DNA of 63,993 nt, counting the filler, from Asterionella formosa (taxonomy: Eukaryota), in the NCBI GenBank assembly GCA_002256025.1. It is 6 parts of 6 records of this genome, joined end to end, with 100 filler letters (N's around TTAATTAATTAA, not from the genome) between each part and the next. Parts side by side here need not be neighbours in the genome. Positions count along the whole stretch, not along the records: positions 32,359 to 43,026 come from NKIB01009269.1; 5 more parts are not named here. One strand, 5' to 3'. The notes under the pieces were generated by a model that searched no databases, was not told where the DNA came from, and saw only the letters and a program-made list of their open reading frames with translations. The translations under genes and the position numbers were made by a program. Below are positions 1 through 63,993 of the stretch, piece after piece. Within the stretch, counting starts at the first letter, position 1; every line of letters starts with the position of its first letter.

Positions 1-322
1 CAAATAATTATGTGAAGTATTTCAAATAATTATGTGAAGTATTTCAAATAATTATGTGAAGTATTTCAAATAATTATGTGAAGTATTTCAAATAATTATG
101 TGAAGTATTTCAAATAATTATGTGAAGGTGATCACATAATATAGTGATGATCAGGAATGCATGCATGATACTTTGATCAAATATTTAACGTGATGTATTC
201 AGATAATATATAGACATGTTCAACTACGTATTTTGATGTATTCAACTAATTCATGTGATGCATTCAAAATCAACTAGGCTTATTTACGTGATGGTCACTT
301 CACGTAATACGCGGCTTAGATG
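1..322. mobile_element. One end of a non-autonomous hAT-like DNA transposon with a 22-bp subterminal tandem array
   Basis: About 6 copies of CAAATAATTATGTGAAGTATTT at 1-126, then ~200 bp closely matching 32530-32726, ending ...ATACGCGGCTTAGATG. The reverse complement CATCTAAG matches the end at 31196. Confidence 0.7.
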
Positions 323-344
323 TTGTGAAACAGCAGTTAAGAAT

Positions 345-573
345 GCTGTGCTTCAAGAGAAGGAGGCAGGTTGTGGTATAATGACTCTGAAACTCTGACT
401 GCCTAGGAAGGCAGCAACCCACTATTTCTTGTTCACCAGGCAAGACCGTGTGGGACGGCAAGGAGCATGGGAGTCGAACCCATCAATTGCTTCTCAAAAA
501 AATCGCGGGAATCGAACCTCACAACCAGAGATCAAAAGGCAACATGCTAAACCACTACCAGTAAGCGATTCCC
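345..573 (-). repeat. tRNA-headed dispersed repeat (SINE-like), family A, copy 1
   Basis: Reverse complement aligns with 26865-27100. It has an A-box-like head and two B boxes (GGTTCGATTCCC, GGTTCGACTCCC). Confidence 0.7.
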
Positions 574-804
574 TAATTATATGCTGTTTTTTTTTCTGTA
601 GACATATAATATTTGGGAGTGTTGTGCCCGATGTACAAAGGGTGGCCGGTGCAGGTAAATGGAGTATCGGAGTATCTACCTGGTACCAAGGTACATGGTA
701 GCACCTAGTACTTACCAGGTACCATCAGGTCGCAGATCTGAGCAAAGCGACATCATCTCAGAATCGTCACACCATCTCATAGTTGACAGTTCGAATGATA
801 AATC

Positions 805-1242
805 ATGATATTCGGTAATTTCTTTTTCCTTCTAACCTCATGTGTGGTGATAGTGAAAGGCGGGTTTGTGACACCACGCAACGAGTCGAAGAGGATCACA
901 ACCATGCCGGTGGTATGGAGTCAGCAACTAAAGCCGTCACCCTTTCTGCTGCTACATGCCAAGCCTGACAAAGACGAGGAACAAGCACAGCAAGAAAATC
1001 CCACGATGAAGATTTTCCAAAGAGTACTTCGAAGCGTCTATTTGCTTTTTGCTTACGCCCAAATATGCTTGGGTATTGCTCTTTCATTTGGACTTTTTCT
1101 TAATATATGTGGATATGCCTACACTTTTAATGGGAGGGAAGGGCTCGTGATTGATACTATTCAGACTTTGAGAGAAGAGCAACAATTTCGAAAGGCAGCC
1201 TATTCATCACCATCCGATAGAGGTTCAAAATTTCCTCATTGA
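805..1242 (+). CDS. Small hypothetical membrane protein, possibly plastid-targeted
   Basis: 145-aa ORF with a hydrophobic signal peptide ending in G-F, a transit-like segment, a hydrophobic stretch and a charged C-terminus. Confidence 0.6.
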   Translation: MIFGNFFFLLTSCVVIVKGGFVTPRNESKRITTMPVVWSQQLKPSPFLLLHAKPDKDEEQAQQENPTMKIFQRVLRSVYLLFAYAQICLGIALSFGLFLNICGYAYTFNGREGLVIDTIQTLREEQQFRKAAYSSPSDRGSKFPH

Positions 1243-3379
1243 CCTCTGTATTGCATGCCGTTTGAGTACTATATGGATTTTTCTGTATGCCACATGGCGG
1301 AGAGCAAATCAAGTACTATACAGTCATGTCAAGATTGTATCATGGGATGTGACGAAGGCAGCGTCAAGGTGCATTGAGCAGAAGTAACATAGCTCGAAGT
1401 TTAACACGTTTTCCAATTGTTGTCAAAAATGCTCACGTTATTGCTACAACCCTTTCGAATTTATTTTTTACATTTCAAAGCAATAGCATTCTGGTCCAAC
1501 CAACTTTGGATGTAATACATGTCAATATCAATAATCAAGTCAGCACGTTCACAGAAGATATAAAAGAAACACAGTGCAAAGGAAGAAACAATTCATTGTG
1601 CAGACAAATTTGTGAAGGTGACGGTATGCCGTGATACTATTCAGATTTGGGTGTTGATCATGTAGTGTAATAGGTGGTCCCAGCGGTTTTGCGAAGAACT
1701 ACCCATCAAGTTGGATACCAGGTTACAAGCATAAAGCTGTACTCGGAGTACATGGATGTAGTAATTTCTCTCGGAGTTAAGCTCTGGAGCACGCTAAAAG
1801 GCCACTACATACCGGTAGCTGCTGACTGCCATCCTAATTATTTCCACTGTTTCTTAACGACTGAAAAATATATAGCAGTGGACTCAAATGGTTGTTTCTA
1901 TTAAAGAACTGTGTAAGAGTCAACTGGTACCAGGTAGTCTATAAACAGGTCTACCGGTACTTCTTTGTGATACAAAATTGATCGTGTGCCATCATTTATT
2001 AACTGCTCTGAACTATGGTTGGGAATCATAGCATCCGAATCTTATTTGGTTTATAGGGTGGGGGGCTTTTACATGCTACGGTTGGTACCAGCGCTTCTGT
2101 TTTCATGTATTTAACATCATAATCATGGAATCTTCAAAGCTATACTATTGGAATAGAATAGTTCGCGTGGCGCCCCTTGGCGGCAGGTTCAGCAAGGATC
2201 AGCCCAACAGAAATGGTTACGCCCGTTTCTCTGCAGCGGAGGAGGTATGTTTCTTGGATGACCACTCTAGAATGTATGGCGGGAAAAAATTCCTGAGTAC
2301 CGGCACTACCGTAGAATATAATTGCCTCTGCCAGATGGCACTCTTCCCCCGCTCTTATTGCGTGAAGAATGGTCTGGCAGTCAGTTAAAATTTTGACAAT
2401 ATTTACCCGGCAGGCACCTTGGTCGCGTCTGCATCGACCAGAGTTGAAGTTGTTCGCACTTTCGGAGAAAGTACAAGGTACCGGTATATACCGGCCACAC
2501 TCGAGCTGGTCTCAGGACTTGTGTTTTCGACGGACGAGATTTATGCAGGCAGGCGATGAATTGCACCTTATGTTGAGACAAGGTCCAAGATTTTTTGGCG
2601 AAATCGATCAGGAAGAAAGAATGACATCCATACCGTTGTGTCAATGGTGTGTATGTACAGTACAGGACGAGGTGCTCCGAGTACCAGGGTTCACCTGGCA
2701 CGAGTTGACCAGTATCTGGATAGCCCGATGCCAAGTTGTAAGAGTTCCTGCAAAATGACAGCAACAACTTGCTAGTAACCTCGTTCCAAGTACCGGTACT
2801 CCAGTGTCTAATACCGATACCCGGCCAACGATTGAAGTGCAATGCAAATGCATAAAACGTAGCAACCAGTAGAAGGTACCTGGTACCAGGACCTGGTACT
2901 GTTTCTGTTGTTACCTGGTACCAGTGCAGTACCAGGTAGTACATACATACCGTTGAGCCAAAATTATGCCAGCAAGAGCCACCGAGAAAGGCGACCAATC
3001 CGTCACAAGCAGTGTATGTACGACACGACTGTATGACTCCGAGAAGCGAACTGCTTATCGGTATGTACATAGCCGCACAGCGTGGGTTGGATCAACGTCG
3101 AAGAGTCCCTGCAAAACTGCTCCCTACTCACAAAGGAGGCAGTTTTTTTCCGTGGTCCCAGTACCTGGTACCACGTATACCTTCTAGGTACCGGTACCAG
3201 TACTCCGGACTTCGGACCAGCATCATCGGGTTGCACTGATCTGGATTCAATATAATATCTAACTGGCCCATAATAAACAGAATTGCTCTTTGCTCGTCTG
3301 TAAACTGCCAGAAAGTTACTCCACTTCGTACGCTTGACTCGACTGTAAGGCTACTAGCAACTAAGTAATCAACGCAGAC

Positions 3380-5194
3380 ATGAAGCTAAGGTCGACGGCC
3401 CATCTACTGGCGCTCAGCGGTTTCGTCATGGCTGGGACTGCCCAAGCGCAAGTTAACTGCAGTCAATACCAAGATTCAGTCGCTGTTGATAAGCTTGTTC
3501 AGCTCTCCTACGTTGTGAACGTTGAGGACACAACTACGGGACAAGGAACTCTAACAGCCGAGCTTGTTTATGCTGGCCTTGCTTGGGTTGGATTTGGATT
3601 CAGTCAAAGCGGAGGAATGGTTCCATCGAAAGCGATCGTTGGGCTACCTGATGCTTCTACCGTTCAGAAATATGACCTAGCAAGTTACGTCATTTCTGGA
3701 ATCTTGCCTTCTTCTGCACAGACTCTTGAAAACGTGTCAATTCGTCAAAACGCCACACACACCATCCTTCGCTTCACCAAGCTGCTTGTGGAGTCAGGTG
3801 AACTAACTATTGATGGCAGTGGCAGCAACAACTTCATCTGGGCATATGGAGAAGGCAACACTTTTGGATACCATAGAGGTAGAGGCACAACATCGTTGTC
3901 CCTCACATCATGTTCATCTCAGGCGTCTTCCCCTACACCAGTGACCACCTCCACTACTCCTGCCCCTACGGTCACCCCGACTACTGCCCCAACATTGACT
4001 GCACAAGTACCTACTTTGACCAACTCTGCTAATACTAGTGCTCTTGACTGTTCTGGATTCCAACAGCAGGTTCAACTTACAGACGGCCTTGTCTTGAGTT
4101 ATACTGCCACGTTAGATACAATTGACACCACTAACGGTATCTTGTATGCTCAACTTGTTTACTCTGGTCAAGCCTGGCTTGGATTGGGATTTTCGACTAG
4201 CAACAACGGTGCGATGGTCCCCGCAGACGCAATTATTGGGTTACCTGCTGAAGCCGTCTCCCTGTCAAACCCCGGAAAATATACAATGACCTCAAGATCC
4301 CTTTCTGGCGTGACCTTGTTGTCCGACAGTCGCCAGACTCTCGTGAACCAGTCTATTGTGCAGAATGCCACTCACACAGTTGTGACATTTGCCAAGGTGC
4401 TCATTGAAGCCAATGAAGTACCCATTGTCCTTGACCAAACGACGGCGTTTATCTGGGCGATTGGGTACTCCAATACTTTGGGTGTCCATAAGAGCCGAGG
4501 TGCCATTGGCGTGACACTCCGCGCCTGTATTCCAGGTCAGGAAGCCAGTTCTGGCAATGGGGTGAACACGATTAGTAGTCCTAGTAACTACAAGTCGTTC
4601 TATTCGGCCCACGGAATTTTGGCAGGAATTGCTTGGGGTATCTTTTCTCCTATTGCAATTGGTTGCAGCGTGTTGCGCGATCTAATTCCCAAAGCAGGCC
4701 TCTGGTTCAAAATTCATATGTTCCTCAACATGAGTGTCTTTCTCTTCACTGTGATTTCATTTATCGTGGCTGTGACAGCAGAGCAAAAGGGAACTGTTGC
4801 CGGAGAAAGTCCACAGCACTTCAAAGGAAATACACATCGTACAGTTGGGTTGGTTATTATGATATGCGTTTCTCTTCAAGTTTTGGGAGGCATGCTCCGT
4901 CCCCATGCTCCTGGAAAGAAAGAGAATGGCGAACCAGAAGATAAGCCGTTTGTGCGCTTATTTTGGGAACTCATTCATAAGGGATCTGGATATGGACTTT
5001 TGGCGACGGCTTGGTGGCAGGTGCAAAGCGGACTAAAATTGTATTCACAGCAATTTGCAACCAAGGATCTGTCGCCTGTTTTTTGGGGTATTGCAGCAGG
5101 CATTGGAGGCTTAGTGGCTCTGCTCTATTTCTACAGCAAGTGTAAGACCAAGCAGAAAAAATTGGTTGAGGAGGACGAGCCAGATGGAGTTTAG
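3380..5194 (+). CDS. Tandem DOMON domains plus cytochrome b561 transmembrane domain (CYBDOM-type redox protein)
   Basis: Signal peptide; two DOMON repeats (W-x-G-x-G-F-S...GM/AM; FIWA-x-G...H); Thr/Pro linker; b561 His ligands (AHG, IHM, THR, IHK) in transmembrane helices. Confidence 0.9.
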   Translation: MKLRSTAHLLALSGFVMAGTAQAQVNCSQYQDSVAVDKLVQLSYVVNVEDTTTGQGTLTAELVYAGLAWVGFGFSQSGGMVPSKAIVGLPDASTVQKYDLASYVISGILPSSAQTLENVSIRQNATHTILRFTKLLVESGELTIDGSGSNNFIWAYGEGNTFGYHRGRGTTSLSLTSCSSQASSPTPVTTSTTPAPTVTPTTAPTLTAQVPTLTNSANTSALDCSGFQQQVQLTDGLVLSYTATLDTIDTTNGILYAQLVYSGQAWLGLGFSTSNNGAMVPADAIIGLPAEAVSLSNPGKYTMTSRSLSGVTLLSDSRQTLVNQSIVQNATHTVVTFAKVLIEANEVPIVLDQTTAFIWAIGYSNTLGVHKSRGAIGVTLRACIPGQEASSGNGVNTISSPSNYKSFYSAHGILAGIAWGIFSPIAIGCSVLRDLIPKAGLWFKIHMFLNMSVFLFTVISFIVAVTAEQKGTVAGESPQHFKGNTHRTVGLVIMICVSLQVLGGMLRPHAPGKKENGEPEDKPFVRLFWELIHKGSGYGLLATAWWQVQSGLKLYSQQFATKDLSPVFWGIAAGIGGLVALLYFYSKCKTKQKKLVEEDEPDGV

Positions 5195-5508
5195 TCTATT
5201 TACTTTTTCTTCTTAATTATTTGTATAATGCATATCATTTGGTTTTCTGTTTCGAATTGGAAGCATCAGGCCATTTTGCGCTGTGTTCAGGTTGTGCTGG
5301 AATGAATTCTGACTGGGACGAGGACTGACACCAATGAAGCGCATATAGCCGAAGTAGGTGCAAATGCAAGATGTTACGTTCGCTTACACGATGATTGGCA
5401 TGTTTGACAAGTTCTATACTTGCGACCAGGCGATTCATCTCAGGCACCTGTATAACATATCATATATGCTGGTATATCGATCACAGTAAACAAGCGAATT
5501 TTGCCTCG

Positions 5509-7851
5509 TCATTCGAATTGAGACCATGCACCTGCACTATCACCTTTGCTTTTGGCTGCATTTTGTATATTCATAGAACCCCCCCGTGGGCCTGGAGCTT
5601 CCTCACTTCCGCCGGATTCTTGAGTCTCGACGTATCGACCACTTTCATGGTGAAAGAAAAGAGGCGATGAACCTATGGTTCCGTCAAAACGATTCTTCTT
5701 TATTTCAATGCATTTATTTTTGCCGTCACTTTGAAGAATCATAACAGTATCAGCTTCTTGCGTCGCCTTGGCGCTTCCGAAAAATGATGCCATGCTCAAT
5801 TTGGATCCTTCCACTTCCTTTCGGGGGTGAACTACCAATGTCAAATGGACATTCTTTTCCGTCGCAAATTTTCGAAACTTCTCGATGGCCCTGTCCTGTA
5901 CTTCAAACTTGTCGAAGGAGGAATTATTGTTTTCTCGAGAAATCATAAACTGCATGTTATCCAAGATAATATGTTCCACGTCATGTACATAGACGGCGTA
6001 CTCCATTGCATTCAAGACATCACCAATGTCAGAACCGCCATGAAATTTCATGAAATACATCGGAAGGCACTCGAATCTATCTGCTAAAGCTTCCATCTTT
6101 TCGACAACATTAGGATCCCCTGAAGTAGGTAAAGGTAGTCGTCCAAATTGTTGTAGAAGTTTGTGCAATAGTCGAGTGTTCTTTATTTCAAAGGAACCCC
6201 ACAGAGTGTTGACCCCGGCTTCACACATGTCTAGGGAAATTTGTCCAAGGAAAGTCGTTTTCCCTGCGCCAGTCGGACCGGTCAGAACGGTTACCTCACC
6301 TCTTCGAAAACCCTTGAAAATGTTAGTAAAGCCAGGAAGGCTCTTGACTGGTACACCCGTGTACTTGTCTGGGTTGTAAATTTCATTCATCACTTGAGAT
6401 CGAAGATCTTTGAAGGTCAAGACAAACTCGTGTCGCAGGATTTCTGCGCCTTTCAACATGCTTTGAAGGTCTATACCCTTTATCAATGCTTCATTCGCAT
6501 CTTTGGGGGCCTGCTTTCCTTCCTCAACACACGGCCTGTTGACAAGATAGCAACGTCTAATACCAATTTTATGAGCAAACTTTTCGGCTCCTTCACGACC
6601 TGGAACATCATTGTCCATCCATAAATATATCTTATCAAATCGTTCCAACAGAGGCAGGAGGTCGATGGGCAAATTGCGACATCCATTGGGGAGTGAAATC
6701 GCTGGCATTTTGGTTGCTTGGTAAACGGCCATAGCATCATACTCGCCTTCAGTAATGACAACCTCAGTGGCGTCATCAGGAATAGTGTGATAACCAAAGA
6801 AGCCCCATCCACCGCCAGGAGGGTCCAACCGTTGCCATCCTTTATTTACTATGGAACGTGCTTTAATACGGCGGAGGATGTAAGGGGCCTGTTTGGTGGC
6901 AGCCGAAATAAGATTGTCATCGTCCAATATTTTTGATAGCGAGTTTTTGTATTTGCTAAGTTCCTCTTGTATTTGAATCATATGCGCCTTCATGAACCAT
7001 GGAAACGTGACACATTCTGCTTCCTCATAGCCGTTGTTGGAGGGAAATGCATACATGCCCCGGCCCACCCCGTACTTTTGCAGTGTTTTCAATTCCAGCT
7101 TACGGACATCTAGAAGATACTTTAAGGTTTCATTCATTTGTGGGGTGTCATCTTGGCTTCCTTTCACCGGAAATCGGTCAAGCAGAGATTTACTGTACGC
7201 ATCCTGTAAGAATTGTTCTGGCATCGGGAGGGTGGTAACCTTTCCCTTTTGCGCATTATTTTCAAGTCTTTTCGTTCCTTTTCCTAATGACCCCCCGCCT
7301 GATCCATCGTATTCGCCATTTCCACCTCTAGAACCATAGCTATATTTCTTACGTGGCTGGGTTTCCGTCATTCCACTGATCGTGCTCGTCGAACTCACTT
7401 CATAACCACCCAACTTCATTTTCAAATCGTACCAGCTTCCTTTCACTCCACAACGAAAGCAATAATAGCATCCATCTCCAATCTTAACGTTAAGTTTGAA
7501 TTGATTGTTCGCCTCACCTTTAGTGTCGTGGCAAAAGGGGCAATCACGAACGCAAATGTGTTGGCCCGTTTGACGAATGTCGCTTACAGCAATACCGTAG
7601 TCTGTAAAGACAGTCTTGATTTCCGAAGGAGTTACATTCAAAGAAGTGTTATGGCGAGACACAAAGACTTCGGTACGAATTTGAGCATTTTTCTTAGGGA
7701 CGCTCCGGTGAGTGAACACGATGCCGTGCTTGCGTGCCGATTGGTTGGACGCCATCGCGAGGAGGTGAAGGCATCGATATCGATCACTTGGCGCATATCG
7801 AGAATGGCAGCATGATCTGCGAAGTGCAGTAGATGAAGTTATTCGGAGCAT
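5509..7851 (-). CDS. TWNK: Mitochondrial Twinkle primase-helicase (T7 gp4-like)
   Basis: Presequence, zinc finger CPFC...CFRC, TOPRIM (ITEGEYDA, WMDND), Walker A GPTGAGKTT, ILDNMQF, VVHPRK, GSAKATQEAD, KNRFDG. Confidence 0.95.
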   Translation of the reverse strand: MLRITSSTALRRSCCHSRYAPSDRYRCLHLLAMASNQSARKHGIVFTHRSVPKKNAQIRTEVFVSRHNTSLNVTPSEIKTVFTDYGIAVSDIRQTGQHICVRDCPFCHDTKGEANNQFKLNVKIGDGCYYCFRCGVKGSWYDLKMKLGGYEVSSTSTISGMTETQPRKKYSYGSRGGNGEYDGSGGGSLGKGTKRLENNAQKGKVTTLPMPEQFLQDAYSKSLLDRFPVKGSQDDTPQMNETLKYLLDVRKLELKTLQKYGVGRGMYAFPSNNGYEEAECVTFPWFMKAHMIQIQEELSKYKNSLSKILDDDNLISAATKQAPYILRRIKARSIVNKGWQRLDPPGGGWGFFGYHTIPDDATEVVITEGEYDAMAVYQATKMPAISLPNGCRNLPIDLLPLLERFDKIYLWMDNDVPGREGAEKFAHKIGIRRCYLVNRPCVEEGKQAPKDANEALIKGIDLQSMLKGAEILRHEFVLTFKDLRSQVMNEIYNPDKYTGVPVKSLPGFTNIFKGFRRGEVTVLTGPTGAGKTTFLGQISLDMCEAGVNTLWGSFEIKNTRLLHKLLQQFGRLPLPTSGDPNVVEKMEALADRFECLPMYFMKFHGGSDIGDVLNAMEYAVYVHDVEHIILDNMQFMISRENNNSSFDKFEVQDRAIEKFRKFATEKNVHLTLVVHPRKEVEGSKLSMASFFGSAKATQEADTVMILQSDGKNKCIEIKKNRFDGTIGSSPLFFHHESGRYVETQESGGSEEAPGPRGGSMNIQNAAKSKGDSAGAWSQFE

Positions 7852-8253
7852 TGTGCCAGTTTTATCTTTCTTGGAGCTTTCTGTGAAAAGCTTGTTGGAT
7901 AATAATGCTTCGCCTCAACATGAAGCAGACTGATGATCCATCAATCGCATCGAACAACTCTTGGCAGGTGCATTATTCCCACTTTGGTTTTACATATAAA
8001 ATCACATCTATGTATACACACATCGCTATTTTCATATATAGATATTATACAAAAATAAAAATGGTGAGGAGAGAGAAAGGGCAAATTTTGGCGCGCCACT
8101 GCTTACACTCCACGAAATGTGTCATTCCAACAACATGCTGGTGCTGGAGACCAATATGTATTCGGATGAATCGTCATGATGATACATAAATACACAGTGG
8201 TACAGTATACCTGTACATAGCTAATATTAACAAACATTTGAGGTACTGTGCAA

Positions 8254-8521
8254 TTTGCGGTCATTTTGCTTGAACTAACATTTTAATCTGGGATAAAGAT
8301 AGCTAAATCATTAGTTTCAGCAAAATTACCGCAACTTGCTGGTACATGGTACCCTGGTACCTGGTACTCCGTCTACATTCATATGTGCGAAGTACATGTA
8401 CAACGGGGTACCGTTAATAAATATAAGAAGACCAGAGCAAGTTGCGGTAATCGTGCTGATTCTAAACGTTTAGCTATCTTTATCTCAAATTAAATGTTTC
8501 TTTAAGCAAAATGACCGCAAC
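8254..8521. mobile_element. Fold-back (MITE-like) element with ~90-bp imperfect inverted arms
   Basis: TTGCGGTCATTTTGCTT...AATTACCGCAACTTGCT pairs with AGCAAGTTGCGGTAAT...AAGCAAAATGACCGCAA. Related arm at 33288-33360 and a fragment at ~25400. Confidence 0.7.
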
Positions 8522-8689
8522 TTAAAGCTATAGACTAAAAGTAGTACTAAAAAAGTGAGTCCAAAATGAGAAATTGGACAATGCTGGTTTTCTCCTTTTT
8601 GGACCAGCTAGATTTAGCATAGAAGCAAAGGACGAGGAGTTGATGAAGATCGACTTCAAAGAACTTATCATGATCTCTACTATTTATCT

Positions 8690-9270
8690 ATAATTTTCGC
8701 ACTTTTTCTGCAAACAAGTCAACACACCCAAAAAATAATGATGTGCCAAATTTGATCGAAATATCTTTCTTCTGAGCATGTCAACACTCCAAATGAAGGT
8801 ATTGATCACTTGTACATGCATCGAATTCTTAATTTGATAGAAATCAGTTACAAATTGGTGGAGAAAAATAGATTTGAATATATGATGGATGGCTCTGTAC
8901 ATCAGCCACTGATTCTGTGATTGTCTCCACATCATCCAGTCCACAGGCACCAAAATAGTAAACATAATGATGCCTTATTTGATCAATATTCATTAGTTCT
9001 GAGCATATCGAAGCTCACATGAAGGCATTGATCTCGAGTACATCGAACTTAACTTAAGATAGAAATTGGCTACGAATTGGTGGAGAAAAATAGATTTCTC
9101 ATTATTTTGTACTTTTCCTGCACACGTGTCGAAAAGCTCCGAAAATACATACTGATGCCTTATTTTATCAATTTACCTCAGTTCTAAGCATATCAACACT
9201 CCCTGTTGTGTAGGCATTTATTTCTTGTACATCGAGTACTTACCTAGATAGAAATCAGCAGTAAATTGAA
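8690..9270. repeat. Diverged tandem repeat, ~3 copies of ~190-230 bp
   Basis: Recurring TTCTRAGCATRTC...TACAT...GATAGAAAT at ~8770, ~8997 and ~9182. Confidence 0.6.
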
Positions 9271-9538
9271 AGAGTATCATCTCATGTTATTAAATGATTT
9301 GTTGTGTTGAGGAGCCGTGTATTGACTACAGGATTGCATCAATTGATGAATTTCTTTTGTTCAAACTCTTATTTTCCTCATGGATCTCTGGTACTAGTTG
9401 AAGGGTAAATTGGAAGTCGTCATGGTAGCCTCCTTCTTGTAGAACACTGCAGATCGCGCCAGCATAACCGTTTGGACTAAAAGAATGAGTAGATGGATCC
9501 GTGAGGGGACTCATTCCTCTTTAGTTTTGAGAAGTTGT

Positions 9539-9681
9539 AACATGCAACAAGCAACTGCAAAGAACTTGCTATTTCAAAGCGAAATACACAGGATATTTTG
9601 TCTGAGAAGTTCTAACATGCAACAAGCAACTGCAAAGAACTTGCTATTTCAAAGCGAAATACCCAGGATATTTTTTCTGAG
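9539..9681. repeat. 75-bp tandem duplication
   Basis: AACATGCAACAAGCAACTGCAAAGAACTTGCTATTTCAAAGCGAAATAC occurs at 9539 and 9614. Confidence 0.9.
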
Positions 9682-10702
9682 GTGGAGGAAAGGACAATTA
9701 CAAGTATGATGAACCTCAAAACTAGGGAAGGTAGCTAATTCATGCTAGTAGAATATAATTATAAATTAACAGTAGTGAGTGGAAAAAGAGTAGCCAAGCT
9801 CGATGATATAGCACCATTCTGAATCATGTTTTGTGGTGAAGAGCAATGCTTGAGTCTACCTTCATGCATTTCACAACAAGTATGATATCAAAGTATGCAA
9901 GGCCAATAATAAAGATCAAAATGCAATGCATTCAAGATTTATTCAGCCTTTTTTCGTTTCTTTCCTCCAAAGTTGTTCACAAACCAAAAGTATTTTGGTA
10001 CATCAAATATGTGCTCGTGGAGTGTTGGAGTACCCCATATTCCGGTATTCCATAGTAAGCAAAATATTAAACACCTGTTGACACAGTCACGACGATACCA
10101 TATGCCGCCGGACACAGAGAAATTATTTACCAAATAATATTCTACTGTTGTGTGCTATATAATTAATTTCATACCCTGTTGGTTTTACTGCTGTCTGGTA
10201 CCAGTTACCTGGTACCAGGTACCAGATACCAGCCAGGTAGCTGTTGGCTGCCCGGTATAAATCCATGGATGGGTTGTTCAACATACATATGTATTGGTCA
10301 TACCAGTACATATTTCCACCATACTGTGCCTGTTCACTATTGAATGACTTTGCTTACCTGGGGCACGTTGTAATATTTCTCTGCTAGTGTCCATAGGCAA
10401 TTATTGACAATCAACATACATACACAACGATGTACCTTGGCTACTGGTACTGTGTGGCTAATATATTTTTTATATATAAATCTGACCAGCTCTTCCTTCG
10501 TATAGCTGTAGCAATAATTAGCGCTTCCTTCGTATAAGCTATAGCAATAATTGGCGTATCCAATAATGTCATTGTCTTATCATACATTTGTATATTTTTA
10601 TTGGCCACGTCTGTGAAACATTCCCCATGGTTTCTTTTTCTTTCACCGCTCCCCGCACAACAGAAGATGAATTGATAGAGGAGAGAAACCTGTTATCTGT
10701 AG

Positions 10703-10802
10703 NNNNNNNNNNNNNNNNNNNNNNNNNNNNNNNNNNNNNNNNNNNNTTAATTAATTAANNNNNNNNNNNNNNNNNNNNNNNNNNNNNNNNNNNNNNNNNN
10801 NN
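10703..10802. other. Artificial scaffold-joining spacer (also 21498-21597, 32259-32358, 43027-43126, 53771-53870)
   Basis: Each is exactly 100 nt: Ns around TTAATTAATTAA (stops in all six frames). The complete segments between them are 10695, 10661, 10668 and 10644 bp. Confidence 0.95.
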
Positions 10803-11289
10803 ATAATATGATTGGTGAGCATGAAGTACATTCCTCTGTTTGATTGGCCTGGTTTGCGAGGTCGTGCAAACCCACGCTGGCCACATTGGATTAACATGTA
10901 ACATTTTCTTGGGTGTACTGACAGTCCGGTGCTATATTCACGACGGGTACCAGTAGATGATCATCATTGGACATACCGGTACGCGTACCGCTCCTTGGGT
11001 GCACTTTCAAATATTTGCCGAGCCGCCGGGTCGTATACATGACCCATATTCGTCGATAGGAGTATACATTGTAGTACTGGTGTATGCACATGAAGCGATG
11101 TAGAACCTAAATATATATATATATATGTATATATTAAACGATTTGAATGTGTCGAACGGATTCAATGCATATTATATAAAATCGTTAATCGGAGTATAGA
11201 GTGTCCATGCATACATGTTGATCGTATTTTTAGCATATATATACATACAGCGACTAAGAGTGTCAATATATATATTTAGCGTTTTTGAC

Positions 11290-11447
11290 AAGGAATCTAT
11301 GTACGTATTCGCAAATTTCCACTGATTCAAATATTTCAAATGGAATCACGTCATTCAAAAATAGCTAATTAAATTCTTAATTCCAGGGATTTTTCGCAAC
11401 CCTAAGCAATATTTTAATTTTTGCCTAGGGGTTCAAATGCAGCAACC
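11290..11447 (-). mobile_element. Terminus of a Kolobok-like DNA transposon
   Basis: Reverse complement aligns with 58470-58640. It ends ...TGCAGCAACC followed by TTAA. Confidence 0.7.
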
Positions 11448-11451
11448 TTAA

Positions 11452-11993
11452 GGTTGCGGCCCCGCAGTTACACATCACGAGGTCTGTTTTTTTTCAAAAT
11501 AATTTTATGATGTACTTCAATCTACACAGTACGTACAACTAAATAAACTAGTTAAAGGTAAATTTAGCTTTCACCAATGCGACCACTTTGCATATCCTTA
11601 GATACAGTTATGGCTCGACTTAGGGGTATGATCTATATACGCACAGATATGGTAAGGACCTCATTTCTGCAGAGAAGTGGCAGTTATCCCTCGTAGATTT
11701 TTTTAAACGCTTGATGGCCCCCTTTTTTGACTATTTTTTGGAAAGTATGATTCCAAGAGGGATAACTGCCACTTCTCTCCAGAAATGTGATCCTTACCGT
11801 ATCTGTATATAGATCATACCCCTAAGCTGACCCATGACTGTATCTAAGGATATGCAAAGTGGTCGCATTGGTGACAGCTAATTTTACCTTTAACTAGTTT
11901 ATTTAGTTGTACGTACTGTGTAGATTGAAGTACATCATAAAATTATTTTGGAAAAAAACAGACCTCGTGATGTGTAACTGCGGGGCCGCAACC
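11452..11993. mobile_element. Kolobok-like MITE, 542 bp, ~245-bp near-perfect TIRs, TTAA target-site duplication
   Basis: TTAA|GGTTGCGGCCC...GGGGCCGCAACC|TTAA. The arms are reverse complements around a ~65-bp spacer. GG termini with a TTAA TSD fit Kolobok rather than piggyBac (CC termini). Confidence 0.85.
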
Positions 11994-13289
11994 TTAAAGC
12001 ATACATTGTCAGTATTTGGGTCAAAGTTTGAAAATTAACATGTTGGCATTTGGTGGGGTTAAACCGTTTTTTTCTCCTGTTCAGTGGCTGGGTCACAGCG
12101 GTTCCAAATTTTTTAGTGGGTCACAGCAGTTTTTTACTGGTAGCTGGTAATAACGATCATGATGAATTATATGGAATGTGGACCACGTATCGAGGTCAAT
12201 ACGCACATTATCGTTGGGTGCACAAAGACTATACTTTGGGTAGCCATTGTAGAGATGGTATGTTATTTTTTAGCTTTCGGTTGGATACAGATTCTATCAT
12301 ATCATTACACTTGCTTTTTTTATTCCCTCTGACAGTGTTGACTGGCACAACCATTTTACCGGACACTGAGGCTGGTGTGTTCCGTTTGTACCAGGCAGCT
12401 ACATATGACAAAATTCTACACACGGCCGAGTATATGGAGAAACGGAATCCAGTATTAGCTTGGATGTAATGCTTGATGTCGAAATCGAGAATCACATCAT
12501 CAGCATATCACAGTGTCATGTATTGCAGCTGGTATAATTTCACCAGGGTGGAAATCGTAACAGCATGCATACTAAGCACGCATATCAAAAAACATACTAC
12601 TTGCCTACAGGGTCTTTTACGTAGCGCGTTGGCCACCATGGCGGAAAGTTCGCTTTCCCGCGATCGCAATGACAATATAAACGAATCCAACACGGCATCA
12701 ATCTCAACATTTGGCGATTTATCTCCAATTCGAAATACTGAGGGAAACGATCTATCCATGATTGACTTTGAAGCGGAATAAGCTTTGATGACAACAGAAC
12801 CACCATATGACCCAAATGAAAATCAGGTGAATGTTACGGAAATGTCATTTAATGAAGACAGCATTACTTTAGGTGGAGAACAGAAGTCGATTAATAATAC
12901 AACCCATCCAAGAACGCAAACCACGGTCCACCAATACAATCTCAATGACAACACGATGGCAGTAATGGATGCCTATTCCACAGTTTACAATGAGAAGATT
13001 TACAATGAACCGAATTCTATACTTCAAAACAGTACTAAGGCGATCATGAATATAAAGCCACAATTTGAAAAGATCCATAAACAGTCCGCAGCAACAGCAG
13101 GCATGTCAACCCAAGGTACACTACAGAAATACGATAAGGAATTGAGGCCCGGCACTCAATATAGAAATAATGAGGAAGGTTGCTGCACCCTTAAAAGTCT
13201 ACGATGGAGAATTACAGGATACAACAGAGATCTTTAGCCAGAAATCATGCAGCAATCAGTACCACAAGGAAGGAAAAACGAAACATAAT

Positions 13290-14100
13290 TCCAAAATGTA
13301 CTTAGATATTCCAAGTAGTAATTGATGAAGAACCTCAAATGGAGTTGCACCAAATAGTCCTTTTCTAAGTCACCACGAAAAAATGTTTTATTATTGGAGG
13401 CATCATTGGATTATGCAATATAACACAGCACCACGTGTTTGCTGTTGTGTATTTGCCATTAGATTGGGAGACACAATACTCAGGTGGGATACATGGTAAT
13501 TTTCCATCGGGATATGCATTTTTGTCAAGAAATTTGTTTAAAAACATTTTAACATTTGACACTTTACGACGTTCACATCCAATATCGGGATTATCAGCAT
13601 CTTCAGTTGAAAACGACAAACATATCGTCGATATAATCCATTACCACCCCTGAAACACACCGCAAATTTTGTTGTGCTCTTCTGTATCACCAATGATCAT
13701 TCCAATCTGGAAATAAACTTTTGTCATACCAAGACCATGAACCCAAATATTGTATGACTTGTTTGAATCGCTTTTCGAAAGGCGACAATAGAAACCCTGT
13801 AACAGAATGGTATAATTTGAGTTGACATACGGACAAGTCGTCACCAGATAACTTATTATTCATTTGTTTCTCCAGATCACTGACTTCAATGTCTGGCAGA
13901 AGAGAAACAAATTGCCATCCATCAACTTTTTTCATTCCTTCCTTCTAACGCTAAGTTTACCATTGTCAACAAAAACGGATAAGTTAATGACAGTGTAACG
14001 GTTCCACTGCCATTAACTTCTTTCCTTGAATGATTCGATGCACTACCGCAATAAATAGTTTCATTATGTATTCCAGGAACACGATGTTCTTGCATACAAT
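13290..14100 (-). pseudogene. Degenerate Plavaka/CACTA(CMC)-type transposase
   Basis: Frameshifted fragments in the expected order: PFLLTMVNL..GR....GWQFVSLLPD; MIIGDTEEHNKICG; ADNPDIGC; LFGATPFEVLHQLLLGISKY. Confidence 0.7.
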
Positions 14101-15353
14101 GTCGACAGTGACCATATGCATAGAAAACACGGTTGCTACAATTTCGGTTGTGAGACTCAGATGGGGATTTGTTCTTCCGAAATTTGGAGTTACACAGATA
14201 ACACCATTGCAATGTCCGCAAAGACATTTCAAATTTCAAATGATGACAAAGTCAGGATATGAACAGGATAGAATGAAAATGAATTATTATATAATAATAA
14301 ATTTAGCATCACTCCGATCATGCTGTGCTGGACAATACAGAGTCGTGAAATTATCACTCCACCATAGTAGTAAAAATGGAGGTATACCGCTACATACAGT
14401 ACAGGCGCCACTACTAGTAGTATAGAGCAACATCAATCTTTTCCTAACATCTATGATATGGTTTGTGCATTGTAGAAGTCTCACACTAACTATATTTATT
14501 ATGCAACTACTAAAAATGCATTGGATTCTATTAGCTAGATCCATTCAAAATCAACGTCGTCATCAATGTCCCGTTGATTAATGCGTTCATTGTAATCAAT
14601 ATTCTTCTCAGGAACATTTGGTTGAAGTGGTTCAACAAATTGAAGCATATCCTCTTTACTTACATTGGGAAATGAGAAGTATGAGTGTGGGTAGATAATA
14701 TTTGTTGTGGAAGTAGCAATTCCACTAGGATTCCTTCCATATTCAGATCGATTCTTTTGTGAGAGTCCAGTGTAGATTTCCTTATAATAACCAAGTATAT
14801 CAATGTCATCAGTCCATTGATCAATGAGACCACTCGAAACTGAACTTTCTTCCCTCACACTTTTTTAATAAGTGGTTTCCCACCAATGTCGACAAAATCA
14901 GTAGAATGACGAATATCGTTCTCTGAAATTTTCTGCGTATCTGGATTGAAACCCAAATATTTTTGTTGCAATCGGAATTTTCCTTTCAGCACCAAGAAGC
15001 AAAAGGCTTCTGTACTGGCATTGATCAGCGAACCAACAAAACGTGATTGCAATTCACACTGTGCCCGAAGATTCTCCACGGCTCGTCCTGCCTATAAAAT
15101 ACACCGGAGCAAGAACATCACGCCAGACTTGGTATCCTTGGCTTCCCCAGTCAATGTCCTTTGACTGCGCAAAACGATAAAGCGTGAACGCCCACCTAAT
15201 AAATCCATCAATATCCATAGCCTGGAAGTTATATTCTGTTAGACCAGCTGGTGTGTCATGAATTATGTTAGCATTTTTAAATTGAAACATATTTGATAAA
15301 TAAGAATATAATCACCAAATCAAAACATCATGCCATGTTGGTACGTTCAATGG

Positions 15354-15480
15354 TCAGGGGAGTGGCTTAGTGGTTAGCACACCCACTGTGGTGGCGGGTT
15401 CGATTCCTGCATTTTCCACCTGTCTTTTTCATGTAGTCCCTAGGGTTCCGGGGGGTGCGGCTGACGAAAATACAGGTCCC
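15354..15480 (+). repeat. tRNA-headed dispersed repeat, family B, copy 1
   Basis: A box TGGCTTAGTGG and B box GGTTCGATTCC with a shortened anticodon region. The body matches the reverse complement of 23997-24134. Confidence 0.7.
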
Positions 15481-16748
15481 GTTGTACCGTACGGCCAAAT
15501 AAAACCGCTACTAATTGTGTCCATCTAGTTGGTGGGCCCGAGTGCAATTATTGGATAGCTTTAATGTACTATAAAATTTAATTGACATTTTAATTTTGGT
15601 TCGCTCAATGGTCTGATTCAACAGAAGTAGTGCATCAGAACCATTCCATATGAAATCGGCAAGCGCTGGGTCACTCTCCAATTCTTTGCCTAACTCCGGT
15701 TTCACTGTGTATAGCCGAGTTAGGCAGGTCAACATTGGGCAAACCAATCCTGTTTGTGATTGGAAATGCCTTTCATACTACTTGGATCAGATAGGCACCA
15801 AGGCGGGATGTTTGATTCTCTTTTGGGACCAGAAAAAAGCACATTAGATTGATATTCTTTTTTCCAGTACCTGCAATTCGCAAACTATAATCTCAAACTT
15901 ACATGTTCACAGCAAAACCTCTTGGTCTTGAAAAAAAACTAACAACCGTCGTCACAATTGATGATTCAATTTTAGCTAAGCGGGAACGACGTTATGATGA
16001 GGCTGCTGAAATTGAAGATTCTTGATAACCTCTCTTATGGACGAGTTTTGAACCGAATTTCGATCTTTGCAGTGATTGAGTTCCTTGACCAATTGATAAT
16101 ATCCTTTAGTAAGTGCAAAATGTTTTTCTCTCAGTTTGTCATGTACTTGTTGGTGCGTGCAAATTAGAAAATTTATGATATGGTGGTAGTACCATGTTGT
16201 CCGTCTGCATCCGGGAGTTATTAATGGTATCATTGACATGAGCCATTTTTCTTGTATCAACAACTGAGAAAAAATCGTCATCATCGCTTTCAGTATCAAT
16301 TACGGGATCCTTTGTACTAGTAGCTGATGGTGTTCCCATCGACAATGGGACAGTACCCCCACTAACTCTTCCCTGTCGCCGATTGGGTTCCTTTGGATAA
16401 TCGCCTACTATTCGCTTTTTCTTTGTTAACTCATTTTGGTACTTGCTTCTTTGTTCCATACCGGCAGTATTTGCCACATGTCGCTTGTTTCCATGAATCT
16501 CTTTATGGTTTTTTGAAGATATTGCTTGTACTACTAGATATCTGTTGTCGTTCTCTTCCTTAAAGTTCGATGATCTTAAAATCAGGTGTTGCTAGCTACA
16601 ATGAAATGAATCATCAGCCACTACATATACTATTTTACGCTGTCTAGATATGATACCATAAAACCAACAGTGCTATTTACATTATCATATACAAAATCAG
16701 AACCGAGTTTGAGTAATAGTAGCATATTTTGTTTTCAATTATACGATT

Positions 16749-17178
16749 ATACGATCCTAAAAATATGATGATTTACTGTCCCGCTGCAGTAGCAACAGTC
16801 ATGAACATATGGTGTTCTGTTGCTCGCTTACTACTCCAACTACTTTCTTTCAATTTTACAATCATACGATCCTGAAACTATGATGATTTACTGTCCCGCT
16901 GCAGTAGCAACAGTCATGAACATATGGTGTTCTGTTGCTCGTTTACTACTCCGACTATCCCTTTTCAATTTTATGATCATACGATCCTAAAACCATGATG
17001 ATTTAATATCCCGCTGCAGCAGCAGCAGTCATGAACATATGGTGCTTTGTTGCTTGCTTACTACTCCGACTTTCCTTTTTCAATTCTATTATCATACGAT
17101 CCAAAAACTATGATGATTTACTGTCCCACTGCAGTAGCAACAGTCATGAACATATGGTGTTCTGTTGCTTGCTAACTA
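16749..17178. repeat. 115-bp tandem repeat, ~3.7 copies
   Basis: ATACGATCC unit starts at 16749, 16864, 16979 and 17094. Confidence 0.9.
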
Positions 17179-19411
17179 CCTGGTACCCCGCCCAGTATAT
17201 CACTTCCTACCTGATACTGGTACAGAAGAACACCCGCCCAACAAAAGGGGCTTAAACAATTTGATACAAAAATCCTCGCGAATAAATAATGATACAAATG
17301 GGTTATGACTTGCTTAGTACACCAATTGAATGGTCTAAATAATTAGTTCCAACGGACGTAGAAAATATTGATGCAAAAACATTTCAAAAAAACAGTACCG
17401 GTACACGAAGTCATGGAAAACAATGGACATATCGTGCATTGAATATTTTCGAATTATCTATATGCAAATATGATCATCTCAACAATACCAGACGTTCCAT
17501 ATTGAGAGTGCCTTTGATTTTTATAAATGTACGACACTTGATATATTAATATATTTACAAATTTTATAACTATATACATGGCAAGCAAATATATTTGAAA
17601 TCGTTCTGTCATGTTAACAAACAATGCCTGCTGCTTCATGAAAAGATATGTCGTAGTTAAGCATATGACAAGCAAAGAAAGTTTATGCAATTGCAATACA
17701 TAACGAAAAACATTGTGGCTACGACACATTGCGCCTTCGAAGGATGGAGCATGTTTAAATTAATGAAGCCATCTATGTTGTACTTGGATGACAATTGTTG
17801 GGAGGCAGGACAACAGCAAATTGTAAACTAAACGCACATTTCCTTTTCTCTCAGTTGATTCAACAGCTCGTTTCGCTTGTTGGGGAGCACCAATGTAAAA
17901 CAAAACGATATTGGTAAGTGCTCTTGTTATTGGACTTATTCACTTCGGATGGAACATAACTGACGGGCATACCACTTCACCTTCTCTCAAAGTTTAGCTA
18001 ACGAAAATGAATCGGTAAGTTTTATTCGGCAACATTGGAAACCTGAAACTTACTTATTCAAGAATTCACTGACAATTTACTATTACAGACTTATGCATCA
18101 CTTGCTTTGATTTGGCTGTGGTAAGTGAAACAAGCAAGAGGATATGATGGAATGGCGTGATGTTGTTGTGTCAGTGTAACATGTCTAGCTAACAAGTCAT
18201 TCCTTCTCATTGTTACTGTAACTGCATAGGACAGCCAATGAAACCGATCAAACAACAGAATAGTCGGCAAGCTCAGAATGACACTAACAGCAGGGAGAGA
18301 GACACAACATTGGTAAGGCATTGATTGGGACAAGATTCAGAAAAAAGGAAGAAAAGGGCGAGACAGGAACAACATACATTGAGCCGAGTAGAGAGAGAAA
18401 CGTTGGGTAGCTGGCATGTAGAATAACAGATAGCATTGCTAATTTTGAGAGTTAAATTTCGATCCATTTCAATCTATTTTGAACAATGCTTGTGATTAGA
18501 ATTATGATCATGTTTACGATAGATTTGCGATGAAACAATTTAAATGATAGCATAGAGTTGAGCTGATTTTAGGATGCGTTGTAGTAATAATTTACATTGG
18601 GCAATCATGAGAATTGAAAATAATATGAGAAGGTTTATGATATTCATGAGAAATGTTGTTGATCATTTGTTATACATTGTGTGACGATAATGTTCTTATT
18701 ATCATTATACTTCAAGGTCAATAAAATATTAATAAATCATCATAGTTATAGGATAAATTGATCATAATTTTGATCCAAAAATTATCATATATACGAAAAT
18801 CCGACCCTCACGTGCGTAGAAATTTGGTCTGTTGGCAACATAATCCTTCATATGCGAAAAGTAAAGACACGCACTGTTGGTGCCGGTGAATCGATGCAAC
18901 TGTTATGCATGGTAAAGCTATGGTCGTGAAAGTTTGTAAGCAAGCTTAATATGATAGTAGTCTTCAGCTGCCAGGTACCAGTACCAGGGAACCAGGGACG
19001 AACCAGGTAGTAAGTAACCTACCGGTATATACCGGTACGGTACTTGGGTGTAAAATTTGAGTTAGATTAGTGCGGAACTGTACACTATATTGACATAATG
19101 AGTTCTGTTCATCAACGTATTTGCAAACTACCACTGTTACATAAAATTATATATAGAATAAACTGATGTCGTTCACACATATGATACCATACCGGTACCA
19201 ATAACAGTTCATGTAACATGTATGATTATTTTATGTCGCAGAGATTTGTAGAAAAGCGTATTTATGGACGAGTCGTCTCCATATCGGCACGCAGATTGAA
19301 AAAACCTAACTCTGGCTTTACCCAGATTTTAATGCACTTCGAACTACTGGTACCGGCATGTAATTGGGATGTGTGTTGTGTGTTGTGTGTTGTGCACCAC
19401 CCCCAACAAGG

Positions 19412-21497
19412 TGTTGAGGGGAACCTTGTTGTGAATAAAGGTGAACTACAATATTATGACTATTCTATTTCTGTTTCGAGTACATCGTTGTTAGCACTCA
19501 TGCGTACCTAATCTGGTGGCTGCGCCAGTATGGTTCGTACGGTGCATGTATGAAGCATCATATGCAGATATTAACACACCCTCACCAACAGATTGAGACA
19601 GAAGAACAGGAGCTGGGGTGGAGATGATATCAGCATCGGAAGCCAAGCATGCATAATAGTTAGGAGCACTAGGGAGGGATGGCGGGCAATGGAGATAATG
19701 CAGGCGCATCAACATATGATGGGAAGCGGGATGATGTTTAGTGAAATAATCAGCATGATTCAAACTACCTTTTTTCCAGAATACAAGAAATTGGCGTTGG
19801 CGAACCCGATCGCATACCCAGTAATAACGCATATTCATAGCTTTGGAACGTTTTTGTCGGACGGTATCATTGGCAATGCCACTGGCAGTGCTATTATCGG
19901 TGACAATAAGGGTAGAAGGTTGGGGATGACCAAGCTCAACAAGAATGTTGCAAATAGCATATGCCTATTCTTTGCCATTGTGGAACAAAGCAGCTAATTC
20001 GGCCTCAGCAGCACTTGATAAAACCTCCTTAAGAATTTGACAGTGTACGTAAATAGCACCGTTAAGAGGAGGGATGGACGTAGTGAGGCTAGGCGGAGAC
20101 AAGGGTTTACAGTTGAGAAAGTGAATGCCGGCAGCGCGGGAGCAACCACATGTTTTCAGAGAGATAGGAAGCATCGCTTTCAACATGGAGGACCATGTCA
20201 CTGGCAGTAAAGTTAAGTGTGGCCTCAGGATGATTGGCACAATAATTGAGAAGGTGAGTAATAGCAGTCAAGGTAGCCACAGTGGGGGTTGCTTGTTGTG
20301 TGGCCAATGTACCAAGGGCCGGCAACATAGTACAGTCAATAGCATGGGCATAATACAATAAAGTACCAAGAATCTCTTGCACACGTGTTTTATCATGGAG
20401 GTCAAGGACAGGTGTGACATCAGAAACAACAAATTGCTGGCGAGCACCATAACTAGGTGCAGTCCAGGCATGGGGGGCATGTTGTGGGTGTGTTGGGGTG
20501 GAGTGCATGAATCGTTGTAGAGCACGAACAATGTAACCAGGCATAGTGAGGTCAACTGTGCGATGTTTGTAGTCCCACGTCAGTGTAAGGCCAATGTAAT
20601 GAGAGCCAGTCCAATCAGTTGTGAGTCGGTATTTGGTACGTAAAGTGGTGAGGAGACGGTCCACGTCACTACGTTTGGTGTAACGTACACCAAAATCATC
20701 AACAACAAGCGTAAACATGAGATCACTGGTGGTATCCATCCATAGGCCAGGGGTGACTGGGCAGGGGAGGTAATGATGCGGGAGCAAGAACTGAGCAAGT
20801 TGATCATTGGCAAGTTTACCAGCCTGAGGCAGCCCATACATGCCACGACAGATTTCGGCATAGATGTGCCCATCAATGATTTTGGGAGCTAGGTTGTAGA
20901 GGGTTTGAATGTGTGGGGGGATCATCCATATAGGAATGCGCACGTATTCATACTCGGCAGGTGCAAGATGACTTTCCAGATAAAAATCAGATAAATCCAG
21001 AGTCATGAAGCGGCCACCGGGGGTACTGATGGTGCTGTTGAACAAACATTTTGCAGTAGTGAGATCAGCAGTCTTGGTGCTGACATTGCCAGTGTAAATG
21101 ACACGATCACCCCCCAGCAGTCCAACGAACGCGTTGGGGAATGGTTTTTTCAGGGCGATCGGCACACACAATGCGGATGTAAGTGGCGCGTTTGTGTGCG
21201 GGCATTTCATGCTTATGAATGAAGAAACAGCAATTAGTACCCGTTGGCATGTCAGAATGGGGTCCCAAGCCCTGAAATAACCGGCCAATTTCTAAGCCAT
21301 TGGCGGTGGCCCACAGGGGAGCAGTGCTGCAAGTCAATAATTCTCGATATCCAGCAATTTTGCCATTGTCAGGGTTGATAGCGGTGCCATGGAAACAAAA
21401 ATTAGTGGCCAGGGGAGTAGCACTGGTTTGAGGAGGGGCGGAGAGAGCACAGTTGGCAAGCAAAGATTGGGTGTGGGGACGGCTGGCGTGTGGTGCA
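19412..21497 (-). mobile_element. Ty1/Copia (CoDi-like) retrotransposon, 3' part: RT and RNase H pseudogene, PPT and 165-bp 3' LTR (19412-19576)
   Basis: RGMYGLPQAG, LVVDDF, SDASYL, SSAAEAE, MNMRYYWV, NHADYFTKHH, with frameshifts. LTR TGTTAATATC...CCTCAACA follows the purine tract GGTGAGGGTG. Confidence 0.92.
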
Positions 21498-21597
21498 NNN
21501 NNNNNNNNNNNNNNNNNNNNNNNNNNNNNNNNNNNNNNNNNTTAATTAATTAANNNNNNNNNNNNNNNNNNNNNNNNNNNNNNNNNNNNNNNNNNNN

Positions 21598-22262
21598 GCC
21601 TCACTACGTCCATCCCTCCTCTTAACGGTGCTATTTACGTACACTGTCAAATTCTTAAGGAGGTTTTATCAAGTGCTGCTGAGGCCGAATTAGCTGCTTT
21701 GTTCCACAATGGCAAAGAGGCATATGCTATTCGCAACATTCTTGTTGAGCTTGGTCATCCCCAACCTTCTACCCGTATTGTCACCGATAATAGCACTGCC
21801 AATGATACCGTCCGACAAAAACGCTCCAAAGCTATGGATATGCGTTATTACTGGGTACGCAATCGGGTTCGCCAAGGCCAATTTCTTGTATACTGGAAAA
21901 AAGGTAGTTTGAATCGTGCTGATTATTTCACTAAACATCATCCCGCTTCCCATCATATGTTGATGCGCCCGCACTATCTCCATTGCCCTCCATCCCTCCC
22001 TAGTCCTCCTAACTATTATGCGTGCTTGGCTTCCGATGCTGATCTCATCTCCACCCCAGCTCCTGTTCTTCTGCCTGAATCTGTTGGTAAGGGTGTGTTA
22101 ATATCTGCATATGATGCTCCATACATGCGCCGTACAAACCATACCGGCGCAGCCACCAGATTAGGTACATGCATGAGTGCTAACAACGATGTACTCAAAA
22201 CAGCAATAGAATAGTCATAATATTGTAGTTCACCTTTATTCATGACAAGGTTCCCCTCAACA
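21598..22262 (+). mobile_element. Second copy of the same Copia family: RNase H end and 3' LTR (22096-22262)
   Basis: TDNSTA, SKAMDMRYYWVR, NRADYFTKHH. Reverse-complement homolog of 19412-20090 with substitutions and a 12-bp deletion. Confidence 0.92.
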
Positions 22263-23996
22263 CCTGGTACCTGGTACCTTGGTTGTTCCAGCCTCCAGGT
22301 GCTGCAGAAAGGAGATTTGAAGAATCCACTATCCTCCTCAGCACGACGATGCATGATCGTTCTTTGCCTCAGCGCGCGTAGCCAGGAACTGAGATACTAT
22401 CTTATACTGGGCGCGCTCTGATAATAAAAAGTTATTACATCATGTGTGAATTATAACACAAATTATATTGGCGATTGACTACATAAAAACATCGTCATGC
22501 TCTGATAATCAAGATATTTTGAGTTCCATAATTTCACCAGTATCAGTCACTGACCAGCATGTCGGCTTTCCTCTCCTCATCTCATGATGACAAAGATGAT
22601 AACATGAGTGAACTTAAAAAAAGAAACGGAGACATAGAAATTTCAGCTTTTCTCAAGAAGCAAGTCTTTGATCATCAAATCAGGCCAACAGAACTTTCAC
22701 AACAAGGTATTGCTCTCCAGCCAAGAGCGACTTTTCACTCCTAAACAAAGACAGTCAGAGGAACATGCATCGTTTGTTTGCCCATGCTATGTACTGAGCC
22801 CAACCCATTCCTGCTTTTCAACAAGAAGTTCTTATCAATCCCCATAGGAATGGAGGTTAAATCAATCAAGTTTTCGATGAAATAAAAAATCAATCTCATC
22901 AAAGGCAAGAGCGATTGACAGCACGCCCAACTTATTCCCGACTTTCAACGACAAGATTGTATCAATTCTTCCCATGGGGATGGAGGTGAATTCAATCCAG
23001 TCTTGATGACATTGAAAATCAATTTCAACAGCTTCGAGAGAAATTGGCAGCAAATCCAAATGTATTGCAGCTTGTAGATGGAGATGATCATGAGGTTCCA
23101 GCGGAGAAATTCAGTGGACTGCGTTTTGTCTTTTTTGGTAAGAGCAATCCATTTCGGGTATGAACAAGCAAGTCTTGATATATTACGGGAAAGTATATGT
23201 AGTCATTCATGACTAAACATCTTCTTATATAATGCACTGTAGGAGGTACGGTAATCTACATAGGCGTGGGTTCTTCATGTGCGTTGTATACAGTATTCCC
23301 GGTAGCTATGAGAACTTATTTATAGATATTCTGGTATGCAGATTTGTCTAGCAAATAATACAAAGGATGATATTACCGTACCTGGTACCTCGGTGTGCGC
23401 ATAGGTACTGGTAGCATCCTTGACTCCTTCCATTTTCCAGTACCAGGTACTACATGCTGATAAATAAATATGTACTAAGGGTATACAGTTACTGGAGCAC
23501 TTCACATGTACAAACTCGAACATTGCTCTAGCGGGTAGTTTACACATATGTCACATACTTGAAACGTTTAGTAAATAAACATAATTTGTTGTTCATCTTT
23601 TCCTTTATGTAGTCAACTCCTTTTCGACTTAATTGGTACCGGATTTTTTGAGACCCCTCATATGAGATAAAACGATAAGGAGCTGACCATGATGGTTTCA
23701 TTGGATGAATGGCGAAGAGCTCCTCCTTCAATGGAAGCCACTATTCTAACTATAGAGGCTATTACTTTTTTTGATACTATATATTGTTCAAATTTTAACT
23801 TCACTTACATTAAGCACTTTAAGACTACTCATTTGATAGACGGGTAGTCTGTGTTGCGCTTGCTGGCGCCGCCAGCCCTGATGTTCATGTACGTATGTAC
23901 TTACTTACCAGCCCATAATCATCCCAACAAACACAGTGACTTTGGGTGCTGGCGTGCAGGGATCTGTACCGGTTTTCATCATCTGTATGGAAAAAT

Positions 23997-24134
23997 GGGT
24001 ACCTGTCTTTTTTAATTCATTAGCTGCACCCCTGGAACCCTATGGGCCACATGAAAAAGAAAGAAAGGTGGAGAATACAGGAATCGAACCCGCCACCTAT
24101 GAAGGCGTCCTAACCAACTAAGCAATCCCCCTGA
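23997..24134 (-). repeat. tRNA-headed dispersed repeat, family B, copy 2
   Basis: Reverse complement reads TCAGGGGGATTGCTTAGTTGGTTAG...GGCGGGTTCGATTCCTGTATTCTCCACC...TAGGGTTCCAGGGGTGCAGCT, matching 15354-15480. Confidence 0.7.
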
Positions 24135-25795
24135 TATATATTTTTATGTATGTAGCTAAAGCATTAATTGATTGTAATTGGCATAAGGAACAAACTCAAC
24201 ATGGTGATGTGTTTGGTCTCCTGACGATGCAAGCATCAAGAGAAATCACTGTCATCCCAGCAGCCTATTGTATTCACATCCCAATGGAAATATACCTTAG
24301 CTAGATTCAGTGTACAAATATCACAGGGTTAAACATCTTGTGTGAGGATGATGAAATAAAGAACAATAATGTGGAAGAAAATGCGATGGTGATGGTGTTG
24401 CTCAGAAAAGTTTCCAATCATTTTACTGTTACATTCACAATTTTAATGACTGGTTGCTAAAGGCAAAAAATACATTGTCAGGGATTTACTACTAGTTTAA
24501 ATATTAAATTAGCTATTCCCCAATTCTCAAATTGTTGTGTATGCAAAATTTTGTCATTTTACATAACAAAATGTATGGAATTTGTGATAAGCAATTGCAG
24601 TTGAAGGGAAGGTGCTCAACAAATGTTTACCGAGAATTCCAGATTTTTCATATGTATAATTGTGTACTCCTTAGGGATACGGTTTGTACAATTTCGACCA
24701 TTCCCCCAATTTTGATACATTCAAATTCTTGAGGAAAATAGAGGATTGGCATACAATGTTTCAGTTCAAAGGAAATCTTTTGTTGTAAGTACCCTGGCAT
24801 CTTGCTCGAGTTTGTGCTTCCTAGAGAAGGGCTCCATGTGTAGTACTAGATCCTTGCCAACCCAGTTACTCCATAATACTATACCGGTAAGTATATTATA
24901 TAAATATAATGAAGAATCGAATAATTTAAGCTAAATAATTGTTTACAAACGCTTATCAGTGCTACTATAGTGGGTACCCTGAGCAGCACGAGTCCTGCCA
25001 CCAGCATGCATACTAGTAGGGTGGAATGATATAATACTTATATCGGGTACCACCAGGGTACCAGCAATTGTCACGTATGATGACCCTCGCATGTAGCATG
25101 TGAATACTCAAATAGCTGTTTTCATCACTTCGGCCAGAAAAAGAGAAAATTTGAGTTTGTAGAGAAAAAAGCAAAGTTAGCAAGACTTGCTTACTTTTGC
25201 TTTGGGCCGCCCCTCTATTGCCCAGGTCATTGCGTCATTTTCTCTTTTCAGCCATTTGACTCCTCGATTTATTGTTTCCGAGTTTATAGAAAATAATTAT
25301 TCGCATCACTAACAAGTTGTGATACTGTCGATTCAAAGAGAGGGTGGATGATGCTCCCTATTTAGTCTTATTGAGCACCTGTCCTGCGTCGTGTCGTCCT
25401 TTTCAGCAAAATTACCGCAATTTGCACCACAGACCGGGTATGCTGGGACTCGATGTATGTACCATAATACCAAAAACCACCAAGGGCCATGGAAGAAGCG
25501 GCCATTTCCATTCCCCATTCACCTCCACCACTGATAATGGCGCCTGCAGTTTTTATCATTGCTTCTTGCTTGAACGAGACATTTCTAAGAATGACACGCA
25601 TGATTCAACTGTCTTGCTATGTAAACTAGTAGTACTATCTACTGCCATGTTATGTTTTGAAAATTGAATAGCTCTTTTGAATGATTACCAGCAAATTCTC
25701 TCATGCAAATGGGGGCATGACTGGCTGCCCTGGAAGCATTTTCATCCAGGAATGTAGTGGGTACGACACTTCAAATGAGTTGAAGCAAAGTTATG

Positions 25796-26563
25796 CCATA
25801 TACTTCATTGTCCTGGACCCCCCAATTTACACTGCGATGATTGAATTTGACTGATTTTACCTAAGGGGCGGGTCCAGGACTATCATGAGATTTTCTTTCT
25901 TTCTATAGAATTAGAAATTATTAATTCTTATATAAGAGAATGCCCCTAATTATCCATATATATAAATATATATGATCACCATTTGACTAATTATAATTAC
26001 TAGCTAAGGAGGGGGCGGTCCAAGAATATGATGAGATTTCTCTTTTATTAGACTTAAAGCAAACTTTATTGGTTCTACAGGATAGCGCGTTTTAAAAAAT
26101 GTATTTATTAAAATGATTTGTCAATATTCCTGTTGCCTAAATAATTCTTTTGTATTTTATATTTCGTGATTGATATATGGTGTACCTAAAAGCTGCTCAC
26201 AAGCAACCACTAACAGTACATTCTAGTGTGAATTCGCACTTGGCTCCACACAGGATCTTAGACCTGCTTGCTTTCTGCCACACACCCCGCAGGTGGAAAA
26301 TGCAGAAATCGACGAACCTGCCATCTCGGAAGGCAAGCTAACCAACTGAGCTAGTATTCCCCGCACTCTGTGTCAAATATAGCTATAGAAAAGAATTGCA
26401 ATATCTCTGCTTAACATTTTTAACCAGTTCCTGCAAGGGCTAAAATATTTATAGCACATTTCTTTGCCTATGTCTAGAAAATTATTGGGTACTTGGTGCC
26501 ACCTCGAGATAAATGTAGAGGGTTCCAGCAACCTCGGGGTGTCCAGGACAATAAAATACACGG
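25796..26563. mobile_element. pogo/Tc1-mariner-like MITE with ~28-bp TIRs
   Basis: CCATATACTTCATTGTCCTGGACCCCCC versus GGGGTGTCCAGGACAATAAAATACACGG|TA. Internal repeated GGGGCGG(G)TCCARGA motif at ~25865 and ~26010. Confidence 0.6.
26290..26361 (-). repeat. tRNA-like head related to family B, inside the MITE
   Basis: Reverse complement GGGAATACTAGCTCAGTTGGTTAGC...GGCAGGTTCG...CTGCATTTTCCACCTG. Confidence 0.55.
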
Positions 26564-26864
26564 TAGAGGCAAGTGAGGAAGATGATCAGATGGAGAAGAA
26601 ATGATGGACTAAGTTGGTCGGAATATTGTTTTGGGGAAAAGGTTTTTATTTCTGGCACCAATATGGCTGCAATAGACTCAAAATGTTCCCCTGTCCTCGA
26701 TTTTTGATCCCTTTTTAATTCTATTGTACATCATAGACTATATCCATATGGCTATATTGTATTTCATCATGATATACTACATCAACATAAACGCTTATAA
26801 TTTGTGATTTATGATTTAAAATAATATAATATATTACAGTGACGTGAGTATTCATGCTAAAAAA

Positions 26865-27100
26865 GGGAATGACTTAGTGGCTTAGCACATTGCCTTTGAT
26901 CTGAGGTTGTGTGATTTGATTCCCGCATTTTTTTGAGAAGCAATTGTTGGGTTCGACTCCCACGCTCCTTACCACCCAGAACGGTCTTACCTGGTGTTCA
27001 CGAAATATTGGCTTGCCCCCCTGCAAGCAGCTTGTACTGTCTTTTAGGCGGTATGACTTTCCCTTAATGCTGCAGCTAAGACAATCACCTTTCTTGAAGC
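26865..27100 (+). repeat. tRNA-headed dispersed repeat, family A, copy 2
   Basis: GGGAATGACTTAGTGGCTTAGCAC...ATTCCCGCATTTTTTTGAGAAGCAATTG..GGTTCGACTCCCA..., homologous to the reverse complement of 345-573. Confidence 0.7.
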
Positions 27101-30100
27101 AAAGGTGGATGGGGATTCACCTAAGCTAATAAAGTTAGGGTATCACAGGTCTTGTTGGCAGGTAACACAAAATGAAAGACTTGCCTAGAAATAGGGGAGT
27201 ACAAATGGGCTATAAAAGATATTAAACTTTATTTGATATTGTGCTGTACATGTAAGATATTAACAGTGTGTTCGATATATTCAAATACTTAACATTACAT
27301 ATTGATATATAATGCAAATTTTCATGCATATATACATGGCTAAATTTTATTTAGAGTCATGAGTACATGTTCATTCAAATGCACACTACCACTTAGTTTC
27401 TCAGATTTATATATGGAGTAAATATGTAGGTACTTGTATTGTTGCATTGTTTAAGTTGTTAACTAGCTACTTATTACGGCCCAAAGGTTGCTGTCGACGC
27501 GAAATCGCGAAAAATGGAAATTTGCATGCTTGCTCTATTGAGCTGGCATCGTCTTTTCTACACGTGCACATGTATGTGGACAAAAATAATAACATTCTTC
27601 CCATAGAATTAATTTTGTATAGTTTACTGTGTGTAGAACGTCATTCTGCTTTCGAATACACTATGCGTCAGAAGAATTTGGTGATGATACAAGTGCAAAA
27701 AGCATACTACATCACGCTAAAAAGGTGAAGGTATATGAAAAGAATTTCTGTAGTATGAATGAAGTAAAAATAATCACGGTTTGGGGGGATAATATACTCA
27801 TGTATGGATAGAAAAATATGCACTGTATGCCATCACAATCCAACAATCTTAATGACTTTGAAAAATTAGATCTTCATGGCTTTACACTGAATCAAAACTG
27901 ATTACTTATTTGTAGAATAGAGTGCATCGTGTAACAGACACTTTGTACTTGCATCAGGTTTCGATTGTAATATATCTTGAATATTTTTTGTCAGAAGATG
28001 GAGTAAATAGTGGTGGCACACAGTTTTTAAGCGGTACTTGAAATGAAAGAACAACAAACAGATCAACAGTTCATTACTGCTACAGACCAGATCTTTGATG
28101 CTGTATAAGAATAAAGAACAGTGGTAGCTGGTACTCTAGATAAACAAACAATTCATTTTGTATGTACCAGGTACTGTTATACCATGATACACGGGGAAGG
28201 CAAGTGTTAATTCAGTATTCCTATATGTAATTGTGTACCAGGGTACTAACTAAAAACTGAGAGTCATCCTTATTTCTTTTTTTACCGAGAGTCATTCATA
28301 AACAGGGTAATCACATGTTTTGGGACAAATATTGGAGATACGTTGATTCTGTTTCAGAAAAAGTTGTTCTTTGGCATGTATGGAAGAGCAATGTTTATAT
28401 TGGTAAGTTGAGCTTTCATGGCCATTCTCGAGATAAATAGATTGAAAGATAGCTGTTACAAAAATGTGGGTCAAATCTTATTACCCTATTGAGGCAGCAA
28501 TGCATTTTTGACACTTAGATCACATTTCAGCTAATTTAATTATTTAGCAACTCTTTGTTAAAATTATTTAGTGACTTTCATTTCTATATTTGTTGACTTT
28601 GATTGATCATCAATGTCACATGGAGTACTGTTGCTCTGTCCTTTTCACCATGCATTGATTCATGGCAGCAATAATTTTACCGGTATGTCCACACTGACAG
28701 CAGAATCTCACTGGTGTATAATTATATGTTTTGCTAGTAGGCACCTGATGGAGTCAGGTCTGTACTAGGTATGGAATCCTGAGGTATGTATGTTTACTTC
28801 TGTTAGTACTTAACTGAAAACATTGAATAGGGTTAGGGATAAACACATGACCTGCGGTGTCAACGTAGGTCCAAGTTAAATTTGCTTGACAATGACTGCG
28901 TCGGGATATTCGTCCATTATAAATATCCGGGTATATTCATGTACATATGTACTGTGCCAGTATTGACAATTAATTCTACCCCCAATACTACCATTTTTTG
29001 TCGTAGTGAAAGCTAGTGCACTAGTTAACTGTCATGATGCACGTACAAAGCATGCACTGTGTGTGAGTGGGCGGTGCCACCGTTGCTGGTACCACTTACC
29101 AGGTGCCTGTTACCAGGGTTAACAGGGGCGATGCTGTTACAATGCATGAAGTACCAGGTACCAGTACCCTCCCTGTACCTGGTACTACGGTATGTACCAG
29201 GTACCAGTCTGGTGTTTATACCGGGTAAGAAGCAGGCAAGAAATAACAAGGTACAGTACATTGAAAATGAAATTTGAATTTAATATAATAAGTATTTATG
29301 TTATTATTTAGTAGTATATGCATTTATCTAGCTTAACACGGCTGTAGTTGTGGATGCCCACCACCACTGCAACCTTTCAACATTTGGTTGACGAGAATGT
29401 GATTAACAATCTTATCCTGACCATATGTCTCATAGATTTAATGCAGGGCTACTACATGTGCCATGTAAGCAACCACTCAAACTAGCTAGAGTCGCCACTG
29501 CATCCCAGACAACCTTGCACTGCCAATAGCAGATGCATATTTCCTCATCCTGCTCCCTGCCCTGCCCTGCTGCTTGTAAATAGTAGCCTTTCTGGTTTTT
29601 TGTTCAGTGATTCCAACTTCCCATTCTTACAAAAGAACAAATATAGTTTTGGTGCCTTGGAAGGTTACTTTCATTATCAGGATCCACATCCATGTTTGCT
29701 TGTTTGTCCGCAATACCTGCTTGATTGTTGGTTTTTTGGTTCCTAGAGCAAGCTGTGTGACATGCTGGACCTATGGTGGTACATTGCTTGGCTGGGTAGC
29801 CTACACATAAGGCTATTTAAATTGTTACAACAAACATAGCAAATGTTGACTATTCCACAAGCTCTACTAAAGTAGAACTTCAGCTAGCTCAAGAATGGAT
29901 CTAACATATAGGGATAGTGCGGCTATGTAAACCAACCCAGATATAGCTATGGTTCATCAGGTATAGACATGTTCTACTAACATTTAGCCTAGTACAAGGC
30001 ATAATCACACATTTCAGAACACTTATTACAATGTTTGAATTCGAAGTAGAATATCATGATACAGTGATTTCCTTATGGTTAAACGTTCACCTCTACGAAG

Positions 30101-31195
30101 AAAGTAGAATTTATGCTATAGTAACCAGGAATTCATGAGCAAGTAATAAATACTTAGTCAGTCTCAAAGTCAGCATTGAACTTGAAATAAATAAACTAAG
30201 AATGGTTTATAATCCCCGATGTCTTGCACATCATGGGTACTCTAGCTAGGTGACTAGAAAGGTTCACAATGACATACAGGGCTCAGCCACATCATCATTT
30301 TTTCAAGCCCAGCTCAACCAAGCGATCGAAAATAGATTAAAAAACTTTTTAGCTCACTCGTTTTAATCGTTCAACTCTGTTTGTTACCTCTGAACTTGTT
30401 TAGGATTGATCGCCTTGATAGCATATGGCTGACATTTCCATTTTGGGTTGCTGTTGGCATTTGTTGCAGCAAAAGCAACTTTGTCAGGAACACTGCCCAG
30501 CGCTGACCACCACGATATGTGCGACCCTCTTTCAAACAATATCATCTGAGGAGCTTTCATTTCAACTTGTATGTGTTAATGAGTACTTAGAGATCCTGTT
30601 TTGACAATTTGCTTACCATTGTTCAATTGTCAAAACTCATGATTTTCCTGCATACAGCCACATCATCTTGCAGAATTGTCTAAGTCTTTCTTTAGCATTT
30701 TCTGGATTGTCAGTTCTTAGCAGAAAACCCACTTTTTTTGGGTTAATGCATTGGTCCATACACTCCATCTCAGGATAATGGCCAAGGAAACGAGAAAACA
30801 ACTGCCTTTTGACAGGGATGCAATCAATGAGAACCTGGCTTGGCGCATCCCTCTCGTCCTTAGAATTTGCGTTCAACACAGATGCAGCTTGGCCATCAGA
30901 GCGACAAGGAATCGAATATTTGCAGTTAGTTTTCTTGTTAGTTGGAAGCAATTGTCAATTTGGCTGACCACATGGAACTAACAGACACAACACGCACGCA
31001 GGCAGCTTTTACCATTGATGAATTGGACATTTTATACTTGAATGAGAAAAGGATGACCATCATGATTGAAATCTTGCTAAATGTGAGACTCTAGAGGCTC
31101 TCTTACTTGTAATGTTTCCCTTTTCTTGTCTGCAGACTTGTTCTGTTTTATGGCCTTTCAGATGACAAGGTCATTGACAGGCACAGCCATAGCTA

Positions 31196-32258
31196 CATCT
31201 AAGACGCCGTTTACGGCACTTTTTCGAATTTATGTGTAAAGTGACGTATTTATGCTACTTTTTTAAAATATTATGTTACTTTTCTAAAATATTATGTTAC
31301 TTTTTTGAAATATTATGCTACTTTTTCCCTAATTTATTCGGGTTAAACAAAAATTTATTTCACTTATCGAATAATTATGTGATCACACCAATAATTATGT
31401 GTGTTCGTGACAATATATGTTGACCAACTAGCCATCGCAACAGTTTAAAAGCGAAATTATGCTGCTCTGCCGCAATATTATGCTGCTTTCACCATATAAT
31501 GAACGAAAGAGTCGCCAATTCCGATACACTTATTATTTTTTCCGCTCCGACATATCACTTTGATCTGAACTGGCAAAGAATAACACATGCAAGAGGAAGA
31601 TTCACACTGTAGAATTCAGCACACGTAGTAGTAGTAGTTGATGTTGTAGACACATAATTAAGTCATTGTTGATTGTAGAGATTACAATAGCCTGCCAGAT
31701 TGGAAATAAAGCACTGTTGGTCCTCGTTGAGCATCGTTTAGCATTGCATGTCGCCGTAGCTAGTGAGTCAAAATTGAGATGCGCCGCAATGGCCTTCTCC
31801 GTTTCGGAGCAGCTACAAATAGTCTGCAGCAATAAGTCGAGCAAGTACAATATAGAAAAAGAAGGAAAGGATGCTGAGTAGCTCACAATAAGGAATTGAA
31901 TCCGTTATTTCGTTAAGAAACAGCTGTTGCATATTTCAACCTTGGATGTCGCCGTAGTGAGTCAAAATTGAGATGTGCCGCAATGGCCTTCTCCGTTTCG
32001 GAGCAGCTACAAATAGTCTACAGCGATAACTCTAGCAAGTACAATATAGAAAAAGAAGGAAAGGATGCTGAGTAGCTGACAATAAGGAATTGAATCCGTT
32101 ATTTCGTTCAGAAACAGCTGTTGCATATTTTAACCTTGCATGTCGCCGTAGTGAGTCAAAATTGAGATGTGCCGCAATGGCCTTCTCCGTTTCGGAGCAG
32201 CTACAAATAGTCTACAGCAATAAGTCGAGCAAGTACAATATAGAAATAGAAGGAAAGG
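31196..32258. mobile_element. Opposite end of the hAT-like element, with 21-bp subterminal repeats and an internal 194-bp tandem array
   Basis: Starts CATCTAAGACGC. AAATATTATGYTACTTTTT repeats at ~31248-31327. The 194-bp unit recurs (GAGTCAAAATTG at 31765, 31959, 32153) and runs into the spacer. Confidence 0.65.
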
Positions 32259-32358
32259 NNNNNNNNNNNNNNNNNNNNNNNNNNNNNNNNNNNNNNNNNN
32301 NNTTAATTAATTAANNNNNNNNNNNNNNNNNNNNNNNNNNNNNNNNNNNNNNNNNNNN

Positions 32359-32726
32359 TATAGAATTACGTGAACAAAAATTTAAGGCAATGTGAACTGA
32401 ATTACAGAATTAATTGAAGTATTTCAAATAATTATGTGAAGTATTTCAAATAATTATGTGAAGTATTTCAAATAATTATGTGAAGTATTTCAAATACTTA
32501 TGTGAAGTATTTCAAATAATTATGTGAAGGTGATCACGTAATATAGTGATGATCAGGAATGCATGCATGATACTCTGATCAAATAATTAAAGTGATGTAT
32601 TCAGATAATACATAGATATCTATTCAAGTAAGCATTTTGATGTATTCAACTAATTCATGTGATCCATTCAAAATCAACTAGGCTTATTTACGTGATGGTC
32701 ACTTCACGTAATACGCGGCTTAGATG
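32359..32726. mobile_element. hAT-like element end, second copy, with 22-bp array
   Basis: Near-identical to 1-322; ends CGCGGCTTAGATG. Confidence 0.75.
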
Positions 32727-33149
32727 CAGCCATACTTGAACCACATGTATTAGATGTACTGTACCGGTACCTGGTAGGTAAAATAAGTACTACCGGTAGT
32801 TTCATCATTCATCGTCATTAACCAAGATTATGTACTACTGGTACCAGGTACCCTGGTACTCCGTCACTCCGGTATTGGTTTATATATTGGTATGTGCCTT
32901 TGAGTGTAGAGTAATATGCCTTTTGGGGATAGAGTAATATTAAATCTACATACCGCAACACAGATTCAACATAAAACGGATAAAAAATGTCATGAGAATT
33001 CATTTAGGGATACTCCTGATTTATATCTGTGTTTAGGCGTTGAGAAAAATTATGTCTACATTCAGCAACGGCCGTAGACATAGCACAATCGTTTAAATAT
33101 CATTTTTATTTGTTTCGATGGAACTCTGTCTATCTGGCGCCGACTCCTA

Positions 33150-33277
33150 TTTAATTCAAATATTCAAATGGACACTCAAATCATGGGAACTCATAGCAGC
33201 AAATTCCCTGTTCCATGCCGTTTTTACAACCCTAGCGACGTTTTCTCCAAACTAGGGTTAAGCCGAGGGCCGCAACC
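33150..33277 (-). mobile_element. Third Kolobok-like terminus
   Basis: ...GAGGGCCGCAACC|TTAA, the same tip as the 11452 MITE. Subterminal motifs (CAAATATTCAAATGG, CAACCCTA, CTAGGGTT) resemble 11325-11435. Confidence 0.6.
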
Positions 33278-33419
33278 TTAATATACTAGGATAAAGATAG
33301 GTGAAGTTATAGTTTCAGCACAATTACCGCAACTTGCTGGTGACCTGGTACTCCTATCTACCAGGTAATGTACCATATCAGCGTGCTCCTTGAACATAAT
33401 ATATACTGTAAATAAAAAA

Positions 33420-33508
33420 GGAAAATGATATTTCGTCCCCCTAACCCTAACCCTCCTAGACTCTTCCAAGGTAGGGGTTCGGGTTAGGGGCACGAAAAAT
33501 CATTTTCC
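33420..33508. repeat. Short hairpin element containing telomere-type hexamers
   Basis: GGAAAATGATATTTCGTCCCCCTAACCCTAACCC ... GGGTTCGGGTTAGGGGCACGAAAAATCATTTTCC. Confidence 0.65.
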
Positions 33509-33549
33509 ATAAAAAATAATACATTTAATTACTATGACATGCGTCGTTC

Positions 33550-33710
33550 TGCCGATTTCGACATCAGGTATGGCATACAAACGGATTCTGAATTCCGTCC
33601 TGTGGTACTGTTGTGTGTAGAATCTTTTGCAGTCGTAGCTATGTAGCCTGTTCGTATCTGACCTACGTAAATGTCAATGTGTCCGGTAAAACTGAAATGC
33701 AACTCAATTG
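33550..33710. repeat. Dispersed repeat, also present as two tandem units at 53425-53748
   Basis: Shared CAGGTATGGCATA..AACGGATTCTG.ATTCCGTCCTGTG...GTAGCCTGTTC...GGTAAAACTGAAATGCAACTCA. Confidence 0.8.
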
Positions 33711-34119
33711 TTCTCAATAACAAAGCTGTTATTTACTTACAGCATAATCCCACTGTACAGCTTTTTTACCGGTGGTAGTTGCACCCAAACTTTGCGGCTT
33801 GGCTGATCATGAAGCAAAAGCACTGATCATTCTCCAGCTAACAGCCCTTGCTATTATAAAATTATTCCGAACTGAATGGTGCAAATAATATATCTTTTAA
33901 GTAGTCTCGAATTAGTTGAAAAGAATGAACAAGGGCGGTTTGCGAATATATCAACGACAAAGGGCGTGTCGAAGCAATAACTCCAGTGATGTCAAACTGG
34001 TATATGCTTCTTTACATTTCAAGAGCAGCTGTTGAATCAATTTCTTTTCAAAAAAAGGCCAGCTAGGCCAGTTTAATGGAGCTGAAACACCATTTGCTAT
34101 TCAGCGACTGAATAGAGTT

Positions 34120-34765
34120 GCAAGCCAATCATATCGACATACGTTAACACTACATATGTGAACAAGTAAAAAATGGAACAATTACTAAGAAGGCTGACGA
34201 ACAAGTCGAAAACGGAACAATTATGAATGACTAGCTACGTCAACACAGAAAAGAATCCTGCTGATGTCTTGACTAAAAATGTCGTGGAAAAAATATGAAC
34301 AAGCATGGATATGCGATCCAAAATGGGATGATGGATTGTTGGAACAAGGAGAGTGTGAAAGTGAGCTCATCTACATAGTTATGACTAATATTCAAATGAG
34401 TCGTCTTAGTCGAATGAGTCGACTTTGATGTACCAAGCTCTCATCAACCACATGTTATTACTCAGACTACAATGAGCCAGACAATATAAGCTATTCAGAT
34501 GACCAATAGTTTGAATTAAGTGATCAATGGCTATAAAGCTATGATCAGTAAGTTTGAGAGAGACATCGGTCTATCAATGAATGTATGTTTCTAGAAATGC
34601 AAACAGCATTTGGAGAATAGTTTGTTTGATTATTCAAACAAACAACCTAAACAAGTTTAGTAACTCACAATACGAATATAGAAACAAAGAGAAACAAACA
34701 TCTCTATCTATATAGCCTTAATTGTCTAACGATAAATCCTATCTACAAGAGGTAATACTTTAACA
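34120..34765 (+). mobile_element. Decayed Copia remnant: RNase H end, PPT and LTR (34354-34765)
   Basis: HIDIR*HYICEQV and YVNTEKNPADVLTKNV; purine tract AAGGAGAG; LTR TGTGAAAGT...ACTTTAACA. Confidence 0.7.
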
Positions 34766-35013
34766 TGTTGTAGCCTTCCCCAGAACTCCAATGGTTGTTA
34801 TCCACTGCCACTTCGAACCCTTTATCAAGGGACCCGATATGCACCACGCCATATATTTTATTACACCGAATGAGATGTTATATCCAGCATTATTGATCAC
34901 ATGGATCAGCCCATAATTATGATATTTTGATGATAATACCGGGTTGTATGTAGCGTTATTCTTTCTTTTGAACACATTTTCACATTCATCCGTCGTACAT
35001 CAGCCATAGTACA

Positions 35014-36399
35014 ATGCGAGTACCTGAACAAGTCCTTCTAATCACCTTGTGGGCGCTCGCTTCTGAGTCCGCGTCTTCTTTCGCGCCTCAAAAGTGTCAT
35101 CGGAAAACAGAGACGGCGGCATCAGCACTCTTTTCTCAATCAGACAGCGAAACGCAGAGGAGCGCCCTTTTCTTCCGCCAGGCCAAAAGCGCCTTGCAAG
35201 GAACATTCACTGCCTTTATCCTGTCTGCCTCCCTCGGACTAGGATCTCCAGCTCTTGCATCCGACTATGGATCGCTATCGGAAGAACAAAAGACCGTCGC
35301 GGAAGCCTGGCGCCTCGTAGACAACTCCTTCATCGACCGGACATTCAACGATCAAGATTGGTTCCAACTCCGCCAGACGAATGTCAAACGCAAGTACAAA
35401 TCCATGAATGAGGCTCAGGACGCCATTGCTGATATGCTGGCGACTCTTGGAGACAAGTACACTCGCTACTTGTCACCTTCCAAGTACCAATCCTTGGTGG
35501 ACAGTGCCACTGGGACACTGGCCGGAGTTGGAGTCGAAATCGCGACCAATAAGGAGGGGCGAATCATGGCGTCGGACATTGAACCAAATTCTCCAGCGGC
35601 GGCTGCAGGTATCATGCCCAAAGATGTCTTTGTGGAAGTGGACGGAACTAGATTTGATGTCATGTCGACGCCAGACGACGTGGCCTTGAAACTTCGTGGA
35701 CCAGTGGGAAGCAAAGTAGGTGTCGTCATGGAACGCGATGGCAAGACGTTGGATTTCATTGTCACAAGGCAAGCTCTCAAGATTACCTCTGTTAGATCTT
35801 ACTTGACGGAAAAGAGCGGTGTTAACGGAAAGATTGGAGTCATTCGGATTAAGAGCTTTTCCGGAACGACAGCCGACACGGTCAAGGCGGAATTGGCGGA
35901 ATTACAGAAAAAGGGCGCCAAGAATATTGTCTTGGACCTGAGAGGCAATCCTGGTGGTTTGCTACCAGGTGGGGTGGATACCGCAGCCTTGTTCTTGGAT
36001 GCTAACACTCCAGTGGTTTTCGTTGCAGACAAAAAGGGAGTGGTTGATTCACAGGCGACACTATCTACTGGCGTGGACTTGGACGATCCTTTGGTCTTGG
36101 TTGTAGACGGCAATACGGCGTCGGCAGCCGAAGTATTTGCGGCAGCCTTGCAAGAAAACGGTCGTGCTACACTTGTTGGGGAGCAAACCTTTGGAAAGGC
36201 TATTGTCCAGACTGTGAGACCACTTGCGAATGACAACGGCGGAGTGGCCATAACTGTGGCACGCTACGAAACTCCCAAACACAACAATATAAACAAGAAA
36301 GGCATTCCAGTGGATATTCCAACCAGTGTTGACTGTCCCAAGGATGATGTTTCGGCGTGTCTGCCTTCCAACGCATTCAAGAAGCCGGCATCGGCGTAA
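35014..36399 (+). CDS. ctpA: C-terminal processing peptidase (S41; PSII D1-processing family), plastid/thylakoid-targeted
   Basis: ASSFAP bipartite signal, lumenal ALA site, PDZ domain, DLRGNPGG, TASAAE, TFGK..VQ. Confidence 0.92.
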   Translation: MRVPEQVLLITLWALASESASSFAPQKCHRKTETAASALFSQSDSETQRSALFFRQAKSALQGTFTAFILSASLGLGSPALASDYGSLSEEQKTVAEAWRLVDNSFIDRTFNDQDWFQLRQTNVKRKYKSMNEAQDAIADMLATLGDKYTRYLSPSKYQSLVDSATGTLAGVGVEIATNKEGRIMASDIEPNSPAAAAGIMPKDVFVEVDGTRFDVMSTPDDVALKLRGPVGSKVGVVMERDGKTLDFIVTRQALKITSVRSYLTEKSGVNGKIGVIRIKSFSGTTADTVKAELAELQKKGAKNIVLDLRGNPGGLLPGGVDTAALFLDANTPVVFVADKKGVVDSQATLSTGVDLDDPLVLVVDGNTASAAEVFAAALQENGRATLVGEQTFGKAIVQTVRPLANDNGGVAITVARYETPKHNNINKKGIPVDIPTSVDCPKDDVSACLPSNAFKKPASA

Positions 36400-36506
36400 T
36401 GAGCTACCACTATCGCTATCCCTCACGACAATGCAGCTATCGCAGTGTAGATTTTTAGCAACGCTATAATTTAAGACCTTTTGAACTCCATGACTGGTAG
36501 CTGCCT

Positions 36507-38186
36507 TTAAGATGCTTCTCTGTTTGTTGGCTCAAACTTAGCCACTTTAAACGCAGGTTCCTCGTCATCGTAATCGCCTTCGTTATCACCCTCAACCTCG
36601 TATTCGCCATCCTCATGTGGCTTCTTTTGCACACTCTCGTTAAGCACTCTATAGCTACTTTCTCTCGCAAAAATAAACTCCATGTTGTACAAGTACGTGA
36701 TGAAATTCGATTGTTCCGCTTCTTCCTTGCCAATATGTTTCAAAATGTAATCATCTCTAAAGGCCTTGCGCCTTTGCATTGCGTCTGATTCTGGCTGTTG
36801 CATCCAGTCTAAATCGGGCATGTCTTGATTTGCTTTGTGTTCATTGTATCCTGAATAGTCGCTCATTTCTAAAAATAATCCCTGCGCAGGTGCCAAGCCC
36901 GTCTTCATGGTGACAAGGTCCAGTGCCTCATCTAACTGTTGGGGTGTCGCCGCACCTCGCGCTACATCGACGGCCACACTAACCATTTTTCTAATTTGAT
37001 TGAACAAGAAAGATTGTCCTGTCACTCGGGTCGGGATCCATTCTGTCCCATCCTCCATGAGAACTGGGGGATCGACGACGAAATCTAAAATGTACCTCTT
37101 GGCCGTCTTGTCCCCAACCTTCATATTCTTGGTAAAGTTGTGATAAGGTTTGGTACCTTGAAACTGTAACAGCGCAGCTTGCAGTCGTTCCAAATTCAGT
37201 GGAGTTGCTTTATACGCATACAGTATGGGTTTCACTTTCTGTATCTCTTCGCTCGTCAGTGGTACTTTGGCATCTTGTCCATTCCTCGGATATCCCATAT
37301 CCTTGAACACTGTTTGCAGCTCATCTCTTGGATACAACAAAAAGGATGGAATCATGTACTGGTAAACAACTTTAGTCCTCTGACTCTTTGCACAAAAGGT
37401 GCGCGTCGTTCGCCTGATATCCAAAATGGTAATGTCGTCTGGCAACTCTGCATTGATACGCGCCCGTGCTTGGTCTTCCGTGTCCTCCCCCAATTCCAGT
37501 TTGACCGAACAAACTTGAGCCAGGGCATGAACCCCCTTGTCCGTACGGGCACTTGAATTCCAACCGTACTTGTGCGGGTATCCAAAGTTGGTGGGCAAAA
37601 TAAGTTTTGAACGGTACAGAGCCAATTCCAATTGTGCTTGAATACTGTTTGCGTTTGGATTAATTTGAAAGCCGGAGTATTTGGATCCGCAAAAGGCAAT
37701 GAGCATGACTACTTTCTTTTTGCCTCTGGGTGTGTCATTTTGTTTTGTGGTTGAGCTGATGGGTTCTTCTTTATCGTCCTTGATGTCTTCAACGGTGATT
37801 CCAAAGAGGTCCTGCATTTCCTTGGTTCGAAAAGACCCTGCCGAGGGCTGATCAGATTCGCTGCTTATGCGCCGACTGCCCTGAGTGGCCAACCTCTCTG
37901 AATTCTTTTCTCTGTATTCCTTTTTCTGTTGGCGCTTGTTACCCCATGCTTTACGCTTTGCATCTCTATTCGCAGCTTGTTCCATGGCTCTGCTTGTGTA
38001 ATCGGAATTGTTAGAATACTTGTTATGAATATTATTGTTGTAGTTGTTGTTAGTGGTAGTGGTAGTTGTAATTGTGGCAACTAAGCGAATTGGCAGCGGT
38101 GCAGTGCGATGGTTGATGTGAGGAGTAAACAACAAGAGGCGAGGGAGAGTTGTTGTCTTCCCTATCGTCGCTATCAGACTCATCAT
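36507..38186 (-). CDS. PUS1: tRNA pseudouridine synthase, PUS1/TruA family
   Basis: YSGFQIN, SARTDKGVHA, YHNFT, GQSFLFNQIRKM, APAQGLFL. Confidence 0.9.
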   Translation of the reverse strand: MMSLIATIGKTTTLPRLLLFTPHINHRTAPLPIRLVATITTTTTTNNNYNNNIHNKYSNNSDYTSRAMEQAANRDAKRKAWGNKRQQKKEYREKNSERLATQGSRRISSESDQPSAGSFRTKEMQDLFGITVEDIKDDKEEPISSTTKQNDTPRGKKKVVMLIAFCGSKYSGFQINPNANSIQAQLELALYRSKLILPTNFGYPHKYGWNSSARTDKGVHALAQVCSVKLELGEDTEDQARARINAELPDDITILDIRRTTRTFCAKSQRTKVVYQYMIPSFLLYPRDELQTVFKDMGYPRNGQDAKVPLTSEEIQKVKPILYAYKATPLNLERLQAALLQFQGTKPYHNFTKNMKVGDKTAKRYILDFVVDPPVLMEDGTEWIPTRVTGQSFLFNQIRKMVSVAVDVARGAATPQQLDEALDLVTMKTGLAPAQGLFLEMSDYSGYNEHKANQDMPDLDWMQQPESDAMQRRKAFRDDYILKHIGKEEAEQSNFITYLYNMEFIFARESSYRVLNESVQKKPHEDGEYEVEGDNEGDYDDEEPAFKVAKFEPTNREAS

Positions 38187-38214
38187 GGTATGAAGAATAT
38201 GTTAACAAATGCCA

Positions 38215-38520
38215 ACCACCGGTACCTGTATCGGTACTCCGGTACCATGGTACCTGGTACCAGTACCTGGTACCAGGCGGTACCACGGGTAAAAAATAAT
38301 ATTACCAGCAGAATGACCTCGCAACATGCACATAGGCCGTGTTTACCGTACCCTGGTACCTGGTACCAGGTACCTAGTACCTGGTACTCATGAAACACAA
38401 TCATGATACCGTAACTACACACTACCAGGGTACCAGGTACCAGATAACCTGTACTGGTGTCGCTCGATGCTATCCAAATGGTTAGTGGTGGTAGAGTACC
38501 TGTTACCAGGTACCCGGTAG
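38215..38520. other. Densest cluster of nested TA-CC(W)GG-TA motifs, directly upstream of PUS1
   Basis: e.g. GGTACCATGGTACCTGGTACCAGTACCTGGTACCAGG and TACCCTGGTACCTGGTACCAGGTACCTAGTACCTGGTA. Confidence 0.85.
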
Positions 38521-39237
38521 AGAAACGTACAACGATGCATTGTCATAAGATAGCTACATGATGCATCGCTACATAGGCAGTAGCAATGATTCGATTAACT
38601 ATCATGCGAGCAGTGGAATCGCTTAGCCATTCCGATTTGTTAGCTAATCTACGTGGTAGGTCGAGTAACTGGTACCTGGCACCTGGTAGCACATGTTACT
38701 ATACCAGCATCTTCAAATGCGTACATACATGTGTAGAGTCTACGACCTGTGGAGTCAATTTATACCTACAATGTACCAGTACATAGCTACCGGTACTTGA
38801 ATCACAGAGCTATTTATTGGTTATGTACGAGGTATCATGCATACCGTATACCGGTATACGTAGGGTGCAACAAACATTGAATGATTAACCTTGGGGTCTT
38901 GGGTATTTTTTATTTTTAGACCTCCATGATCATGATCAGTTGAGTTGGAATGCAGAAGTGTTGCATAAGAATATGTATACCGATAGTGAATGTATTGATA
39001 GTAAGCAATGATAATATACAAGAACAGAAGCAATCGGGGTGATGATCGTCACTTCCTCTTACCACATTGAACAAATCTTATTAGATAGAATATCGACTAC
39101 CTGGTACCAGGTACCCCTTCCTGGTATGTACCGATAGTCTAGACCACCAGTAGTTAGTTTGAGTACTTGGTACCAGCAAGTGTATTATTATTTGGGTCAT
39201 CAAAATCATTCTGCATTATACTTAATAGGTAAATGGA

Positions 39238-39690
39238 CTAGTTTAATGGATCATATTCCTTCGCTTCCTTCATCATGGCGTCATAAATATCTTGTGCTTC
39301 AAAGCCACTCTTGGGAGTCTTGATCAAGACCACAGACGTGGGTCTCTTGGTCGATGCTGCCGCTCCCAAATCTTGTTTGGACGGGACGAATAAATACGGC
39401 ACATTCTTCTCTTCCAGCAATAGTGGCAAATGTGAGACCACATCCAATGGAAAGACATCCCCCGCCAAGACACAAAGCCCTGTGTCACCCTTGCGCAACC
39501 CCTTGACAACTTCTTTCACCCCTCGTCGGACATTTTTTGCAGACGATGCCTTCTTTACGAGCTTGTGTAGTTTCTTGGTGGATTTCTTGGAAGCGAGCGG
39601 ATGGGCGATCACGTTGACGGCCTTGCAGCGGTCTTCGTATGTAATGGAAGGTTTGGAGGATGATTTCGTGTTTTCTTCAGCGTCGGACAT
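39238..39690 (-). CDS. NHP2: H/ACA snoRNP subunit NHP2 (L7Ae family)
   Basis: IAHPLA..K, RRGVKEVVK, LAGDVFPLDVVSHLP, PSKQDLGAAASTKRPTS. Start taken at MSDAEE. Confidence 0.93.
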   Translation of the reverse strand: MSDAEENTKSSSKPSITYEDRCKAVNVIAHPLASKKSTKKLHKLVKKASSAKNVRRGVKEVVKGLRKGDTGLCVLAGDVFPLDVVSHLPLLLEEKNVPYLFVPSKQDLGAAASTKRPTSVVLIKTPKSGFEAQDIYDAMMKEAKEYDPLN

Positions 39691-40478
39691 GGTGTATATG
39701 TGATCTGCGGGTGTAGCAGTTCGTTGTATTGAATTGATGATTGCGAAGCAAAAGACAATATAGAGAAGGAGGACGAGCACGAAGTAATAATAAAGTTGGT
39801 AATTTTTATTTCATGTACCGGTAGTTAGTACTGCACCATCTACCGGTATTTGATGAGATGGATGGGTACGTAAATATACCGGTGTGCAATACTAAATAAG
39901 AATAGAAGGAGTACCTGGCACCTATTTATATGTACCACTCGGAGTACCGGTAAGGCAAACCAAACGATACATTGGTACATATCATACCGGTTTTGTGTAT
40001 CACAAGCATGACATCGTTAGGAAAATACGAGCACTAAAGCAATACACTTCACTTTCATTTAGACTATTTTTATAGCCTGGGATAGGGGTGGCGGCGGTGA
40101 TCGATGGATTATGGGGCTCTTGCCGTCAACCGGTGAAAAAATCAACAATCGTCCTCGCATAACAACAGTACCAGGTACCCCTGGTACCAGTACTACCTGG
40201 TTCTCCTACTCCGTACCAGGTAGGTAATCATCGCTCAAACAGGACTCGTCCGACGAAATACGCACTCTTTGTGCACACTTCGACCCGATCGCTATCTTAG
40301 AGCTCCCCGGCAGTATGGTACCAGGGGTACCTCGTACCATGTAACTGGAAGAGTACCAGGTACCTGGTCCATAGTACCTGGTACCTGTTACTGGTAGCAG
40401 GTACTCTTCGTCACGACATGAATTTATTCTTCGACATAAAAGTACACAAATATTCCCTCGATCAGCATCTCCATCACC

Positions 40479-41303
40479 ATGATTCTTCGTTGTTGCAACA
40501 GCAGAAGGATACAAACGCCCTCCTTTTGGAAAAAGTCTATCTATTGTTGGACCGCTGCTGTTGCCACATCCACCATTTCAACAACAGCATTCGTTTGTCA
40601 TCCTTCGACTCGTTCCTTCTCCACAAAGCAACAACCTAGGCATAACATTCATCGTTCTTCCTCCGTCCACCTTACATCCGAAACCATTGAAAAAGAGACA
40701 CTCTCATGGGTCAAACGCGTCGTGATTGGTTGGAACCTTTGTCCATTTGCCGATTTTCCACTCAAGAATAATCTACTTTCTATTAAAGTCGTTCGCGGCG
40801 ACGATGATGCAGCAGTATTGGCCGCCATTACGGCTGAACTATTCTCAAGAGCCGATAGTCCTGGGACTACTCTGGTGGTGGCACCAGAATGCCACCCCAA
40901 TGACTTTATTTCCTATTTAGATGTTGTGGCAGATGCAGAGGAACTTTTGGAAAGCGACGATACCATGGACCTTCAAATTGCACCCTTTCATCCACTTTTT
41001 GAATTTGCTGATTCAAAGGGAATTAGTACATACACAAATCGATCGCCCTACCCAATGTTTCATTTATTGAGAGAAGTGGAAGTAGCAAAGGCCGTGGATA
41101 AATTGAACGGCGATGCAAGTATAGTGTGGCAACGAAATATTGACTTATTGGAGGATTTGGAAAAGACCTTGGATGATGGGGAGAAAGGAGTTGTTGCTCT
41201 TGTCACGGGGAACAGAACGGAAGAACAAGAGACTGTGCTACAACAAGTCTTGAAGCGACATGGGCCTAATAAGATTCCTCCCGGTGGGGCTACGGACCCT
41301 TAG
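40479..41303 (+). CDS. DUF1415-like protein with an organelle-targeting extension
   Basis: WVKRVVIGWNLCPFA, QIAPFHP, YTNRSPYPMFHLLRE motifs. Confidence 0.85.
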   Translation: MILRCCNSRRIQTPSFWKKSIYCWTAAVATSTISTTAFVCHPSTRSFSTKQQPRHNIHRSSSVHLTSETIEKETLSWVKRVVIGWNLCPFADFPLKNNLLSIKVVRGDDDAAVLAAITAELFSRADSPGTTLVVAPECHPNDFISYLDVVADAEELLESDDTMDLQIAPFHPLFEFADSKGISTYTNRSPYPMFHLLREVEVAKAVDKLNGDASIVWQRNIDLLEDLEKTLDDGEKGVVALVTGNRTEEQETVLQQVLKRHGPNKIPPGGATDP

Positions 41304-41526
41304 CAAGTGATGAAGGAGTGAGTGGCTATAACGAAATAAATTACTGTTCATTAATTGGAATGTGTAGAAATGAAAGATGATGACGAGAACCATTTCGTTC
41401 TTATTGAAATAGACTCAAGTGAGGTTAAGAATAAACCACTCAAAGCGTTGATTTCTTATTGTCATGTAGTTAGAAGATTAATGGGTATGTAGCGCTCACT
41501 GTCTTCTTTTTCTTTTTGGGCATGTT

Positions 41527-42267
41527 TCATTTTTGCTCTGCTTGTTGGATGGGATAGTCTATTTTGCTGGATTCGTCTGGACCCCTGGCCTCCGTATGGT
41601 CACCAGATATCTCTTCCAGTACTTGCTTAAGAGGTTTCTGCATGGCATTGGGAACAGCCTTAGCGCAGGCTGGACGTGATGTACCACCTGATTCATCATA
41701 TATTTCTTTTCCCAATGTATTGTACATTGCCATCATTTCAGAATTATCAAATCCAGAAAAGTACAAAATAGGGCATGGCTCGGAACTTATTGATACTAAT
41801 GGTGCCACAATGACACCTTCGGAGATTACTTGCTGCAAGACATCAGCCACCGTAAGTTCTAACAATGTTGACGTTGCCGCTTCTTGAATCCTTGCTAACG
41901 CAACTCCCTTGGCACTAGCCTTGGGTGCAACATCTCCCAACATGTCGTAAATTTCCTCATTGTCAACTCCCGGAGGAATTTGGTACAGGATCAATACAGG
42001 ACCTGGTCCAAAGGCATCCTCAGTCTCGTCTAATTTGATAAAGTCTTGTCCTCGGTCTTGTAAAAAATTTGAAATGGAATCCAAAAACCCCATCGGCCTG
42101 GATACTGTCGTTGTCGTGTGCTGACGGGTGCTGGCTGATGCGTGATAATGGTGATGACCAACTACAAAAGCGCTAATGATGATGCCCTTATTGTTGTTCC
42201 AGGTCATTATCATTGGCGCAAACAACATTAAAAATAACATTGGAGATTTCGAGGTTATAGTCGTCAT
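41527..42267 (-). CDS. Plastid-targeted DUF3783-like protein
   Basis: ISAFVV signal; C-terminal ILYFSG...ACAKAVPNAMQKPLKQVLEEISGDH. Confidence 0.75.
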   Translation of the reverse strand: MTTITSKSPMLFLMLFAPMIMTWNNNKGIIISAFVVGHHHYHASASTRQHTTTTVSRPMGFLDSISNFLQDRGQDFIKLDETEDAFGPGPVLILYQIPPGVDNEEIYDMLGDVAPKASAKGVALARIQEAATSTLLELTVADVLQQVISEGVIVAPLVSISSEPCPILYFSGFDNSEMMAMYNTLGKEIYDESGGTSRPACAKAVPNAMQKPLKQVLEEISGDHTEARGPDESSKIDYPIQQAEQK

Positions 42268-42599
42268 TCAAGGAGTAGGTCCGATATCAGCAAATGCTGG
42301 ACACAGAATAAATGTCCCGGTAATACACAGGTTGAGTGTCAAACAATTATTTTTAAGAATTGAAATCGCATACCGTACTGGTACTATAGACCAGGTAACA
42401 TATACATGCACGTCAAGTATTGAAGTGTTCAGTTCTGGTACTGGTACATCCGAAAATTGTGCCTAAAATCGTACAACGGAAATAATTTTGGGGTGTTAAA
42501 TTTTATTTCCTAACTATCCAGAACTTCAAATATATTACAGAGCGCGTCGTGCAAGGGCTGGCATGTTTCCGTAGAGGCTTGGCTTACGCTCTTGACCCT

Positions 42600-42731
42600 T
42601 GCTGCTTAAGTTAAAAATAAATAAGAATTTGATGCTCAAGTTAAAAGTAAATTAGCGTTTGGTGCTTAAGTTATAAGTAAATAGTGTTAGGTGCTTAAGT
42701 TGAAATTAAAATAGCACGCATTTGGTGCTTA
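42600..42731. repeat. ~30-bp tandem repeat, ~4.5 copies
   Basis: Repeated TGCTTAAGTTRAARTAAAT units. Confidence 0.75.
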
Positions 42732-42734
42732 TTA

Positions 42735-43026
42735 GGCCGTTGCTAACGGTGGACCAAAACCCAAACCAAACAGTGTTTTGGTTTCGGTAACCCTAAAAAA
42801 CGATGCTAACGGGAGTGAAAAACCCAACGCAAACGCATTACGTTTAGGGGATTCCGTGCCCATATCCCAATAAGTTACCCAAACGCATTACGTTTAGGTT
42901 TTTTTTTCCCAAAGTTACCTAAACGTAGGATTCCATATGGACTACTTTGAATGTAGTCACTAGAAACCCAATTATTATCATCGTAGAATCAGTACATATA
43001 GGACGCATCATTTACCAGTATATCAT
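42735..43026. mobile_element. Possible PIF/Harbinger-like element end, cut by the scaffold end
   Basis: TTA|GGCCGTTGCTAACG start; repeated GCTAACGG and AAACGCATTACGTTTAGG subterminal motifs. No partner TIR is visible. Confidence 0.4.
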
Positions 43027-44099
43027 NNNNNNNNNNNNNNNNNNNNNNNNNNNNNNNNNNNNNNNNNNNNTTAATTAATTAANNNNNNNNNNNNNNNNNN
43101 NNNNNNNNNNNNNNNNNNNNNNNNNNTGGAAAGTAGCTACTAGCTAGGAAAAAAGGCATGTTGGGATTGCATGCTGCTTTGATGATTTGCGTTTTTGTTG
43201 CTGCTTGATGATGATGGGTGATGCAATGAATTTAAGCTATCATCATGTTACTTGCCCATATAGTAAGCAATCACGCAAACATGTATCTACTACACAGCTA
43301 TCAGTTCATGTGGTAGACTCCTACAATCAGCAACTACAGTACATACGGTTAGGATCACACCAGAATGAGGAGAATTTTTGTCCCAACAGATTTTTGGTTG
43401 GACATTTGGTGGTGTCAGGTTAACTACTACTATGATGCCAGCACCATCACTTGCACACCAACGAAATGAGGAGGCAGGTGCAAACATGATGCTCCACATA
43501 ATGTTGTCTAGAGCCAATACTATACAGCTTGATGTATGGTGTCCTGAACAAGCTTCCACCTACTAGCTAGTATGACTGGGCAAGTCAGCATTTCATGAGG
43601 ACTAAAGCTAATGAACAGGGATGCAACTATATATATGATGCCCAAGAAAAATGTGATATGTATGAAGCTTGTGATAAGCCTTCTTGCTGTTATTTGCAAA
43701 GAGTGCGGGTCTTGAAGGGGAAATATTGTTTGTGTGATTGGAATTTTTTAAAACAGTACATCAGGTTGTTGTGGAAAACAATGATATCCTCATGCACTGT
43801 ATATATTTAAATTATGTATAAGCTTATCTGATGATAGAATACACACAATGTACGATATAAAGTGTAGCTTTGAATTATGAAAGTGTTCAACTGTATATAT
43901 ATTTATATATTTCAAATTTTTATCAATGTATACATGGTTAATACCTTTGAAATCATGTTTAACGATTCCTTGTCATGCAGCCGTACCGGTACACATTCTG
44001 GAATGAAAGATCACATCAGCCACATCAAAAGGAAAACTGAAGTAACGATAAAACACAATGATACGACACCTAGCGGCTTAGAGAAGGATTGAAAATGGA

Positions 44100-45033
44100 A
44101 AAGTGAATGGAATCTATCCATTGTACGTCAAGGGCATATGCCAGAATGATCAATTGTGGCATTAACAAAGACTAAATGATTGCTTCCTTCTCAAGTGATT
44201 CAATAGCTCATTTTGCATTCGGTAGGAAACCACCAATGTTGACAAAACAAAATTGGTAAGTGCAGTTGTTGGACCAATGCTCAACTGTTAGAACATAATT
44301 GAAACATGCGTGTTTCTTATCTTTCAGGATAATTGTAATCAAACAGTTTTGTTGTTAGTAAACATGACATTCTTGCTTGGTGGAATGATTTATAGATGTG
44401 GTCTACTTATGCGATATTCGACTAACAGATTATTATGAGAAAAATTCATCGATTTCTGATTTCTGGTAAGTGAAGCATGATAAAATGGAACTGCAACATT
44501 GAGGTTTAAGCAAAACATGGCTAACGACGAGTAATTCCTTCTGATTGTAAGTATGTTTAGGAAATCAAAATGAATAATACAATAGAATAGCGCATGCGAA
44601 TTCATAAACGGAGAAAACAGAAGGGGGATAGGCAGAAGGCAATCAGATGAGTTTCAGAATCAGAGTGAAAGGGAGGTGGGAGGCATGATTCATCAACAGC
44701 ATTGTTGAGACAATCATAGAAAAGGGAAACATGGTGTAACCGCACAGAATATAGAAACAAAAATATTGTTTCTAGATCTAGCAGTAAAATTACAGTCCAT
44801 TTCAACCTATTTTCAATAGCGATTTCGATTAGAATTACCATCATGGTAAGTTAGATATATGATGACAGAATGTACATCATAGGATAATGTTTTGATAATT
44901 AAATGGTGTGTTGTTTTTTATAAGTATACTTGACATGCTGATCATATACTTATGCTATACATTTATCATACATATAACGAAATAAGTATCATGTGGCAAA
45001 AAATTCTGTGCGACATATCGTATGATGCCAGTG
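44100..45033 (-). mobile_element. Diverged end of a CACTA-like element related to 17730-18814
   Basis: Colinear shared blocks (GATTCAA.AGCTC; CACCAATGT..AAACAAAA..TTGGTAAGTGC; TGGTAAGTGAA; CATTTCAA.CTATTTT). The reverse complement of the end reads CACTGGCATCATACG. Confidence 0.5.
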
Positions 45034-45840
45034 ATCTTATAACTATAATATTTTTTATTTGCAGATGGGGTGCTCCATGGTCTGTGTATATTGTAATTGT
45101 CTAAAATTTCTTAGCACGACATTAGAAATAAATGTTAGGTGTCTTAATTAATATGCCATTCTTCCCTTGTTTGCTTTTCACACCCGTTGATAACATCAAT
45201 CAAGATTTTTTGGATTGCCTTGTTTACAATGATCTTTCTTGTCTAGTCCTACCCTCCTGTGAACATCCATATGTACCACCCTTTCATTATATTTGGCCAC
45301 CTGGGAATGTTGTTCACACCCTTGGATTCTTTGGAACACATTTCTGCTTCATTTTAACCATTTCCATTTGGCGTAGAATGATATATCAATGTAAGGAATT
45401 GATAAATGATAGATTTATCCTATTTTTACCTGTAGTATGATATGATGCCTTTACCAGCAGGACCAAGGAATTCTCGTCATTGACGATTTTTCATGTGAGA
45501 CAAACAACAAAACTATAGTTCAATAAATTTTTCAAATTTTGCACCCCAATATATGAAGGAGGGGTCGTTGGGTAGGGCTTGTGTTACTGTTTGAGCTTTA
45601 TGCTACCACAGATATATATAGTTAGTGTAAGTCGGTGATAATATTCTAGTTATAATATCATATACCTCGTCACGAATTCAACAAGATCTTCTTCAATTCC
45701 TACAGTATCGTAACTCTTATCAAGCCTTCTTGGGCAACTCCATTTCATTGTAAAATTTTTGTCCGTGTCCTTTCACTCATTTATAAAATTCCGAATGCAC
45801 AGCACACAAACGAAATATTCACTTTCCTCTCGTCATTCAT

Positions 45841-46095
45841 TTAAACTTTTGTGTTTGCCTTTTCCTTGAGTTTCTCAATAATTGCGGTACGCTCTTCTGC
45901 CGTACTATTCTTCATGTCTGACAATAACGTCTTATAGAATGGATGATCCGTCACACAATCAGTCACTTGAAAGCGTAACCCGCGGCAACGCATCGGAGCA
46001 CGGCCGTAGGGAGTTGTTGCCATGCATTCCTTGTAGAGATCAGTTATTTCAGGACAGCGCTTGCTGGCAAGTTCCATGTCTTGTTCAGTCAGCAT
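45841..46095 (-). CDS. Small twin-CX9C (CHCH-type) protein, putative mitochondrial intermembrane space
   Basis: 84 aa from MLTEQ; C-PEITDLYKE-C ... C-RGLRFQVTD-C. Confidence 0.6.
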   Translation of the reverse strand: MLTEQDMELASKRCPEITDLYKECMATTPYGRAPMRCRGLRFQVTDCVTDHPFYKTLLSDMKNSTAEERTAIIEKLKEKANTKV

Positions 46096-46682
46096 GATGG
46101 ATGGGCAAGGGAAGAAAGTGTTTGTGGGTGGGTGTGTTTGTTGTACAGAAAGCAACCGCAGAGACAGTAAAATATAAAATATGTATCATTTCTATTACAT
46201 ACCGGTCTAGAATAAATAGCAAAATCTTGACAGGGGCAGGCAACAAGGAATGGGCTGCTGCTGCTTGGCTGATGAACCGATGATGCTGCTGGTGTTGCTC
46301 AATACTAACCGGCGGAGCGGACTTCGGATAAAATGTGACATATTAGTGTCTTTATGGCTAGTAATGCAAAAAAATAATCCGTCCGTAAATGACTTCACAG
46401 ACATACCGGTGCTGGTAGTAGAGCAGGCATTACCTGGTACTCCTACCAGGTACTGTATGAAGTACCCGTGAGCATCAATCAATCACATGCTCATGGCTCG
46501 CCATGACAAGGGGGATCATTTAATTTTTGTTAGCTATTAAATTTGTTTCCAGTTTTTGTTTTACTTTTATGTATGTTTGCAAAATAGAAATTCTCTCAAG
46601 CCTCTCTCACATATACCAGCAGCGCCTTGAGTCCTTCTTGTGAACAGATCAACCAATCGTAGCTTTGTAGTCAACAAATACA

Positions 46683-47968
46683 ATGACGACCACCTCCACC
46701 GCGATGGATGGCCCTTGCTCTGCCAACATTGGCAACCTCCCACTTCCCGCAGTCTCGACGCACAGAACCAATTGTCGGGGAGAAACAATTGTTTTGGGCA
46801 TTGAAGGATCTGCTAATAAAGTGGGGGTGGGAGTTGTACGATACAGCCCCTCCAATCAATCGTATGACACCATGAGTAATCCTAGAAAGACATTTATAGC
46901 ACCGACGGGACAAGGGTTTCTACCCAAAGAAACGGCATGGCATCATCAGAATCATATTGTTGGTACGGTTGGTTGCTTGTTCCTTTTGTGATTTTTCATA
47001 CGCATGGCTTTGCTTTGTACCAAATTCCTTTCTCACTTTAATTCATTCATCCTCAATATCATATCCAATACGGATGCTGCGCAGCCCTCATTCGGACTGC
47101 CCTATCCGAAGCCTTTCCCAACGACCCTGTTCCCCACCTACAATTATCTGGTATTTGCTTCACCAAGGGCCCCGGCATGGGGGCTCCTCTACAATCCTGT
47201 GCCATTGCCGCTCGTATGTTATCACTGTTATGGAAAATACCACTCGTTGCTGTCAATCATTGTGTCGGTCACATTGAAATGGGCCGAGTTGCCACTGGTG
47301 CCACAGATCCCGTTGTGTTGTACGTGTCAGGGGGAAACACTCAAGTCATTTCCTATTCCAATCAGCGCTATCGCATATTTGGAGAAACGATTGATATTGC
47401 CATTGGAAATTGTTTGGATCGCTTTGCTCGAGTCATTGGACTTTCCAATGACCCATCGCCAGGATACAACATAGAACAAGAAGCCAAGACGGCAGGGGCG
47501 CAATTCCTAGACCTCCCGTACGTTGTGAAAGGCATGGACGTTTCTTTTTCAGGTATTTTGACCCATGTGGAACAATTGACAAAATCTGACGACTTTATAA
47601 ATAAGAGAATTACCAAGGCAGACTTGTGTTTTTCACTCCAAGAAACCCTCTTTGCCATGCTAGTAGAAATTACAGAACGAGCCATGGCACATTGTGGTCA
47701 GTCACAAGTATTGATGGTGGGAGGTGTTGCTTGCAATGTACGATTGCAGGAGATGATGGCCAGCATGGTAGCCGATAGAGGTGGAACACTCTGTGCAATG
47801 GACCACAGGTATTGCATTGACAACGGGGCCATGATTGCTCAAGCTGGCATAATGAGTCTATTATTTGGAATAACTACACCTCTCAAGGACACATGGTGTA
47901 CACAACGGTTTCGTACAGATCAAGTCAAGGCAATTTGGAGAGCACCATCCAAATGGAAACATTCCTAG
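46683..47968 (+). CDS. KAE1: tRNA t6A threonylcarbamoyltransferase Kae1/OSGEP; two exons, intron 46963-47084
   Basis: [59 protein letters not shown]. The GTACGG...GCAG intron restores the frame. Confidence 0.95.
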
Positions 47969-49600
47969 TTTTATTCCAATCAGCAATGACGTGTTGGATG
48001 CTGTTTTCGAAATTCGCAGACTGTCATTGCTATAAAAAGGACGAAGAAGGAAAGTAATCCATTGCAAAGTGATGAACATTGTGGTGGTTATGAATTTTTA
48101 GTATGTATTATTATAGTCCAAAGGGGACCAAAAACTACTGGTAGACCACTAAATGTAGTTTTACCAGAACCTGAATGCTAGTAACATATCATTTAGCTTT
48201 CAGGTGATGCATTTGGCATTGCCAATGGCCATAATATCCAAATGTTGTTATTGAATACCTGTAACAGCATGTATAGTCATCGCTGCCATTTTCACGGGAG
48301 TCTAGGTGTCAGGAGATATGCATAATTCTCCAACCAAACTGAATGGTGGGAGTTGCTAGTAGCTGTATTAGGTGATGAAGCCTGGCATTGTTCACAGGTT
48401 GGCCTTCCAGTTGTAGGACCAATAATGAATGATGCATCCTCCTTCGAACTCACTCTTTGATAGTGAATAGCAGTCTGACACAATTTAGTTTGAACGCACT
48501 GATTAGGTCAGTTCAATGACCATTCATGTACATCCAAATGTGCTTGCTCAATATGAGCTGTGGTGTTCTTTGCTTGTGTGTTTTACCCATGGATCTGACC
48601 TATGCAGGAGGATGGACTGTATATTTGGTCTTCGGGGTTTTCTCCTTCCTTCCAAAGGACCCAGTCAACCATTCCCAAATTTATCAAAAATCTTTGTAGG
48701 ATTTATTTCATTACTGCAATCATGATCTTGTCATTCTCATCAAAGACTTGGGCTTGGCCAAGGTACTTGGCAGATTGCTACATTTTCACCTGGTAGCNNN
48801 NNNNNNNNNNNNNNNNNNNNNNNNNNNNNNNNNNNNNNNNNNNNNNNNNNNNNNNNNNNNNNNNNNNNNNNNNNNNNNNNNNNNNNNNNNNNNNNNNNNN
48901 NNNNNNNNNNNNNNNNNNNNNNNNNNNNNNNNNNNNNNNNNNNNNNNNNNNNNNNNNNNNNNNNNNNNNNNNNNNNNNNNNNNNNNNNNNNNNNNNNNNN
49001 NNNNNNNNNNNNNNNNNNNNNNNNNNNNNNNNNNNNNNNNNNNNNNNNNNNNNNNNNNNNNNNNNNNNNNNNNNNNNNNNNNNNNNNNNNNNNNNNNNNN
49101 NNNNNNNNNNNNNNNNNNNNNNNNNNNNNNNNNNNNNNNNNNNNNNNNNNNNNNNNNNNNNNNNNNNNNNNNNNNNNNNNNNNNNNNNNNNNNNNNNNNN
49201 NNNNNNNNNNNNNNNNNNNNNNNNNNNNNNNNNNNNNNNNNNNNNNNNNNNNNNNNNNNNNNNNNNNNNNNNNNNNNNNNNNNNNNNNNNNNNNNNNNNN
49301 NNNNNNNNNNNNNNNNNNNNNNNNNNNNNNNNNNNNNNNNNNNNNNNNNNNNNNNNNNNNNNNNNNNNNNNNNNNNNNNNNNNNNNNNNNNNTCAGTCCG
49401 CGCGCATAGAAAACAATTCAATGCTATGAAAATCGAGGAACGCACAAGCAACATCAGCCATTCCCAGAATATTTGTAATACCTACAGTCCGGTATGCTAT
49501 TTTTCACACCGTCTTGTCATCATTTGACTCCCTCTCCATATGCCTTATTGTTCTGTTGACCTTGTCCCTTTTCTTCTTCCTTGATCTCCTCTCCATAGCA

Positions 49601-51455
49601 ATGGCTTCGTTGTCACTTCCGGCTCCTCGACGAGCTGCTCCTTCTTCTTCTTCTGGAATCAGAACCAAAAATGCAACTGGCAGCTCTGCTATCCCATCTA
49701 CAGCGTCTGCTTCTTCTACATCTCATGCGCCATCCTATGAAGATCGGTGTCGTGCCGCATCGGAGGCGTCTCGTATGACTCCAGAGCAACGCAAGAAGTT
49801 GTTCCTGCCCCGGTCGTTAGCAGACTTTGATGACGGAGGTGCATTTCCAGAAATCCATGTGGCACAATATCCCCGACACATGGGAAATCCTCACTTGACT
49901 GCTGCTCGCACTACTACTTCTACTTCCATTGCCAACGTGGTTCGAGGAGCACAGCAAACCAATACTGCTTTAATTAGTGTAGAAATTGATAAAGATGGAG
50001 ATGTGAGCTACGATGCTTTGGTCAAATCTGGAACGAACGCCAACAGGATCGTGTATACGAAATTAGAGGACATGAGGGGTGGTGGGCCTTCATCATTAGA
50101 TGACATTGCGTTGCCAACTCAAGAAGAAGAACAAGCCACGACAGAACGAACAGCATTGGCGTTGCAGGCACTATTGGCTTCACATACGGCACTGTCCAAT
50201 CCCAGTGGATCGGCCATGGTCAATGCGGAGACATCCAAAAATATGGAAGCCAAGACACAATTTATCAAATATACACCGCGACCCGATGCACCTGGATACA
50301 ATCCCGCTGCTGCACAACGTGTCATTCAAATGGTCCCAGCACAAGTGGACCCCATGGTGCGTTTGGTTTTATATGTATTTTTTCTTATGAGATCGACACA
50401 TGCAAGTTCTATCTGTGTTGTACTTACAAACATCTACCTTGTTACATTATTAGATGCCACCCAAACACAAGCATATCAAGGCACCCGCTGGTCCTGCCGA
50501 AGATCCAGTTCCAGTCTTGCATGCACCACCGAAAAAACTAAGCAAAGAAGAACGAGACGCATGGGATGTTCCAGCCTGTATCTCCAATTGGAAAAATTCC
50601 CGTGGATATACCATTCCACTTGACAAACGATTGGCAGCTGATGGACGTGGCCTTAAGGAGCATTCTATCAATTCAAACTTTGCGACACTTTCAGAAAGTT
50701 TGTATGTCGCTGAAAAGCAAGCTCGACAAGAAGTTCGATTGAGAGCTCAAGTACAAAGTCAATTGGCCGCTCAAGAAAAAGAAGCACGAGAAGAAGAATT
50801 GCGACAGTTGGCCAAACAGGCAAGGATGGAACGAAGTGGTGGTGCTGCTGTTGTTGTTATGGAAACAAATAAAAACAACAAGAATATCAGCAATAATAAT
50901 AATAATAATAATATCCCTACCAAACTACCCATTCCATCAGATGAATCCGACAATGATACAAGTATTGACGAGGACGATAACGACGAGCAAGTTGCAGCTA
51001 AGCAACGGGAACGCTTACGGTTGGAACGTAAGAAGGAGCGTGTCAAGGAAGTGAGGCTCGAAAATAATATGCAAGCCAAAAAGGCTCGTATGGAGCAAGA
51101 GCGAGATGTGTCTGAAAAAATTGCCCTGGGTGTTCATACAGGGACTGGTGGTGGTGGTCAAGTTGATTCGAGATTGTACAATCAATCGGCAGGTATGGAT
51201 TCTGGATTTGGTGCTGAAGACGAATACAATACATACACCAAGCCCTTATTTGATCGAGAGGGAGTGTCGTCGTCCAGCATTTACCGGCCAACGCGAGGAG
51301 AGACGGAACATACTGCAGATGAACAGTATGACACGCTGTTGCAAGGGGCAACCAACAAGTTTCAACCCAACAAGGGCTTTGCTGGAGCAGGAAGTGGTGG
51401 TGGGTCTCGAAGTGCTCCAGTTCAATTTGAGAAGGACACAACCAAAACAGACTAA
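49601..51455 (+). CDS. SNW1: SNW-domain splicing factor SNW1/SKIP/Prp45; intron 50357-50453
   Basis: DFDDGGAFPEIHVAQYP, IKYTP, ISNWKN..GYTIPLDKRLAADGRG, ERDVSEKIALG. GTGCGT...TAG intron. Confidence 0.95.
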
Positions 51456-52341
51456 TAGTCAGCCATGGAACCCTCAATATAATATTCATTGTCACAATGA
51501 TGTGGTCATTTACTTTACTTTATGTTGACTTGGTACATTTTTGTTTCTTGTTTGTATGATATGTAAATTAAAGGGCATGAAAGCTCAACTTTCGTGTTGC
51601 TTTTACCTAGTTTTAATTCAGTACATCTGGGTTTGTTAAGAAGGATGGACGATTGTCGTCAGATGCCTGAACAAAGGGACAAGACGAACTAACGGTACCT
51701 TCACAGTGCAGCTATTTGTTGTATCTTTCCTTATTATTCACAAAACAGATCAGCCACCAACCGTGAATTGATTTGTTGAAAGCAATATACTTCTTGATCC
51801 CAAAAGAGTGGACAAGATTTCGAGAGTCGACAAAACTTTCAAGTAGAGATGAATTTTTGCGTCACCAAACTCGCCATGGGGCTCTCTTCCTTCTCACCAG
51901 TGGTGCCCTGGCTAGTCCGCTAGTCCTTGGCCGATTCCCGTTGTTGTGACAACTTCTGCTCCCATTGTGCCAGTGACCTCGACACCGACTCCGAGCTGTT
52001 GATTCCCACGCCGGCAATAATGCTGCTTTGCACCTCCAGGAACATTGAATCCTCCACCGATTCCTATCGACAATCCAGCGATGAGCCGTGTTTCTAGTTC
52101 TACTCCGGCACCAGTTCCTATTGTTGTTCCAAACCCAACTCCAGCGCCGATCGCTGTTGTTTCTACGCCGGTTCCGTTTCTGGTTGCTCCACCAGGAATA
52201 GACAGTCTACAAAACTTCGAACAGGTGTTATCAAAACTTTATTGTTTATTCCAGTTATGTGTATCTATCGCTTTTTTGTAATATGCAGACCCGACGGGCG
52301 GGCAATCTATTTTTGTTTATTCCAGTTGGCGCATTATCGCT

Positions 52342-53187
52342 TCATGTAATCTGCAGGCCATCTATTTTTGTTTCTTCCAGTTTGCGTTTAATCTCTTTAA
52401 TGATGAGCTGGTCAACAAGAATCAATAGCAGGAAGATAATTAAATAAACCACAATCGAATCATCCAACAAAGCAAAAACAGTACCGAGGACAGCACCAGC
52501 AATGATGTCTTCAGGATGATGCCAGTCATCACGAACTCGACTCCATGCAATATACAAGGCCAAAACGATGGGACTACAAGCCAGCCCATATAACGGCCCC
52601 TTTGGTAAAATTTGCGTCAGCGCAAAAAATACGCGCAGCATGGTTGTGAAGGAGAGACTGGCATGGCCCGATGGGAACGACATGAATGCATCCCACACTT
52701 GTTGTGGATCTGATTCTTTACATTTCTTAGTCTTTATATCAAAACCCAATCTTTGGTATATGTGAGGCCTGGGTCGAGCAAAGCGCACCTTGAGAACATC
52801 GGTGACGAACCAAGTCGAACCGATTGAACGAAATAGAGAACAAAGACTTGCATATTCATCACCCTTGGATCCATATTTTCGTCCAAACCAGACAAAGAAG
52901 ACAGTAGGAGCCATACCACAGAGAACAAACAACGCCCAATTTTTCACGCTCTCATCTTTGAATGGACGATTCAGTTCTGGTTTTTCATATCCATCTGATG
53001 TATCGATCGGAATGTCGGGAACCTTGCCTTGTCGAGCACGGATCACAACAATTTGGCGGAAAGTTAACAAAATCAAACAGAACAAGACGCTTGGAAGTAT
53101 CATGAAGAAAGAATAGAGTAAGAACGAGCCGCCGTCGACACATCTTTCATATTCGATTTCGAATGCTACCATGAGAAATGGTTTCAT
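52342..53187 (-). CDS. PAP2-family lipid phosphate phosphatase
   Basis: KVRFARPRP, SFPSGH and SRVRDDWHHPED motifs; multiple transmembrane helices. Confidence 0.88.
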   Translation of the reverse strand: MKPFLMVAFEIEYERCVDGGSFLLYSFFMILPSVLFCLILLTFRQIVVIRARQGKVPDIPIDTSDGYEKPELNRPFKDESVKNWALFVLCGMAPTVFFVWFGRKYGSKGDEYASLCSLFRSIGSTWFVTDVLKVRFARPRPHIYQRLGFDIKTKKCKESDPQQVWDAFMSFPSGHASLSFTTMLRVFFALTQILPKGPLYGLACSPIVLALYIAWSRVRDDWHHPEDIIAGAVLGTVFALLDDSIVVYLIIFLLLILVDQLIIKEIKRKLEETKIDGLQIT

Positions 53188-53424
53188 GTTTTCGAAGGCT
53201 GTAATGAGAAATGAGGTGTGATTGCATTTCTTGAGAATTATGTGATGATCGCGGAGTGATGTTCATGATAAAAATTGTAATTTACAATGAAGGCAGGAAT
53301 CAAAAAACCTACCGTATGTACCTACCGGTAGTCACATCGTAACTCCAACCCTATCCACATCTTGTATAAAGTGTACTATACTGTAGATGTAAACCGTTTG
53401 AACCGGACAAATCCATGTACGATT

Positions 53425-53748
53425 TCAAACATGCATTGAGTATTTAGAATTTGTTGCTTTTTTCGATTTCAGGTATGGCATATGAACGGATTCTGGATTC
53501 CGTCCTGTGGTACACTCGTGTGTAGAATTCATTGTATGTAGCCTGTTCATATCTCAGCCGAAGTGTCGGGTAAAACTGAAATGCAACTCATACATGCATT
53601 GAGTATTTAGAATTTGTTGCCATTTCTCGACATCAGGAATGGCATACGAACGGATTCTGGATTCCGTCCTGTGTTTCACTCGTGTGTAACATTCATTGTA
53701 TATACTGGTAGCCTGTTCATATCTCACCCGAAGTGAAATGCAACTCAT
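53425..53748. repeat. Two tandem ~165-bp units of a dispersed repeat
   Basis: ACATGCATTGAGTATTTAGAATTTGTTGC at ~53429 and ~53592; homolog at 33550-33710. Confidence 0.85.
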
Positions 53749-54106
53749 ACCAGGTACGGAGTACCTGGTANNNNNNNNNNNNNNNNNNNNNNNNNNNNNN
53801 NNNNNNNNNNNNNNTTAATTAATTAANNNNNNNNNNNNNNNNNNNNNNNNNNNNNNNNNNNNNNNNNNNNCTTGTCTGTAGAATTCAACGACAAAAGTTG
53901 TCCAGAAATTATTCTGGCATCAGGACTCAAGAATTACAATGATGACGACGAGAAGAAAAGAAAGGCGTTTCACAACAAGCACGTGCGACACAACAAAAAG
54001 ACACTCTTCCCTCAAACAAGAACCAAATCAACAAATCTCGTCAACACAAAATAATAACTTGTTCAATTCCTTGCGGAGTACAACCAAATCAACGAACAAA
54101 TCAAAC

Positions 54107-57100
54107 ATGGCGAGTATCTTCCATTATCATGATGCTCCAATTGTGTCTGACCATGCCGTACGATTTGTGCACAATAGAAATGGATTCTGTCCTCATCACG
54201 GCGACATTCAGCTTCGCGAAAAGAGTAGGTTAGGAGTTTGGGAGACTTTGCAAGAGAGCTGCCCCAGATGCGATCATGAACATGGGAATACCCAAGGGCT
54301 TACTGCTCCAACGATTCCAGTGCCTCAGCAGCCTCCTTTGCCAGCAACACAATCTCAACATTCAACCCAAATTCAAACCACGTCAATTTCATCTCCGATT
54401 GCTGCAATTATCACGGAGATGCAAAGGAATGAGCGAAATGCTGACATTCAAGAAGACTGTCTCTGCAGCCTTGCAAACTTGGCTTTCAATGACAACAACC
54501 AGGTGACAATTGTTGAATCTGGAGATATCACTACGATTCTGTCTGCCATGAAGAATCATTCATCCATTGCAAATGTTCAACAAAATGGTTGTGGAGCCCT
54601 TCAGAACTTGGCTGGGAATAATGAAAACAACCAGGTGACGATTGCTGAAGCAGGAGGTATCACTACGATTCTGTCTGCGATGAAGACTCATTCATCCAAT
54701 GCTACTGTACAATACTTTGGTTGTGGAGCACTTCAGAACTTGGCTGTGAATGAAAACAACAGGGTGACCATTGCTGAAGCAGGAGGTATAACTACGATTC
54801 TGTCTGCCATGAACACTCACTTATCCAATGTAGATGTGCAAGACTTTGGTTGTGGGGCACTTAAAACATTGGCTGGGAATAATGAAAACAACAAGGTGAC
54901 AATTGCTGAAGCTGGAGGTATCACTATGATTCTGTCTGCGATGAAGAATCACTCATCCAATGCTCATATTCAATACTATGGTTGTGGAGCACTTAGTAGC
55001 TTGTCTGTGAATGGAAACAACAGAGTGAAAATTTCTGAAGAAAAAGGAATCACTACGATTCTGTTTGCAATGATGATTCATTCATCCAGTGCTGATGTTC
55101 AACAAAATGGTTGTGGGGCACTTCAGAACTTGGCTGAGAATAATGACAACAACAAGGTGACGATTGCTAAAGCAGGCGGCATCACTACGATTCTTTCTAC
55201 GATGAAGACTCATTCATCTATTGCAAATGTTCAACAAAATGGTTGTGGAGTACTTCAGAACTTGGCTGAGAACAATGACAATAACAAGGTGACGATTGCC
55301 GAAGCTGGAGGCATCACTATGATTCTGTCTGCCATGAAGAATCATTCATCCAATCCTATGATACAACAATTTGGTTCTGCAGCAATTCAGAACTTGGCTG
55401 GGAATAATGACAACAACAAGGTGACGATTGCTGAAGCAGGAGGTATCACTACAATTCTATCTGCAATGAAGAATCATTCATTCATTGCAAATGTTCAACA
55501 AAACGGTTGTGGAGCACTTCAGAATTTGGCTGAGAATAATGACAACAACAAGGTGATGATTTCTGAAGCAGGTGGTATAACTACGATTCTATCTGCGATG
55601 AAGACTCATTCTTCAAAAGCTAATGTACAACACTTTGGTTGTGGAGCACTTCAGAACTTGGCTATGAATGAAAACAACAGGGAAACGATTACTGAAGCAG
55701 GTGGTATCACTACAATTCTCTCTGCGATGAAGACTCATTTATACAATGCAGATGTGCAAGACTTTGGTTGTGGGGCACTTAATAACTTGGCTGAAAATAA
55801 TGACAACAACCAGGTGACGATTGCTGAAGCAGGAGGTATCACAACGATTATTTCTGCGATGAAGACTCATTCATCCAAGGATAACTCAATTGGTGCCAAT
55901 CTAATAAATGAAATTCAAAGACTTGTTGATGCAAAGAAGGCCCATGAACAATCAGCCATCACAAGTCAGCCAAACTCAACAACAAAAACAACAATAAAAG
56001 TAACAGCAACAGCAACAGCATCAAATACAAATACAATGGGTCTCTCTTACCCAACAACTCCAACACCAAGCGGTAGCAGTTCCACTGATCCCATTTCCAT
56101 AGGCCGGTCGAAAATGAAGGCAGTTATGGACAATGTGAATTCTATACCAATTGAGCTTCCTGTAGAATTCATTAATAGTTGTACAAACAACTTTGATGAA
56201 GCCTTGAAACTAGGTGAAGGAGCTTTTGGTGCTGTCTACAAAGGCAAGTTTGACAATCGGTATTTTGCTGTTAAATGTCTTCTTTTCAATGTTGCTGTTA
56301 AGAAAGATAAGTTACAGGAAATCAGCAAGAGTTTTAAAATTGAATTGGAGGTGAGCTCATATGTAGTATCAAATATTGCATCATGTCTTGACAAGACTTT
56401 ATGTTTCTCATTCTTCTCTTTTACTGTTTCAGGCATTAAAGAGGTTCCGACACCCCCATATTGTATCTTTGTATGGCTATTATTTGTCCTCTGATACGCC
56501 TGCTCAATACCTGGTGTATGAGTTTGCATCCAAGGGTTCTCTTGATAAATTTTATACGAGTGAACGAAGCAGAGCAAGCCTCTCGAGTGAGATCCGACTT
56601 CGAATCATGTTTGACATTATTCGTGCCATCCACTGCCTCCATACTGAGAAAAGTGACAACTTCATTCTGTTTCATCGCGACATCAAGTCGGCTAATATCT
56701 GCCTTCAACAGAACTATACTGCCAAACTGATTGATTGTGGCTTAGCCAAGTTTGTGTCTTTGGATGATTCCGTTTCAAAGAGTACAATTCCTTTTTCAGT
56801 TCGGAACACATCCCGTGGTGGAGTCTTTGGGACGCTTGGCTACATATGTCCATGGTATTCTCGTGGACGCAAGACATTTGAAGCATCCTGCGATGTTTAC
56901 TCATTTGGCATGGTCATGGTTGAGCTTGTGACAGGCTGCCTCCAATATGGGAAGTTAGGAGATTTCTATGATCGCTACATTGAAAAGTTTGATGCTGTAT
57001 TTTTGGAGGAGGCAATTCCAAAATTGGTGGAGGATGCTGATCCTCTTGCAGATGAATGGGATGATGGAATTTTGTCTTCTGTGTGCTCATTAGCCATTCG

Positions 57101-57215
57101 TTGCATTCAGTACCAGCGCACAAAGAGGCCAAAGACTATTGAATTGGTGGAAGAAATGGGTCGACTTGTAAGTCAAACATCTCCTATTGATGAAAGTCCC
57201 GAAGAAAACTTTTGA
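54107..57215 (+). CDS. Cys/His-motif, ~11 armadillo repeats and IRAK/Pelle-like (TKL) protein kinase; intron 56351-56432
   Basis: N-terminal CPHH..IQLR.K...G.W......CPRC; 43/44-aa ARM repeats; LGEGAFGAVYKG, AVK, HRDIKSANI, DCGLAK, GTLGY, DVYSFG. GTGAGC...CAG intron is in frame. An upstream in-frame ATG at 53939 is possible. Confidence 0.85.
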
Positions 57216-57800
57216 AAACCTGAAACAATGTGTTTCTATGATCGCTACATTGAAGAGTGCGAAGGGTCCTCATTGGAAGAGGATGCTGATCCTCTTGCAG
57301 ATGAATGGGATGATGGAATTCTGTCCTCTGTGCGCTCATTAGCCATTCGTCGTATCAGAATAAGCGCTGAAGAGGCCAAAGACTAGTGAATTGGTTGAAG
57401 AAATGGGTCGACTTGTAAGTCAAACATATCATATTGCTGGAAGCGTGGAAAAACCGGAACAGCAAGCTTGAATGAAAGCACTGAATAATGTTTCTTGTAC
57501 GCCAAATTTTCTTCTTATGTTTCCATTTGCAAAGATCATTTCACATGCAAACATTGTTTTGAGAATCATGTTCATAAGCTTCTTGGTGAGATGACCATTC
57601 GGTGCCCAGTCATTGGTTGTGACAGGCTATTTTCTAATGAGGACATGAAAAAAAGCCAAATCTTGCCCAGCAATCTGTATAGACTTCAATTGAAAGGAAC
57701 TTTATCAGTACCAACAAGAGATTCTGAAGAAGATCTCTCATCAAGAGTCACAAACGATAAAAGCCCTTGCTAGTCTTACTGCTGGAGTAGAGGCAAAATG
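57216..57800 (+). pseudogene. Degenerate duplicate of the kinase C-terminus followed by a RING-like relic
   Basis: 57232-57430 repeats 56963-57185 (FYDRYIE...DADPLADEWDDGILSSV) with a frameshift; then CKDHFTCKHC...RCPVIGC. Confidence 0.65.
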
Positions 57801-58469
57801 TCTTATAAATGTCTATATGGGTAAAGGAGTTGAAAATGTATTTAAAGAAATGTAATTGTTTCTTGTTTCCTCTCTGCCTGTTGAATGTCAGCCATTTCAT
57901 ATATGTTGTTTCATGGGAATTTGAAGTTCCAAAGCTATAACATGATCACTTTGTTCCCAACGCAATATTTATTGTTTTTGGGGATACTAGTAGTCGACAC
58001 TTTGAATTTGCAATACATTTTTGGAATTGAGAAGTTTGAGTGGGAGCACATTTTTCTTTTGACCATGCCATGAATGTTTGTCGACATAAATTAGAATTAG
58101 TAATGAAACCTCCGGTGACATTTTGATGAATGAAGCAAGTAGCCTGCCTATAAATAGTAGCACAGTCTACCATAGCTGCATTTGGAGACAAGAAAGGGAT
58201 TATATTGGCAATCACAGGCTCTGAGTCTGCGCTGTTGACCACAATCTATTCACCCTCTTAGAATCACGATGAACTGCATGAGCAAATATTGATAGTATGA
58301 TGGACTGAGGGCGTTGACAGCCTACTTCTAGTGGACATCTGAACAGCAGCAACACAACCTGATAAAAACGTGACATGTGCATACTTCAAACCTGATATGT
58401 AAAAATTCAATCGATAAAGAAGCAGTTGATCAATCAAAACATTTTTCGATAAAACAAAGTTAAGCTTAA

Positions 58470-59359
58470 GGTTCCTGCATTTCAACCCTAAGGCAAAAGT
58501 TTCAATATTGAAAGTTTCAATATTGCTTAGGGTTGCCGAAATTCCCTGGAACTAAGAATTTTTATGAGTTATTTTTGAATGACATGATTCCATTTGAAAT
58601 ATTCAAATCAGTGGAAATTTGCGCGTACGTACATAGATTCCTTTTCGAATACACTAAATATATAAATAAACATTCTATATTGCTCGATGTATGTATAGTA
58701 ACCTAGACTGGTAATACGATCAACATATATGTGGCATACAAGCTGGCAGCATCCTGGCAAATATTGTTGATGACTACCGGTAAGAAACAAATAATTGCAA
58801 CAATCCACCATGGGCGAAATTACACATCACAATGATGACAACGACAATGACGAAATTAACTACAGTCATGACAGTTGTCCTACCTGTCAAGACCGGTTTA
58901 TTGTAGAGTTGGCTGTGGAGGGATGTGAGGATTGCATCTTCTGCGAATACTGCGATTTTGGTTGCCCGGAATGACAGTGCCGATGGGATGAAATCGAAGA
59001 GTTGGTGGAAAAGTTCTTGGAAGGTGAATCCTTTTTCAGCTGAGTGAAGGATGAAGACATAAGGGCATCAAGAGCCCGCAATCATCTATACCAGTTTTTA
59101 ATCAGAGTTTTCTGTGGTCTATTAGGAAAATGTGTTCGGATGCAAATTCCTGACTGTTGTTTGAAGGGGGTTCGATCCCTTTTGAAGAACAAGGACACAA
59201 ACGAAGAGTACACTGGCTTCAAACCTGTTTCTAAACGCTCTAAATCTAGTAGTAATAAGTTTTTTCACTATTTCCATTCATTTCAATATATTTATCACTT
59301 CAATGCATCTACGTATGTCGTTTCAAAATCCTTTAGAAGCAAGTGAGGTGGCATGTATT
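58470..59359 (+). mobile_element. Kolobok-like element, interrupted by a Copia insertion
   Basis: TTAA|GGTTCCTGCATT terminus homologous to 11290-11447; contains the KolX-like ORF. Confidence 0.7.
58810..59250 (+). pseudogene. KolX / P2X7-ballast-like Cys-rich protein with two in-frame TGA stops
   Basis: One frame: MGEI...CPTC...CEDC..CEYC...C..*.C.W...*...RARNHLYQFLIRVFCGLLGKCVRMQIPDCCLKGVRSLL.......YTGFK. Confidence 0.7.
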
Positions 59360-62300
59360 TGTTGTGAATCACCTCTTTACATGACGTGTCAGTATATGTC
59401 TGTGTCTGTTTGTCTGACAGTACCTATGCATAAATCATCGTTCTTCTATATCAACTTAATCTAATCACTCTTTTAACAAACACACCTTCCAATCTCCTTT
59501 TGAGCTTGTCAGGTTAGTTATCGGACTCCCCTCCTCTATCGTCTCCTCGTTCATCGACCTCGTCGATCTCTCTCGTCCCCTCTTTCACTGCAGGTTATGA
59601 GCCCAAGCTGTTTCCTTGAAAGAAACGAAATTGTTGATTTTTAATTCGATCTCACTGTCGGCGCCGATCGAAAAATCTCGTTCGCTTTCGATTGTTTTCG
59701 CATCATTCATTTGGCTGCTACATCTGTCTATCTATATAGTACACTACACAGCAGAAGTAGACAAGTGTATTGAGTAATCTTTATCAAAAGAGTGCTATTT
59801 GGCATTCAAAGGTTGCCTGCTTTTCATTCTCAACACATCGTCAACGGCGTTTTTCTTTTTCGTCGTGAATCGTTTTCATATCTTCACACTATTTTGGCTA
59901 CGAAAATACTCTACTGTAAACGATCATCTGTGCACGAGTGTTTCATAAGTACTGTTTACTGGTACCAGTTACCACAACACACTACTCCGGTAGTTCGTTC
60001 TCGTTGAGTCAGATCTTCCGCTACGGAATTATTACACTACGTGGTGATCGTCGTTCGTAATCGCAAACCTACGCACTACTTTGTTGCACTATTGATCTAC
60101 AGTACATCGATAGTTGCCGGCTACGGGGTTTATCTAACTGGGTGTCGTGCGGTTCACTTGTGAACCAGAAGCACCAAGGACAATCATCGTACTTGCTTTT
60201 TCGTTTTTCGTTTCGTCACTGTTATTGCTACAGCGAAATTGTGATACGAAAATCAATCATTTCACTGTGACTGGCATCCTTGGTATCTGGATAGACCATC
60301 CACGTTCATTGATACATATTAGGGCGGGGCGGACAAATATATTGAGCAAGTTATCACTTGTGTTTTCGTCGACCATACAAACCTACGTAGTGCAATCTAC
60401 TTCATTGTACAACCGAATCGCTGATCGTCCCATCCACAGCACCATTCACGTACAGTAAGCATACCAAGCTTCCGTACAGTACATCGGCTACCTGTTACAT
60501 ACTCCGTACCAGCTTTCAGGTACATATTCCGCCGTACCAGCTGTACTGGTACTCGAGACTTCCTCAAGTACTCTGAAGCTCCGAAGTATCAGAGTACCTA
60601 TTATATACTCCATACCAGGGACGTGGTACTGATTACTAGCTGTACTCCGAGTCCCAGGTGATACCATTGCAGAAGCATTGATAGGTGGAAGTGACGAATC
60701 ATAGTCTCTACACATTCTTTTTTGGTTTACTCTTCTTATCAGGATGTCGTCTTGACAATCAATATACACCCAAACTATGAGCGACCATGACCGTGCTACC
60801 CAACGTGCTCGTACAACACGAACAACAACACCACCATCTGCACTCCCTGAGCACCCCCGACGTTCCACACGCCTTCATGGTACTTACCAACGTATCGCAG
60901 ACGTTTCTCCTACCAGCCGACCGCATCTTTTCCGTGGTTCGGATCGCCAGCTGGCATCTTTACTTGAGACACTTGGAACCCCTTCTACAACATCACGTGT
61001 CCACTCAGCTACTCCTACTAATCCTACTATGCGTAAAGTCGTACCTTACCCCACGACAATCAGCATACAATCTGACCAGCTTCATGATCACATCACGACA
61101 CGTGGTACGTCTCTTGAAGAACGATTCAATACTGCCCCCCACAGTCGAGTCTCTATGACTCGAAACATACCTTTGGACACCCGCTCTACTTATAGTGGCC
61201 AACAGTATGATACTCTTACAGACGGGAATACTGTTGATACTCGTACATCTGTTCTTCTACCCTCTTCCCCTACTCCCACGTTACCTGCGGAGCTACTCAA
61301 TAACATTGAATCCTGCATACAGTCTTACGTAAAGGAACGGTTGAATTTAAATACAATAACGCACGACGACCGTTATTCTATGCACCCTGTGGAAAAATAC
61401 CATGTCCGCCGAGGTATGCAGCCACCACTTCAGTCCTCTACACTTCGTCCTTCTTTGTCACACCAGCATCACCAGTCATACAACAATAATGATCCTGATC
61501 CAGGTGATGATCAACCAGAATCCACCTCATCTGACCAGTCTCATTCCAACAGTGAAGCTGACCCTCCATTTAATGATTATCTTGCTGCCTACAATGCAGA
61601 TAATCCATTCTTCCCAAGATTCCGCCCCATTCCAGCTACAGAAGAAGAACTCACAAACTATCTCAGAAATCTCCGCATCCGCTCCTTGCATTGTAATTCT
61701 AATGCTCCTGAAGTTGCCTGGTTCCAAAGTTCAACCACTACTCTTCTTGGTCCCTATGGTGGTCAATATGCCCAAATTAGTAAAACATTCACAAAACTTG
61801 TTACACTTGATTCCGCACACTTCTTTGCATGGTATAATACACTTCGCGCAACCTTCAATTCCACAGGATTTCACATGGATTTGCTCCCAAAAGTCATTGA
61901 CATGGTCTATGATGCTGATCTCCGAGATTCTCCAATTGATGGTGAGCTTCTTGAAGGAATGCGGATCAAATTTGGTCCCAAACTTGGTATAACAGCGACT
62001 CCTCAGTATTTTCAAGGTAAACATTGTCGATTTAGCAACATTCTCTATTCTGCTCTCAACCATGGCGACATACTTCCACTTCACCAGGGTGATCAAGCTA
62101 AGGACATAATTGAGAAATATAGCCCAACTGGAGATGGATTTGGTGTGCTTCAAGATTTTTTACTCTTATTTCACCCTGGTCTGAGAGATAATCAAGCCCC
62201 TACTTTCCCTGATCATACAGCAAAGGCGCCTCAATACACGCTTACTGGAAATCAGACCACAATGGATGGTTTCACTCGTTACAATACGTGATGGCTCGCA

Positions 62301-63993
62301 TTGAGAGAGAACATGTATAACATTGCACCATTTTCTCATCAATACAGCTGGGATGTCCCCAATCCTAGATCCCCTGGACCTTGTGATATTGACAATGATC
62401 AGGTTATCACATCTTCCCCAGTTTATCACACAGGCATGGTCGCTTTCGTTGCTCATATTCGTGATTCACACAAGGTTGTTGATGACTTAGCTCTGATAAA
62501 CTCTGATCCCACTGAAGTTCTTACACATATCTCTATGGAATTATTGCTCAATGGAACAAGCGTTATGGGTCTCCCTTTGAATGTCTCTATACCAGACACA
62601 TTCTCCTGTCCAATCTGTCTCAAAGAAAAACTACCCTCCTTATCCAGAGGTCCTACTGTTGAATCTCCTTTCAAGGTTCTTGGAAGTCTTATCCATATGG
62701 ATTTTGGATTCTATGGTAAACAATCCTGCCGTGGATTCAAATGCTTTTTAGTAGTCACAGAGGCAATCTCTAATCATCGTTGGACATTCTGTCGTCGATC
62801 ACGCACTACACCAGTAAAACTCATCCTTTGGATCATCCACCACTTGCAGATCCGTACTGGCAACCGTGTGTGCCGTATCCGTATGGATGGGGAATTATTT
62901 GCTAACCACACGCTCAAGACCGAGTTGTCTCTGCTGCACATCTCGGTGGAGCCCACTGGCGCGTACTCATCCTCGCAAAACGGAAAAGCTGAGGTCTCCA
63001 TTAAACTTATTGGACTCACGGCTCAATGTCTCTTATATGGACCCGCTTCTCGAGAATGGGGAGAACATGTTGATAAAGTGCTCTGTGGAAAACTGGGCCT
63101 AATCAAAAATCGCGCAGATCAATGCATCTACGAAGGTACAATTAATCAATGTCATGTCATCTTAGCCAGAGCCACTGATGATATTTTGGTCGGAACTTCG
63201 TCACTGGATACATACAACCATATTGTTACTACTCTTGAATCTCACTGGAAGATACACAATATGGGGGTTATTTTGGTCGGAACTTCGTCACTGGATACAT
63301 ACAACCATATTGTTACTACTCTTGAATCTCCTATATTGTTACTACTCTTGAATCTCACTGGAAGATACACAATATGGGGCAAGTCTCTCATTTTTTTGGT
63401 CTCAGATTCCTGTTTAGTTCCAATTGTATGACAATTGACCAAACTCATATGGTTCATGACGTTCTTCAATATGTTTATGGTTCGTCCTGGGATAAACAAA
63501 TTATCTCGAGAACCAACATGATTCCTATGCTCAGTGGCGTACAACATGAAGAAGCACTCGCTAGTTGTACTATACCATATTCTCCAAGTGAACTTCATAA
63601 AGCGATTCAACTTTATGGCTTTGAATATAGGACGTTGTTGGGGCAATTTCAACACCTATGCCAATGGACTAGGCTTGATATACAAACAGCAGTACAAAGG
63701 CTGGCTCAATATCAAAATGCTCCTGGATCATTACATTTTGATGCGTTACTACAAATTGCGAAATACCTCCGTCAATATCCGGATATTCCACTTGCATTCA
63801 ACAGAAAAGTATCTAGGGGTTCCACGGTTTCGGTTTCACATATCAGTCAAGCTGCTCCGTGGCTGGGTGAACCTACTGTCATCAGCGTTGAAGCTCACCA
63901 ATTTGACAAAGATCAAACTTTCTGGCATATGCCCCGTATTATGACTAGTCTGATCTCCACTTCATCAGTATCTACCTCATTATCATCCACGCT
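59360..63993 (+). mobile_element. Ty1/Copia (CoDi-like) retrotransposon, internally deleted: 5' LTR 59360-59592, PBS 59593-59605, gag-like ORF 60777-62291, integrase-RT relic from 62301
   Basis: LTR TGTTGTGAAT...TTTCACTGCA; PBS GGTTATGAGCCCA (internal tRNAiMet type); CPIC, IHMDFGF, RIRMDGE, QNGKAE (integrase); RATDDILV (RT). Confidence 0.88.

Follow-up and report, generated by a model that had tools for sequence, protein, structure and literature searches.

The footprints left by excision are a textbook type of lesion, regarded as rare and isolated, and those of the plant Osmar and Stowaway elements belong with the excision footprints of Tc1/mariner. Homotypic clusters of promoter elements are exemplified by DRE/DREF, DRE (TATCGATA) being a palindrome in the promoters of Drosophila housekeeping genes. 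According to a passage of PMC7827188, mariner and Sleeping Beauty cut 3 nt inside the element, so that the donor flanks carry 3-nt overhangs, to which the footprints produced by end joining are equal; in vivo footprints of mariner-like elements (MLEs) fit a 5′ break 2–3 nt inside the element, according to a passage of PMC2642840. Gene-proximal MITEs (Stowaway, mobilised by mariner-like transposases) are described, in the abstracts of PMC5663088 and PMC6881990, as using TA as target and preferring gene-proximal open chromatin.

The window considered here, that is, the whole 64-kb stretch of DNA that was analysed, comes from the nuclear genome of a pennate freshwater diatom. Its repeated words are TA-x-TA cassettes in which x is 4–5 bases long, rarely 3 or 6, and combines the first bases of CCA(GG) with the last bases of (CC)TGG. 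These words are in roughly 50–100-fold excess and are restricted to non-coding DNA, with a maximum in 5′ flanks. With a probability of roughly one half, we read the units as excision scars of a TA-targeting element of the Tc1/mariner/pogo type.

Arrays upstream of PUS1 and their vocabulary

The interval 38215-38520, with its 11 canonical TA-x-TA units, 12 GGTACC and 19 GTAC, contains the words listed for it in the first-pass annotation and reads as described there. It belongs to the 5′ flank of a gene for a PUS1-type pseudouridine synthase (36510..38186, minus strand, start codon at 38186), over which two RNA contigs extend, X9 covering 34998-38297 and X14 covering 35011-38159. Array 1 (38221..38285) is situated 35–100 bp upstream of the PUS1 start, has GGTACC cores, is assigned periods of 7, 13 and 28 by Tandem Repeats Finder and includes the sole four-unit chain of the window (38243-38272), TA-CCATGG-TA-CCTGG-TA-CCAG-TA-CCTGG-TA. 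Array 2 (38344..38387; period 7, 5.1 copies) reads TA-CCG-TA-CCCTGG-TA-CCTGG-TA-CCAGG-TA-CC-TA-G-TA-CCTGG-TA; array 3 (38407..38443) consists of TACCGTA followed by TACCAGGGTACCAGGTACCAGA, and array 4 (38497..38519) of TACCTGTTACCAGGTACCCGGTA. The arrays are no assembly artefact, because an independent contig from another study (X4, 5778 nt) spans them from 34591 to 40331, with 4 listed base changes in 38215-38520. The depth over 38215-38535 is about 100-fold, many other contigs with unrelated flanks matching the arrays (loose-end agreement 0.41); this depth does not represent copy number and may include other organisms.

The excess of the words over expectation is large. TACCWGGTA occurs 38 times in the window, whereas 100 dinucleotide shuffles average 0.38 and never exceed 2, and TACCGGTA occurs 22 times (mean 0.41 and maximum 3 in shuffles); TACCAGTA and TACTGGTA together number 24 against 1.69 expected, there is one TACCATGGTA, and the top enriched hexamer is GGTACC, for which base composition predicts 9.1 occurrences and 61 are present. 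In the stretches that separate neighbouring TAs, CCGG (22), CTGG (14) and CCAG (10) lead the 4-mers and CCAGG and CCTGG (19 each) the 5-mers, exactly the set from which the chains had been said to be built; the 6-mers comprise CCCTGG (3), CCAGGG (2) and CCATGG (1), with no CCTGGG or CCCAGG. Strings made of a prefix and a suffix thus dominate the spectrum of inter-TA stretches. The truncated forms CCAG and CTGG, which can be formed as prefix plus suffix, number 24, versus 4 for CCTG and CAGG, which have the same composition and cannot be so formed (1.69 expected for each pair). This excess could come from CpG transitions of CCGG, the observed/expected ratio of CpG in the window being 0.71–0.86.

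The 90 canonical units of the window (about 1.4 per kb) form 75 chains, 67 of them single units, 7 double and one four-unit. The period-7 arrays that Tandem Repeats Finder reports at about ten places are what would be left by a heptamer micro- or minisatellite, (GGTACCW)n, seeded from GGTACC and grown by slippage or small tandem duplications without any transposon, and tandem duplication of parts of CTGGTACCAG would, by our own derivation, give the same prefix-plus-suffix spectrum. Such an origin is nevertheless very improbable in our judgement, given that most chains are single, that none of the 10 adjacent pairs consists of identical units, and that the (T)GG and CC(A) of a duplicated core are missing from the outer flanks of isolated units, with G at position −2 in just 13 of 48. 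As a satellite would have it, the outer flanks of GGTACC are T..A in 18 cases, mixed in 15 and A..T in 3; this bias fits independent flanks (p = 0.71) and is a corollary of the CCAG/CTGG excess, with no evidential weight of its own. Nor is a change in the number of head-to-tail units inside the arrays at 38215-38520 among the changes listed for the X4 contig, a listing beyond which this contig has 14 more indels. That neighbouring units are never identical, and that both TACCTGGTACCTGGTA and TACCAGGTACCAGGTA are absent from the window, fits independent events rather than slippage.

Position of the units relative to genes

With a 5′ flank defined as the stretch of up to 600 bp upstream of a Pfam-supported gene or of the long unnamed ORF at 60756, 39 of the 90 units fall within 5.3 kb of 5′ flanks, a density of 7.3 per kb, compared with 1.4 per kb in non-coding DNA outside them. 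Another 45 are located in 33 kb of unannotated, gene-poor non-coding DNA and 5 in 3′ regions; the four short 3′-3′ spacers contain none. The 21,184 bases of coding sequence hold a single unit (0.05 per kb), at 37357 inside PUS1, and 60 of the 61 GGTACC are non-coding, in keeping with the claim that the chains avoid coding exons. A uniform spread across non-coding DNA is therefore not seen. All 14 clusters listed in the first-pass annotation are present, and its statement that most of them sit 5′ of start codons stands for 39 of the 90 units and 8 of the 14 clusters, but not for the 45 units in gene-poor, unannotated DNA.

Among the gene-associated examples, a cluster containing TACCTGGTACCAGGTA (39098..39175) lies directly 3′ of the NHP2 ORF, about 0.9 kb upstream of PUS1, and clusters totalling 9 units (39816..40405) occupy the common 5′ spacer of NHP2/L7Ae (ATG at 39690, minus strand) and DUF1415 (ORF from 40440, plus strand). 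Seven units in clusters at 2791..3202 precede a DOMON gene (3365-5194, plus strand), a cluster at 8341..8413 is upstream of a gene for a Twinkle-type helicase-primase (5509-7914, minus strand), and two units at 42376..42446 are upstream of a DUF3783 gene (41527-42267, minus strand). Two further units (46431..46452) are found between the divergent CX9C/Cmc1-like (45841-46185, minus strand) and KAE1/TsaD (from 46671, plus strand) genes, and four (53323..53770) between a PAP2 gene on the minus strand and a divergent ARM-repeat/kinase gene on the plus strand. The array at 10197..10224 has no annotated gene nearby, and the arrays at 18974-19044, 23378-23451, 29151-29255 and 32761-32860 are likewise in gene-poor DNA.

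Positional enrichment upstream of genes is expected of a homotypic cluster of transcription factor motifs, and the units could accordingly be bound by a transcription factor or a general promoter factor that recognises TACC/GGTA half-sites, TACCGGTA, TACCWGGTA and TGGTACCA being its palindromes. We regard this as a tentative possibility, on the unlikely side. It would account for the contrast in density between 5′ flanks and both coding sequence and 3′-3′ spacers, for the presence of at least one unit in 8 of the 9 5′ intervals and for the location of the first units some 45–250 bp from start codons or the open-frame start. It would also account for a preference that extends one base beyond the TA, at 50–65% G/C: G precedes the outer TA in 38 of 75 chains and C follows it in 48 of 74, with a background of 25–27%, and the preference persists around isolated units (24 of 48 flanks). 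The defined half-site spacing and position-specific constraint expected of such a motif are, however, not seen. Half-sites are often 0 or 1 base apart and rarely 2, truncated forms abound, and the one-mismatch variants of the 9-mer (50 versus 10.4 expected) are 2.8–5.9-fold in excess, about evenly across positions, as expected for neutral decay. That half of the units are in gene-poor DNA also speaks against binding sites.

The comparison with other diatoms cuts both ways. Eleven other diatom-like loci, 67 kb in total, contain no TACCWGGTA, and their orthologous PUS1 genes have no units upstream; we count this as lineage specificity in favour of scars, and it weighs against a conserved binding site. 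In the same loci, related words are mildly enriched (TACCGGTA 4 versus 0.25 expected, TGGTACCA 4 versus 0.59, GGTACC 17 versus 6.1), with no enrichment in 69 non-diatom loci; one locus (L003) has a mini-array, TACCGGTACCGTACCGGTAC, between divergent ORFs, and another (L006) has TACTGGTAC 56 bp upstream of an ORF. This enrichment tells against scars and also fits a cis-regulatory motif. A search of metagenome contigs with the PUS1 protein found no relative and not the same species, an alignment-based PUS1 scan of such contigs found relatives of at most 48% identity, and a scan of viral contigs for TACCTGGTACCAGGTA gave 4 loci, which by a rough estimate we take to be chance. Literature searches by string and by topic returned primers and restriction sites only and no description of such arrays, of diatom mariner termini or of such a promoter motif, the last of which counts against binding sites.

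Filled and empty sites

Three unrelated comparisons each show the gain of a single unit by insertion of exactly 6 bases at a TA; the first is between strains and the other two are between paralogous repeat copies. In the first case, the plain TA of the window at 38624..38625 corresponds to TACCGGTA in the X4 contig, with TACCGG put in behind 38623; the RNA contig X6 has no cover of 38195-38685 and hence gives no second allele at 38623. The second filled site, TACCAGTA at 556..563, belongs to a short repeat with a pol III-like box and a T-run, whose paralogue carries a plain TA at 26875..26876 and is exactly 6 bases shorter. Polarising this insertion through tRNA structure was abandoned, as ARAGORN and Rfam identified no tRNA in either copy (best tRNA-Sec E = 1.7). 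The third, TACTGGTA at 53703..53710, is in copy B of a 164-bp tandem repeat; the unit is missing both from tandem copy A, which has TATGTA at 53535..53540, and from an outgroup third copy at 33638-33648, and on that basis was inserted. The sister copies are 92% identical, with an 87-base local match that has no other gap and one further 1-base gap in the full alignment.

At these sites the insert is bracketed by a duplicated TA where the empty counterpart has a single TA; the cases at 38623 and 556-563 are clean, and in the third a pure TA duplication would take a further G>A change next to the unit. Of the indels in 13 paralogue alignments, the remaining 25 are ordinary. Looking for TA versus TA-insert-TA indels, a check proposed in the first-pass annotation, was thus positive once between strains and twice between paralogues. 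All three filled sites lie outside a motif-rich context and none of the inserts was copied from adjacent DNA, which also speaks against satellite growth. Point-mutation turnover, slippage and tandem duplication do not produce such insertions, and excision of a TA-targeting cut-and-paste element does. Since binding sites turning over by point mutation would not arrive ready-made as six bases at a TA, be it within repeats outside promoters (556, 53703) or as a difference from another strain (38623), these insertions argue against the transcription factor explanation.

The same indels, together with the failure to identify an element in the window, would equally suit some other, undescribed process that writes CC(W)GG+TA at TA, such as a TA-specific nuclease or a domesticated transposase coupled to templated end joining that copies nearby arrays. 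We know of no precedent for it and consider it improbable: the inserted letters are constant across unrelated sites, some of which, such as 556, have no array within tens of bases, which argues against local templating.

Proposed excision scars and known systems

An element that left these units as excision scars would have the ends TA|CCA(GG)...(CC)TGG|TA and would duplicate the TA on integration. Its excision would cut 2–3 nt inside each end, leaving CC(A) and (T)GG on the flanks, and end joining would give TA-CCGG-TA, TA-CCWGG-TA or TA-CCAG/CTGG-TA, the cassettes entering as discrete 6–7-base insertions at a pre-existing TA. Repeated hits in a 5′ flank, each adding a TA, would then build chains that read as GGTACC heptamer arrays. 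A transposon as the agent, its preference for promoter chromatin and array growth by nested hits are steps that we infer. The resemblance to Mos1 pointed out at first pass is right at the 5′ end, where the inverted repeat begins TA|CCAGGTG according to a passage of PMC2642840.

Several observations count against excision scars. The combination of a CCA(GG) prefix and a (CC)TGG suffix fits the spectrum, part of which CpG decay could mimic, but CCATGG is nearly absent: a simple 3-nt stagger, with 1–3 plus 1–3 nt retained as originally proposed, predicts this full 3+3 scar, and its single occurrence does not bear the proposal out. Plain scars do not predict the G/C bias outside the outer TA. There are 17 GGTACC without a TA common to any unit, about 7.8 GGTACC being expected in the whole window, and scars would need an added target preference or decayed neighbours to explain them. 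The 5′ maximum is the distribution expected of a promoter element and is not known to be typical of Tc1/mariner. The scar interpretation of the first-pass annotation is thus upheld in part, by the insertions at TA, the non-uniform distribution and the Mos1 end, and is weakened by the rarity of CCATGG, the flanking G/C bias and the outcome of the search for a parent element.

That search was confined to the 64-kb window, where the mobile family with matching termini that had been anticipated was not found: no element with CCA...TGG ends is present, and the 61 ORFs scanned contain no transposase domain. Pairing ends of the form TA|CC...GG|TA, with at least 15 of 20 complementary end bases, returned array-against-array matches, an LTR repeat, one weak pair and nothing else. 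No common extension follows TACCAG or TACCAGG in the window that would represent a longer conserved transposon end; TACCAGGTGCC, considered as such an extension, is a one-mismatch form of TACCAGGTACC. A TA-bounded DNA transposon was also considered for two inverted repeats of 680 bp, at 19406-20089 and 21598-22268, and rejected: they are LTR-like (they start with TGTTG) and flank a copia RT fragment.

If the units are excision scars, these have accumulated on a genomic scale and have reshaped most of the promoters examined, a novel route by which transposons would write promoter sequence and leave no transposon behind; they would also serve, from sequence alone, as a proxy for past chromatin accessibility in a group for which chromatin data are scarce. 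An unlikely further step, which we put forward as speculation, is that an active TA-targeting transposon prefers promoter chromatin and that its scars, by adding TA targets, ratchet into arrays that now act as promoter sequence, through nucleosome exclusion or as sites of transposase-derived factors. Such arrays would at once record, like fossils, where chromatin was accessible and form a class of transposon-written cis-regulatory DNA. If instead a transcription factor binds them, the words represent a previously undescribed, very abundant diatom promoter element.

Among known systems, micro- and minisatellites share with the arrays the period-7, head-to-tail arrangement detected by Tandem Repeats Finder, whereas here neighbouring units always differ, most are single and new ones appear outside arrays. 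MITEs share the TA target and the gene-proximal preference, but the units, at 6–7 bp far below MITE size, have no internal sequence and, in the scan of the window for terminal inverted repeats, no such repeats with a target-site duplication. Clusters of the DRE/DREF type are similarly composed of short TA-ended palindromes, several per promoter and within a few hundred bp of the start of housekeeping genes; the units differ in their variable spacing, truncated forms, overlapping words with common TAs and insertion as cassettes, in having no known factor and in the lack of motif conservation ahead of the orthologous gene of other diatoms. Known Tc1/mariner footprints are isolated lesions at former insertion sites, whereas as footprints the units here would be the top over-represented non-coding words, chained and concentrated 5′ of genes, with no known parent element and with the full 3+3 form nearly absent. 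Like the units, however, the footprints of Mos1, Sleeping Beauty and Tc1 consist of a duplicated TA that brackets a few bases readable as the first 2–3 and last 1–3 nt of an inverted-repeat element, are heterogeneous in size as in end joining, and show filled/empty polymorphism.

Abundance and gene context of the TA-bounded words

The region 38215-38520, directly upstream of a PUS1-type pseudouridine synthase gene (minus strand, ATG at 38186), has the sequence that the first-pass annotation described, and all 14 clusters named there were found in the window. TACCWGGTA is present 38 times, compared with a mean of 0.38 and a maximum of 2 in 100 dinucleotide-preserving shuffles, and TACCGGTA 22 times (0.41, maximum 3); for TACCAGTA and TACTGGTA combined the count is 24, where 1.69 would be expected, and TACCATGGTA is seen a single time. 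No hexamer of the window is more enriched than GGTACC (61 versus 9.1 expected from base composition), which has 60 occurrences in 41.8 kb of non-coding and one in 21.2 kb of coding sequence, and Tandem Repeats Finder detects GGTACCW arrays of period 7 in about ten places. The window has 90 canonical TA-x-TA words, or units. Chains with shared TA ends number 75, of which 67 are single units, seven double and one of four units. A DNA contig from another study (run X4) covers 34591-40331 and, among the differences listed, shows only substitutions inside 38215-38520; since this independent contig carries the region, the arrays are real and not an assembly artefact.

By a domain scan, the products of the long ORFs are ordinary nuclear proteins of eukaryotes: besides PUS1, a DOMON protein, a Twinkle-type helicase-primase, an S41 peptidase with a PDZ domain, NHP2/L7Ae, DUF1415, DUF3783, a Cmc1/CX9C protein, KAE1/TsaD, SKIP/SNW, PAP2 and an ARM-repeat kinase. 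The ARM-repeat protein (53882-57215) contains more than ten copies of a 132-bp (44-aa) repeat in tandem, whose DNA sequences are about 81% identical; the ORF that follows has a protein kinase domain. The nearest named relatives of the PUS1 protein come from the pennate diatoms Asterionellopsis, Nitzschia, Cylindrotheca and Seminavis, at no more than 51% identity, and further relatives reach 63-67%; the sequencing runs that contain the stretch are labeled as freshwater, lake-water or algae metagenomes. RNA contigs, from which transcript ends cannot be defined, cover the PUS1 region (34998-38297 in run X9, 35011-38159 in run X14), NHP2 (39194-39782 and 39243-39625), DUF1415 (40512-41376) and DUF3783 (41720-42283). 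Given the extent of the X9 contig, the first array 5' of PUS1 (38221-38285) lies inside an RNA contig.

Unit density is 7.3 per kb in 5' flanks (39 units in 5.3 kb), defined as the stretch of at most 600 bp 5' of each of the 12 genes accepted as real, that is, the Pfam-supported ones and a long unnamed ORF at 60756. It is 1.37 per kb in unannotated gene-poor non-coding DNA (45 in 32.9 kb), 1.44 in 3' regions (5 in 3.5 kb) and 0.05 in coding sequence (1 in 21.2 kb). One or more units occur in eight of nine 5' intervals; the five units of the 3' regions all fall within 38787-39237, which is also far upstream of PUS1, and the four 3'-3' spacers between convergent gene pairs have none. Units are thus shut out of coding sequence and maximal in 5' flanks, as the first-pass annotation had it, although its statement that most lie 5' of start codons is borne out for just 43%.

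The window has other repeats and irregularities. A long imperfect palindrome (8252-8523; 292 bp, 71%) has the array 5' of the Twinkle gene at its center, and a longer one (565 bp, 87%) occupies 11448-11997. The 22-bp tandem repeat CAAATAATTATGTGAAGTATTT (1-127 and 32408-32529) belongs to a 320-bp segment with two copies (6-322 and 32408-32726), 95% identical and 32 kb apart, each followed within a few hundred bp by GGTACC clusters. Two inverted copies of a repeat of some 680 bp (19406-20089, 21598-22268; 94% identical), LTR-like and starting with TGTTGAGGGG, flank a copia-type RT fragment (20107-21291), and the right copy directly adjoins a GGTACC array at about 22266 (...GGTACCAGGTACCAGG|TGTTG). 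At 34363-34683 and 42709-43000, summed DNA contig depth is about 5900 and 7700 versus about 29, marking other dispersed repeats separate from the GGTACC arrays. Right after TACCGGTAAG, at 39954, one contig of run X4 (DNA) and one of run X9 (RNA) depart from the window at the same base into an identical, unrelated continuation absent from it, which could reflect a splice, a structural variant or a different locus. Interstitial telomere-like CCCTAA (x2.7) lies at 33439-33454. Pairs of 44-N runs about every 10.8 kb (10703-10802, 21498-21597, 32259-32358, 43027-43126, 53771-53870) and a single 595-N run (48798-49392) are masked or withheld stretches, not biology; the unit at 53762 runs directly into a mask.

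Filled and empty sites

The check proposed in the first-pass annotation, a comparison of TA with TA+insert+TA, yielded three cases. In the first, the X4 contig, which has a depth of 29 and a divergence of about 0.7%, gains TACCGG behind 38623, so that CGCT-TA-GCCA in the window corresponds to CGCT-TACCGGTA-GCCA in the other strain. The other two come from a paralogue search in which the empty form of every unit was rebuilt and sought across the window. TACCAGTA at 556-563, in a short repeat, is matched by plain TA (26875-76) in the other copy (26864-27016), which is shorter by exactly 6 bases at this site. These copies (414-563 and 26864-27016) are 83% identical, contain a T7 run and the pol III B-box-like GGTTCGATTCC, and may be a pseudo-tRNA or a SINE derived from a tRNA; neither ARAGORN nor Rfam called a tRNA in either copy (best tRNA-Sec, E = 1.7). 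The third case concerns a 164-bp tandem repeat, whose copy B has TACTGGTA at 53703-10. Copies A and B are 92% alike over 87 bases in an otherwise gapless local match, to which the whole alignment adds one 1-base gap; because copy A and a third copy (33571-33670) both have TATGTAGCC, the unit in copy B is an insertion. The aligned insert, ATACTG, can be written as TA->TA+CTGG+TA with one further change, G>A, next to it, which makes this case less clean. The other 25 indels across 13 paralogue alignments are ordinary, and among the 12 listed of 26 allele indels in the contig comparison, just that at 38623 is of the TA-insertion type.

In none of the three cases does the insert copy its neighborhood or lie within an array. 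By our own derivation, the same prefix+suffix junction spectrum would arise if a GGTACC site slipped or was duplicated in tandem, but such a process cannot place CC..GG beside unrelated sequence, and slippage predicts identical neighbors, found in 0 of 10 adjacent unit pairs; with TACCTGGTACCTGGTA and TACCAGGTACCAGGTA each absent from the window, we consider this process very improbable as the source of the arrays. That the words are a cis-regulatory motif would agree with their 5' maximum, as expected of a promoter element; point-mutation turnover, however, cannot build a perfect 8-mer through a 6-base insertion, and we regard this explanation as rather unlikely. Some other mutational process acting at TA sites is improbable. 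A MITE was rejected, as array-to-array matches were all that a scan for terminal inverted repeats gave. We favor, at a probability of about one half, the reading of the units as excision scars of a TA-targeting Tc1/mariner/pogo element. Scars and motif are compatible, in that scars could have been co-opted.

The repeat unit and its sequence spectrum

Within arrays, TA-x-TA and GGTACC plus spacer are one sequence; outside arrays they are distinct. Isolated copies of the unit TACC(W)GGTA number 67, a 57-106-fold excess, versus 17 GGTACC sharing no TA with any unit (about 7.8 GGTACC expected window-wide), and therefore the TA-bounded unit is primary, as originally proposed. The base before the outer TA is G in 38 of 75 chains and the base after it C in 48 of 74; isolated units have G/C just outside TA at 24 of 48 flanks, position -2 being unbiased (13/48). 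The scar reading can accommodate this only with a preference for GTAC targets or with neighboring units that have decayed.

The five commonest strings between TAs are CCGG, CCAGG, CCTGG, CCAG and CTGG. An element ending in CCA(GG)...(CC)TGG would leave CCGG (2+2), CCWGG (3+2 or 2+3) and CCAG/CTGG (3+1 or 1+3). Strings of equal composition that cannot be built as prefix plus suffix are rarer: CCTG/CAGG 4 versus CCAG/CTGG 24, and CCTGGG/CCCAGG 0 versus CCCTGG/CCAGGG 5. CCAG/CTGG are also CpG-transition products of CCGG (CpG is moderately depleted, its observed/expected ratio being 0.71 for non-coding DNA and 0.86 for 5' flanks), and transitions at its CpG number 24 versus 5 at the neighboring C/G; as such transitions could yield the same strings, the asymmetry is not clean evidence. 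The full 3+3 scar CCATGG, found once, is a misfit to the model. Variants that differ from the 9-mer by one mismatch show a 2.8-5.9-fold enrichment, roughly even across positions, as neutral decay predicts. A scan of 61 ORFs gave no transposase domain, the copia RT fragment being the sole mobile-element signal, and no candidate element ends were found in the 64-kb window, a weak negative at this scale that leaves the agent hypothetical. The original interpretation is supported in part: its main prediction, TA versus TA+insert+TA, came true three times, and its statement on distribution holds in weaker form; the parent element, open-chromatin targeting and self-reinforcing growth we infer.

Other diatoms and known transposons

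Across 11 diatom-like loci around PUS1 relatives, 67 kb in all, the counts are 4 for TACCGGTA (0.25 expected), 4 for TGGTACCA (0.59) and 17 for GGTACC (6.1), and none of these words is enriched in 506 kb from 69 non-diatom loci. A mini-array, TACCGGTACCGTACCGGTAC, lies between divergent ORFs (locus L003) and TACTGGTAC 56 bp upstream of an ORF (L006); two further occurrences are between convergent ORFs (L001) and inside a long ORF (L017). These small counts are consistent with a motif conserved among diatoms, or with related transposons in other diatoms. TACCWGGTA is absent from the 67 kb (0.18 expected) and no unit lies upstream of PUS1 in any of the 11 loci, so the heavy unit load is specific to this lineage.

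At the level of abstracts, the literature searched contains no description of such arrays or of scar accumulation this large. As described in an excerpt of PMC7827188, Sleeping Beauty/mariner transposases nick 3 nt inside the element, the donor flanks keep 3-nt 3' overhangs, and end joining produces footprints identical to these overhangs. According to PMC2642840, in vivo footprints of mariner-like elements agree with a 5' break 2-3 nt within the element, and the Mos1 5' repeat oligonucleotide given there reads ...TA CCAGGTGTACAAG.... The canonical Tc1/Sleeping Beauty-type footprint form, TACAGTA plus TACTGTA, is itself present 19 times window-wide versus 7.95 expected; this mild excess might be the trace of a second family that targets TA.
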